Source: Narcine bancroftii
Taxonomy: Eukaryota
Assembly: GCF_036971445.1 (NCBI RefSeq)
Contig: NC_091471.1
Location: forward strand, 185,628,001-185,692,000
Reading direction: 5' to 3'
Length of the DNA stretch: 64,000 bases
Made by a program: the position numbers and the translations under genes. Below, piece by piece: positions 1 through 64,000 of this stretch (within the stretch, counting starts at the first letter, position 1; each line of letters begins with the position of its first letter). Below the pieces are notes generated by a model, which ran no database searches, was not told the origin of the DNA, and saw only the letters and a program-made list of their open reading frames with translations.

Positions 1-811
1 CCCAACTCATCAACCAAGAAAACCTTAACCTGATAATAACAGAAAAAGGAACATTACATTTTACCTCATTTGTTGAAAAGTAATAAATCTACTAGCTTCA
101 AAGCAGTCTTCTATTTTATTAATCCCCATTGGTTTTAAAATTCTTAAATAACATATTCAAAAAAAATCCACTGAGGACACGGAAGTCTTTGTGCCCTGTA
201 ATGAGACACAGACAGTCCAGCATCTCTGTCGAGGTGAGGAAAAGAAGCAAGAGATTGTCCCCTCAGAGACAGCAATGTCCGTGGATCCTGCCACCATCTC
301 TGGTGTAGCCACATGGTCCAGCAGTGAACCAGAGCTCCATGCATCCAAGGCTCCCTCCTCAGCCCCTGGTTCCCAATCACCAATACAAAGCCGTCAACAC
401 CTGAGGCCCTTCAGGAGCCCTGCTCCCCTTCAGCACCTCACGTATCCCAGTATACCTGGGTTGTGCAGCTGGCAGGAGACTTACACAACCTGCCCCCGGT
501 TTTCTGCCTTCACTAAGGACAGCCCTAGTGGATAGAGAGCAGTTGGAATGGTTGTGACTGGCCCCTGTTCATGTCCAGATCTTGGGAGGACTCGTCTTTC
601 AGCCGAGGTGCAGCCCAGGACTTTTAGGACAACTGTGTGTAGGATACGTGTAGCTCCTGGGTCCCTGGGCTGAAGAGATCTTTCTGTGTGGATGTTGATT
701 GGTGTGTTTACACTTTGTGCATGCTACAATAGAACCTGCCAATTGTGTAAGACTAGCACATCTTCACGTTGGGGTTTGCTTTGTACTTATGGCTCATTAT
801 TCTTTGTGTAG

Positions 812-907
812 GTTCTAATTACTTCACAGGATTTCAAGGATATACCAACTTCGGAAATTATCCTTATCCTCCAGGCACTACGAACTCCAGTCAGAGCATG
901 AAACATG
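812..907 (+). CDS. NFKB1: NF-kB p105 exon (about exon 13), end of glycine-rich region
   Basis: tgtgtag acceptor and gtaacg donor; encodes GSNYFTGFQGYTNFGNYPYPPGTTNSSQSMKH, resembling p105 ...PGTTKSNAGMKHG; phase 1-1. Confidence 0.8.
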
Positions 908-1781
908 GTAACGCTGCCAGATCACACTTGGGGAAAACCAGGGTAGACTGGGGTCGCCAAGACTGTTGTGAGTGTGCCAGGGTGTGGATGGATGGGGTGG
1001 GACAGTGCAGCAGGTGGAAACTGGCTGCAAATGTGTCTCTGCATCCCAAACCCTGAGCTCACCATTCGTCCAAGCTCATTGACCCATACGAACACCACAT
1101 GCACTAGGAACAGCCCCATCAACAACATCTGGTCACCTTTCTCTGTGGACAGGAGAAGAAGGAGGGGTTGGGATAGGGGGACCTGGACGGGTTGGAGTAG
1201 TGGGGACTTGGTCTTATCAAGGTCATTTGTGGGCAGGAATTGCTGTTGAGATGGGGGTTAGAGGGGAGCATTAGCACAGCCCCTGGTGACAGGATGAAGG
1301 GAAACAGGCCTGAGGGTTGGCAGGAAGAGAGGATGTGTCTGGCTGCATCCACAGCAGTCATGGCAGACTTGGATGGGACTGGTGGGCATTGTCCCAGCAT
1401 TTTGGAGCTGGAGTCTTGCTCACTGGAGGACAGAGAGGTGGTTTGATGGAGGTTCACACTCCAAGCCAGTGACCCTGGAAGGCTGGGACTCCAGTGGGAT
1501 CAGGGTCTTCCACCAAACCTGTTTGTCACTGTCCTGATGCTTTCTCACAGGTTACTGGGAAGGGACTGATCCTGGGACATGTGCTAGTGTGTGGAGGATG
1601 AAAGTTAGGAGACATGCCTCATGAATGAGGTGGGGAAGGGGTGTCAACAGATCTCAATGGGTGGGGGTAAGGAGCATTGACAGTCCTCAATGGAGGGGGG
1701 GTAGGGGAAGTACATCGATAGATGGGGAGGGCAGTGGGGTGTTGAAGGCCTGAAGCCATTGATGTCTGTGTCATGTTGCAG

Positions 1782-1916
1782 CCTGCAAGGACGGGGCCCA
1801 AGACCCTGGGGAGAGGTCGACGGCTCCCCAGCAACCTCCAGCACCACTGGGAGCACCCACGACAGAGAGCGAAGCTGCCCCTGCCCCCATCCTGAGCTGT
1901 GGGCCTCAGGACACAG
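1782..1916 (+). CDS. NFKB1: NF-kB p105 exon (about exon 14), poorly conserved linker
   Basis: ttgcag...gtatgt boundaries, 135 nt, open in the phase 1-1 frame needed to join flanking exons; little sequence similarity to rely on. Confidence 0.6.
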
Positions 1917-2335
1917 GTATGTCTCCCAGTGGGTGCCTGACAGGCTGGGACTACTGATCTTCTTCCCCTGGGAGGGGGAGTTAGGGAAGTCACCCCTCCC
2001 ACCTCTCCCCTCTTCTAACTCCCCTTTTCCCTCTCCTAACCCCCTCTCCTATCCCCTTCCCTCCTTCCCCCTCATCTTTTTCCCCTCTCCTAACTCCCCC
2101 TTACCCCATTTCCACTCTCCTGCCCCCCACCCCCCCCGCCCATCTACCCCACTGTCTGGATGGTCTCACGTCACTGACATTCACTTGGTGAAGGCCCTGG
2201 GACATCCTGCTTGGTATCTTGGTGGGAGCTCCTTCCCCACATACACTGCAGTGGTTCTCACCTTCCTCATGTAGAGTAACTCCTCCTTTGTGAAGGCTTC
2301 AGCCCCTAAGTGATGAGTGTGCTGTTTGGTTCCAG

Positions 2336-2477
2336 GTCTGTCCTTTCTGGACCGAGCTCTGGAGCTGGCAGAAAGGCATGCCAGGGCACTGCTGGACTAC
2401 TCGATGTGCGGAGATGCCAGGATGTTATTGGCCGTTCACCGCCACCTCACTGCCGCCCAAGACCAGAATGGAGACGC
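2336..2477 (+). CDS. NFKB1: NF-kB p105 exon preceding ankyrin repeat 1
   Basis: [47 protein letters not shown]; ccag/gtaagt boundaries. Confidence 0.93.
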
Positions 2478-2769
2478 GTAAGTCGGGTCAAGTCACGGGC
2501 TGAGGATTAGGAGAGGGAAACCCCAGGCCAAATCATCTCAGGCCTCATCATCCTCCACTCTGCACTAACCCCTGCACACCTGATGACCCAGATACTGGGG
2601 TTTTCGACTCGGGCAGTGGGTCAGTGACTTGCAGTGATATACAAAAGCTAGTGGTGTGACCGTGTTCATGAGGGTGTGAGCTCTGCAAGTATGGACTGGG
2701 AAATCACCTGAACAGGGGGTGAGAGGGAGGAATGTCTGGAGTGTGTCCAGGTAAGAATGTGCCTGATCC

Positions 2770-3340
2770 ACAGGGGGCTGAGGAGATGTTGCAGGTCAAT
2801 TAAACTCTGGTTAGACTGCATGGGGAATTGTGTTCAGTTCTGGTTGCCTCATTACAGGTGTGGAGGCTTTAGAGAGGGTGCAGAGGAGAATGACCAGAAT
2901 GTTGTCTGGATTGGAGAAAGTGTCTTATAAGGCATGGTTAATAGAGCTAGAGCTTTTCTGGAATTACGAAGAATGAGAAGAGACTTAATAGGGGTGTATA
3001 AGATTATAAGGAGCTTTGATTGGTGGACTGGCAGCACCTTTTGCCCCAGAGCAACAATAGCAAATACCAGAGGATATCTTTATAAGATGAGGGAAGGAAA
3101 GTTTAGGGGAGATGTCAGAGGTATGGAGTTTACACAGAGTAGTGGGAGCTGGGAATGCATTGCCAGGGTGGTGGTGGAGGCTGATGCAATGGGAACATTT
3201 AAAATACTCTTAGATAGGCACATGAATGCAGGAAAAAGAGGATTATGTGTGTGAGGTAGGGAAAATTAGATTTATGTGGAGTAAGTTTATATATGTCAGT
3301 ACCACATCATGGGCTGAAGGGCATGTACTGTAATGTTCTA
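2770..3340 (+). mobile_element. CR1 LINE 3' fragment, decayed
   Basis: LELRRMRRDLIGVYKI...TRG...KFRGDVRG, a CR1 ORF2 C-terminal signature. Confidence 0.75.
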
Positions 3341-3439
3341 GGAAATGAGCCAGCACTTACTGGGCCAGGAGTCAATGGGGGAAGATCTAGTAAATAGTGA
3401 GCAGGGAATCTCATAAGGCTTTGAAAAGCTATGGAAAAT

Positions 3440-4020
3440 GATAATTGAGTTTATTTCCTTACATATTGAACAATGTACAAAGGCATGAAATTCTTACTTG
3501 CTGCAGCTGAACAGTTACTTATAAAGAAAAATTATAATAGAAAACTAATTGAATTTAATCAAGTGACTTTTTTTTAAATATATTAAATATTCACGGTAAT
3601 CTTGGTGCAAAAAGTGAGAACAATAGTATAGGCAGCACCAAAATTCCTACTCGCTGCAGCCGAACTGGTATGTTATTTAAAACAAAAATCTGAAATTAAA
3701 TCTAAATAGATATAATACAAATTACAGATGATAAATATTCAATGTGTGCAAGAAAATAAGTGACTTTGCAATAGTGCACACAATCCTTTTGTGATTAGTG
3801 TAACAAGGGGAGGTTCAAGAGCCTGATAGCTTTTGGAAAAAAACTGTTCTGGCACCTCGAGGTGCTGGTCTTCAGGCTTCTGCACCTTCTGCCTGAAGGG
3901 AGGATCCAGGGTGATGGGGGTTCTTTATCATGTTGGCTGCCTTGAGGCAGTGCCTCTCAATGTCTGCAGTGGATGGAGGTCAAAGCCTGTGATGGATCGG
4001 CTGTGTCTGCTACCTTCTGC
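3440..4020 (-). mobile_element. Rex1/Babar-like LINE 3' remnant(s)
   Basis: Reverse strand reads ...aacagttttttcc...gctatcaggctcttgaac, like the tail at 62960-63000. Confidence 0.45.
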
Positions 4021-4769
4021 AAGACATGAACAACTCCAAGGGAAAGAGAGCAGCCAAATGCAGAAGGAGCTGTATCAGAGGGCTGAGAACAGGCGTACAT
4101 GGATGAATTGGAATCAAAGCTCAGTGACAATAACTGAACTGCAGAAGGTGTTTCAAGGGAGGGATTTCAGCTTTACTTCCTGGTGTCCAAAACACACAAA
4201 TAAGTGCCTGTGACAGATGTTAGGTTATTGCAACAAGTGAAAACGGGGGTGAGGAGGGAAATTAAATAAAGTCAAAGAGAGAGAACAAAGAAGGATTCAT
4301 CAAGTGGCAAAACCTGAACAAGGGAGGATGCAGGTGGAGGTAATGGGTCATTGAGTCATGAAGCTCTTTGGCCCGCCAACCAACATGTCCCTCTAAGCCT
4401 ATCCTATCTATGTATTGTTGCAGTGGTACCTGCTTCATCCACCTCCTCTGGCAGCGTGTTCCATACACTCATTGCCTTCTGTATGAGCAGAGCAGAGAGC
4501 ATGGGTGGGGTATTGAGTCCACTAAGGACAGACACTGGAATTTCAACTAAAGAAGATGCGATTGAGATTCTACAGAGGAAAAGAGGGTTGTAGAAAGACT
4601 AGCTGCAGACACTGGTCCAAAACAAACCCTGAGAGAGCTAGAAATGTTCCACATATGAGGCAGTGCCAATGGAGAGAGAAACAGCTGATGTGTCAGGTGC
4701 TGTGTAGTCAATACTGTGAGAGAGAGGATCAGGAGGTGCGCAATGGAACACAAAATAGCCAGGCCTTAA

Positions 4770-5010
4770 TGTGACACATCAGTGTGGGGATAGGGTGATG
4801 AATTAACGTGGTAGACAGGAAGCTCGACCACCCCTGTGGCAGGGGTTCCCCAAAACGATCTTCCAATCTGTGCTTTGTGCCTCCATTGTAGAGGGGGATC
4901 CATCCTGAGCACGTTGGGAGCCTACTTCTGCTTGGCCCTGCCTGAGCTTCTCTGGGTGAGGCTTGGCCTACTGAAGTCCTTTGTCCACAGTGGGGCAGAA
5001 AGAATGAAAT
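4770..5010 (-). mobile_element. Penelope-like GIY-YIG fragment
   Basis: LYNGGTKHRLEDRFGE resembles the LYIGETxRRLGDRFxEH motif seen at 8300-9500. Confidence 0.55.
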
Positions 5011-5362
5011 GCCAGTGTTCCAGGAGTGCTCACCCTCGCGGTGGAGGCACAGTGTGGGACAGAAGCTCATGTTGCTCACTGATTTCTCAAGAGCAGCAGA
5101 AAACAGGAAGGGGGTGTGGACCTTGATTTCCTGTGTTGGTGGCAGTGTACGCCCAGAATCTGCAGGTTAGTGGGACAAAGTCATTGTTTCCTCAGCTCTG
5201 TCCTCTCAAGGGCTTTTACCACAATGGCAAATGCTGGAACGTGTCAGGAAATGAGAAACCAACATTGAGGGGAAGGGAGAATCTAGTAGTTACTGAGGAA
5301 AGGTGGTTTTGAGGCTGGGCTTAAATACCTTTGTCATGTGGAATTTTCCCTTCTGAATTCAG

Positions 5363-5477
5363 GGCTCTTCATCTTGCGATCATCCACCTGCAGCCGGTTG
5401 TGGTGAGGCACCTGCTGCACGTCATTGTCAGCCTCCCTGGACAGGACATTGTCAACATGAGGAATGATCTGTATCAG
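5363..5477 (+). CDS. NFKB1: NF-kB p105 ankyrin repeat exon
   Basis: ALHLAIIHLQPVVVRHLLHVIVSLPGQDIVNMRNDLYQ; tcag/gtaagg boundaries. Confidence 0.93.
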
Positions 5478-6099
5478 GTAAGGTAATTTGAGGACCTTCT
5501 CACATGCCTGCACAACACGTCTCCTGACATGAGCAGCTGATTTGACATGTGATTGCTGAACTTAGCTGTGGTAAAGCAGTCTGAAACTAATGTTCATCCC
5601 TCCACTAGCTAACAGCTGACCCATAGAAAAGCATGGAAACAGGCCATTCAGCCCAACTCTGCCATGCTGACCATTGGTTACTGAGCTTGCGTTCTGCCCA
5701 CACCCTTCTAAACGTTGATAATCATGAACCTGCCAAATGTCTTTTCAACATTGCTCTGACCCTGCCTCCACCATCTCCCTCTAGGTTGCCATGGGATTGC
5801 CCAGTATCACGACCTCTGACCTTCTGATGGAAGGAAGGTCAGTACTGAAACAGCTGTGGGTGTTGGGCCCAGGACCCTGTACCAAAGATGTTGTGGGTCT
5901 GCAGTGGTTGACCAAAAGCATCTCCCGTGGTGTGGGGTAACCAGCAAGCTGTTTGCATTCAGTTCCAGGAGAATGGGATTTCACTGATGCTTCCTGTGAT
6001 CAGACAAGAGGATGCCCTGGACTATGCCATATCCACCTGGAGGAGGAGATGCTCCTCCAGACGTAGGTTCCCTTGGCTGATTGTTGCTTCTGTTTGCAG

Positions 6100-6307
6100 A
6101 CTCCATTGCATTTGGCTGTTATAACCCGGCAGGCGGGTGTGGTGGAGATGCTACTTCAGGCTGGTGCTGACCCTGGTCTCCTGGACTGCCACAGTAACTC
6201 TGTTCTTCACCTGGCTGCTGAGCAGGGAGATGCCAAGATGCTAAACGTCCTGTTGGCAGAACGGAACAAGGTTATGTTGGACCTCCTAGCCCTTCCAAAT
6301 AACGCTG
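6100..6307 (+). CDS. NFKB1: NF-kB p105 ankyrin repeat exon
   Basis: TPLHLAVITRQAGVVEMLLQAGADPGLLDCHSNSVLHLAAEQG...; gcag/gtgagt boundaries. Confidence 0.93.
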
Positions 6308-6599
6308 GTGAGTGGGGCTGGGCTGGGTTTGGGGAGGTGACCTCTAATTGCTGCAGTGAGATCTTCACCAGGCAGCTCTTGGATAAACACTTGAATCACT
6401 AAGGTCACTAACCTTTGAAAATGCAGATCGATTTTAAAAGTCAGCATGGATTCAAAGGCCAAGAATTCTTTAATGGAATCCTTTCCACTCTGCACACAGC
6501 ATCTTTCAGCTGCTCCCTTTGGGGAAGAGATACGGTAGTATCAGTGCCACCACCACCAACCTGTACAGTATGACGTTACCAACACAAGGAATTCTATAA

Positions 6600-6900
6600 G
6601 TCCACAAGATTCATCCCATTGAGTCTGCTCTGCCCTTCAAATCACGCTGATAGATTTGTCCTCTCAACCCCATTCTCCCTGTAGCCTTTGTCACCCTTAC
6701 TAATCAAGAACCTGTCTATCTCTAATTTAAATCCACCCAATGACCTTTACAGCCCCATCTATGACAAAGAATTCTCCAGATTCACCAACCTCTGGCTGAA
6801 GAAATTTCTCCTCTCTGTTCTAAAGGGACATCCTTTTATTTTGAGGCCGTGTCCCCTGGTCCTAGACTCTCCCACCATTGAAAACATCTTCATCATGTCC
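6600..6900 (-). mobile_element. CR1 LINE 3' fragment
   Basis: GESRTRGHGLKIKG.PFRTERRNFFSQR on the minus strand. Confidence 0.75.
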
Positions 6901-8039
6901 ACGCTGGTCACACCAGCTCTCTCTCTCTCATCCAGCCAGGCAGCATCGCAGACGTTGAGCAATGCAGGAACCAGGGGCAGGGTGTCTCGCGTGGCCAAAC
7001 CGTGACAGACGATTGGTGCTGAAAGGCATCAGTGGAAGTCTAGTTTATCTGATTGCACAAGAACAACCTGGCAAAACAGTGTTCTCCAGTCCTCAGAGCA
7101 AAACACACATACATACACACAAACAGACATACCTCACTTACAGCTGAAAGATGTGTGTAGGGTGGAAAGTAATTCATTAAAATATTCTTGACCTTGGAGT
7201 CCATGCTGACCTTTATATCCATCTGCATTTTACAAGATTTGTGATCTAGGTGATTTGTGTTTATCCAGACACCGCTATGAGAATCCTTTCAGCCTTGTGT
7301 TCCTGATTCCAATCCCATTCCTGAGGAAAAGGTTTCTTGACCCCACCCCCCCCCCCCCCCCCCAACTTCCTACCCTGAAGCTGTGGCCTCTGCTTTTGAA
7401 TACCACTTCTGATGATTCTACCCTGGCCTCACCCTCCTCTGCTTCAAGGGAAACAAAGCCAGTCTCTTCAGAACCATCCCAGGAACATCCTGGTAAATCT
7501 CCTCTGCTCCCTCCCCAGGGAAGTCTCACCCCTCTTTCAGCAGGGTCTGGGAAATTGTTCCATTCAGTGGCTGGGGTTTTTCCTGCCTCTGGCAAACTCT
7601 GTGCATTTCTTCAATGAACCAGCAGCCGCTTCCACAGTGACCCCTTGCGGTTAGTTTCAACAATGGATATTTGCTATCCAGCCAATAGCAGGGCCTTTTC
7701 CTGTTTTAGAAAACATGCAAATAAGGCTTTACAGAAAGTATAACCACAAAACTTCAGCCTTAATCAAAGAAAGTAGAAATTTTACGGAAATTGGGTTTTG
7801 TTAAAAGATGATGTGGAATATTAGGAAATAGATGTGGAAAATAATACTTCCCTTTGTCTTTAAAGTGTATCACTGAAACTTAGGTTTCTATCACAATTTA
7901 AAAGCATACTTATTTGGCAGGGGAGAATTGGTGATAATTATAGCTGATCTTGCAGGATGAGGTTATCCTGTTGTACTCTGGGTGTTGCTGAAGCCTGTGA
8001 TATTTTCAAATGTGGGATACTTAGCTGCAAAAAATGCAT

Positions 8040-9905
8040 AACTGACTTTTCAGGTTTGTGCCATTAATCAAAGTATGAGAAGATGTTAGCAAGAGATGGG
8101 GGTGGCAGGGCAGGAGATGATAGGTGGAGAAAGGAGGGAGGATGGATGGCAGGGCTGTGTGAGTGAAAGAACTGGAAGGACAGGAAAGGGGGAGGGAGAA
8201 GAAAAGGCAAGTAGCTTTAATGGACAGCAGTAAAGTCAATGTTCATGCCATCTGGCTGGAGGCTGTCTAGCCAGAAAATATGGTGGTGTTCCTTCAATCT
8301 ACAGGTTTTCAGGGTGGGACAGTACATGAGGCCATGGACAAACATGTGAATGAAGAAGTTTGACTTGGAATTGAAATTGTTGGCCCTGGGAGATCGCTGT
8401 GGTTGCGAAGGGATCTCCCAGCCTGTGACCGGACTGTCCGATGTAGAGAATGCCACAAAGGTTGCACCAAATGCAGTAGATAAGACCTCTGGGCATACAG
8501 GTGAAGTGTTGCTGAATGTGGAAGGCCTGTTTGGGGCCCTAGACTGTGGTGAGGGAGGAGGTGTGGGCGGAAGTGTTGGACTTCCTGCAGTCACAGGGAA
8601 AGGTATCTGGGGTGTGATGGGTGGGGAGGGATGAGTGCACAAGGGAATTGCAGAGAGAGTGGTCTCTGCAGAAGGCCGAGAGAGAAGCGGGAAAGATGTG
8701 TCTGATGGTGGGGTCCTGCATTGAGTGCCGGAAATTCTGGCAGATGATGTGTTGGAGGCAGAGGCTGAGGGAGATCTCGAACTCACCTGGTCCATCTCCA
8801 ATAATACTCTCCTCTTCCTGATTTCTCTGTCTCCATCTCAAGAGACAAGCTTTCCACTGATACATACTACAAACCCTCCAACTCCCACAACTACCTGTCC
8901 TACACTTCCGCTCACCCTTCTCTCCATCCCCTTCTCTCAATTTCTCCATTTCTGCCGCACCTGTTCCCAAGATAGTCTTCCAGTCCAGATCTTCTGAAAT
9001 GTCTGCCTTCTTCCACAAACGTGGCTTCTTCTCCACTGCTATCAACTCAGCCTTCACCCAAATCTTCTCCATTTCCCGCTCATCTGCCCTGGCCCCTCTG
9101 CCCCCAGCTGCAACCAACACAGAATCTACCTGGTACTACAGAATACCACCACCAGACGCATTTTTCTTTCTCGGCCTTCTGCAGGGACCACTCCCTCTGT
9201 GATTCTCTCATGCACTCATCCCTCCCCACCCATCGTACCCTGGCACCTTCCCCTGTGACCGCAGGAGGTGCAACAGTTGCGCCCACACCTCTTCCCTCAC
9301 CACAGTTTGGGGCCCCAAATAGGCCTTCTCGTTCACCATACGTCACCTGTACATCCAGAGGACTTATCTACCGCACTCGGTTCACCCTTTGTGGCATTCT
9401 CTACATCAGAGAGACTGGTCGCAGACTATGAGATCACTTCGCTTGTTTGCAACCACAGCGACCTCCCAGTTAGTGGCCAACCATTTCAATTCTAGGTCAC
9501 ACTCCTGCACTCACATGTTTGTCCATGGCCTTATATACTGTCCCATCCTGACCATCTGCAGATTGGGAGAATTACAACTTATTTTCTGGCTGGGCACTCT
9601 CCAGCCAGATGGCAAGAACATTGACTTTACTGCTTTCCATTACCTCTTCCTTTCCTGTCCTTCCAGTTCTTTCACCCACACATCCCTACCATCCCCCCTT
9701 CCCCTCACTGCTGCTGTCCCCTCCCTCGTTTCTCCACCTATCATCTCCTGCCCTGCCACCCCCCCCCTTCCCCCCACCCCATCCTTTTGTTCAGATGCTT
9801 GCTGGTATTTTCTCATACTTTGATGAAGGGCTCAGTTATATATCTTTGCTTTTGCTACGTAAAGGACACTGTTTGACCTGTTGAGCTTCTCCAGAATTTT
9901 GTTTT
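8040..9905. mobile_element. Penelope-like element, two diverging (inverted) decayed copies
   Basis: Plus copy from about 8780: RT C-terminus (LTWSISNNTLLFL, SIPFSQFL), then GIY-YIG (CGILYIRETGRRL). Minus copy 8780-8040 repeats the endonuclease and tail (CGILYIGQSGHRLGD). Confidence 0.8.
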
Positions 9906-10435
9906 TACATAGCCTAACCCGTGTTACTTGTGCTGTAACTTCGTGGTGCTCACCTTACATTTGCAGCCTCATACGACAGCTTCCTTCCTGCAAAGTCACT
10001 GCAAGTTCTTCTTCAAACTGCCTTTGATCCTGGCCAAGTAGTAAAATTGAGGCACTGGCTTGCTGTGGAAAAATTGCAACACCAGGGTGTGCTGATACAA
10101 ACACAATTGTCACAATAAATTGGATACAAATTTGATATGGTGGGAGGAGACACATGGTGGTGGTGATGGGGTCAGGTTGGGAGGTCTGTGTTTTAACAGC
10201 CAGTGAAAAAACATTTAACAGGTTATTTCTTTAAATAAGCTTTTCTGTGAAAAGAGTGCAATTTATAGTTACAATAAAAAATTAAATGAAGCGATTGGTG
10301 CTGGATCCACTGCTATGGGACATTTATATTGCAATTTCAATGGCATTTCTCACATTTTGAGACATGCAGGAGAGCTGGAAGCATTTGTTTGGCCAGTGCC
10401 CGTTGGTGGTTAATCAACTGTTGTGTTACCTACAG

Positions 10436-10605
10436 GTTTCTTTGCCATTCACCTGGCTGTGTTGGCCAACAGCTTATCGTCTCTAAGGCAACTGCTTGCA
10501 GCTGGAGTGGACGTAAATACCCAGGAACAACGGTCAGGACGCACCGCTCTGCACCTCGCTGTCGAGCAAGAGAACATATCGTTGGCTGGAAGCCTTCTCC
10601 TTGAG
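10436..10605 (+). CDS. NFKB1: NF-kB p105 ankyrin repeat exon
   Basis: [57 protein letters not shown]; acag/gttcga boundaries. Confidence 0.93.
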
Positions 10606-11225
10606 GTTCGAGGATGGGCTGTTGCGGACGAGTGTCTATCAGACAGACTGATTTGTCCTGGATGGTGTGGAGCTTAGTGTTGAAGCTGCATTCCCCCAGG
10701 CACAAATGTTGTTGTTATCTGCCGACTCAGGTCACTGACATTAGCAGAAGTCACTGACCCCCAACATCCTGCCAATTCTGCAACCAGTTGGCCTGCTCAC
10801 CCTGTATCCCAGTATGGGCTGTGTCCAAGGGCTTGCAAAGGTCTATGTGGACAATGTCTGCCACCTCCCCTTCTCAATGCCTGGTCACTTCCTCAGAAGG
10901 AGATGGGTCTGTGAGGCGTGATTTCCCAGACCGACCCTCTCCAATCCATGCCTGTCCTGGTGCTAGGGGTCCTGCACCCGTTGATTCCTTCTGGTGTAGC
11001 ACAGCCTTGGGCAACTTCTCCACACAACTGTTTACACCAGGAGCAATTGCATTTGTATGGCGCCTTTCACAATTGCAAGATTCATGGCTAGCAGGGCAGT
11101 TCTGATGTAGGATCCAACAGAGTTTCTGTGTACAGCAAGTTCCCACACCTGGCATGTTGGACAAGGGAGGGGATGACTAGACTGCCAGCTGTTCTGGCAC
11201 TGATCCTGTGTCCACTTGTTCTCAG

Positions 11226-11328
11226 GCTGGGACAGAGGTCGATGCAGCCACATTCGATGGATCCACCGGCCTTCACCTTGCAGCAGGCAGAGGCTCAACC
11301 AAACTCTGTGCCTTACTGATGGCAGCAG
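11226..11328 (+). CDS. NFKB1: NF-kB p105 ankyrin repeat exon
   Basis: AGTEVDAATFDGSTGLHLAAGRGSTKLCALLMAA; tcag/gtcagt boundaries. Confidence 0.93.
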
Positions 11329-11464
11329 GTCAGTCACTAAGGGTCACCGAGGGGTTCTTTACCCTTTGTACTGTAGGCCCCTCGAGATAAAAATCCTTGC
11401 TTTGTTCTGTTTCATAATTTAAAGCATCTTTCTTGTGCTTTGTAATCCATTCTGGAATGTTCAG

Positions 11465-11589
11465 GTGCTGACCCACACATTGAGAACCATGAACCTCTGG
11501 ATGACAAATCTGAGGAACTTGTTGAAGGTGCCGATGACGAAGGCATCTTCCATGGGACCACGCCGCTGGACGTGGCAGCCACTGAGGAG
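11465..11589 (+). CDS. NFKB1: NF-kB p105 exon with acidic insert and last ankyrin repeat
   Basis: GADPHIENHEPLDDKSEELVEGADDEGIFHGTTPLDVAATEE; tcag/gtgaga boundaries. Confidence 0.92.
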
Positions 11590-11892
11590 GTGAGAGTGTG
11601 CCAGGAGTTTAGGTCGATATCAGAGGGAAGCAGAAAGCCTGTCAACCTTGGTCATCTCCCAGGGCACTGAGCTGTGCTCTGTACTCCATCCTGGCATTTT
11701 TGCCCTTTCAACGATTTATCCCATCCCCTTTGATAGTTCCTGAAGAATCTGCTCCCGCTCCCTATTTAGGCAAAAAAGTCCCAAATCACCTCCATCTCTG
11801 AGTGAAGGAGAACGTTCCCCACCCTCCCTCTGCTGCATATGTCACGATTACATGTCAGGGAGCCTGTCACTGATTTTTACCTTTTATTGCAG

Positions 11893-11959
11893 GTGTACGA
11901 CATCCTGAATGGTGAACCCTACTGGCCAAAAGCAAAGTCTGTCACCACTTTCCCACAGG
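11893..11959 (+). CDS. NFKB1: NF-kB p105 short exon
   Basis: VYDILNGEPYWPKAKSVTTFPQ; gcag/gtaatt boundaries, 67 nt. Confidence 0.9.
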
Positions 11960-12341
11960 GTAATTGTTAATTGGTGTTAGAGATCATTCCCTTGGTGACC
12001 ACTTCAAAACTGTCCTATTCATTACGCTCCTCGGCAAACCATCCCCATCCCCCGCTCACCGGTGCATTCCCTCCCCATTCTCTACTCTCACTCTATGGAG
12101 CTAGAAAGGTGACCGATGCCACACCCTGATCGATCATTGATCCGCCCCCCCCCCCCCACCCCTGTCGATTGTGTCTTATTTCCCCCCCCCCCCCCCACCA
12201 CCAACAGTGGCAGCATTGATTCCCTCATCCCCACACAGTGGACATCCTGTCCACTGGGACAGGGAGCAGCTGATCCTTTCTCTTTGTACTCTTTTGGGAA
12301 TGCTGTGGGCATTATGGTGCTGACATGTTTCTGTGTGACAG

Positions 12342-12514
12342 GTGATCTGGGACAGCTGGACAGGGGAAGCAGGCTGGAGCTGTGCAAGCTGCTGGAAGTG
12401 CCTGAGCCAAGCCTCAGCTGGATGACCCTAGCACAGAAATTGGGCCTCGGCATCCTGATTAATGCCTTCAGAATGAGTCCATGCCCAGCAGCTTCCTTGC
12501 TGGATAACTACGAG
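12342..12514 (+). CDS. NFKB1: NF-kB p105 death domain exon
   Basis: [58 protein letters not shown]; acag/gtgagc boundaries. Confidence 0.93.
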
Positions 12515-13084
12515 GTGAGCCAGCTCCCTCCTTGGAAAGGCTTGGGAAAATCAAATATCATTGCACACAAGGTGATCTGTCAAATTATAAACCCATTCCT
12601 TATCCTGAGTTTGCTTTCACCTGGGAACAGAGTCTCTGGTACCTATCCTGTCATGTATTTCTAGTCTGCTGTGAATTCAGCCAAAAGGAAGCAGGATTCC
12701 AAGGTCAGAGTTGACCTCATTCTGCTGTTGCTCCTTGACCTGCCCCTCGGCTCTAGTTGCTGGGCCTGAGCTCTTCTCCAATCCACACTCAGCTGTCTGA
12801 GAGAGTTTCTTGTTCACCAGCCTTGACAGCTCCTTTGGGAGGAAATCCTAGATGCCTAGCCCTGTGCAGGCATCAACCTTGGCTCTGAGATTAAGGTGCG
12901 TTCCCTGGTGCTGATGGCTCATCTCCAGTCCTTACTGGGAGACTATCTGAAATGTGTACTGTTCTACCTCCTGAGGCCGTTTCAGGGACGTGCAGGTGAG
13001 AACCTTCAGGTTCTATTTCCCTGTGCCATTGGGATGAGGGGTTTGCCAATGGTTTTAATCCTTACTATTCCTTGGGCCCCACAG

Positions 13085-13232
13085 GTGTCAGGAGGTACAC
13101 TGCAGGAGATTTTGGAATCACTGAAGTCCATGGGTCACCGTGAAGCAGTGGCTGTACTTGGTAAAGTAATGGTCAAATCCACAAGCCCACAAGCAAATGA
13201 AGAAGAGAACTCAGCCCCCACTGAACAGAACG
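13085..13232 (+). CDS. NFKB1: NF-kB p105 death domain C-terminal exon
   Basis: VSGGTLQEILESLKSMGHREAVAVL...; acag/gtaaac boundaries. Confidence 0.88.
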
Positions 13233-13261
13233 GTAAACAACTTTTGTCTATTGAACACTAA

Positions 13262-16200
13262 CTCGAACGAGGAGTCTGAGTTCGGTGGCGTTCAGAGGAG
13301 GAGGGGGGAGGAGCGAGTGACAGGGCTATTGGTCAAGAACAAATAAAAAGAGGGTAATGTAAAGGAGTGGCCTAGCGAACAAGTGGCACAGCGAAGGAGT
13401 GGGGCTTTGAGTCTTCGGATCGCAACTGCTGCAATCAAGGTAAGGTGTAAGGCAATCTAGTCAAGGGTATTATTTTACAAGCTAATGGAGTCAGCTAGGG
13501 CTGTGGATTGTTCCAGCTGAGGGAACACAACCACACCTGTAGGAAGTGCATTCAGCTCCGGCTCCTTACTGATCGAGTTCAGCAACTGAAGCTGGAACTG
13601 GATGAACTGCGGGTTATTCAGGAGGATGAGGCAGTCGTAGAGAAGAATTACATAGAGGTTGTCACCCCAAATAGGCAGGATGCAGATAGATGGGTGATTG
13701 TCAGGGGAGGTAAAAGGAAGGGACCAGTAATGCAGAGTACCCCTGTGGTCGTTACTACTACCAACATGTATGCTGTTTTGGATACTGCTGGTGGGGACAA
13801 TCTACCAGGGACGAGTCAAGGCGGTCAAGTCTCTGGCACAGAAATTGACTCCTCGGCTCAGAAGGGAAGGGCTGAGAAGAGGAAAGCATTAGTAATAGGG
13901 GATTCATTGGTTAGGAGGGCAGACAGGAAGTTTTCTGGGATGCATAGACTCCCTGATGGTATGTTGCTTCCCAGGTGCCAGGGTCAGGGATGTCTCAAAT
14001 CGTCTCATCAGCGTTCTGGAAGGGGCGTGAGAGCAGCTGGATGTAGTGGTCCACATGGGGACCAATGACATAATAGAGGTAGAGATGAGGTCCTCAAAAG
14101 GGAATATCGGGAGTTAGGTAGAAAGTTAAAAGAAAGGACCTTGTGGGTGGTAATCTCCAGATTGTTGCCTGTGCCCACACTAGACAGGGTACAAATAGAA
14201 AGATATGGCTGATGAATGCGTGGCTGAAGAGTTGGTATAGGAGGCGGGACTTCAGATTCCTAGATCATTTGGATCGCTTCTGGGGAAGGTCAGACTTCTA
14301 TAAAAAGAATGGGCTGCACCTAAACTGGAAAGGGACCAATATCCTGGCAGGAGGGTTTGCTAGAGCTGTTGGGGAGGGTTTAAACTAGCTTTGCGGGGGA
14401 GAGAATCAAAATGAGAGCAAAGAGAATAGGATAGAAGGGAGGCAGGGAGTTACAACAGAGGAAAGAAGTAATAGTGAAGAGGAAGTCAATAACAACATAA
14501 AGAAAAGGCAGGTGAGCAGACAGGAGAAAGAGATGTTCAACAGGAATACAGCACAAACGACCTCGATAACGGGCACCATACTTAAATGCACGTAGCATCA
14601 GAAACAAAGCAGATGACCCGGATGCTCAGATTCATCTAAAAAGGTATGACATTGTGGCCATTATTGAAACATGGATCAATGAGGCGTGCGATTGGGAGCT
14701 CAATACACAGTCTATATGAAAGATAGACAGGAGGGTAGAGGAGGAGGGGGGGGGGCTCTGATGATCAGTAATGACATTAAATCAATAGAAAGAGGGGACA
14801 TAGGGTCTAAAGCGGTAGAATCAGTATGGGTTGAGTTAAGAAATACCAAGGGTAAAAAGATCATATTAGCAGTTATATACAGGCCCCCAGATAGCAGTCC
14901 AGAAATGGACTATGAGATACAGACAGAAATTCAAAAGGCATGTCACAAAGATAATATCAAAATAATTATAAGGGATTTTAATATGGCAGGGGATTGGGAA
15001 GGACAGGAATTTACTGGATCACAGGAGAATGAGTCTGCAGAAAACCTAAGAGATGGATTTTTTGAACAGCTTGTTGAGAAGCCCACCAGGGGATCCGTAG
15101 TTCTTGATTGGTCATGTGCAATGAACCTGAGGTCATTATGGAGTAAAAGGTCTTAGAACCTCTAGGAAGCAGTGACCATAACATGGTTGAGTTCAATTTC
15201 AAATTTGAAAGGTAAAAATGTTATCAGATGTATCAATTTTTCAGTGGAATAAAGGAAATTATGGCAGTATGAGAAAGGAACTGGCTCAAGTCGACTGGAA
15301 AAGTAAGCTAGTCGGAGGAACAGAGCAGGATTGGAAGATATTTTTGCCAATAATAAAAGGCCTGCAGGATAGATATATTCCAAGGAAAAGGAAATTAGTC
15401 AAAGGAAATGTGGCTAACAAAATAAGTGAAGTCTAAGATAAAAGTAAAGAGGAGGGCATAGAAGGAAACTAGAATTAGTGGAAAATCAGAGTCTGGGAAT
15501 CCTTTAAAAACTTACAGAGATAAAGAAAGTCATTAGGAAAGATGAGTTATGAAAGGAGATTGGCAAACAATATAAAAAACGATACTAAGATTTTTTTCAA
15601 ATATATAAAGAATAAAAGAGACATGTGTTGGCATTAGATCCAACAGAAAACGATGCTGGCGAAATTATAATGGGTTATAAAGAAATAGCAGAAGAACTAA
15701 ATCAATATTTTACGTCAGTCTTCACTGTGGAAGAATTAGTAATATCCTTGACAGAGGCTTCAAGGAGTAGAGTTGGATACAGTTAAAATTACTAGAGAAA
15801 TTGTACTTTTGAAGATTGTAGATCCATTGGTGACAATCTTTCAGAAATTGATAGTCTCGGGTGTGGTTCCAGGGGATTGGAAATGTGGTTCCGCTGTACA
15901 AGAAAGGTGGGAAACAGAAAAAAGGAAACTCTAGACCTATAAGTCTGACGACAGTGGTTGCCTAGAAATACATGACAGGATAGGTCCTAGTTAGCATGGT
16001 TTTTTAAAAGAGTAGATCCTACCAACCAACCTAGTTTTTTGAAGACAAAGGGGAGGCGAAGGATGTTATATATTTGGAATTTCAAAAGGCTTTTGATAAG
16101 GTGCCACATGTTAGGCTGCTAAATAACATGAGGGCCCATGGAATTACAGGGACGCTATTAGACTGAAAATTGGCTGATAGGCAGAAAGGAAAGGGTTGAA

Positions 16201-16880
16201 ATTAAGGGATTCCGTTCAGGATGGCTGCCTGTAACAAGCAGTGATCCACAGGGTTGGTCTTGGGGCCGCTGCTGTTTACAATTTATATTAATGATTTGGA
16301 TTGTGGAATGAATGGTTTTATGGCCAAATTTGGGGATGACACCAAGATGGGTGGTGGAGCAGGAAGTGTTGAAGAAACCGTATTATTGCAGAGGGATTTA
16401 GACAGATTGGGAGATTGGGCAAAAATATTGAAAGTGTTCAGTTCTATATTTTGGCAGTGGAAATAAACAGACAGAGAACAATTTGGATGGGGAGAAAATT
16501 CAATCCTCGGAGGTGCAAAGAGACCTGGGTGTCCTTGTGCAGAGTAATCTAAAAGTTAACACCCAGGTGGGATTGGTACTGAAGAAGGCAAATGCAATGC
16601 TAGCATTCATTTCAAGAGAAATAACGGAGAAGAGTTAATGAGACTCTATGGGGCACTGGTGAGACCCCATTTGGAGTACTGTGTACAGTTTTGCGCTCCC
16701 TATCTTCAAAAGGATGTGATGTTGTTGGAGAGGGTAATTCCTGGAATGCAGGGGCTGGAGTATGGGGAGCGTTTGGTAGCTCTTGGGTTGTATTCGTTGG
16801 AGTATAGGAGAATGAGGGGGCATCTCAGAGAGACATTTTGAATATTGAAAGGTTTTGACAGAGTGAATGCGGATGTTTCC
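13262..16880 (+). mobile_element. Near full-length decayed CR1 LINE in the last NFKB1 intron
   Basis: ORF1 remnant with CRKC plus coiled coil and SGNH esterase motif (LVIGDSLVR); APE remnant (ESVWVEL, VIYRPP, SDH); RT remnant (LGPLLFTIYINDLD, KFGDDTK); many stops and frameshifts. Confidence 0.85.
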
Positions 16881-17924
16881 AACCTGCTGCATTCCTTTTC
16901 TGCAGCAGGTTTAGACTGTTTAGAGGAACCCTTTCTTAAGGACTATTCTTGAGGCCTGAGCAGCTAAAAGCTCTTTACCATAGCTGCACTTTTGCTTTGG
17001 GGGCCAGTGGTTCCACAAGGTCAGCTGATGAGGAAATTGCAGGAAGAAAACTGTTTGTGGAAGTGGTGGAGGGTTCTCAGACTATCCTGGTGTGGAGTGA
17101 AGGTGCAGGCCAGGGATGGCAGAGTATCCATGTGACGGAGCTGCAGCCAAATGGATGGGGTTAAGCTAAGGGCCGGACTCGGAGAAACGTTCACAGTTGA
17201 TTCCTATCACTCTAATCCATAAAACCAGTGAGATAGAGTCAGGGCTTTGGTGTCACCAGCCTTTGTTCAACTGCTATCAGCGGGCCCTGACATCACCATC
17301 ACACCTGTCATCTCCAGGAAGAAAGAGCACTTCATTCTCTCAGGCTCGACTAGATTCAAACCCACTTCCTGGAAGTCGAGGAACAATGATCAAACATTTA
17401 CAACTCCTTCCTCTGCTCCATGTTATTGAGAGGCAAACGCAAGATCCTTTACCTTTTGCAGAACAGATGACTGCTTTTAGTTTATGAGAAGACCTAATAT
17501 TTGCCTGTACAGTGGTTTGTGCTGATTTTGCCCTGTTTGGTTAAGGGGATGATCAGAGGTGAGGCTCCTTCATTTTCAGACGTTAATCACAGGCTGTTTC
17601 CACCAATGATGGCCTCTCAATCCTCTTAAGACAGACAGGATTAGCTTATTGTCCCTAATATGCCTTGATGTCACCATGAGGAGAAACAGAGTATTTTAAA
17701 ATAAGTTTAGGAATAAGAACATTTTGTAATAAAGATGTTAGGCAAGAATATAAAGAATGAGAAAATTATATTTAAAATAAGTATCTTTCAGTCTCAGAAT
17801 TACTGCTAGTCTAAATTGTCATTGCATTTCTACTGAAATAAAACTAATCTTCAAATTGGAATGGGGGGGGATTCTGCATTGATTTTCAAATAAGAAATTG
17901 AAAGCTCTTGTTCTTTTCACACAG

Positions 17925-18034
17925 TTGTACAGGTCGAAGCAAAGTCCCAGCAGTGTGACAGTGTTTATGACAGTGGAGTGGAGACCTCGTTTAGGAAGCT
18001 CAGCCATTTGACAGCAGAGTCTTTTGACATGTGA
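17925..18034 (+). CDS. NFKB1: NF-kB p105 terminal coding exon with IKK/beta-TrCP degron
   Basis: VVQVEAKSQQCDSVYDSGVETSFRKLSHLTAESFDM-stop; DSGVETS is diagnostic of p105; acceptor ttcttttcacacag. Confidence 0.92.
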
Positions 18035-18881
18035 CCCTAGACCAAGAAGTGAATCTCCACCCATCTCCTGAACCTCTTGGAACGAGAATTCTCCCCAGAT
18101 TCGGACCACTGTTGTGATCTCTGTTGGATTACTATCCTAAGACAATTTTTTTTAAATATCAGGCAGGTCAGTGCTTAAAGTTAACAAGTTCTCAATCCTA
18201 ATGCAATAAACCTGGCACGCTCAGCTTTATTTTGTTTGTTTTAAAATACATTCTGGCCAAATATTACTGGGGCTGCCAACATACAAGGATCCTTGTAAGA
18301 CCTGGTATGCAATGCAGTTTGGCATTTCCAGTACAATACTGAAGGAATGCTGAATGGAGGAGATGTCAACTTATGCTTGAAGAATCTGCTGGTTCCTTGG
18401 GCACTGCTGTGGAGATCTTCCTACTGCCCTTCCAACATCTAAAGCAGTTGATGTGGTCAGATTCATACTGCAGTTTGTGGAATCTTGCCGTGTACATTTT
18501 GGCCACAGTCATTTGCAACATTGTCTGTAAAGTGTCTATGGCTTTATGAGCTTGTCCAGGCAGATCTCAGCACTGATAAAGTGAAGCCAAGCTTCAACAG
18601 TGGCCTTTCCCTTCTCTGCCCACCATGGCCTGTTTATTTTTCCAAGAAGACAGAAGTTGTGTGTTTGGGGCAGCCAGGAGGAAGGATTCTTGGAATCTTG
18701 ATGAGCCAAACTACAATTTTATTTTGTTTTTACAAAAGACTTGGTTCTTTTCAGAATTAGCTCATCATTATTGTTTACACTTTTAAATGCATCATGTAAA
18801 TAGTCCCAACATCTGGTATTCCAAAATTAATTTTATATTTTTGCTTGAAATGCGTACTTTCAAATTGTACGCTTTTTTTAA

Positions 18882-18895
18882 AATAAACAATTAAA
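18882..18895 (+). terminator. Candidate NFKB1 polyadenylation signal (AATAAA then ATTAAA); an alternative AATAAA lies at 18205-18210
   Basis: Hexamers downstream of the stop codon in AT-rich UTR-like sequence. Confidence 0.45.
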
Positions 18896-19299
18896 AATGG
18901 ATGAGTTGACCACAGGAATCTTCATTTCTAAACTCACTTTGGGAATCTGCACCAATTCTACATATATACAAATGTTAAGATCTTTGAATAATTAGGAAAA
19001 TGCCAGAAACATTTATTAGGTCAGGTGGCATCTGTGAAAAGGGGAACGGTTAACCCACTGGTCAGGCATGATGTTTTGCATGAGAGAAAATGTCTCACCC
19101 TAATGTTGTAAGCCTCTGGTATGACCTTATCCATTGGATGGATTAACCAGCCTTGGACCTGAGCTCTGGAATTTAAATAATAATGTCAATGAAACATACA
19201 GGGCAATGACAAGATGGAGTGAGAGATATTTCCCTAGCTGTGGAGTCAGGTAGGGTTACTGTTCTAATGTGAAATTTTGAGAGTACAGAGTTTGTATAT

Positions 19300-21145
19300 T
19301 GCTGTTAGAATTAAAGGCAAAGTAAACAGGTTTTCGAGGGATATTGGTGATCTGGTTTGGAAGTAGAGAGGTATATAGCAGGTATAGGCAACACAGAGCA
19401 AATGAGATACTCAAGGAGTATAAAATATGCAAGAAAAAAACATAAGAAAGGCATCAGGAAGGCTAAAAGAAGACATGTAGTTGCTTTGCTGACAATGTGA
19501 AGGAAAATCCTAAGGGTTTCTAAAGGTATATTAAGAGTAAAAGGATATTAAGGGACAAAATTGGTCCCCTTGAAAAGATCAGAGTGGTCAGCTATGTATG
19601 GAGGCAGAAGAGACTGGGGAGATCTTAAATGGTATTTTTGCATCAGTATTTACTCAGAAACTGGCATAGAGTTGAGGGAAGTAAGGAAAATAAGCAGTGA
19701 GGTCGGAACCTATACAGATGCAAAAATTTGCTCTCTTAAAGCAAATACGGGTGAATAAATCCTCAGGGCCTGACAAGATATTCCCTTAGGCCTTGAAAGA
19801 GACTAGTGTAGAAATTGCAGGGGTTCTGGCAGAAATATTTAAAGTGTACTTAACCACAGGTGTGGTGCTGGATTGAAAGTTAGTTCACGTTGTTCCATTG
19901 TTTTAAAAAAAGGCTCCAAAAGTAACCCTGGAAATTATTGACCGGTGAGCTTGATGTCTGTAGTAAGGTAATTAATTGAAAGGTGTTCTTAGGGATTGGG
20001 TGTACAAGTATTTGGACAGCCAGGGATATGCAGCGTGGCTTTGTGCATGGTAGGTCACGTTTAACCAATCTTAGAGAGCTTTTTGAGGAAGTTACCAGGA
20101 AAGTTGATGAAGGAAAAGGTGTGGATGTTGTCTGCATGAAATATAGTAAGGCCTTTGACAAGGTCCCATGTGGGAGGTTAGTCAGAAAGGTTCAGATGCT
20201 CTATTCATGGTGAAGTTGTCAACTGGATTTGACATTTGGCTACACGGAAGCCAGAGTGTTAGTGGATGATTGCTTCTCAGACTGGAGGCCTGTGATTAAT
20301 GGTGTGCCTCAGGGATTGGTGCTGGGACCATTGTTGTTTGTCATCCTACATTAATGATCTGGATGATAATATTGGTAAATTAGATCATCAAATTTGCAGA
20401 TGACACGAAGAATGGAGCTGTTGTGGACACTGAGGAAGGCTTTCAAAGCTTGCAGAGGGATCTGGACCAGATGGAAATGAATGCAGGCAAGTGTGAGGTG
20501 TTGCAATTTGGAAGGACAAACCAAGAAAGGACATGCATGGTAAATTGTAGGGCACTGAAGAGTGTGGTAGAACAGAGGGATCTGGAAATACAGATACATA
20601 ATTCCTGAAAGTGATGTCACAGATAGATAAGGTTGTAAAGAGAGCCTTTGGCATATTGGCCTACATAAATCAAAGTAATAAGTATTGGAGTTAGGATCTT
20701 TATGGGAGAGTTGTATAAGACATTGGTGAGGTCAAATTTGGAGTATTGGTCACCCAACTACAGGAATGATATCAATAAGATAGAAAAAGTGCAGAGAAAA
20801 TTTAGTAGGATGTTGCCTGGACTTCAGTAGAAGAATGAGGTGAGATTTGATAGAGGTATTTAAAATTATGAGGGGTCTAGATAGGGTAAATGTTGGTATG
20901 CTTTTTCCACTGAAGTTAGGTGAGATACAAACCAGAGGACATGGGTTAAGGGTGAAAGGCGAAAAGTTTAGGGGAACAAGCTGCCAAGCTGTGAATTTTA
21001 ATTTTTAAGATGATTTTGGACAGGTACATGCATTGGTGGGATATGGAGGACTATGGTCGAGGTGCAAGTAAGTGGGACTAGGGAGAATAAATAGTTCAGC
21101 ACTGACTAGAAGGGTCTGTTTCTGTGCTGTATTATTCTATGGTTA
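19300..21145 (+). mobile_element. 5'-truncated decayed CR1 LINE
   Basis: GFVHGRSRLTNL, SKAFDKVP, FADDT motifs and a CR1-type tail. Confidence 0.85.
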
Positions 21146-21689
21146 GGTCTAAAGATAGCTGAATCTTCAGAATTCTCAACCTGTGGAAGTCCGGTTGGAG
21201 TGTATTACAGTGGATTTTTAAGTTTTTTTAGGGAATCAAGGAGAAGGTGTTAATGGAGGAACACAAAGGGGCTGAATAGCCTCTGTCTTGTTTGAAGGAG
21301 AATAGCTTAAGTGAATGATGTCCAGAGGAGTGACTAGAAATACAGTGACATGCACCCTCAGCAGTCATATGCCATGTCGAATAGATTCTGTAATCTGACA
21401 CACTGGTCCTGGCTGATGCTGGAGCAGTTTCCAGACACATGTATGTTCCTCTAACACTCACACACTGTCATTCACTTTGTTGACCCTTAGTTAGTTCAAA
21501 CTACAGCTCCAGCCTCAAACCCAGTCACATCACTAACTTCTGGTGTTCCCAGCAGCACATTGGACTCCTGGTCACATTCCAAACCAAGGAGTAAGCCAGA
21601 ATTTGCCGCATGGACCTAATATCACTTGAGGATGACTGGCCAGCTCCTGAGGTTTAAAACAAACTCAACCTGGTGGTTAACCTTTAGGG

Positions 21690-23140
21690 TATCCTGCATG
21701 AGGATCTTCGAAGTTCCAGTGAATCTCCAAATTTTGAATTTTCTCCCCATCTAAATAATAGCTTGGCATTTTATTCCTTCTAGCAAAGTGCATGACTACA
21801 TGCTTTCCCACAATGTACAGGTGCTCCCCTACCTATGATTTTCCGACATTCTAATCTGTTCCCACTCTTGCGATGCTGACTCAACCATACTCACGGTCTC
21901 TGTAGCGATCATGCAAATGAGTGCACTGTAAACAACCCATCAAAATGGTAGGTGCAGTATTCTTTCTCAATTTACGTTGGGTTTGCCAGAACATAACTCT
22001 TTTGTAAGTTGAGGAGCACCTGTATTTCATTAACCACTTATTTGCCCATTCTAATCTATCCAAGTCTCTCTGCAGCCTCCCTACCCCTTCACCTATCCAA
22101 ATTATTACCATTCAATGTAAAAAAGACTTGACCCCCAACACTGACCACTGGTAACGGGTAACCAACCAGAATAGGATCCCTTTATTCCCATTCAATTTCC
22201 TGCCAACCAACCAATGCTCTACCCATCTGGTATAATTTCTCTAATTCCATGGGCTCTCATTTTGTTGAAGGCCTTTTGAAATCCAAATATACAACGTCCA
22301 CTGCATCTCCTTTGTCTAATGTACTTGTGGTTTCCTCACAAAAGTGCAATAGGTTTGTCAGGCAAGATTTTCCCTCAAGGAAACCATGCTGACTTTGGGC
22401 TATCTTGTCATGCATTTCCAGATACTCTGTAACATCATCCTTGACAATTGACTCCCAACCACTGATGTTAGGCTAAAAGGTCTATAATTTCCTTTCTGCT
22501 GCCTTCCTCCTTTTTTAAATAGCAGAATGGCCTTTGCAATTTACCAGTCATCCAGAACTGCACCAGAATTTCTTGATTCTTGGAAGATCATTACCAATGC
22601 CTCCACAATCTCTATTCCTATTCCTTTCAGAACCAGAGGGTACATTCCTTCTGATCCAGGAGACTTATCTACCCTTAGACCATTCAGCTTCACAAGTACC
22701 TTTTCTCCAGAGATCATGACTGCACTCCCCTCTCTTCCCTGAAAGCCTTGAAAGTCCAGTATATTGCTAATGTTTTCCAGTGAAGATTGATGCAAAATAC
22801 TTATTCAGTTCCCCTGCCATCTCCTTGTCTCCCAATACAATTTGTCCTGTGTCATTTTCTATCAGTCCTACATCTATCCTCACCTCTTTTTTAAACTTAA
22901 AAAAGCTTTTAGTACCCTTTGTAATATTGTTTGCTAGCATCTTTTCAAAGTTCATATTTTCCTCTGTCATGACCTTAGTTGCCTTCTGTATGTTTTAAAG
23001 GCTTACTGCCATCTTCCCACTAATTGTTACTTCCATGTATGCCCTTTCTTTTGCTGTTACTTTGGCTTCTCTTGTCAGCCACAGTTGTCATTTTTCCATT
23101 CAAATATTTCATTTTTGGAATGTACCTATCCTGCACCTTA
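21690..23140 (-). mobile_element. Decayed CR1 LINE fragment
   Basis: LRVDKSPGSEGMYPLVLK and RLQRDLDRLEWANKW on the minus strand. Confidence 0.8.
21818..22022. mobile_element. Tc1/mariner-pogo (Tigger-like) MITE inserted in CR1
   Basis: TA|CAGGTGCTCC...GGAGCACCTG|TA: terminal inverted repeat with TA duplication. Confidence 0.75.
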
Positions 23141-23319
23141 TTTCTAAGAGAAATAAGGTGCAGGACAGATACAGGCCCAGGCCTTGAAACTTTGGTCACT
23201 TATCAAGAATGCTGCATGTTTATATATTCCACTCAACCCCACCATCTTCAGATTTTCTTGGTTAACTACCCTAGTTTCCTGCCTCCCCAGTGTGTGGGTC
23301 AAGTAGTAATCCTGTGATA

Positions 23320-23645
23320 GGCTGGGGGGTTTTCTCTCTCTGAAGCATAGGAGGCTAAGGGTTGATCATATAGAGTTACATAGAATCAGGAGGGGCATGG
23401 ATAAAGTGTATGGTGATCATCTTTTCCTCAGGGGAGATGAGTCTGAAACTAGAGGACATAAGTTTAAGATGAGAGGGATAAGTTTTAGTGGGACCTGAGG
23501 AGCTCCTTTTTCTATACACAGGGTGGTGGGTAATGGGATGAGCTGCCATTGGAAGTGGTACAGATGGGGACAATTGCATGCTAGAAGGCATTTTGACAGG
23601 TACATGGATAGGAAAAGGTAAAGTGATATGGGCCAAATGCCTTCG
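23320..23645 (+). mobile_element. CR1 3' fragment
   Basis: aaactagaggacataagtttaag...gacaggtacatggatagg tail signature. Confidence 0.65.
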
Positions 23646-24784
23646 ATGCTCCTGACTTTGTTCAAATGCAAGTACTTCTGCTGCATGGCCTGATGTCTAG
23701 AAAATGAATTGGTTCCTTCAGTATTTGTCTGCAGGCATCAAGGCATGTATCAGGTGAGAACAAACATTAACGCCTGTTGCCTGCTTCACTCATGTCAGTA
23801 GTAAGATTTTCAAGGCCTGTGATACACTGATTAGTGCATTGATCTCTGCTCTGGCCCTTGACCCTACAACAGTGACTGCCAGCCTCCTTGTTGTGTTCTT
23901 ACACTGAGATCTTCAGTTAACTGAACAATGTGATATTCAGAGATAACATGATGGAAGATTACCCAGAGCTGCATGGTTTCTCCACTTAAATGCAGAGGTT
24001 TCCCAGCACTACAAGATGTTCATCCTGCAAGATGGGCAGAGGACTTTTCACTTGACTGAATCTGAATGTGGAAGTGCACAGGGCACAACTCCAGGTGAAC
24101 ACAATTAGGATCACGTTTCCTGTGTGCAGACATGCTGGTCATTCAACAGCACAATGTTAGTGACTCAAAATATTCCTTGCAACTCGGGAGGTATGCCTAA
24201 ATGAACAATATTTCTAGAACACGACAGTGTACTCACACACACAATCAGTGAATCCTTGAAATAAAAGGTTTGCAGAACAACTACTAGTGTAAAATAAAAT
24301 TTTCAACAATATTCTTCAATTAAATATTGCCATTTCATCAGTTAGTTTGATCTGAAAGTCCCTGAGTTGCAAGGCTTGTTGATGTTTGATGATGCAGGAG
24401 CAGTGTTAAGACGCCCTCACAGACGACTGACGGGAACAAGTCTCCCATCTATTGAAGCAGTAACCAACAGTATCAAAGTGAGCACACAATAACTCGCTGA
24501 GAAATAATGCACTAACAAAGGAATGCTGAATATTGATAAAAGCAAATTGAAGTATTGCTTAGGAAAGCACAAAATAGTTTGCTATTCTGCCAAAATCTGA
24601 TTGAACTGTATTAAATTTCCAAAAAATCATGAGTTGAATTTCAACATTGGCTGAGTAGTCTTTGGTCTTAATGTTTTATGAATTAAACTGGTGGATTAAC
24701 GGGTTATCACCCTTTCAAATGATACATTCATGCTTGAGAGATGCTGATTCAGCAGATTGGTCAATCAACGCCAGGCATGAGGAG

Positions 24785-25009
24785 TTAATAAATATCCTGG
24801 AGGACATGGACGCTCAGGGACTTCCTCAGCTCAGAGATGCTGCAGGAGCACCATGGGATGAAGGTCAACAGCTTGCTCTCCTCCACCATCAGGAAGCCAT
24901 TCTCACTGAACCGTCCCGAGATGGTTCCTACATCCAACCAGACGTACAGGGCAATGCTTGAGGTCCGCAGAGTAATCCCGTAAATGTCCCCTTGCTGTAC
25001 GACAGTGGT
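24785..25009 (-). CDS. MANBA: Beta-mannosidase terminal exon
   Basis: TTVVQQGDIYGITLRTSSIALYVWLDVGTISGRFSENGFLM...LQDIY-stop matches the MANBA C-terminus; ttccag acceptor. Confidence 0.93.
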   Translation of the reverse strand, partial: TTVVQQGDIYGITLRTSSIALYVWLDVGTISGRFSENGFLMVEESKLLTFIPWCSCSISELRKSLSVHVLQDIY

Positions 25010-25059
25010 CTGGAAGAAACGATGGAAACTCATTCACATTGGCAAATTCACTGATGAGC

Positions 25060-25420
25060 TCTCTTTGGATCAAAAGAGGATGAAAGGTGACTCAATCGAA
25101 CTGTATTGAATGAGAAGAGGCATAGATAGAGTGGACAACCATCACCTTTTTTTTGTGGGGTGATAGTCGTAAACAACAGAGAATGTCTGTTTAAGGTGAG
25201 CGGAAGAAAGTTTAAGAGAGACATCAGAGGTATGTTATTTTACCCAGAGTAGTGGGTGCCTGGAGTGCATCGCCAGGCGTGGTGGTGGAGGCTGGTACAA
25301 TTCAAAAGACTCAAACAGACATATGAATGTAAGAGAAATACAGGGTTAAATTGTGCAGTAGGTTACAAAGGTCAACACAACATTGTGGCCTGAAGGGCCT
25401 GTACTGTGCTGTAATGTCTG
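25060..25420 (+). mobile_element. CR1 3' fragment
   Basis: Similar to the 2960-3340 CR1 tail. Confidence 0.6.
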
Positions 25421-25846
25421 CTTATGTGAAGTTCTTGCAACTAAAATGCAGCACCAAGAGTGGCACCTCTGAGCTGACAGATTATCCTGTTGCGAGCTGC
25501 CTAACACCATCACCTTCATTGAAGGTGGGGCCCAAGGCTGGGATCAGAATGTCAAGATGCAGAGGAGTCAGAACCAACAAGCCATCCATTAATCTATCAG
25601 CACTCCATGGTCACTGACTAGCTCATTTCCCCAGCATTCAATGACCAAAATGAACTAACAGGATCTACAAAACTCCTCAAAGCACAAGATTACATGCAGT
25701 TAAATGTTCTAGTCTAAATCCTTGCCAACTGACTGCGTGGCTCTAATCCGCAGAGACAGATGTATTTGGACAGCTGTCTCATTTAGGGACAGGAAGTTAC
25801 CTGTGTGGAAGGTGAGTGAATGATAAGGTTTGATGCTGTTACTTAC

Positions 25847-26101
25847 GTTAATCTGTGGCTTTCTCAATGTCTCCGAGTCCTTTAAAGATGTGAGCAAATA
25901 ATAATTAGCTGGTCCGACCTGTTGCCCATCAACCTCAAGATGAAATGTGAGCACACAGCGAGATCGACTGCAACCACAGCGCCTCAGCAGATCTTCAGTC
26001 ACTTCTTTGTGTACCGGGGCAGCACTGCTTGCGTGCAGCATGAAGGACTCAGTGGTGTGAACACACACAGGCTCCATGCGATTCCAATAGTAAAGCCGAA
26101 C
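25847..26101 (-). CDS. MANBA: Beta-mannosidase penultimate exon
   Basis: VRLYYWNRMEPVC...DLLRRCGCSRSRCVLTF...GPANYYLLTSLK...QIN; tgtag/gtaagt boundaries. Confidence 0.9.
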
Positions 26102-26852
26102 CTACACAACAAAGACATCCGTAATGAAATAAAACCTCATTAAACTCCCTCAACTTCTCCCATGTAATTGATCACCAGCTCTACCACCCACTGCTAGAGG
26201 GATTGCATATTGCTGCAGTTGAGACAATTAGCAATGCTGTGATTCAAAAGGCTATGATGAGTTTGGTGGGGGGGAAGATCCCCAATGTCGTGAGGTGGTT
26301 CCCCTGGCATGGGGGGGGGGTAAGTTCCCTGTGGGGTCAGGTGGCATGGTTCCCCATGTAAGAGAGCGCAGTTCCCTTGGTGTCACTGAGTGTGGTTCAC
26401 CTAGCGTTGAGGGGCATATTTCCTCCCCCCACCATGTTGAGACCAAACATGTGCCACTCAGTGCCATCACCAGACTGAGATTACAATGTCCTCCAAGGGA
26501 TCTTGCTGTGCCTTACCTTTCCGATTAGTAGCTGCCCCATCTCCTTGTGAGCTCACTCGTGGAGCAGGTTAGTTCCTTAAGTTGCAAAGGGGTTGTTGCA
26601 ATGCAAGTCTTTTTATTGAAAGGGAACAGATTTTTAACTTCCACTAAACATGTGATTGAGTTGATGCCCTGTTCAATAAATAATCCATTACCTGAAGTCA
26701 GCCTTGGTGGTTTACACTACTGTCACAGTTGCAGTTTTATCCAATTAAATTTGGGCAGGTATATGGTATAAAGATTTCAAGGGATGTGGGGAAGAGTATG
26801 TGACCAGTATGGATGAGTTCAATAAAAGCACAATTTCTGTGCTGTATAACCT

Positions 26853-26997
26853 CAACCAACCAATTTTCCCCTGCAACCGCTGCAACTGTGTCTGCCTGTC
26901 CCGCATCGGACTTGTCAGCCACAAACGAGCCTGCAGCTGACGTGGACATTTGCCCCTCCATAAATCTTCGTCCGCGAAGCCAAGCCAAAGAAGAATA
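26853..26997 (+). mobile_element. RTE LINE 3' end fragment
   Basis: Near-identical to 52508-52650 (NQPIFPCNRCN..., gccaagccaaagaagaa tail). Confidence 0.85.
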
Positions 26998-27297
26998 ACT
27001 CTGTGACTCTATAGTAGCAGACCAAAGATCAAGATGGTCACAAAATTCTGGTATCAATGTGCAGAGTGATGGAGCATCAGCTTTCTAACATGAAGTGCTG
27101 GAGATACTTGGTAGGTCAGGGAGCATTAATGGAAGCCATTGCTGATAAAGGGTCTGTCTGAAATATTGACTGACTGTTGCCTTCCACAGATGCTGCCTGA
27201 CCTGCTGAGATCCCCCATCACTATGTGTTGCTCCAGTCTTCCAGCGTATGCTGTGTCACTTTTACCAACTTTTCCAGCGGGCTTTTCTCAAACGTAC

Positions 27298-27440
27298 CTG
27301 AAGAACAAGTTGAAGGTCTCTGGATAGATCAGAAATTCCATAGATCATCAGTGTCCCTTGGTCCTCAAAGGCTACTGGCAAAACAGGAGCAAAGAACTTC
27401 TGTGCAAAGTAATGAAGCATCTTCCATTTGCCACCATACT
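27298..27440 (-). CDS. MANBA: Beta-mannosidase exon
   Basis: [39 protein letters not shown]; cttag/gtacgt boundaries. Confidence 0.93.
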
Positions 27441-27958
27441 CTAAGGAAGGAAAAAATTGGAACACTCCAACACGGAACATTGCAGATTCATGCCTATTGG
27501 GATACTTTGGAGAATAAACAGTAAAATAATTACCATTTTTAAAAAATTTCAAACATTTAGGAAGAGAATTTCCAGACCCACAGGCCATTCTATCCACTGT
27601 CCCCATGTTGTCTGAATATAGAGCTGTGGAGGTTGACTCACTCCCAGTACTTCAACTGGCCTCAGGGCTTCTTGCTCCCAGCTCTCTCACAGAATTCCAT
27701 TCACACACAGAGAGAAATAATTTTCTCAACACCTCCAATCCTACAACCACTGAATCAAACCATTTGCCTCATTATTGACCTCCTTCTCCAAGTGTCAGCT
27801 TTTATTGTTCAGCTGATCCACCCTATCATAATGGTACACATTTTCAATTCAGAATACAGAATAGTAAAGGAACAGGCCCTCCAGCCCACCATCTTAAATT
27901 GCATCTCTGGAATATCCAAACTATCCAGAGATCTCCATCCTTTTTCTTACCCCATCTC

Positions 27959-30465
27959 TTTAACTCTTTGAAGAATTTTTCTGTCAGTTGTATTGGCAAT
28001 GCCTGAAATAAGTATAGTATCCTTGGAAAAATGTTCATTTTAATACAGTTTATCCTTCCTATCAGTGTTAGTGGTAGCTCTTTCCAATGCTCTAAATCGT
28101 CCTGTAATTTTTTCATTAGTGGATTGTAATTGAGTTTATATAATTGGCCTAGATTTTTGTTTATTTGCACACCTAGGTATCTTATTGCCTGCGTTTGCCA
28201 TCTGAATGGGGATTCCTCCTTAAATTTTGAGAAATCCGCGTTATTCATAGGCATTGCTTCACTTTTATTTACGTTTATCTTGTATCCCGACACTTCTCCA
28301 TATTCCTTCAATTTCTTATATAGTTCTTTTATTGATAGTTCTGGTTCTGTTAAGTACACTATCACATCATCCGCAAACAGACTGATTTTATATTCCCTGT
28401 CTTTTATTTTTATTCCTTTTATATTATTATCTCTTCTTATCGATTCTGCTAGTGGTTCTATAGCTAGCGCAAACAATAATGGTGATAGTGGGCATCCCTG
28501 CCGCGTTGACCTGCTTAAGTTAAATTGCTTTGATACATGTCCATTTACTGTCACTTTCGCTAACGGTCCCTTATATAATGCTTTAATCCAATTAATATAC
28601 TTCTCCGGTAAACTGAATTTTTGCAATACTTTGAACAAGTAATTCCATTCTACTCTGTCGAAGGCCTTCTCTGCGTCTAAAGCAACTGCTACTGCCGGTG
28701 CTTTATTTCCTTCTACTGCATGAATTAAGTTAATAAATTTACAAATATTGTCTGTTGTGCGTCTTTTTTTGATAAATCCAGTTTGGTCTAAATTTACCAT
28801 TTTCGGTACCTGTTCTGCTAATCTGTTCGCTAATAGTTTAGCTATTATCTTATAATCTGTGTTTAGCAGAGATATTGGTCTATATGACGCTGGTGAGAGT
28901 GGATCTTTCCCTTGTTTTAGTATCACTGTAATTATTGCTGTTTTACATGAATCTGGTAAGTTTTGTGTCTCATCAATCTGGTTGATTACATCCAGGAGGG
29001 GCGGTATTATTAGGTCTTTAAATGTTTTGTAGAATTCTATTGGGAGTCCATCCTCTCCTGGTGTCTTATTATTTGGTAAATTTTTTATTATCTCTTGTAT
29101 TTCTACTGTTCCAAATGGTTCTGTTAATTTATTTTGTTCCTCTATTTGTAGTTTTGGTAGTTCAATTTTAGTCAAAAATTCATCTATTTTCCCTTCTTTC
29201 CCTTCGTTTTCGGTTCGGTATAATTGTTCATAGAATTCTCTGAAGTTTTCCTTAATTTCTTTTGGATTATATGTAATTTGTTTGTCTTTTTTCCTTGTTG
29301 CCAATACCATTTTCTTAGTTTGCTCTGTCTTAAGCTGCCATGCTAGGATTTTGTGTGTTTTTTCCCCTAGTTCATAATATTTCTGTTTTGTCTTCATTAT
29401 ATTCTTCTCCACCTTATATGTTTGTAATGTTTCATATTTTATTTTTTTATCCGCCAATTCTCTTCTTTTGGTTGTATCTTCCTTTATTGCTAATTTTTTT
29501 TCTATGTTTATTATTTCCCTTTCCAACTGCTCTGTTTCCTGATTATAGTCCTTCTTCATCTTGGTTGCATAACTTATTATTTGCCCTCTAATGAATGCTT
29601 TCATTGCGTCCCATAGTATAAACTTATCTTCCACTGATTCCGTATTTACTTCAAAGTACATTTTTAATTGTTTTTCAATAAATTCTCTAAAATCCTGTCT
29701 TTTAAGTAGCATGGGGTTTAATCTCCATCTATACATTCTTGGAGGGATGTCTTCTAGCTCTATTGCCAATAACAGGGGTGAGTGGTCCGATAATAGTCTA
29801 GCTTTATATTCCGTTTTCCTAACTCTCCCTTGTATGTGGGCTGATAACAGGAATAGGTCTATCCTTGAGTATGTTTTATGTCTAGTCGAGTAGTATGAGT
29901 ATTCCTTTTCTTTTGGGTTTTGTTTCCTCCATATGTCCACAAGTTTCATTTCTTGCATTGATTTAATTATAAATTTGGTTACTTTGTTCTTCCTGTTAAT
30001 TTTTTTCCCCGTTTTATCCATATTTGGATCCAAATTCAGATTGAAATCCCCTCCTATTAGTATGTTCCCTTGCGTATTAGCTACCTTCAAAAAGATATCT
30101 TGCATAAACTTTTGATCTTCTTCGTTAGGTGAATATATATTAAGTAGATTCCAAAGCTCTGAATATATCTGACATTTTATCATAACATATCTCCCTGCTG
30201 GATCTATTATTTCCTCTTCTATTTTAAATGGCACATTTTTGCTAATTAATATAGCCACTCCTCTTGCTTTTGAATTATACGATGCTGCTGTTACATGTCC
30301 TACCCAATCTCTCTTTAATTTATTGTGCTCCAATTCAGTTAAATGTGTTTCTTGGACAAATGCTATATCTATTTTTTCCTTTTTCAGTAAATTTAGTAGT
30401 TTCTTCCTTTTAATTTGGTTATGTATTCCATTAATATTTAGAGTCATATAGTTCAGCGTAGCCAT
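27959..30465 (-). CDS. L1 ORF2 endonuclease/reverse transcriptase, open for about 835 codons, then truncated
   Basis: ORF track 27844..30465; L1 similarity ends at ...EKFFKELK. Confidence 0.85.
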
Positions 30466-32413
30466 TTTATATTTTGTTTATCTTCTCTTTCCGTTTTTCC
30501 ATCATTACCTTTCCTCCTTTTCCATTTCTGTTTTCTTATTTTCAACTCTTTACCAGACAACATTCCTACAACATCCAACATTTTCCTTATTCTCCTATTT
30601 CTATCTTCTTTATCCCCAATCTCCCCTTCCCCTCCTGAGTTGCCCTTTATCCCTTGTCGGACAACCACATCTCCCCTCTCCATTTGGATTTGCGAATCCA
30701 CTCGCAAGCGTCAACTGATTTTGCAGTGACCGCTCTTTTCCCCCCACCCAGCCCCCCCCAGAAAAGATTTCGTTTTTTATATGTCCCAAAGGTCACTCTT
30801 TTAGTTCCCTCCTTATTCTCTCTATTCCATTACCTTCCCTTATTAATTCTTGTCTATACTTTCTATGTTTTCCTCTAATTACAGATACTTTCACATATGC
30901 CCATTGTCTCTATTCACTCTTATACCTCTTTACCCGCATACATATCAATCGTGGTCATTTTTACCCTCCTTACCCGTCTTCATCCCTCAGTCTATTTTTG
31001 TCTTTACCCACATACATATCAATCGTGATAATTTTTGCTCTCATTACCCGTCTTCATCCCTCAGTCTATTTTTGTAATTGTTCTGCAAATTTTCGTGCTT
31101 CTTCTGGATCCGAGAATAGTCTGTTTTGTTGTCCTGGAATAAATATTTTCAATACCGCAGGATGCTTCAGTGTAAATTTATATCCTTTCTTCCATAAAAT
31201 CGCTTTTGCTGCATTGAACTCTTTTCTCTTCTTTAGGAGTTCAAAGCTTATATCTGGATAAATGAAGATTTTTTGCCCTTTATACTCCAGTGGTTTGTTG
31301 CCCTCTCTTACTTTTTCCATTGTCTTCTCCAGTACCTTTTCTCTTGTAGTATATCTTAGGAATTTTACTACAATAGATCTTGGTTTTTTGTTGTGGTTGT
31401 GGTTTAGGGGCCAATGCTCTATGTGCCCTTTCTATTTCCATTTCTTGCTGTAGTTCTGGACATCCTAGGGCCTTAGGGATCCATTCTTTTATAAACTCCC
31501 TCATATTCTTGCCTTCTACATCTTCCTTAAGGCCCACTATCTTTATGTTATTTCTTCTGTTATAATTTTCCATTATATCTATTTTTTGGGCTAGTAATTC
31601 TTGTGTCTCTTTAGTTTTTTTATTAGATTCCTCCAATTTCTTTTTTAAGTCTTCTACCTCCATTTCTGCTGCTATTGCCCGTTCTTCCATCTTGTCCATT
31701 TTTTTCCCCATTTCTGTTAAGGTCATATCCATTTTATTTATTTTCTTTTCTGTGTTGTTTATTCTTCTTCTTAAATCATTGAATTCCTGTGTTTGCCATT
31801 CTTTAAATGACTCCATGTATCCTCTAACAAGAGCAAGTACCTCCTTTACCTTGCCTATCTTTTCTTCTTCTATTTCCCTGTACTCTTCCTCTTCCTCTTC
31901 TTCTTCCTCTAGGTTGACCATCTGTTGTTTCTTTGCTGCCCTTTCCTCCTCTTCTTTCTTGTTTCTATTGTCTTCTGTGGTCTCTTCTTGCTGCAGGTGT
32001 TCTGCAGCTGTCGTTGCCGGCTGTGGAGATCGACTCCCCAGCTGGTCCCCCCTCCCGTCGGTGTGTTTTTTTGTATGCGCATCGCGCATGCGCGGTTGCG
32101 CACTTTTACTCGGCTCTGTGAGCCATTGTTGTAGTTCTCTTTCTACCGACCTGAGGTAGTGGGGTCTTCTCTCCACAGCGGGCCTCTTCGGACAGGTAAG
32201 GCCTTCACCTTTTTCCTCCGTTGTCTTCTCTTCCTCTCTTCTTTCCGTTGATTTTGATTTTTCTCCTTTTGTCTCCATCTTCTTTCCACCTTTATACTCA
32301 CTTTTCTTTAACTTGTATTTCTGTGCCTTTGTATTTTCTCTTGTTTTTCCCGACTTTTCTGGAGAGGGCTGGAGTTCACCGTCCGGCCACTACTCCATCA
32401 CGTGACTCCTAGC
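27959..32413 (-). mobile_element. Young L1-clade LINE, 5'-intact and 3'-truncated
   Basis: ORF1 (coiled coil, RRNNIKIVGLKE, IERAHR; one frameshift near 31385); ORF2 from 30465 with APE (QETH, GDFN, SDH) and RT (QGCPLSPLLF, FADD); 16-bp direct repeat TTTCTTACCCCATCTC at 27943-27958 and 32414-32429. Confidence 0.93.
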
Positions 32414-32449
32414 TTTCTTACCCCATCTCAATTGCATCAATATGTAGGA

Positions 32450-33100
32450 AAAGGGATGAGGATCTGTGGAATGAATTTAGAGTTAAGAATTATTTTTAAA
32501 AAAAGAAGACCTTGATGGTCATAATCTCTGGATTACTCTCAAAGCCACGTGCTATTCAGGTTAGGAATAGAAAGTTAGGTGAGATGAATGCATTGATGAG
32601 GAGCTGGTCCAGGGAGCAGGGATTCAGTTTCTTGGATCACTGAGATCTGTTCTGAGGCAGAGGTGACCCGTACAAGGAGGACAGGTTACGTCTGAATGGG
32701 AGGGGAACCAATATTTTGACAGAAATTTTACAGTGTGACTTGGGAAGGCTTAAATTGGACTTGCAGGGGCTGGGCCTCAGAATAGAGATGAGGCAGATGT
32801 GTGGGTTCTAATACAGTACTGTACTCAAAAAGCAGACGCTGTGGACAGGATAGGCAGGACTATAGCAAAGGGAGGGGAAAGAGCCATGGTTTGAACTTCA
32901 ATACAAGAGGCCTCAGAGGTACAGCAGAGTGTGGATTGGCTCAGGAGACAAGGTATTAAAACAGAAATGTGGGAGAGAGAAAGGCAAGACTTGTTCAAGG
33001 GTACAGATGCTAAAGGTACAATGGAGGACAGGTGGGGTGGGGGTTACCTTATTGATAAGGGAAGAAAATTAAAATGCTTAAAGAGGATATTATTCTTTGC
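32450..33100 (+). mobile_element. Old CR1 remnant (esterase end to APE start), continuing at about 38160-38340 after the DIRS insertion
   Basis: Resembles 14140-14800 (ttcttggatcactgagat, gggaccaatatt). Confidence 0.6.
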
Positions 33101-33105
33101 AATAT

Positions 33106-35139
33106 ATGTTGGTTCGCCAACATGAGATCCTATCCACGCATGCGCAGCCATTACATCCGTCGACTTGTGAGGAGCAATAAGTGTTTTTAGTGCGGAAGCA
33201 AAAAGGCACTGAATCGTAATAGAGCAATCACAAAAAAGCGCTAAAATAGTAAGGCCTGCAGGACCAGAACCCTGAGGGAGATCACAAGAGAGAAATCCAC
33301 AAAAATGGAGTCAAACCCCCAAACAAACCCTCCGGAGAAGGAGGTGAGCGGTAAAAATTCATGGACTACCGGTGAGAGGTTCCCGGGTCCCGATGAGGGG
33401 AGGTGGAGGTGTATTGGAAAAGGTTTGGGACAACTGGCGGGAGATTATCAGGTCCTGATTAGGGCAGAGGCAGGGCGGCAAGAGCCCGAGGAGGAAGGCC
33501 TCCAAGAAGAGCCCCCGTAGCATTTTGTTAGCGCCAAAAATCCAGCGGGCCTGCTGGGTGCACTGTCTCAGCTGAGGAGCAGGAAGACTGATCCACCTCT
33601 GTTGGGGGTGGGATCAGGCAGCAGTGGGCTACCTTCATTGAAGGTGGGGCCCAAGGCTGGCTGCACTGACCAAGCTTCATTGAAGTTGGGGCCTGAAAAA
33701 TATAGCAGCGATGCTGATCTGCTGGGGGTGGGATCAGGCGACAGAGATCTACCTTCACTGAAGGTGGGGTCCAAGTCTGGCTGCAGTGACCTGACTTCAT
33801 GGAAGTTGGGGTCTCAAAAAGCAAGCAATGATACTGTTATGCCACTGCATGAGGTGATTGGTCCTCAGTACATCCAGCGTCAGCAAAGGGGAGTACTCTG
33901 CACAAGAGTAGGTAGGAGCTGAATCAAACCTAACGCATCAGCGAAGCCGCCCACTTGACAGGCGAGAATAACCACCAGAAAAAGCCCGAGGAAGGGTGTG
34001 GTCTCTGTATGATGGGCACTCGCTCGATTGGGATCCAAGAGTAAGGCCTGCCAGACAGCAGAGGCCTCGACCAGCAATGAAATTGTAAGTTGTCTGGACA
34101 AATTGGAGGAACTGGTGACAGTAATGGTGAGTAAGTTTCCTACACCATCAGAGCAGGGGGAGGACATTTATGATTATGCATGGGAAGATGATGAAGGGCC
34201 AGTAAAGGAGGCCGAGTCACCCAAATCCCCATACCCTGCTCAGGCCAGCCAGGATGAGAGCCGCAAAGTTTGCAGTACAGAGGGGTATCGGCCAGCCACT
34301 ACAGGATGATATTGCAGGATCTATAACTTATATGGTAACGAATGCTTTTCAGGAGACGGTACTAGAAGAATCCATCAAGAAGTACCCCTGCCCTGTTAAC
34401 TGCCCTTTGTTGGAGGTGCCAAAGGTAAACCCTGTGATATGGGACAATTTGAAGGTTCCACAAGAGAAAAAGACATGAAATTGCAAAGACTTCAGGGGAC
34501 GCTGGTTAAAGGTATCACAGCATTCGTACATATGCTCTCACGTGATTTATCGGAGTCCCAACAAGACGCACTGGGACTATTATCCCATGCAAACTATGAA
34601 CTGAATGCCTTCAGGAAGGAGCTGATTAAGATCAACCTAAATGTAAGATATGATCATTTGTGCAGACCATCTAACCCTGTAATGAAATTTCTATTTGGTG
34701 ACGATCTCGGCAAACAGGTGAAAAATTTGAATGAGCAGCAGAAGGCAGCGGTTGGCATGGTCAGAGGTTTGAGAGCACAGGCAAGAGAACCTGTTTTGTT
34801 TCACCCCTATCACAGGTAAGTTATCCGAGGCAGTTTCCTGCTCCAAGTGCCAACACCCTCCGTGGAGAGAGCAGCAGCAGAATTTTACTGCTCAAAGTGC
34901 TTCGCGGAGGTGGACCCAGAATGCACCAGTCCATAGACAAGGCGGGTTGAGGAAGTGAATGCTACGCAATTACAGTTGAGTGCACTTGATAATTACAAGG
35001 CTTTAACATTTGGCAGTCGATAAACGCTATTCTATGATAGATGGTGTAATAATACCACTGATGCTTCTATTCGGCAGACAGGCTATAAAATCGAATTTGA
35101 TCCACAGAAAAACCCTCCGATAAGGAGTAAGGGTCTCTC

Positions 35140-35180
<41 letters not shown>

Positions 35181-38154
35181 ATACATGCAGACCGCAACTG
35201 ATGGAGGCTGTACATGCTGAGATCATAACGTTAAAAAAAGAAAAATGTTATTGAACATTGTAGCCATGAAAAACACGAGTTTTATTAAACAACCCAAAAG
35301 AAGTGGCGGCACTAGAGTAATACAGGATCTATCGGATTTTAACGAATATGTCTTATACAGGCATTTTAAAATGGATAACATATATTCCGTGATGCCGATG
35401 TTACGTAAGGGCTATTACACGGCCTTGATAGATTTGCAAGACGTATACTATTCCGTCACAATCTGCCCACAGTATAGGAAATTCTTGAAATTTACCTGGG
35501 AGAGCTATGGTAATGTAAGGCTTTGTTGAATGGGCTGAGTTCGGCGCCCAGGGCATTTACCAAGTTACTGGAGTTTGCAAGGCTCAGGAAAGAGGGAAAC
35601 ATGGTAATTGGTTACCTAGACAATACCCTTATTGTGGGCAGATCGTTCGAGGAAACAAAAAGGGCAGTACCAGTCACCTTGAGATTATTAAGCCTCGTGG
35701 GGTTTCTTATACATTCCGAGAAATCAGTGCTGGTGCCTACTAAGAGGTTAAAATTCCTCGACTTCATTATTGATACAGAAGACATGAAAGTTAACCTGCC
35801 AGAGGATAAAGTGGCAGAGATTAGGACAGCCTACAGAGGGCTCATGACAGTCTCGTCCCTCCATAAGAAAGGAGGCTAGGTTGATTGGGAAACTGGTGGC
35901 GGCTTTCCCGACAGTACAATATGGTCTGCTAAATTATAGGTTCCTGGAAAGGGACAATATATCAGTTCTTAAAGCAGCAAGGGGACATTTTGACAGGCCC
36001 ATGAGGCTAACAAGTGAGACCAGATCCAACCTGGCTTGGTGGATCGACTATATCTTGCTGGCTTATTTGAGGATCAAGCTAAAAAAGGTGGACCTGGAGA
36101 TCAGGTCAGACACTAGTGGCGAAGGTTGGGGAGCCACAAATCTAAAGACCTCTGATGGAGGCAGATGGACAGACAGAGAGCTCAGGGAAGCCTCAAAATC
36201 AGGCATCAATTATTTGGAAATGCTGGCGGGTTTTTTTTAGCACTAAAATCTTTCTGTGTGAGGGAAGCTGACATTCATGTATTGCTGAGGTTGAATAACA
36301 CTTCAGCAGTGACCTACCTCAATAATATGGGAGGTTTCAAATCTCCTTCCTGTAACGTTATCCATTGAGACTTGGCACTGATGCATTCAAAGAAACATTT
36401 GGGTTACTGCCGCCTACCTGCCGGGTTGGATAAACACACAGGGGGACCTGATGTCCAGAAAATTCAATGATAGCACTGAGTGACTCTGGGTAAGAAATAT
36501 TTTAAATGGCTAGCAGACACCTTTGGCATGCCAGAGATAGATTTGTTTGCATCCAGGCTTAGTGCCCAGGTTCCGAGGTTTGTGTCCTGACTGCTGGATC
36601 CCCAAGCAGAGGCCATTGACGCCTTTACCATAGACTGGTCAAAATATAACTTTTATGAATTCCCCCCGTTCACCTTGGTGGCGAAGTGCCTGAATAAGAC
36701 GGTGCCATGGGATTGCTGGTAGTGCCAAATTGGCCTTCCCAACGTTGGTTTCCCGTACTCCTTAGGCTTATGGTGGGGAGTCCATTGGTATTCATGAAAA
36801 ACAAAGGTCTGCTAATCCAAACAATGTCAAAGATATCCATTGTCTCACTTAAGTCAGTTAGGTTGCAGGATCGGAGAGCGAGGATCGACATAAACACTCT
36901 GGAGCTTAGAACTCTAGACATCCTGAGGGCATCTTGGAGAAAGTCTGCTCAGAAACAGTATGCTTCCTAATGTGGAAATGGAAAAAGTACTGTACCCAAA
37001 TCGGACTGAATGAACAGTCAGCCTCTATCGGAGGTGTACTGAGTTTTCTAACCGATATGTTTTATGTACCAGGGCTTTCTTGATGCTCCAGGCCTCTGAA
37101 AATGAGATGATGAACCACCCCCTGATCAAAAGATTTATGAAAGGAGTGTTCCACTTGTATCCTCTGGTACCAGATATAAGGAAATTTGGGACATAAAGAT
37201 TGTTTTGGACTATTTAAGGCTACTGTCACCAACTTTCAGTTTGGACTACTTTCAGTTTGGACTTAAGTAGCCTGTCCCATAAGATGACATCGACCCAGAG
37301 AGTATGAACTTATAGACTATATCAGTTGGGAGGAGGACTGTGTAAGCATTCAAGTTATAGATATTTTGAAACAGGCAAGGGAGAATTGGGACAAAATTTT
37401 CATTGTATGCAAACAGAGAAGATGAAAGATGTATGTTTAAAAAGATACGTTGTATTTACAAAACATAAAGTCTAAATGAGAAATGCCTCTTTATATGTTA
37501 TAAAAAAACCGCATCAGTGGGCTACCTCCCAGACGTTGGCCAGATGACTGCGGGAAGTCATGAGAGTGGTTGGAGTGGTTATTTCTCAGTTTGGGTCCCA
37601 TTCAACTGGAGCGACGGCAACCTCGGCAGCCAATAGGGGAAGTATGCCTATATGGGAGAACCTTTAATAGGTTTTACAATAAGCCTTTAAATTTAGAGGG
37701 GCAGAGTTTCATGGCTTCCATCCTACACGCAGAAGATTGACAAAGGCTGCAGAAGGTGGACTCATTAAACTGATTATGGTCTGTCAGACCACCCTAAGGG
37801 GATAAGCCTCTGAGTTACAAAGTCTCACGTTGGCGAACCAACATTAAACGAACACTTATCTGTGGGAAGTTTGATGATGTTTATTCGAGCAATGGAAGTT
37901 GGTGAATCAACGTCCCCACCTCTCCCTCCCTTCTTCTTTTCTGTTTACGGATAAAGATGTCTGGCTGTAATAAATAACGTTCAGTCACAGGTTTGTGTTA
38001 TGGTTGCTTTGTCTAGTTTAGCTCATTTTAGTTCAGTGGCTTCTCCCCTCCGGACTGTGAAGGAATGGGATCTCACATTGACTGACCAACTCCCATTGCT
38101 CCAATAAACATCATCAAACTTCACTTACCATCAAACAGGTAAGTGCTTGTTTAA
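33106..38154 (+). mobile_element. DIRS-type tyrosine-recombinase retrotransposon, decayed
   Basis: Gag-like remnants 34000-34820; RT (IDLQDVYY, GLSSAPRAFTKLL, YLDN); RNase H (SDTSGEGWG, INYLEM); methyltransferase-like block (IDLFASRL, DAF, LVVPNWPSQRWF); YR remnant (HST); internal complementary region 37823-37902. Confidence 0.88.
35143..35178. repeat. (TA)n microsatellite within the DIRS element
   Basis: About 18 TA units. Confidence 0.95.
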
Positions 38155-38442
38155 TGTTCCATTCATGAAGGTATCATCTAGTGAGGCTATGTGTAGATAC
38201 GAAGGAATGGTTTCTTTGATGCGCTCCCCAATTATCAATGAGAAATGGTTCATGTGTTGGGAAATTGCAGATTACTGTCAGAATAACAGGATAGGATTAT
38301 TGGGAAATATTAGTTTCCTGAATATTATCATGGTACATAAGGCCAACACCACACCCTGCACTCTGTGGCTCACTGTACCAGCACATCCTGAACTCTGTGA
38401 CTCACTGTAACACTACACCCTGCACTTTGTCACTGTAACACC

Positions 38443-39359
38443 TGTGACCCAGGCGCGATTAGTGGGGTTAAGGTGCCTCCAGCACCTTTTAAGGTGAGGG
38501 GGGGATAGCCCCAATAAATCGCCAACTTGGCAATTTAAGGGGGATCCCACCCCCACAATGACATGGTAACTGACGCATCACGCAGCTGTCAGTTTCCCTC
38601 CCATTGTCGATTGTGCTCCCCCACAGCTCTGCGGCAGCCAGTCCCTCTGCCCCCGTGGCAGCTGACCCCTCTCCTCTCTCCCTCGCAGCAGCGATCCTTC
38701 TTCCACTGATCGTAGCACCCCCTCACCCCCCCATGCGACGTCGACTTCTCCCCCCATGGCAGTGACCTCACACACCCAATTTGTGGCCTCAGTCTCTCCC
38801 CCTCATGGCAGAGAGCACTCCATGACACCCCCCCCCCCCTTCACCCTGGGCCCTGGCAGTGACCCCTCCCCCAATCACCGCCGACATTTCAGTCGTGGTT
38901 TCCCTGTGACACAGATGTGCAAGCGGACATCACAGGAGTGACTGGGTTGGCCATTTTCCTCTTCAAGCCGGTGGACGTGACCTAGGTAAGTTTAGCCGGG
39001 TTCCCTGACTACCTCCGAGGTAGGGCAGGGACTCGGTTGATTTTGGAGCCCACTGACCAGGTTGGACACTTTTAAGCTGCTGCGTGAGTGGGGTGTTTAC
39101 CGGGCAAACTGGTCGGTTTGGAATGCTCTGCCACAGAGGGTGGTAGAGGCAGATTCGCTGATTATGTTCAAAAGAGAGTTAGATAAGACTCTAGTGGGCA
39201 AAGGAGTTAAGGGTTATGGGGATAAGGCTGGAAAGGGGTACTGATGGTAGTGATCAGCCATGATCTGTAAAATGGCGGTGCTGGCTCGACGGGCCAAAGG
39301 GCCTACTCCAACTCCTATTGTCTATTAACCCCATTTTACAAAGCAGCTTGAAAGCACCT
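38443..39359. mobile_element. MITE family A copy 1 (left end lost; CR1 tail inserted at about 39118-39326)
   Basis: Similar to 41987-42372; right end gcagcttgaaagcacct followed by ACT. Confidence 0.65.
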
Positions 39360-39388
39360 ACTGTAACACTGTACACTGTGACTCAAGT

Positions 39389-39813
39389 AGGCCCTTGTAA
39401 AATGGGGTTAACTGACCAGTTTGCCCAGTTAACGCCCCAGTTACACGACAGATAAAAAGGGTCCAACCGGGTCAACCTTGATGGAACCCAATCAGGTCCT
39501 TGACCTACCTCAGAGATAGTTAGGGAACCCAGTTAAACTTACCTAGGTTGTGTCCACAGGCGATTTGAACAGGAAGAAGCCTGACCTGTTTATTCTGCTG
39601 ATGTCAGCTCTTACTTGCATTTATCACTGGGCAGCCAGCATCTGAACATCTGGCAGTACTTCTGGTGAGTGCATGGCTCATCATTGCAGGGACAGATCCC
39701 CTTAAATCGCTGGGTACCCCATGCAATTTAAAAGGTGCTTCTAGCACCTTTTCCCCAGTAATCGCAGCCAGATCCCAGGAGGGCTACCCAAGTACTGCAA
39801 TTTAAAAGGGACT
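39389..39813. mobile_element. MITE family A copy 2 (opposite orientation)
   Basis: AGT|aggccctt...aaaagggact|ACT. Confidence 0.7.
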
Positions 39814-39846
39814 ACTGTAACACTGTACCCTGCACTCTGACTTTCT

Positions 39847-40566
39847 AGGCCCTTTCAAGCTGCCATGTAAAATGGGGTTAACCAGGCAAATTGCCCAGTT
39901 AGTGCCCCACTCATACGGCACCTCGAAAGGGTCCAACCCAGACAGCATGGTCCTAATCTAATCAACTCCCTGACATACCTCAGATATAGTCAGGAACTCA
40001 GTTAAACTTATCCAGGATGCATCCTCCGGCGGCTTGAACACCAAAATGGCCAACCCAGTCACAGCTTGCAGGCTGGCATCACAGGGAAACCCCTGGGTGA
40101 AGTGGCTGCTGCAATTGGGGGGTGAGGAGAGAGGTTGCTTCTGCAGAGCTTGGGGTTGGGGGAGGAAGAGGTCTCTACTGCAAATGGGAGAGGAGAGGGG
40201 TTGCTGCCATGGCAGCGGGGGGGAGGGGGAGGAGGGAAAAGAGAAGGGGCCGCAAACTGCCACTGCTGTAAATGCCACTCCAGTTGTGACAGCTCAACTT
40301 TTGCGGCAGCAAGATGTTGCTGAGGGGGGTGGGCACGATTGATGGGATGGGTGTTGATTGATGGGAGTGGGGGTCGATGGAGACTTACCGATGGTTCCCA
40401 ATTGCGTGACGCATCTCCACAGGGGCAGGATCCTCCTTAAGTTGCCAGTTTGGTGATTTAATGGGTCAATCCCCCTGCAGTTTAAAAGGTGTTGGAAGCA
40501 CCTTTGCCCCCTAATTGCACCTGGGTCCCAAGAGGGCTACTCAGGTGCTGCAGCTTAAAAGTGCCA
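39847..40566. mobile_element. MITE family A copy 3
   Basis: aggccctttcaagctgc...gcagcttaaaagtgcca|ACT inverted termini. Confidence 0.7.
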
Positions 40567-40603
40567 ACTGTCACACTGTACCCTGTAACTTACTGTGTCA
40601 TTC

Positions 40604-41889
40604 GACCTCTAGTACAATCCCAGGCATCTGCATATGACGGCTTTGCAATCAGGCAAGTGTGAAATGGGTAATTGCATTGTGGGATTGAAATGACCCAAGT
40701 TTTTGCATGAGTGCAGGAATGTGAAGGAAGAAAAGATTAAAATGAAGCTTCTAAATTTTGCAATGGGAAAGTCACAGCGGGAGAGAGAGGAAATAAATAG
40801 TAATAAATAGCAATAGCAGAAAATTTTTAAACTTGTGCTAAAGTGCACAATTTGTAAAGACGTGGGAAAAAGCAACAGTGGACCTGACTTCCCAGAATGC
40901 CGTGTGGCAGAGAAACCCCTCCATAAATGCTCTGTGCATACAACCCTTTTCTCTGCCGCATGGAATTCTGGGAGGGCAGGTCTGCCATCACTTTTTCCTA
41001 CGGTATTTGTAAATAGTAAGCGATAGTGCTACCAACTTTCCCACCCTGTTTAAAAATTGTCCACTATTGCTATTTATTGCTAGAACTTTCCCACGATCAC
41101 TTATAAAGGTTTATATAGGTTGGCACAATTACAGGAGCTGAAGGACTGTATATAAAGCTTAATTATGTTATAATTAGGCATAATAAATTTTGTTCAAATA
41201 TAAGATCATAATACATTGATCAGAATTTAGGGCACGAACAGTCCTAACCCCGGGGATAACTCTTTGCAAGTGTGAAAACGTTCAGTGTCCCAGTGAGGAG
41301 TGGTCAAGTGTGAAAAGCCAAACCCCCATTCATATACCAGGACACTGAATGGCCAGCCGATCCCTCCCTCCCAGCTATCGGTAGATCGCTCGCCCACCCG
41401 CTCCCTCCCTGTCGGTCAGTCGCCCACCCACCCTCCACCCCCCCCGCCCTTCAGGGCCACTTCAGCATGTCACGACAGTGGCAAAATGTGAGATGAATGG
41501 CCGATTTTGTTTCCCATAATCCCTCACACAGCTGGAACCACTCTGGGAAATACAGCTGTGTGAGGGATTATGGTTAAAAAGGACAGCCATTCATCCCGCA
41601 TAGTGCTGCCGTCATGATGGGTCGAAGCAGCTTGCTGTTCTCTGGCGGTAAGTTATCTTTTAATCGCCTACGTGATGCAGCATGCAAGCACTGACGTCAC
41701 GAGACTTCCCTGCTTGGCCATTTGGCTCTTCACACTGCAGGGAGAGGGCGGTCTGTGAAAATTTACCAGGGCTGCAGTAGGGCCCGTTTAAAATTCTCGG
41801 GATAACATTTTCACACCACAGGTTCACGGGAGGGTTCCCAGGAAAATTTCCGGGGAATCCCCATTTTACAATGAGGTGTGTAAAGGCCT
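40604..41889. mobile_element. MITE family B copy (reverse orientation, truncated) joined to a family C segment
   Basis: 40604-41355 is the reverse complement of the reassembled 42524-53086 element; right end ggtgtgtaaaggcct|AAT. Confidence 0.65.
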
Positions 41890-41986
41890 AATGTAACACC
41901 GCACCCTGCCCTCTGTTACTCACTATAATACCACATCCTGCCCTCTGTTACTCACTATAACACCATAACCTGCACTCTGACTCAGT

Positions 41987-42372
41987 AGCCTCTTTTGAAC
42001 TGTAGCACCTGGGTAGCCCTCCTGGGACCCAGGTGCGATTACTGGGGCAAAGGTGCTGGAAGCACCTTTTAAATTCCAGGGGATTGACCCATTAAATTGT
42101 CAACCCAGCAATTTAAGGGGGATCCCGCCCCTGTAATGACGCGTCACATACGCACTGGAAGTATTGCCGATTGTTCGGATGTTGTATACCCAGTGATGCA
42201 CATACGCAAGAGCTGACGTCACCAGAATAAACGGGTCAGCCATTTTAATTTTCAAATCGCCTGTGGACATGACCTGGGTAAATTTAACTGGGTTCCCTGA
42301 CTATCGCTGAGGTAGTGTTATAGTGCAAATTGCTCGGTTAACCCCATTTTACACGGCAGTTTGAAAGGGCCT
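41987..42372. mobile_element. MITE family A copy 4
   Basis: AGT|agcctcttttgaactg...cagtttgaaagggcct. Confidence 0.72.
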
Positions 42373-42619
42373 ATCTGACACCGCAACCTGCACTGTGACT
42401 CACTGTAACACCACACCCTGTATTCTGACTTGCTGTAACACCGCACTCTGCGACTCACTGTAACACCATACCCTGAACTTTGTGACTCACTGTAACAATG
42501 CACCCTGCACTCTGTGACTCAGTAGCCCCTTTTACACTTGCGTCCCACTAAATCGGCCATTCAGTGTCCCGGGATAGGAATGGCGTTTTTGCTGTTCACA
42601 CTTGACCACTCTTAACTGG

Positions 42620-45600
42620 TGTGGTGGTATGTCATGCATAATGTCATTAATAACATATAAGCCCCGGGGGATCCCTTCCCTCTCATTCTGGCCTAGGCTT
42701 GTACAGAGGCAAGACCAAGGCCACAAAGCCTATCTGTATACCAGTCTATTAAAATTAGTGTTTTACCTGCACTCTGCCTCGTGTGGTTTGATGCTAGTAG
42801 CCTACAATTTAATAGAGTGCTATGCATCTCCAGAATGAACGCCCTGCTAGACCTCGACTCAGCCGAGGCTCAGGCACGGAAACGGGCCCTGAGCACATGC
42901 AGCCAAAAACAGACCCTCAGAAAGCTGCAAGATTGGGATCAAGAGCGAGGGGGGAGCCCACCCCACAGTCGTGGTGAATTTTAGAAACACCCCGGAACAG
43001 GTAACAAGTGGCAGAGTGCCCTACTTGCTCACGAACTCACCGGGACCAGGATCAGCCGTGCAGCACGCGGGGATCCCGGGGCAAGTAATGAGTGGCAGAG
43101 TTGCCCTGTTCGCGAACTCACCAGGGCAGCACGCGGGGTACTTTGTGTACGACCAGGAGTCATGCCAGACACAGATGAAGGGCATTCGGCAAGTCGCCTT
43201 GCCGATCGCGGTTTACCATCAGGATCAGGGGGATGGTCTGTTACCCGAAGCCACCCCCAACCGTCTCCGACTCCCCGGAGGGGGCCCGCGTCTCTGCAGG
43301 GGCGAGCGACCACATGCGAAAGGGATCAGACCCAGCACGCGCATACCCCCCAGCTATTGAACCACAAGCTGAGGCTCAGCCAGGTACTGTGGCCAGAGAA
43401 GCTTGAGCTGGATCCCAGAACCCCCGGTGGGAGCATGCATTTTGGCCGGTGGTATAGGTGTTTTTTAAATTATGCGAGGGTAGAGGGAGCATCAGAGGAG
43501 GAAATGCTGGTGCTACTGCTGGCTCAGCTAGGAGATCGTCCGTACTCATTAATTCAGGATGCCAAGTCATACCGGGAAGCAATGGACACTTTGCAAAGAC
43601 ATTATAATAGGGGGCACATCTAGCTGCACTCCAGGCACAGGTTCATGACCAGGTCACAGCAAGCAGGGGAGTCTGTTAGAGACTTTATACTCACGCTAAA
43701 GGATATGGCGAGGGCTTGCAATTTTAAGACAGTATTTGCCCAAGAGTATGCAGACGACCTGGTGAGGGACTGAATTGTAGCCAGGGTCAGGTCAACAGAG
43801 ATAAGACAGAGCCTATTCGAAAAGGGGACAGTGAGGCTAGATAAGGCTGAAACCATTGTGGAGGCTCTGGAGGACTCTAGGAGGGACCTAGAGGAGTACA
43901 CTGAGCTGGACTCGTGGGCCACTTACAGGGAAAGGTACATGGGTGAACAAGGGCAACATTCCGCAGCAACTGCCTCATTAGACTGTTCCAAGTGCGTTTT
44001 ATGTGGGCAGCTAAAGCACCTCAGAGCACACTGTCCAGCTAAGGAGAAGCACTGCTTGAGGTGTGGAAAGAAGGGGCATTATGCAAAAGTATGCAGAAGC
44101 CTCAAGGCTCCCGCCAAAGCCCTCCCTCATGCAAATGAGAGGTGGGAAAGATCTTCTCCTTCCCCCACAGGCAAGACAAAGCAGTGCACCATGTGCTGTT
44201 GGCCATCTTGGGACTCCAGGCAGAGGACACAGCGACCAGATGATGGCTTCGGTACCGAGTGCTACGATCGAGGTTGGGATAAAAACTCCTATCAGAATGG
44301 AGGAAGCACCAGGCTGGCCTCATTACGGTAAGTCCGCACAACCTATTGGACACGACCATTAGTATTAAGGTTAACGGGGCTACTGTAAATTGTTTGGTGG
44401 ATAATGGGAGTACAGAGAGTTTTATAGACCAAAGATTGGTAGAACACCTCGCGTTAAAAACATACCCCAGTGACCATCAGATCCTAATGGCATCTAACAA
44501 CCATGTGACTAAGGGCAACCACTTCTGCAGGGTCAATCTGGAAATCCAGGGTATGGCGCATGAGGAGTTTAAATTGCTGGTGCTTCCACGCCTCTGTGCT
44601 CTAGTGCTGCTGGGGATGGATTTTCAGTGCCAACTGAAAGCATCATAATGGTGCACGATGGGCCACTTCCCCCATTAATCCTTAGAAGGAAGCGTTACTG
44701 CAACCTCACAGCCCTGAACATAGAGCCCCCCCCCCCCTTTATTCATGCACCTCACGCCTGACTGCACCAAGAGCAAGAGGTACAGCCCAAAAGACAGGGA
44801 GTTTATCGGTACAGAAGTCCATAGACTCCTGCAGGAGAACATTATAGAAAAGAGTTCCAGTCCCTGGAGAGCACAAGTAGTGGTAGTGAAGTCCGGGGAG
44901 AAGAGGCGTGTGGTTGTAGACTACAGTCAGACTATCAACAAATTCACGCAGCTGGATGCATACCCACTTCCGCATATCGCGAACATAACATAACAATTAC
45001 AGCACGAAAACAGGCCATTAGGCCCTTCTAGTCCGCACCGAACCAAACACCCCTTTCTAATCCCACCTCCCTGCACAATGCCCATAACCCTCCATCTTCT
45101 TCTCATCCATATACCTGTCCAACCTTTTCTTAAATAATACAATTGACTCCGCCGCCACTATTTCTCCCGGAAGATCATTCCACACAGCTACCACTCTCTG
45201 AGTAAAGAAGTTCCCCCTCATGTTACCTCTAAACCTCTGCCCCTTAATTCTTAACTCATGTCCTCTTGTTTTAAACTTTCCTCCTCTTAACGGAAATAGT
45301 CTATCCACATCCATTTTGTCTATCCCTTTCATAATCTTAAATACTTCTATCAAATCCCCTCTCAACCTTCTACGCTCCAAAGAATAAAGACCCAATCTGT
45401 CCAATCTCTCCCCATACTCCAGATGCTTAAACCCAGGCAACATTCTGGTAAACCTTCTCTGCACTCTCTCCACTCTGTTTATATCCTTCCTATAATTAGG
45501 CGACCAGAACTGCACACAGAACTCCAAATTAGGCCGCACCAACGTCTTATACAATCTCAACATCACCTCCCAACTCCTATATTCCATGCAATGATTGATA

Positions 45601-48600
45601 AAGGCCAGCATACTAAAAGCCTTCTTCACCACCCTATTCACGTGAGTTTCTACCTTCAGGGAACGATGTACCGTCACTCCTAAATCTTCCTGCTCTTCTG
45701 TATTCCTCAATGCTCTCTCATTTACCACATATGTCCTATTCTGATTCTTCTTACCAAAATGAAGCACCTCACACTTATCAGCATTAAATTCCATCTGCCA
45801 TTTTTCAGCCCACTTTTCTAAGCAGCCCAAATCCCTCTGCAATCCTTCTTCATTATCCACTATTCCACCTATCTTAGTATCGTCTGCATATTTACTAATC
45901 CAATTCACCACCCCATCATCTAGATCATTAATGTATATAACGAACAACAATGGGCCCAATACAGATCCTTGAGGCACACCACTGGTCACCGGCCTCCAAC
46001 CTGACAGACAATTATCCACTACCACTCTCTGGCCTCTCCCTTTCAGCCAATGTTCAATCCATTTGACTATCTCAAAATTTATACCTAAAGACTGCACCTT
46101 CCTAACTAACCTTCCATGTGGTACCTTATCGAAGGCCTTACTGAAGTCCATATAGACAACATCCACTGCGCTACCCTCATCCACATTCCTAGTCACCTCT
46201 TCAAAAAATTCAATCAGATTGGTCAAACATGACCTTCCTCCCACAAATCCATGTTGAGTGCTCCTGATCAGACCCTGTCTATCCAGATGTTTATAAGTAC
46301 TATCTCTAAGAATTTTCTCCATTAATTTACCTACCACAGACGTCAAACTTACAGGCCGATAGTTGCCAGGCTTCCTCCTTGAACCCTTTTTAAATAACGG
46401 AACCACATGCGCAATGCGCCAATCCTCCGGCACTATCCCCATATCTAATGACATGGTAAACAGCATTGCCCAGTACAAAGTGTTCTCCACTAGAGACCTC
46501 AAGGCAGCGTACCACCAGTTGCCCATTAGAAAGAACGATAGGATATATACGGCGTTCAAAGCGAACAGCAGGTTGTACCAGTTCCTCACCTCCCCTTTGG
46601 TATCACCAATGGGGTATCCCTGTTCCAGCGGAAGATGGACCACATAGTGGACGAGTACCACTTACCTGGACAATGTTATGTTCTGCGGTCACTCACAAGC
46701 TGACCATGATGCTAACCTTCAACGTTTTTTTCAGGCAGCAAAAGACTGCAATTTAACATACAATAAGGATAAACGTGTCTTTAGCACCAGGAAGTTAGCA
46801 ATCCTGGGCTACGTGTTGCAAAATGGGGAAATCAGCCTGGACACGGCCCGCATGCGCCTGCTGCTAGACCTCCCCATCCCTCATTCTCAAAAGACATTAA
46901 AGAGGTGTCTGGGGCTGTTTACATACTATGTGCAGTGGGTTCCCAATTATACCGACAGGGCCCACCCACTCATAAAGGCCTCAACTTTTTCACCTCAGCC
47001 CTGCTGCTATCAAAGCCAAAGAGATCAAGAATCTGATAGCAAAGGCAACCCTGCGATCCATTGACAAGACCATCCCTTTTCAGGTGGAGACCGACACCTC
47101 AGATGTGGCGTTGGCGGCCAGCCTGAATCAAGAATCATTGCCGGTGGCCTTTTTCTCGCGGACCCTCCAGGGGTCCGAGGTAAGACACTTGGCAGTGGAG
47201 AAGGAGGCCCAGGCCATTGTGGAAGCAGTGCGGCACCGGAGATATTTTCTGGCCTGTAAACGCTTCACCCTTGTCACGGACCAACGATCTGTGGCGTTCA
47301 TGTTCGATAACCAGAACAGGGGGAAGATAAAGAATGATAAAATCTTGCGCTGGAGGATAGAATTGTCGACGTACAGCTACGACATCCTATACCGTCCAGG
47401 GAGGCTCAATGAACCCTTAGACGCATTGTCCAGGGGCACTTGCGCGGCCCTTAATCACATGTCCCAGCTGCAGAGCTTGCACAATGAGTTGGGCCACCCA
47501 GGAGTCACGAGGCTCTTCCACTTTGTCAGGGCCCAAAACCTCCCATTCTCAGTGGAGGAGCTACAGATGGTAAGCAGGGGTTGCCCCATCTGTGCGGAAT
47601 GTAAACTGCAGTTCCACCGACCAGACAGCGTCCCTTTAATAAAAGCTACCAGGTCTTTCGAGCGGCTTAGCCTTGACTTCAAAGGCCAACTCCCGTCCTA
47701 CAACAGGAACAATTATTTCCTAAAGGCTATCGACGAGTACTTACAGTTCTCCTTTACTATCCCGTGTCCCAATGTCACCCCAGCCACAGTAATAAAGTGC
47801 CTGCAATCTATATTCAGTTTGTGTGGGTACCCTAGCTATATACACATGGATAGGGGTGCTGCCTTCATGAGCACCGAGGTCCAATAGTACCTCAGGGATA
47901 GAGGCATTGTGACCAGTTGCACGAGTTATAACCCTTGGGGAAATGGGCAGGTAGAAAGGGAGAACGCCACCATCTGGAAGACGGTTCTGCTAACTCTCAA
48001 AGCAAAGGACCTACCAGTAGCAAGGTGGCAAGATGTGTTACCAGAGGCTTTGCACTCCATACGCTGTTTATTGTGTACCGCCACTAACGTGACACCACAT
48101 GACCGCATCTTTTCTTTCCTGAGGAAAGCTGCGACAGGCACCGTGCTGCCTAGATGGCTGATGTCGCCAGGACCGGCCCTCCTCTGCAAGCATTGCAGAC
48201 GCCACAGGACGGACCTGTTGGTGGAGCCCGTGGAAGTGAGGCACGTGAACCCTCACTGCACCTACGTCGCATTCGAGGATGGATGGGAAGACTCAGTGAC
48301 AACCAGGGACCTCGCACCGACAGGAGACATGGGCAGCACAGAAGAACTACAGAGCCCTACAGATCAGCAGGACGGGCTGGCAGACCACGCAGGAGTACCA
48401 CAGGCTCCAAAGGATCAGCAGGAAGGAACCACGGTCGACGTGGGAGGGTCGCGGACCCCCATGGAGCAGCATGAAGAGCGGCAGACGAACACACCCCCAC
48501 GGGCGGAAAGCCCTGCACCCACGCACCATACTCTCGCCCAGGGCCAAGACTCCCAGGCCCTGGCACCCCCCATCTCCCCGCCCCGGCCCCCTGAAGGTCC

Positions 48601-48902
48601 AGAAGGAAGAGGAAACCATGTCAAATACTGGACATAAATGGGTGCAAAGAGACAGAGGGGGTAGGGGGGAGGGTCAGTCACAATTTTTTAAGGGGGGGGT
48701 GCATAATGTCATTACACCACTAGGTCACCAGGTGGCTCACCTGGTGACCTTGTATATAAGCCCGGGGGATCCCTTCCCCCTCATTCTGGCTTATGCTTGC
48801 AGAGGCAAGACCAAGGCCTCAAAGCCTAGCTTTATACCAGTCTATTAAAACTAGTGTTTTACCTGCACTCTGCCTCGTGTGCTTTGATGCTAGTAGCCAA
48901 CA
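42620..48902 (+). mobile_element. Gypsy/Ty3 LTR retrotransposon, decayed
   Basis: LTRs 42620-42806 and about 48700-48902; ACTGG TSD; G-rich PPT; gag with CCHC knuckle (CLRCGKKGHYAKVC); protease (CLVDNGST); RT (SPWRAQVVVV, DAYPLP); RNase H (ETDTSD, VEKEAQA); integrase (HPGV..CPIC, LSLDFKG, GNGQVER). Confidence 0.92.
44987..46450 (-). mobile_element. Young 5'-truncated CR1 inserted in the Gypsy RT
   Basis: Uninterrupted RT frame (QGSVLGPLLF, YADDTK) of about 465 codons; (ATGTT)n tail; splits Gypsy PLPHIAN|MVNSIAQY. Confidence 0.92.
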
Positions 48903-49263
48903 ACTGGGACACTGCATACATTCACACTTGCAATGAGCCATCCCTGGGGTTAGGACTGTTCCACCTTCGACCGGTGATGTCATGATGCAATGGTGGACCT
49001 GCCTTAAATCCTGATCAATGTATTATGACCTTATATTTGAACAAAATTAATCATGCCTAATTATAACACAATATGAGCCCTTCAGTCCCTGTGGTTGATT
49101 CATCGACCTATATAAACCTTTATGAGGGTCCATGGGAAAGTGCTAGCAATAAATAGCAATATTGGACAATTTTTAAACAGCGTGGGAAAGTTGGTACAAT
49201 TCATAAAGACCATGGGGAAAAAGTGATGGCAGACCTGCCCTCTCAGAATTTTGTGTGGCAGAG

Positions 49264-51363
49264 GGTACAGAGTAGAAATTTTGAGGGTACAGAGTAGTTA
49301 TGTCTCAGTGTGGATTAAAGGAAAGGCTGGAAGTCATAGGGAGGCTTGGTTTTTGAGGAATATTGGAAATTTGGTTAGGAGAAAAAGGGAGGTGTACAAG
49401 AGGTATAAAGAGCAGGGAGCTGAGAAGTTGAAGGAGGACTACAAGGAGTGTAGAAGGAATCTTAAGAAAGAAATTAGAAAGGCCAAAAAAAGGCATGAAG
49501 AGGCTTTGGCTGACAGAGTAAAAATAAATCCAAAGGGTTTCTATAAGTACATTAAAAGTAAAAGATTAGTGAGAGATAAAATTGGACCCCTTGTAGATAG
49601 CGAGGGTAGGCTGAGTGAGAAGTCTGAGGAAATGGGGGAAATTTTGAATGATTTCTTTGCCTCGGAATTCACTAGGGAAAAAAATGTTGAACCAGTTGAA
49701 GTAAAGAAAAATGTGGGGAGGTCATGAAGCATATAAGGATAACCAAGGAGGTAGTGATGGCTGTGTTAAAAAAGATAAAGGTGGATAAATCTCCCGGACC
49801 GGACAAAATATTCCCTCGGACACTCAGGGAGGCTAGTGGACAGTTAGTGGGGCCATTAACAGAGATATTTAGGATGTCACTGGCCACGGGGGTGGTACCA
49901 AAGGATTGGAGGGTGGCGCATGTGGTTCCTCTGTTTAAGAAAGGGTCCAAATGCAAACCTGGGAATTATAGGCCTGTAAGTCTGACGTCTGAGGTGGGCA
50001 AGTTGATGGAAAGTGTTCTGAGGGATGCTATTTACAAATTTTTGGAGGTACAGGGATTGATAGGGAGCAATCAGCATGGTTTTGTCAGGGGTAGATCATG
50101 CTTGACAAACCTGATTGAGTTCTTCGAGGGGGTTACAAAAAAGGTTGATGAAGGGAAAGCTGTGGATGTTGTCTATTTGGACTTTAGTAAAGCTTTTGAC
50201 AAAGTTCCCCACAGGAGGTTAGGAAAAAAGGTGGAGGCATTAGGTATAAATAAGGAGGTAGTGAAATGGATTCAGCAGTGGTTGGATGGGAGGTGTCAGA
50301 GAGTAGTGGTAGAAAATTGTTTGTCCAATTGGAGGCCGGTGACTAGTGGAGTTCCTCAGGGTTCGGTCCTGGGTCCACTATTATTTGTTATATATATATT
50401 AACGATCTGGATGTAGGGGTGGAGAATTGGATAAGCAAGTTTGCGGATGACACAAAGATTGGTGGTGTTGTGGACAGTGAGGTAGATTACCGTAGATTAA
50501 AAGGTGATTTAGGAAGGCTGGAGGTGTGGGCTGAGAAATGGCTGATGGAATTTAATACAGATAAATGTGAGGTGCTACATTTTGGAAAGGCAAATTTAAA
50601 TAGGTCATATACATTGAATGGTAGACAATTGAGGAGTGCAGAGCAACAAAGGGATTTAGGAGTTATGGTAAATAGTACCCTCAAGACTGATACTCAGGTA
50701 GATGGTGTGGTGAAGAAGGCATTTGGAATGTTGGCCTTCATAAATCGGAGTATTGAATTCAAGAGTAGGGAGGTTATGATGAAATTGTACAAGGCATTGG
50801 TGAGGCCAAATTTGGAGTACTGTGTACAGTTTTGGTCACCAAATTATAGGAAAGATATAAACAAAATAGAGAGTGTGCAGAGAAGGTTCACGAGAATGTT
50901 GACAGGATTTCAGGGTCTGAGTTACAGGGAAAGGTTGTGCAGACTGGGGCTTTTTTCACTGGAGCGTAGAAGATTGAGGGGGGACTTGATAGAGGTGTTT
51001 AAGATTTTAAAAGGGACAGACAGAGTAAATGTGGATAGGCTTTTTCAATTAAGAAAGGGGGAGATTCAAACTAGAGGACATGGTTTATGATTGAAGGGGG
51101 AAAATTATAAGGGGAACATGAGGGGAAATTTCTTTACGCAGAGGGTGATGGGGATGTGGAATGAGCTTCTGGCAGACGTGGTCGAGGCGGGATCATTGGT
51201 TACATTTAAGGAAAGACTGGATCGTTACATGGATAGGAGGGGACTAGAGGGGTATGGACCGGGTGCTGGTCAGTGGGACTAGGAGGGTGGGGATTTACTA
51301 CGGCATGGACTAGTAGGGCCGAACTGGCCTGTTCTGTGCTGTAAGTGGTTATATGGTTATATG
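49264..51363 (+). mobile_element. 5'-truncated CR1 LINE
   Basis: RT frames 49724-51282 with few frameshifts; (ATGGTTAT)n tail. Confidence 0.92.
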
Positions 51364-51503
51364 GAGAAGGGGCTGTATACATGGCTGCATGCACGGACCA
51401 CTCGTGGAGGGGTTTCTCTGCTGCACGGAATTCTGCGAAGGGAGTCCGCCATCACTTTTCCCCCATCAGTCTTTATAAATTGTGCACATCTATCTTGGTT
51501 AAT

Positions 51504-52663
51504 GTGAGCTTGCAGGCGCCTCAGATTGAAGAGACTGCCATCCGTGCGGTACCGGATGTAAACAGCGTCTGAGGCGCCTGCAATCTGAGGCGCCTTCAAT
51601 CTGAGGCGCCTGCAAGCTCACACCAAGACACAAGAGAAACTTGTCCGTGAACTACTCTTTGCAGATGATGCCGCTTTAGTTGCCCATTCAGAGCCAGCTC
51701 TTCAGCGCTTGACGTCCTGCTTTGCGGAAACTGCCAAAATGTTTGGCCTGGAAGTCAGCCTGAAGAAAACTGAGGTCCTCCATCAGCCAGCTCCCCACCA
51801 TGACTACCAGCCCCCCCACATCTCCATCGGGCACACAAAACTCAAAACGGTCAACCAGTTTACCTATCTCGGCTGCACCATTTCATCAGATGCAAGGATC
51901 GACAATGAGATAGACAACAGACTCGCCAAGGCAAATAGCGCCTTTGGAAGACTACACAAAAGAGTCTGGAAAAACAACCAACTGAAAAACCTCACAAAGA
52001 TAAGCGTATACAGAGCCGTTGTCATACCCACACTCCTGTTCGGCTCCGAATCATGGGTCCTCTACCGGCACCACCTACGGCTCCTAGAACGCTTCCACCA
52101 GCGTTGTCTCCGCTCCATCCTCAACATCCATTGGAGCGCTCACACCCCTAACGTCGAGGTACTCGAGATGGCAGAGGTCGACAGCATCGAGTCCACGCTG
52201 CTGAAGATCCAGCTGCGCTGGATGGGTCACGTCTCCAGAATGGAGGACCATCGCCTTCCCAAGATCGTATTATATGGCGAGCTCTCCACTGGCCACCGTG
52301 ACAGAGGTGCACCAAAGAAAAGGTACAAGGACTGCCTAAAGAAATCTCTTGGTGCCTGCCACATTGACCACCGCCAGTGGGCTGATAACGCCTCAAACCG
52401 TGCATCTTGGCGCCTCACAGTTTGGCGGGCAGCAGCCTCCTTTGAAGTAGACCGCAGAGCCCACCTCACTGACAAAAGGCAAAGGAGGAAAAACCCAACA
52501 CCCAACCCCAACCAACCAATTTTCCCTTGCAACCGCTGCAATCGTGTCTGCCTGTCCCGCATCGGACTGGTCAGCCACAAACGAGCCTGCAGCTGACGTG
52601 GACTTTTTACCCCCTCCATAAATCTTCGTCCGCGAAGCCAAGCCAAAGAAAAGAAAGAGAAAG
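51504..52663 (+). mobile_element. Young 5'-truncated RTE LINE with 5' inversion
   Basis: LLFADDAAL, FTYLG, QLRWMGHV.RM..R.PK, C-terminal C2H2-like motif; TSD ATCTTGGTTAAT at 51492-51503 and 52664-52675. Confidence 0.92.
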
Positions 52664-53183
52664 ATCTTGGTTAATATGGTTTATAGTGTGAAAAATAAAA
52701 ATTTTAAAAAAATAAATAAATTGTGCACGACACCGCAACCAACTTTCTCACGTTGTCTATAAATTGTCCGCTATTGCTATTTATTGCTAGCACTTTCTCT
52801 GTCTTCTGCTGCAACTTTCCCATGGCAAAGTTTATATCTTCATTTTAATCTTTTCTTCTTTCATGTTCCTGCAGTCACTCGGAAACTTGGGTCATTTCTG
52901 TCATAGAAAGCAATTGCCTTTTTTACACTTGCCTGATTGCAATGCCAGCGTCTGCAGTTGCTGGGTATTGCACTAGAGGCTGAGCTAGTCTATCCCTGGC
53001 ATGAGACGATTTTCATTCCACTCTTGTCCCTTTTTAGATCGATTGGCAGTTAATTCCAAGGATCACTTGCAAGTGTGAAAGGGGCTACTTTAATAGCACA
53101 CCCTGGCCTGTGACTTACTGTAATACTGCACCCTGCACTCTGTGACTCACTGTAACACTGCACCCTGCACTCTATTACTTACT

Positions 53184-53936
53184 AGGTCTTTTTATAGAGG
53201 AAAAAAAAGTGAATGTAAAGGTGGATATTGTCCACCTTTACATTGCTTCACCTACTTTTATAAAAACGCCGATGGCAGATGCTGGATGCGTACTCCAAAT
53301 CTTCCAGGGGGGTAGTCCCGAAGGTGAAGCAAATTGCTCCACCTCGCTCCATAAAGGCAATTCAACAAAATGCGGCTGCTTAGACACGGGCTTATGACGT
53401 CGCGATGACGCTGTCAGCCTGCGACCCAGGAACCACCACCAGGGCTCCCATGGTGATTGGTGCTGAGGTTTAGGGCTCTCTCCTGCCACCTAGAAATGTT
53501 CCCTTCCTGTTCTCCCTCCATCCCTCACCAAGTTGCGGAGACCAAGGAGCAGGAGGGCAGCTAGGAGCCCGAGAGATTGGGAATGGACATGCAAGGTGAG
53601 GGGGAGTGGGGGGGGGGGAAAGAGTCCAGCCTGAAGAGCGTGAAGGCCCAGTGGGGCAAGGAGAGTCAGAGCCCACTGTGCCACCAGAGCCTCAGATTTT
53701 ATAACGAGATCCTATTTTTGTTTTAATGCGGGATCAATGCCCATCTTCATTACCCATAATCGGTGCTACTGCACCAATCATCCCGCCTCCTTCAGCTCCA
53801 GAGGACGGCTCCAGATGCCATTCTCTATAAAAGCAATGCTGAAGCAGCCTTATAGGGCTTCTCAATAAAAGGTAAGTCCACGTTTTTCTTTCCTCGTTGA
53901 GGCAGCCTCAATGTGGCAACGCTCTATAAAAAGGCT
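53184..53936. mobile_element. MITE family D
   Basis: ACT|aggtctttttatagag...ctctataaaaaggct|ACT. Confidence 0.75.
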
Positions 53937-55435
53937 ACTGTAATACTGCACTCTGTATTCTGTGACTCACTGTAACACCACACCGTGCCACGTGACTCAC
54001 TAGAGATTTTACGCAGCTGCTTCGTTCCAGGATATTTGCTGCTTTTTTACATTAGGCCTTCTGTGTAAAAAGCACTGTCATGGAATGGTTGGGGGGTTCG
54101 AGTCCCAGCTTTTATCCAGCAGCAGAGGTAGTAACAGTGCCAGAAAGCCAACTGTGTAAAAGGGGAATCCAGCATTCTGAGACCATCTCAGGTAAGAATG
54201 TGTATGCATACTGTAGCCACTGATGTTGCAGTGAGTAATTTGAGAGGAGAGAGTAACGAGTTGTAGTTTAGAGGCAGTTCAAAAATTGTTTTTTTTTACA
54301 GACGCACGCAACCTTTTTAAAAACCCTGAGTCACGTGCCCCAATAATGTCAACACGCCATGGTATCATAATGTTCGGCAGCTGGATGGCTGGAACTTGCA
54401 GTGCCACTACATGCCCTACCCCCCCACCAGAACCAGCTCAGAAAGGTCCAGTTCATTTGTTTTTGGCAGCCAGCCACGCCGTGGAACTGTTGTGCAAGTT
54501 TTAACCAGTCCACTGTGAACGTTTGAGGTTGTTCCCCAATGTCTAAGACACATGTTGTCCTACAGCTTCACAGCATTTTATATGGTCCTCTGTAAGGTGT
54601 TTGTAGGGGTGATCCGTGTATGCCCCTGTGGACAAAAATATACTCACAATCTTTGAGTTCCTTGGGAATGAAGGAAGATTGTGTGCCATGTCCAGAAGCT
54701 GGTATGGGAGCCAGTTTGCCTACCAACTCCTGCAGCTTCCACAGTGTTACTGACAGCTGGTCTTCCTGTCCACAAGGAAATGGCACGAACTCTCTAGGGA
54801 TGACCAGAGGTGCTCCATAGACCAACTCTGCTGACGATGAATTGAGGTCTTCTTTAGGTGCTATTCTGATGCCGAGTAGCACTCAGGAAAGTTCATCTGA
54901 CTAATCTGGTCCCTGTAAGCAGGCCAATAAGTGCTGTCTTCAGGTGTCTATGGAATCATACCACCATACTGTGGACTGTGGATGATAGGAGCTGTGTTCT
55001 TAGGAGTTTAGATAAAGTACTCCAGATGGCAGAGGTAAACTGCAGACCTTTGTCCGAAATGACGTGCAAACAGAGAGACCAGGATAACACAAAAACTCTG
55101 GCGCACGACTCAGTTGAAGTATCGACCATGGGAACTGCCTTTGGCCACCTAATAAACCTGTTGATGATGGTGAATAAATATTGGAATCCCCTAGACACTG
55201 GGATTGGGCCGATAATATAGACATGTACATGGTCGAATCTGCACTTTGGCAGTTCGAATGGCTGGAGCGGAGCTTTTACATGCTTAGACTTCTGGCAGTC
55301 CACGCACATCCTCGCCAAGTGAGTGATGTCTTTCTTCAGGGAGTGCCAGACAAATTTATCAGATACTAGGCAGGCTGTTGACCTAATGGAGGGATGTGAT
55401 AGGTCGTGAATGGCGTCAAAAATGTGGCGCCTCCA

Positions 55436-56330
55436 AATTTAGGATCAACTGACAATAGCTTTTTGATACGAGATACTTTAAAGGCATACCAACAAGGACA
55501 AATCATTTCATTCACAAAAAATATTAAAGAGAGTTTCATGCCGAAGTGAATAAATTGGAGAAAGAAATAGGAGAATTAGAAAAAGAATATCAAATGGGGG
55601 AACAAGACAAATATAGAACAATGGAAAATAAGAAAATTCAATTTAACACTTTACAACATACAGAGCAGAAAATAGAATATTAAACACAAAACAGAAATAT
55701 TTGTATTAGGAGAAAGGCCACACAAAATATTGGCATGGCAATTGAAGGCTGAAGAATCAGCAAGAGCTATAACTGCTATACAGAAGGAAAACAATACAGT
55801 CACATATAACCAGAAAGAAATAAATGAAACATTCAGACATCATAAAAATTTATATAAATCTGACTCACTGAATTTCTAGATCGTATGGAACTCCTGAAAC
55901 TGAATGGTAATGATAGACAAGAATTGGATTTAAATTTCAATAGGGAGGAAACTGAGAAAGCATTAGGAACTCCTCAAGCTAATAAAGCCCCAGGCGAAGA
56001 TGGATTTCCACTCAAGTTTTACAAAGAATTTAAAGATTTGTTAATGCCGTCATGCATGGACGTAATCGCAAGCAGTAGAAACACAGACATTGCTGGACTC
56101 TTTCTCAATGGCAATAATTACTGTGTTACCCAAACAGAATAGAGATCCATTTAAAACTTCTTCCTTTCGACCAATATCTCTATGAAACACAGATTATAAA
56201 ATAATAGCAAAAGCACTGACGAACAGGTTTGGACAGTATTTACCCAGGTAAACTGACTATTTTATTTATGTAAAATAGATATATTTGATATATATTTGAA
56301 AACCAAAAATAAAATATTTAAAAAAAAGAA
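55436..56330 (+). mobile_element. Decayed L1 ORF2 internal fragment with A-rich end, inserted in Gypsy 2
   Basis: HKILAWQLK, KAPGEDGFP..FYK, RPISL motifs homologous to the 27959-30465 ORF2. Confidence 0.8.
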
Positions 56331-57688
56331 AATGTGGTATGGTTGTCTTGTGGAGACATCACAAAGTAGTGTATTGCCCTGTGGTCAGAAAGCCAAGTTC
56401 TGGAGCTGCAGGTTTGTAATGGCCATCTTGCAATCAGGTATCTCTGCTGTTGTGCCTTTGCCAGGGTGAAATAGTCAACACCTTGGAAAAGTGCGCATTG
56501 TTGTTGAAAAGCAGCATGGGAGAGAGCATTAGCCATCACATTCCTTTTTCTGGAGGTGTGGTCTATCTTGGTAGAGAACTCTGAAATGTAGTATAAGTGA
56601 CGTTGCTGACAGGCTGACTAAGGGTCTGAAGCTTTATCGAAAGTGAAAATCAATGCTTTATGGTCTGTAAAGACTGTAAAGTTTCTGCCCTCGAGGAAGT
56701 ACCAATAGTGCCCGATCACCAGCAGCTTCTTATCTGTGTGGCAGTGTTGGCTGAAGAATGCTAGTGGCTTCCATTGTTTGCTCATGTATTGTTCTAGCAC
56801 TCTTCTTCCGGCCATGTCAGATGCATCTGTTGATAAGGCAGTTGGTGTGTCCATACACAGGTGACTCAGCATGGTTGTGCTTGCTAGTGCATTTTTAGTC
56901 TCCCGAAAGGCACTTGTAGTTGTCTCCATCCAGCAAAGTTCCTTTTTACCTGTGACATCAGGTCAAAAAGAGGTTTCATGACATGTCGCAGCAGGAACGA
57001 AACGGTGGTAAAAATTTGCCATCCCAAGGAACTCTTGGAGACCCCTGAGCATTGATGGCTTTGGAAATCTCGAGATGGCCTCCACTTTAGTGGGTAACTG
57101 AACCACACCCTTGCATGTGATTCTGTGTCCCAAGAATTTGATGGTTGACTGTCTGCACTGGGATTTTGCTGGATTAACTGTGAGCCCGAACTCTCGCAAG
57201 CGGCTAAGGAATAAACGCAGGTGCTTTGACTGTTCTTCATGGGTGTGGCTGGCGGTGAGATGTCATCTAAGTAGATGAAAATGAAGTCCATGCCACACCC
57301 CACTGCGTACATCAGGCACTGAAATGTTTGCACAGCATTTTTCAGTCCGAAGGGCATCCACAAAAATTCAAATAAGCCACGTCTTCTGGGTTAACAGGGA
57401 TTTGGTGGTAATCATGCACCAAATCTATTTTTGAGAAAATCCTGGCCCCGTAAAGATTTGCCATAAAGTCTTGTATGTGGGCCACAGGATAGCGATCTGC
57501 TGTTGTTGCGTCCTTTAGCCATCTGTAATTGCAGCAGGGTCTCCAGCCTCCCATGGCTTTGGGCACCATATGCAATAGTGATGCCCATGGGCTATCTAAC
57601 CTACTTATAATGCCTAACTCTATTTCAGCAAACCTCTGCTTCACAAGGCGCAACTTTTCAGGCGGCAGTCAACAAGCTCTGGCATATA

Positions 57689-58425
57689 ATTGGTTACACA
57701 GGCTATATATCACGCCCCAAAAGTTAAATAAATGGGACCCAACAGTATCAGATACATGTTTTCAATGTAAGAAGGAAACGGGAACAACAGTACATGCAAT
57801 TTGGGCATGTGAGAAAGTGGAAAAGTTTTGGGAAGATCTAAATCAGGTATTAAATAAAATCACAAACAATCCAGAGATCTTTCTTCTAAGTAATATAAGA
57901 AGTTAAGAAGTAGGCCTCAAACTGGATGAAGCACAAAAAAAAATTATTATGATAGCCTTCGCGGTAGCAAAAAAATAAGTAATGTCAACTTGGAAATCAG
58001 AAGAGCCTGAGAGTACAGCAATGGTACACAGAAATGAATAAATGTATTCCATTGGAAAAAATAACATATAATTCAAAAAATAAAGTCACATTATTTGAAC
58101 AAATTTGGGAACCGTACATGGAACACAACAGAGAGGACCTACCGCGGTCCTCCACCCCCGAAAATGATAGAATGAGAAGACGACAAAATGAACTGACCCA
58201 GTGTGTAAAAGTAGATGACACAATTTTCTTGTTTATTTTCATTGTGTGATGACATTGTTTAATGTTTATTGTATTGTATATGTTGAACCTTTAATGGGTT
58301 GGGAAGGAGGGAGGGAAGGGAGGGGGGGGAAAGGGGAGAAAATGACATTGTGCACATTCAAGAGGGAAATGTTTGTGTGTATTTTGGTTAATATGGTTCA
58401 TAGTGTGAAAAATAAAAAATTATAA
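57689..58425 (+). mobile_element. 5'-truncated L1 3' end inserted in Gypsy 2
   Basis: Cys-rich C-terminus (CFQCKKETGTTVHAIWAC), G-rich 3'UTR, A-rich tail; 18-bp TSD AACAAGCTCTGGCATATA at 57671-57688 and 58426-58443. Confidence 0.9.
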
Positions 58426-60629
58426 AACAAGCTCTGGCATATACAGGCAGTCCTTGGGTCAAAATATGGTGGCTCACACAATGTTTCGCAGTAGCAGTGG
58501 AGAACTGGGGAGTGACGACGTTAGCAAAGTCTTCGAGGATTCTGGCAAATTCATTCTTTGTACTTTCAAGGGCGTGCGACTGTGGGGCAGGTAACCTTGA
58601 ATCTCCGAGGTGGAAGGTTTGGTAAGTCGTACTGTCCACCAAGTGGCTCCCTTTCATATCTAGCATTAGGGTTTGGGCACAGAGGAAGTCTGCTCCCAGC
58701 AACATTCAGGGCAAGAATGAACCTCCATGTAAATTTGCTGCTGTTGAATTTCACAGCCACAATCCTTGACCTGTATGCACAAATAGTGCTGTTATTTACA
58801 ACTGTGGGATTGGGACCTGCTTCTCTGGTATGAGTGTCGAACCCTGAAGAAGGACACTAATCTCTGAACCAGTGTCTACTAGGAATTTTCATCTTGAGAG
58901 CTCAATCCAGACATAAAGCAGGCTATTTTGGTGGCCAGCCATTATCGACAGCTGGCCTGGGAGTTTCCCAAGAAACCACAAAGAGGAGGCATTTGGAGGC
59001 ACCAGCACCCCACAACGTTGGTGATAGAAGCACCAACTGCTAGTCTCTGAGTCACATCTGTCCAGTGGAGACTGTGTTCTCATCATTGGGACTCGAAGGT
59101 TCAGTGCCTTGGGCGTAACGCGCATTTATTTTGGTGGGCTTCACACCCTGCTGCTTCGTACACCACAGGATGTCTGCCTGCTTGAGGGTTGTTGAAATCT
59201 TCATTGGTTAGCATGAGGCAGATGTCTACTGGCAAATGCTCTAGAAATAGCTGTTCAAAGAGCTAACACGGCTTGTGGCCATCCACCAGTGGCAACATGT
59301 TACCCGAAAGCTCTGTAGGGGCGTGATCTCTCAAGTTATTGATGTAGAGGAGCCACACAGCTTGCTCAGGCCTGGAGAGCTTATAAATACGCAAGAAGAG
59401 TGCTTTCAGTGCCTCATACTTGCTGTGCAGTGGTGGTTCCTGAAGGAAATCCACAACGTGACCGGCTGTGTCCTGGTCCAAGGCACTCACCACACATGGT
59501 AATATTTGGTGGCATCGGATTACTATTTTTCTGATGTGGAATTGTGCCTCTGCCTGTCCGAACCAAACTTTAGGTTGCAATATTCAGAAGACAGACAGTT
59601 CGAGGGATACTGCTGTGCTCTCCATCACTGGTCCAAAATTTTGTTTTTGGCCCACTGGGGTCACCAATTGTAGCTACTGATGTCGCAGTGAATAATTCGA
59701 GAGGAGAGAATAACAAGCCACAGTTTAGAGGAAGTTCAAACAAAACTGTTTTACTTTACAGACACAACCTTTTTAAAACCCCGCATCACGCACCCCGATG
59801 ATGTCTCTGCTTTGTGATTCATTGGCGTTTGGCAGCTGGTTCGCTGGAACTCGTAGTGTGGCTACAATACCGTATTTTGTAAAAAATGTATTTATGGGTA
59901 AGCATTTAAAACATGCAAGTAGGACAACAGGAAAAATCTTTTTTAGTAATAAATACCGCTATCCCGCTCTCTCCTGGCGGCCTGCAATTATACAGCAAAG
60001 GTAAAAGGCAGAGTCGATCTAGCTGATAGCGAGTAGTTCACTAGGGAATACCTGACCAGCAGGCACTTGGGGTTTATCCTATTTCGGATGTCTATGCATG
60101 CTCCCATAAATGCAGACTTCTGAAATGAGCTGTAGATGAAATGCCTGGAGCTGAAGATAAAATGAGCTGGTGATGAAATAGTGATACATCCTCTACGAGT
60201 CTCACTGTTTTGTTAGGTGTGTTGCTGTGAGGAGAATGAGAGATGATTTCATTCATAAGTACATAGTTCATGGTTTTGACAGATGTGGGATGGCTGTTGG
60301 TCTTTCAGAATAGGGCTTGAATAAGATAAAAAGTATTTATCAACGGGTACTGAATCTGGAACACTACAGAAGAAGGATGTGAATACACGGCTACTGAAAG
60401 TATTCAAGACAGTCACTGACAGACCTTCAGATATTAAGGGAGAGTGTTAAGAAGTGGCAGTATAATAAAAATCCAACACCCACAATGAATCCACCACTCC
60501 ACTCTCAGCTTGTGCTGTGAGTCAGCTGGTATGTGGGTTTGACCTAGTTTGAACAGTCTGCCACCGTCTGCCCCCCCCCCACCCTGCCCTGACAGCCCAC
60601 CACTGAGCCCCCCCCAATGATAGATAGTG

Positions 60630-60920
60630 GTGAATAGTAAGGGATTACTTAAGGTGGTATGTGAATGGAAAGAAAAAATTTGAAAATCACTGTTTTAATC
60701 ATACCTAATTGACTCCTTATGTGCACTGTTTCATACCTCCAAAGAAAATGGGCTAACGACAATTTTTCTCAACCACAATATTTCAGTAACAATTGGGTCT
60801 AGAGCTATGGTTCTCAACCTTTTTTTCTCAAACCAACTTAAGTAATCCTTTACTAATCACAAAGCACCTATGGCATAAGGTGGTATGTGAGTGGAAAGAA
60901 AAAGTTTGAAATCTACTGAA
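60630..60920. mobile_element. hAT-like MITE remnants with duplicated terminus
   Basis: aaggtggtatgtga.tggaaagaaaaa.tttgaaa...actg occurs twice (about 60651 and 60878). Confidence 0.5.
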
Positions 60921-61921
60921 GTAGATCAATACTTGCAGTAGATTTTCCCATGCTCTTTTATAAATTGTTGTGTGCTGTGTGTTAATAACAGTAACGTTTG
61001 ATTGGAAACCCTTCTGTCCAGACTTGTTTCTCTCGAACCTGACACTTTCTCAACACAACAACAATGAACAGTGTGGGGACCGACAGCAAACTGCTGGGAG
61101 AGTATCCTGACAGGCCCGCCACCAGCACATAGGACAGATAGCGGTGATGCTAGTGAGCCACACAGCAGCAATGATCACTGTTGACATTACTCACCATTAT
61201 CACCCTAATTTCAACTTTGCATACAAGACTGGGGTAATATTTTTGAGCCATTTGTTGAGAAACAGTGCGTCTAACATGCCATCAAATAAGGTATGTTGTA
61301 CATGACACTAGATGTCCTGCTTCTTTTGCTCCTAGAATGCTGGCTAAACAGATCATTCAGTCCCACACACCCCATATCCCTTTAAAACTTTCCTGTCCAT
61401 GTCCTAGTCTTAACGTCTTTTACACGTTACTATTGACCCTGCTTCTACCACTTCCTCTGGCAGCTTGTTCCATATACCTGCCACCCACTGTGTGAGAAAG
61501 GTGCAGTCCTCATGGAGAATAAAAACCTTATACATTTCAGTACTGAGAATCCTCACAGCTGTACTGTTGATATTTTAGCTCCAGGCCACACCACTGAGAC
61601 ATAATATCTGATCATTAAAATATTGCTTTGTGCCAATGGCTGCTGTAATTCATCCAATATTATGTGGCTCAACTTTAAAAAGTACCTCAATGTCTGAACA
61701 GCACATTTGGATCAAGTGCTATGGGAATGGATAATTTCCTTCCTCATCCCTCATCCAACCTTGGGAAAACTACTCAGTTTAATATTTCACATCACCTGTA
61801 CTAACATCTCTTTGACATTCAAACATTCAACAGCTTTATCTTATTTCATGGCAAGAGAACAGTTATAGTCCAAGCAGTGGCTCAAGAGGACCACAGATAT
61901 TTGTTATTGAAAGATCCATAC

Positions 61922-62066
61922 CAATGGAAGCCCAGGAAGGGGCCTGCCAGATATCATTAAGTTGCCAGTACAATGTGCCCATTGTCAAACCTCGCCCATC
62001 AGTGACTTCACTCCGACTCCGCCGATAGAATTCCGTCTGCACTTTTATGCACTGGGCCTGCATCAC
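61922..62066 (-). CDS. MANBA: Beta-mannosidase exon (GH2 catalytic barrel)
   Basis: [20 protein letters not shown]...[20 protein letters not shown]; acag/gtatgg boundaries; joins in phase to 27440. Confidence 0.95.
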
Positions 62067-62764
62067 CTGTTTGCAAAGGAGAACACTTTTAACACCTCAA
62101 TGTTGTCAAATCAAGAGATTCAGTCACAAGTTCAAAGTAGCCTCAATCTACAAAAAACTGTCAGCTCCCACTAAAATAGTTCTGTTTATCAGCACAGGGA
62201 CACAATTCATATCCAGCCTGCAAAAGGGTTAAGGGCTGTGAGGGAAAGAAGGGTTTGATTGATGTGGAGTAAGTTTATAGAAATAAACCTACATAAAAAA
62301 AGATCAATCTGCCTGCACTGTGCTGTAAACAAGCCCATGTGCAGTGCAAAGGTGATCTGGCTTCTTCAGGGCAGTCCCACTATTTGCTAATTAGCATGCA
62401 CCCAGCTGTGGAAAAAACTGTCAGTTCCCCAGGCTTTGCTCAGCCACCCCTGTTATGGCTTGTTCAGGATTAAGCCCCACTACAGGCAACAAAGAATTGA
62501 GATTCATAATTGGTTGGAACTTTATGCAACCAAATTAGCAAAGGAATTGATATGACCATTTCAATTCTGACAAAACTACAGAAAAGCCTGCTGGGAAAGC
62601 CTGATATTCTCACTTTCATGATTTTCTTTCTGAACACAATATACCAATGAGTGTTGAGATCTGACTCACAGTGTGACAAATCACTTTAACTTGTGTTTCT
62701 AATGCAATCTCAGAAACCAATTCTGTATTTACAATTCTGATAACAGAAATAAGGCCAAGATCAG

Positions 62765-63160
62765 CCAAAGCTACAGAAGGCAGTGAATACAGCTCAGAAC
62801 ATCACGCAAACTTCCCTCCCTTCCATGGATTCCACCTGCATGTTTTGCTACCTACGAAAAGCAGTCAACATACTGAAGGACCCATCACACCTCAGACACA
62901 CTCTCTTCTCCCTCCTGGCGAAGGCTCAAGAATGTGAATCATGCACCATTATATTTAAAAACAGTTTGTTCCCTGAAACCTTAGGGCTCCTGAATGAACT
63001 CCACAATATCTCCTTGCTTTGTACTAATTGATTTTTCTCATTAAAGCTCTACATTCTGTGACTGCTCTGTTTCCTACTTTACATAGTTGTATGCATGTTA
63101 GAGTTGACCTGTTAGACTACCCTTCTCACAGTACCACACATAATGTGCCAAATAAACTTG
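62765..63160 (+). mobile_element. Rex1/Babar-like LINE 3' fragment
   Basis: VNTAQNITQTSLPS...KAVNILKDPSH..H.LFSLL...FKNSLFP motif. Confidence 0.65.
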
Positions 63161-63235
63161 AGCTTAGGAATTTCTAAACACAAACTTACTCTGCTACATC
63201 ACAGTAACAGTTCTAACAAGAGTCGATGTTTTTAC

Positions 63236-63400
63236 CTGAGTAAGGTAAAGTGTGTTTTTGAAGTTTTGCAGGGAATCCTCTCCTTGTGGAAGTTTAAAGT
63301 GAAATTGGATTTGGTTCAGCAGTATCTCGTTGCCAGCAGACAGATGCTGTCGGTGATCAACAAAGGAACTATTGAATTTCCAGTCTTCAGCAGAAGAAAT
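63236..63400 (-). CDS. MANBA: Beta-mannosidase exon
   Basis: ISSAEDWKFNSSFVDHRQHLSAGNEILLNQIQFHFKLPQGEDSLQNFKNTLYLTQ; attag/gtaaaa boundaries. Confidence 0.9.
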
Positions 63401-63829
63401 CTAATCAACAAAAGGTAGGAATGTCAAATGCACATGATTTTCCTCCCTGATGCAACATTTTCCCAATCTCCTGATCACTCCTCTGCTTTAAAATGCTCAG
63501 ATTAAAATTTGTGGCGAGACCAATTTTTCCTTTGATATAAAAACTTTTAAATAAAGGAAAAAAAAGATTTTCCAACCAGTTAGCAATAGAATAGCCTAAA
63601 TGGGATCAGAATCTCTTCATTCGCCTCTTTTCATTAAACCATTAAGGGGAACCATTGATCAGAGGGCTCAAGGCCCAACCTTGAACCAGTGGCAAATTCA
63701 GTCTCAGACCTCAGCCAGGACAACTAATGCCACAATCTTATCAGACAATTTAATGTTAATATCAAGACTCAAGGAATGGCAGATAGATGCTGGAATCCAG
63801 GGCATAAAACAATCTGCTGGATCAACGGC

Positions 63830-64000
63830 AATGGTCAGGGATGACATTACATATAGGTTGGCTCATGAGATTGTATGAGTGGAGTTGAGGGGAAAAAGAG
63901 AGATCATCACCTTGTTGGGAGTGCAATACAGGCCCTCAAATAGTCAATGGGAATTAGGGGAGAAAATATCCCATCATAGTAGGGAATTTTAACTTTCTAA
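63830..64000 (+). mobile_element. CR1 APE fragment
   Basis: VELRGK...LLGV.YRPSNS remnant running off the window end. Confidence 0.55.

Follow-up and report, generated by a model that had tools for sequence, protein, structure and literature searches.

Eight transposons interrupt one short satellite array in an intron of Narcine bancroftii, and every recognisable element end abuts the same three bases of the 32-bp satellite unit. Is this satellite a dedicated landing pad, or does each unit simply offer a site of the kind that such elements prefer across the genome? The window analysed here is the whole stretch of 64,000 nucleotides (RefSeq assembly GCF_036971445.1, contig NC_091471.1, positions 185,628,001 to 185,692,000 of the forward strand), and coordinates are counted from its first base.

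Structure of the interrupted array

A 20-nt piece of the 32-bp unit matches the window eight times, compared with 0.02 expected from 100 shuffles, and TRF calls period 32 at 38345, 41894, 42445 and 53108. The satellite occupies eight segments (608 bp in total, ~19 units), interrupted by eight AG...CT elements from four families, as follows.

27265..62096, minus strand: host context, with the array between two beta-mannosidase-like exons in an intron of ~34 kb
27.3-27.6 kb and 61.9-62.1 kb, minus strand: the exons flanking this intron
38341..38442, plus strand: satellite segment 1, ~3 units (TRF and segment count)
38443..39359, plus strand: I1, family A, subfamily A2, with a deleted left end; ACT follows the right end
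39119-39326: ~200-bp insertion of another repeat within I1
39360..39388, plus strand: one satellite unit, with ACT on its left and AGT on its right
39389..39813, minus strand: I2, family A, 425 bp, opposite in orientation to I5; duplication AGT/ACT
39814..39846, plus strand: single satellite unit
39847..40566, minus strand: I3, family A, 720 bp, opposite in orientation to I5; duplication TCT/ACT
40567..40600, plus strand: single satellite unit
40601..41889, minus strand: I4, family B, opposite in orientation to I6, with a deleted left end; AAT follows the right end
41890..41986, plus strand: satellite, 3 units (TRF and segment count)
41987..42372, plus strand: I5, family A, subfamily A1, 386 bp; AGT at left, right degenerate
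42373..42523, plus strand: satellite, ~5 units (TRF and segment count)
42524..53086, plus strand: I6, family B, ~1.1 kb of its own; duplication AGT/ACT
42655-42807 and 48754-48903: LTR pair nested in I6, 92% alike
53087..53183, plus strand: satellite, 3 units (TRF and segment count)
53184..53936, unstranded: I7, family C, 753 bp; duplication ACT/ACT
53937..54001, plus strand: satellite, 2 units
54002..54211, unstranded: I8, family D, left end only
54212-54411 and 59669-59866: LTR pair interrupting I8

Thirteen of the 16 possible element ends can be recognised, and each falls at the unit's ACT, with two shifted by 1-2 bases through small indels; the left ends of I1 and I4 were lost by deletion, and a search for the right end of I8 did not find it. 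The preliminary description had counted about eight interruptions, always at this ACT, which agrees with our map, and each junction it quoted is present where it was placed. Short-read contigs match 39334-39513, an end-unit-end junction, with 0 differences, in a run that may come from the sample behind the assembly. Short-read joints that skip the array were rejected as evidence of an empty site, given sides of <30 letters and high depth, and are likely derived from other arrays. Short-read runs X1, X4 and X5 told us nothing usable about empty sites or other species; a 0.10 share of X5 resembles shared repeats.

The 10.5-kb span of I6 consists mostly of nested retroelements, which we take from their ORFs to be an LTR retrotransposon and three LINE fragments. 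An exon at 25.7-26.1 kb matches Mannosidase_ig in Pfam; the two exons flanking the array are presumably beta-mannosidase-like, and those scanned gave no Pfam match. No transposase gene occurs among the 53 ORFs of at least 120 aa in the window, as had been noted.

Four families inserted independently

Family A comprises I1, I2, I3 and I5 (72-84% alike) and family B comprises I4 and I6, which lie in opposite orientations (78-86% in local matches), with I7 the sole member of family C here and I8 of family D; a relative of I7 is present in another array (L061). The four families, both orientations and AG...CT ends first reported are thus confirmed. I1, I2, I3 and I5 fall at four places of the family A tree, each with its closest match elsewhere in the genome, and among 117 copies on the tree the 20 from satellite require 17 changes, compared with 18.8 when labels are shuffled, with no satellite-specialist clade.

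Because they lie in both orientations and scatter across the family tree, we regard the inserts as independent insertions. Copying, whereby blocks of unit plus element were duplicated in tandem or carried within a LINE, draws on the facts that the satellite does expand and has travelled within a LINE end; set against four families in both orientations, the four tree positions of the family A inserts with their closest matches elsewhere, and the unclustered satellite copies, it is already largely refuted and barely credible. The earlier statement that tandem duplication alone is insufficient therefore stands. Eight non-autonomous DNA transposons of four families would have entered a pre-existing satellite independently, over a long time. 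Thousands of elements of these families exist in the genome (copy numbers are rough), nearly all in ordinary DNA. The inserts, entire transposons of 0.4-1.3 kb, lie in either orientation, and we see no sign of a recording function for the array.

A pre-existing satellite, probably derived from a LINE

Pure satellite arrays >10 kb exist elsewhere in the genome, and the flanks of sampled element copies lack satellite, which rules out that the satellite belongs to the subterminal regions of the elements and upholds the view that the target pre-exists. Arrays range from 60 to >300 units, some with a single insert (L061, L062), and six 10-kb pure stretches and one 4.2-kb array contain no insert, although such empty arrays may postdate the elements. 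Inserts of this kind occur at no fewer than 28 further loci of the repeat, with two or three each at L074, L278, L327 and L311; the main site accounts for 48 ends in 27 loci (window included), plus L061 and L064, and is used by at least seven end families. In arrays chosen without regard to inserts, family A occurs at this register in three of 11.

The source of the satellite is likely a LINE 3' end, judging from sequence comparison: 30 LINE-tail copies share a common 3' tail, with broken ORF remnants upstream of the unit in several, and the satellite would have expanded from one or two units lying within the 3' untranslated region of an ancient LINE. None of the 30 tails carries an insert in its units. 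From its motifs this LINE may be Rex1/Babar; eight short pieces gave no relevant Pfam match for that name. One pattern search was overwhelmed by satellite variants and served only to list arrays; another gave 35 matches compared with 19 in its control, and 30 of these loci, apart from the window's own and two examined before, were read.

A short palindromic preference probably explains the register

Flanks of sampled copies define what the elements prefer outside the satellite. The logo of 278 half-sites reads A (0.81), N, T (0.85), G (0.71), then W, not-A, W, C and is flat past +9, i.e. past 6 bases from the duplication, describing a C-ANT-G palindrome ~15 bp wide and weak at its edges. The 3-bp duplication is confirmed by paralogous empty sites holding a single copy (e.g. 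L341, L355, L376, L381, L408), so that the initial assignment to non-autonomous Harbinger-superfamily elements with 3-bp duplications is borne out in ANT form, as is the suggestion of an extended target preference. In 44 of 90 copies the duplication has a different middle base on either side of the element. To account for this difference we considered blunt insertion at a 6-bp CANNTG and duplication of TA; the empty sites and the satellite unit rule out both.

Within the unit, the ACT junction is the best-scoring position, at 143-379 times background, and the second-best is TGT, 8 bases upstream as read off the unit. When the window and 33 loci were scanned automatically, 31 of 55 ends fell at the first site, many of them matched by patterns requiring that site, and six of 55 at the second, which no pattern required; the two top-scoring sites of the unit are its two most-used. 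Three sampled copies (L192, L376, L409) inserted at one palindromic site of another dispersed repeat. The shared register is thus likely to arise because ACT fits the short palindrome that the elements favour genome-wide, and transposases preferring a C-ANT-G-centred palindrome would meet a near-optimal site in each unit. We consider it probable, though well short of certain, that this preference of PIF/Harbinger-type transposases is why eight inserts share the same ACT.

The same data do not favour site-specific targeting. Only one of 159 end-selected family A copies resides in satellite (A1 0/90, A2 1/69), and satellite 6-mers show no excess in element flanks (0.034 near vs 0.032 far). Of the flank comparison proposed at the outset, the half predicting a preference wider than ANT held and the half predicting satellite enrichment failed; together with the insert-free pure arrays, this leaves the landing-pad claim unsupported. 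Neither most copies nor a dedicated lineage is found in the repeat, and the window array is likely a striking hot spot, not a dedicated landing pad.

Occupancy exceeds the motif prediction

The short motif accounts for the register, not for eight inserts in 19 units. From the motif alone, 20 sites should hold 0.005-0.024 family A inserts vs four observed, and the probability of at least eight inserts in 19 units is <=2e-7 even if one allows 40,000 elements and raises the local rate 7-fold. Exact ANTGTAACA follows 17 family A ends, 11 of them in satellite or LINE-tail units, and ordinary DNA holds ~182,000 such 9-mers; the left arm accounts for only 13-20-fold (arrays) and 2-fold (tails). The added factor is likely local clustering of elements, later shrinkage of a longer array, or both.

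Shrinkage is possible, though we think it somewhat unlikely: an array once of hundreds of units would have received eight inserts at the ordinary per-site rate after which slippage or unequal exchange would have trimmed the pure stretches until one to five units separated the inserts. The excess then vanishes without a new mechanism, long arrays including single-insert ones (60 to >300 units; L061, L062) are known, and deletions in the window array are evident from the lost left ends of I1 and I4 and an absent LINE tail; however, short arrays retaining that tail also hold two inserts (L074, L278, L327), and one-unit spacing between elements recurs (L375). A little less credible is positive feedback, in which new copies land near old ones, through binding of resident ends or a shared open region, and fill arrays in chains. 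AG-type elements number eight in 187 kb beside family A copies vs two in 321 kb of neutral loci (P=0.007), and end-to-end or near-adjacent pairs occur outside satellite at L111 and L163, but a facing end lies within 60 bp in only two of 275 flanks, the numbers are small and a 7-fold boost leaves the gap unclosed.

Under dedicated targeting, the transposase or its Myb/SANT partner would recognise the satellite itself, whether by a longer sequence, by its tandem spacing or by chromatin, and use it as a safe-harbour landing pad; this reading draws on the excess left after the motif (11/17 ends, 3/11 unbiased arrays, eight inserts in 19 units), the seven or more end families at one site and the multiple inserts at L074, L278, L327 and L311. 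Against it stand the single satellite copy among 159, the missing specialist clade, a logo flat past +9 with no 6-mer excess, the empty 10-kb and 4.2-kb arrays (perhaps younger than the elements) and the 0/30 LINE tails, and we judge it improbable. A broader proposal, which we find doubtful, is a vertebrate Harbinger lineage with a NuwaII-like transposase and C-ANT-G target that is drawn beyond the 15-bp motif to the LINE-derived satellite or to its own earlier copies, chain-filling arrays, and that carries three donor bases per end as piggyBac does, hence the differing middle base.

A candidate mobiliser

For the preferred reading, a C-ANT-G-preferring PIF/Harbinger transposase, the likely kind of mobiliser is a T2-type element. 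T2 is a broken element of 3.55-3.75 kb (~3.6 kb) with AG ends after ANT, DDE_Tnp_4 and Myb_DNA-bind_4 matches, and a Myb/SANT gene convergent to the transposase. Its ends are common to families E and F, which lie in other satellite arrays, and the DDE transposase and Myb/SANT partner found in T2 are therefore found for these families too. Families E and F would be deletion derivatives of T2, the mobiliser a relative of it, and the transposition system probably now dead. The search for autonomous elements suggested earlier yielded the broken T2; for families A-D, no coding element with their ends was found among the 30 transposase loci read out of 150 matches. The commonest transposase family, T1, is not the partner because its ends differ and its flank is TAA-type. 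A Plant_tran (PF04827) search for a Pangu-type transposase gave one match, a HARBI1-like ORF at the same locus as L198.

Relation to known systems

The AG...CT terminal inverted repeats, 3-bp duplication and target preference beyond the duplication place these elements within PHIS. They resemble PIF/Harbinger elements and their Tourist-like MITEs (mPing; zebrafish Harbinger3_DR) in the 3-bp duplication and many short non-autonomous copies, in T2 also in the two genes (DDE transposase and Myb-like), and in an extended palindromic preference, which spans 9 bp for plant and 15 bp for vertebrate elements (PMC2836001, PMC3016246). They differ in a duplication of ANT rather than TWA or CWG, in a preference weak at its edges, and in a host satellite that happens to offer a site in every unit.

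The Pangu group of the PHIS superfamily (Han et al. 2015, PMC4482050) has ANT duplications, AG or GG ends, ~3.5 kb and two ORFs, the second being Myb_DNA-bind_4 in two among 29 family rows in the portion of that survey consulted. Our elements share the ANT duplication and AG ends, whereas the 15 Pangu hosts listed include no vertebrate and the T2 spacer before the second catalytic block is 38-39 residues vs 22-30 in Pangu (PMC4482050). The T2 catalytic blocks resemble by eye those of lancelet and turtle NuwaII, with a spacer of 35-36 (PMC4482050), and on spacer length and this likeness the T2 transposase may be nearer NuwaII than Pangu. A Myb/SANT second gene and a fixed C and G flanking the 3-bp core are shared with NuwaII; its target is C-TNA-G, unlike the C-ANT-G here (PMC4482050). 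A literature search found no matching case; Repbase may already have names for these families.

A repeated host sequence is also hit at a single register by Dada, a DNA transposon targeting small-RNA genes. Pokey in rDNA is likewise reported to insert repeatedly at one register (PMC3849761), whereas ~99% of the copies sampled here lie outside the repeat, with no specialist lineage. A modest and known kind of target preference can make a host satellite a repeated sink for several transposon families, yielding something that resembles a repeat-spacer array. The elements add a vertebrate ANT-target Harbinger lineage with a NuwaII-looking transposase, a pairing absent from the survey (PMC4482050). 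If real tethering lies behind the excess occupancy, this system would be a model from nature of how a two-protein transposase can be directed to tandem DNA.

The array and its inserts

The 32-bp satellite unit is real (eight matches against 0.02 expected) and in the window it forms eight segments totalling 608 bp, or ~19 units, at 38345..54010. All insert junctions quoted in the preliminary description were recovered at their positions, and among the 16 element ends 13 are recognisable, with 13 of 13 falling at the ACT of the unit (the main site). The eight AG...CT inserts (I1–I8), previously put at no fewer than four families, fall into four:

Family A: I1 and I5, forward; I2 and I3, inverted
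Family B: I4 and I6, mutually opposite in orientation
Family C: I7
Family D: I8

The great length of I6 is due solely to retroelements inserted into it. The array lies inside a 34-kb intron of a beta-mannosidase-like gene. Other observations in the window were:

12113-13261 (+): Death-domain exons, presumably NF-kB p105/p100-like, tail to tail with the next gene
24788-63400 (-): beta-mannosidase-like gene
38336-38344: AAGGCC directly before the array start, which may be a remnant of a ninth element end
62811-63170: worn LINE 3' end akin to the tail that bears the satellite; it holds no more than one degenerate unit

Repeated insertion at a preferred register

Insertion has been repeated, as initially proposed, and independent: junction searches and array fetches yielded 48 ends at the main site across 27 loci (window included), plus L061 and L064, and at least seven end families use it. 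In a tree of 79 of 82 family A copies (three dropped for short overlap), I1, I2, I3 and I5 occupied four separate places. With subfamily A2 added (117 of 122 copies; five dropped, I1 among them), the 20 satellite copies needed 17 changes vs 18.8 with shuffled labels, 106 of 1,000 shuffles giving as few or fewer. Support values were low, and the trees therefore show absence of a satellite clade, not a resolved history. Two or three AG inserts also occupy another array (L327, C8:186.44 Mb), 0.77 Mb from that of the window; two of the ends there are at the second site, a TGT 8 bases upstream of the ACT.

The idea of a site-specific system was not borne out, and satellite copies were rare: 0 of 90 for subfamily A1 (all from contig C1; L142 doubtful) and 1 of 69 for A2. 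Family A has 4,344 candidates in the genome; exact ends number 976 for A1 and 189 for A2, and none of the best 29 matches to I5 lay within satellite. Its flank profile (278 half-sites) reads A-N-T, G (0.71), W, not-A, W, C, not-G, with nothing further out, and empty paralogous sites confirmed the 3-bp duplication (candidate paralogues for 23 of 99 copies, several clear). Scored across the unit, this profile ranks the ACT junction best (143-379-fold) and the TGT second. Real inserts mirror that order, with 31 of 55 detected ends at the main site (many from patterns requiring it), six at the second (one apparently spurious) and 18 scattered elsewhere, so the register in the unit follows from general target preference. 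In another dispersed repeat, one palindromic site was hit by three of the family A copies sampled (L192, L376, L409), with both subfamilies represented. One family B copy (L328:3056-4728) carries an internal 41-bp unit amplified ~20 times.

Origin of the satellite

The satellite was indeed a pre-existing target, as six fetched 10-kb stretches are unbroken array. A five-unit query returned 875 candidates (40 scored), and further 32-mer arrays measure 1.8-8 kb. An exact 17-mer taken from the unit is present 1,756 times on the 494-Mb contig C1, yet at only 8 loci, from which expanded arrays perhaps number ~50-100 or somewhat more. One common tail closes many dispersed arrays; of 42 tail-pattern matches, the 30 fetched mostly hold one or two worn units, several downstream of LINE reading-frame remnants. 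We interpret this tail as the terminal 3' part of an old LINE, which by its motifs we take to be Rex1/Babar; Pfam gave no confirmation of that identity for the remnants. Such tails would number ~15,000 genome-wide by a very rough extrapolation from 3 in 675 kb. The C preceding ACT is present in expanded arrays and absent from most old tails. The 32-mer is a major satellite and seems to have arisen from a LINE 3' end. Very large pure arrays occur on C96 (L067, L068, L070), at C27:61.15 Mb (L069), C8:322.17 Mb (L065, L066) and C5:6.55-6.61 Mb, and the giant arrays show higher-order spacing of about 2.5 and 8 kb.

Occupancy beyond the motif

From the motif, 0.005-0.024 family A inserts are expected in 20 sites, against four observed; for all families, eight or more inserts among 19 units would have a probability of ≤2e-7, even with generous numbers. 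The window was picked as an extreme case, and choice among a few hundred arrays is too small to absorb this excess. Family A sat at the register in 3 of 11 arrays picked by an internal 17-mer. Exact ANTGTAACA came directly after 17 family A ends, and 11 of these were in satellite or tail units, I1 being one of the 11. By our estimate, the excess hinges on unit number at insertion time, being near zero with today's giant arrays counted and roughly 5-20-fold with small arrays and tails only. Outside the satellite, AG elements also cluster, with eight in 187 kb beside family A copies vs two in 321 kb of neutral loci (P=0.007), and short-range clustering was weak (2 of 275 flanks). The excess may stem from true tethering, from chain filling or from shrinkage of an array that was formerly longer.

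Middle base of the duplication

In 90 family A copies with both ends, the duplication matched at base 1 in 70, at base 3 in 72 and at the middle base in only 46, leaving 44 mismatches in the middle vs 20 at base 1 and 18 at base 3 (P=3e-4 and 7e-5 for the deficit of matches). The observation covers family A copies from L002-L030, L108-L197, L329-L358 and L376-L415, and also I2 and I6 of the window, both AGT/ACT. Several mismatched copies have contiguous empty paralogues, which excludes mispaired ends as the cause. The middle base was not C in 14 of 48 satellite junction ends vs 6 of 94 intact junctions, although intact units may be younger. In piggyBac, complementary donor bases stay with the element and are ligated to the target (cf. 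PMC8151067). By analogy, donor bases carried on element ends may cause the middle-base mismatch; if they were kept and joined, about half of pairs would mismatch. Our literature search found no published report of such carry-over. For mPing, staggered cuts with 5' overhangs have been proposed in its duplications (PMC4561436).

Likely mobiliser and classification

Of the 1,405 DDE_Tnp_4 candidates in the genome, we scored 150 and examined 30 loci. Nine of the 30 (L229-L237) form the Harbinger-type family T2, 3.55-3.75 kb long with AG ends, ANT flanks, an intron-split transposase and, convergent to it, a Myb_DNA-bind_4 gene; every copy examined is broken. Two families seen in other arrays, E and F, have ends in common with T2, and a T2-type element is the likely mobiliser. 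None of the 30 loci held a coding partner carrying the ends of families A-D, so only the type of end links these families to T2. For a transposase from this genome, the nearest named relatives came from an electric ray, followed by bony fishes and frogs; T2 relatives occur in both of the latter.

As described in PMC4482050, the Pangu group is defined by ANT duplications and AG ends, as in these elements, and is known from 15 non-vertebrate genomes, but its spacer is 22-30 residues vs 38-39 in T2. In the lancelet and turtle rows of that source, the NuwaII spacer (35-36) is nearer to that of T2 than Pangu's, whereas the NuwaII target, C|TNA|G, is unlike the ANT of T2. We file the elements under PIF/Harbinger at the level of the superfamily, for which extended target preferences of 9-15 bp are described in PMC2836001 and PMC3016246. 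A second Harbinger-type transposase family, T1 (L201-L225), is 2.1 kb long, has flanks of the TAA type and includes several long open frames; no second gene was seen at those loci. L198, L199 and L200 each hold an intact HARBI1-like ORF (387-428 aa) with none of its kind adjoining among the loci read, and these three are possibly domesticated genes.

The array is not a site-specific system and bears no sign of the memory function implied by the proposed insertion record; it is a real insertion hot spot, in which elements of a known type lie unusually densely in a satellite probably derived from a LINE.
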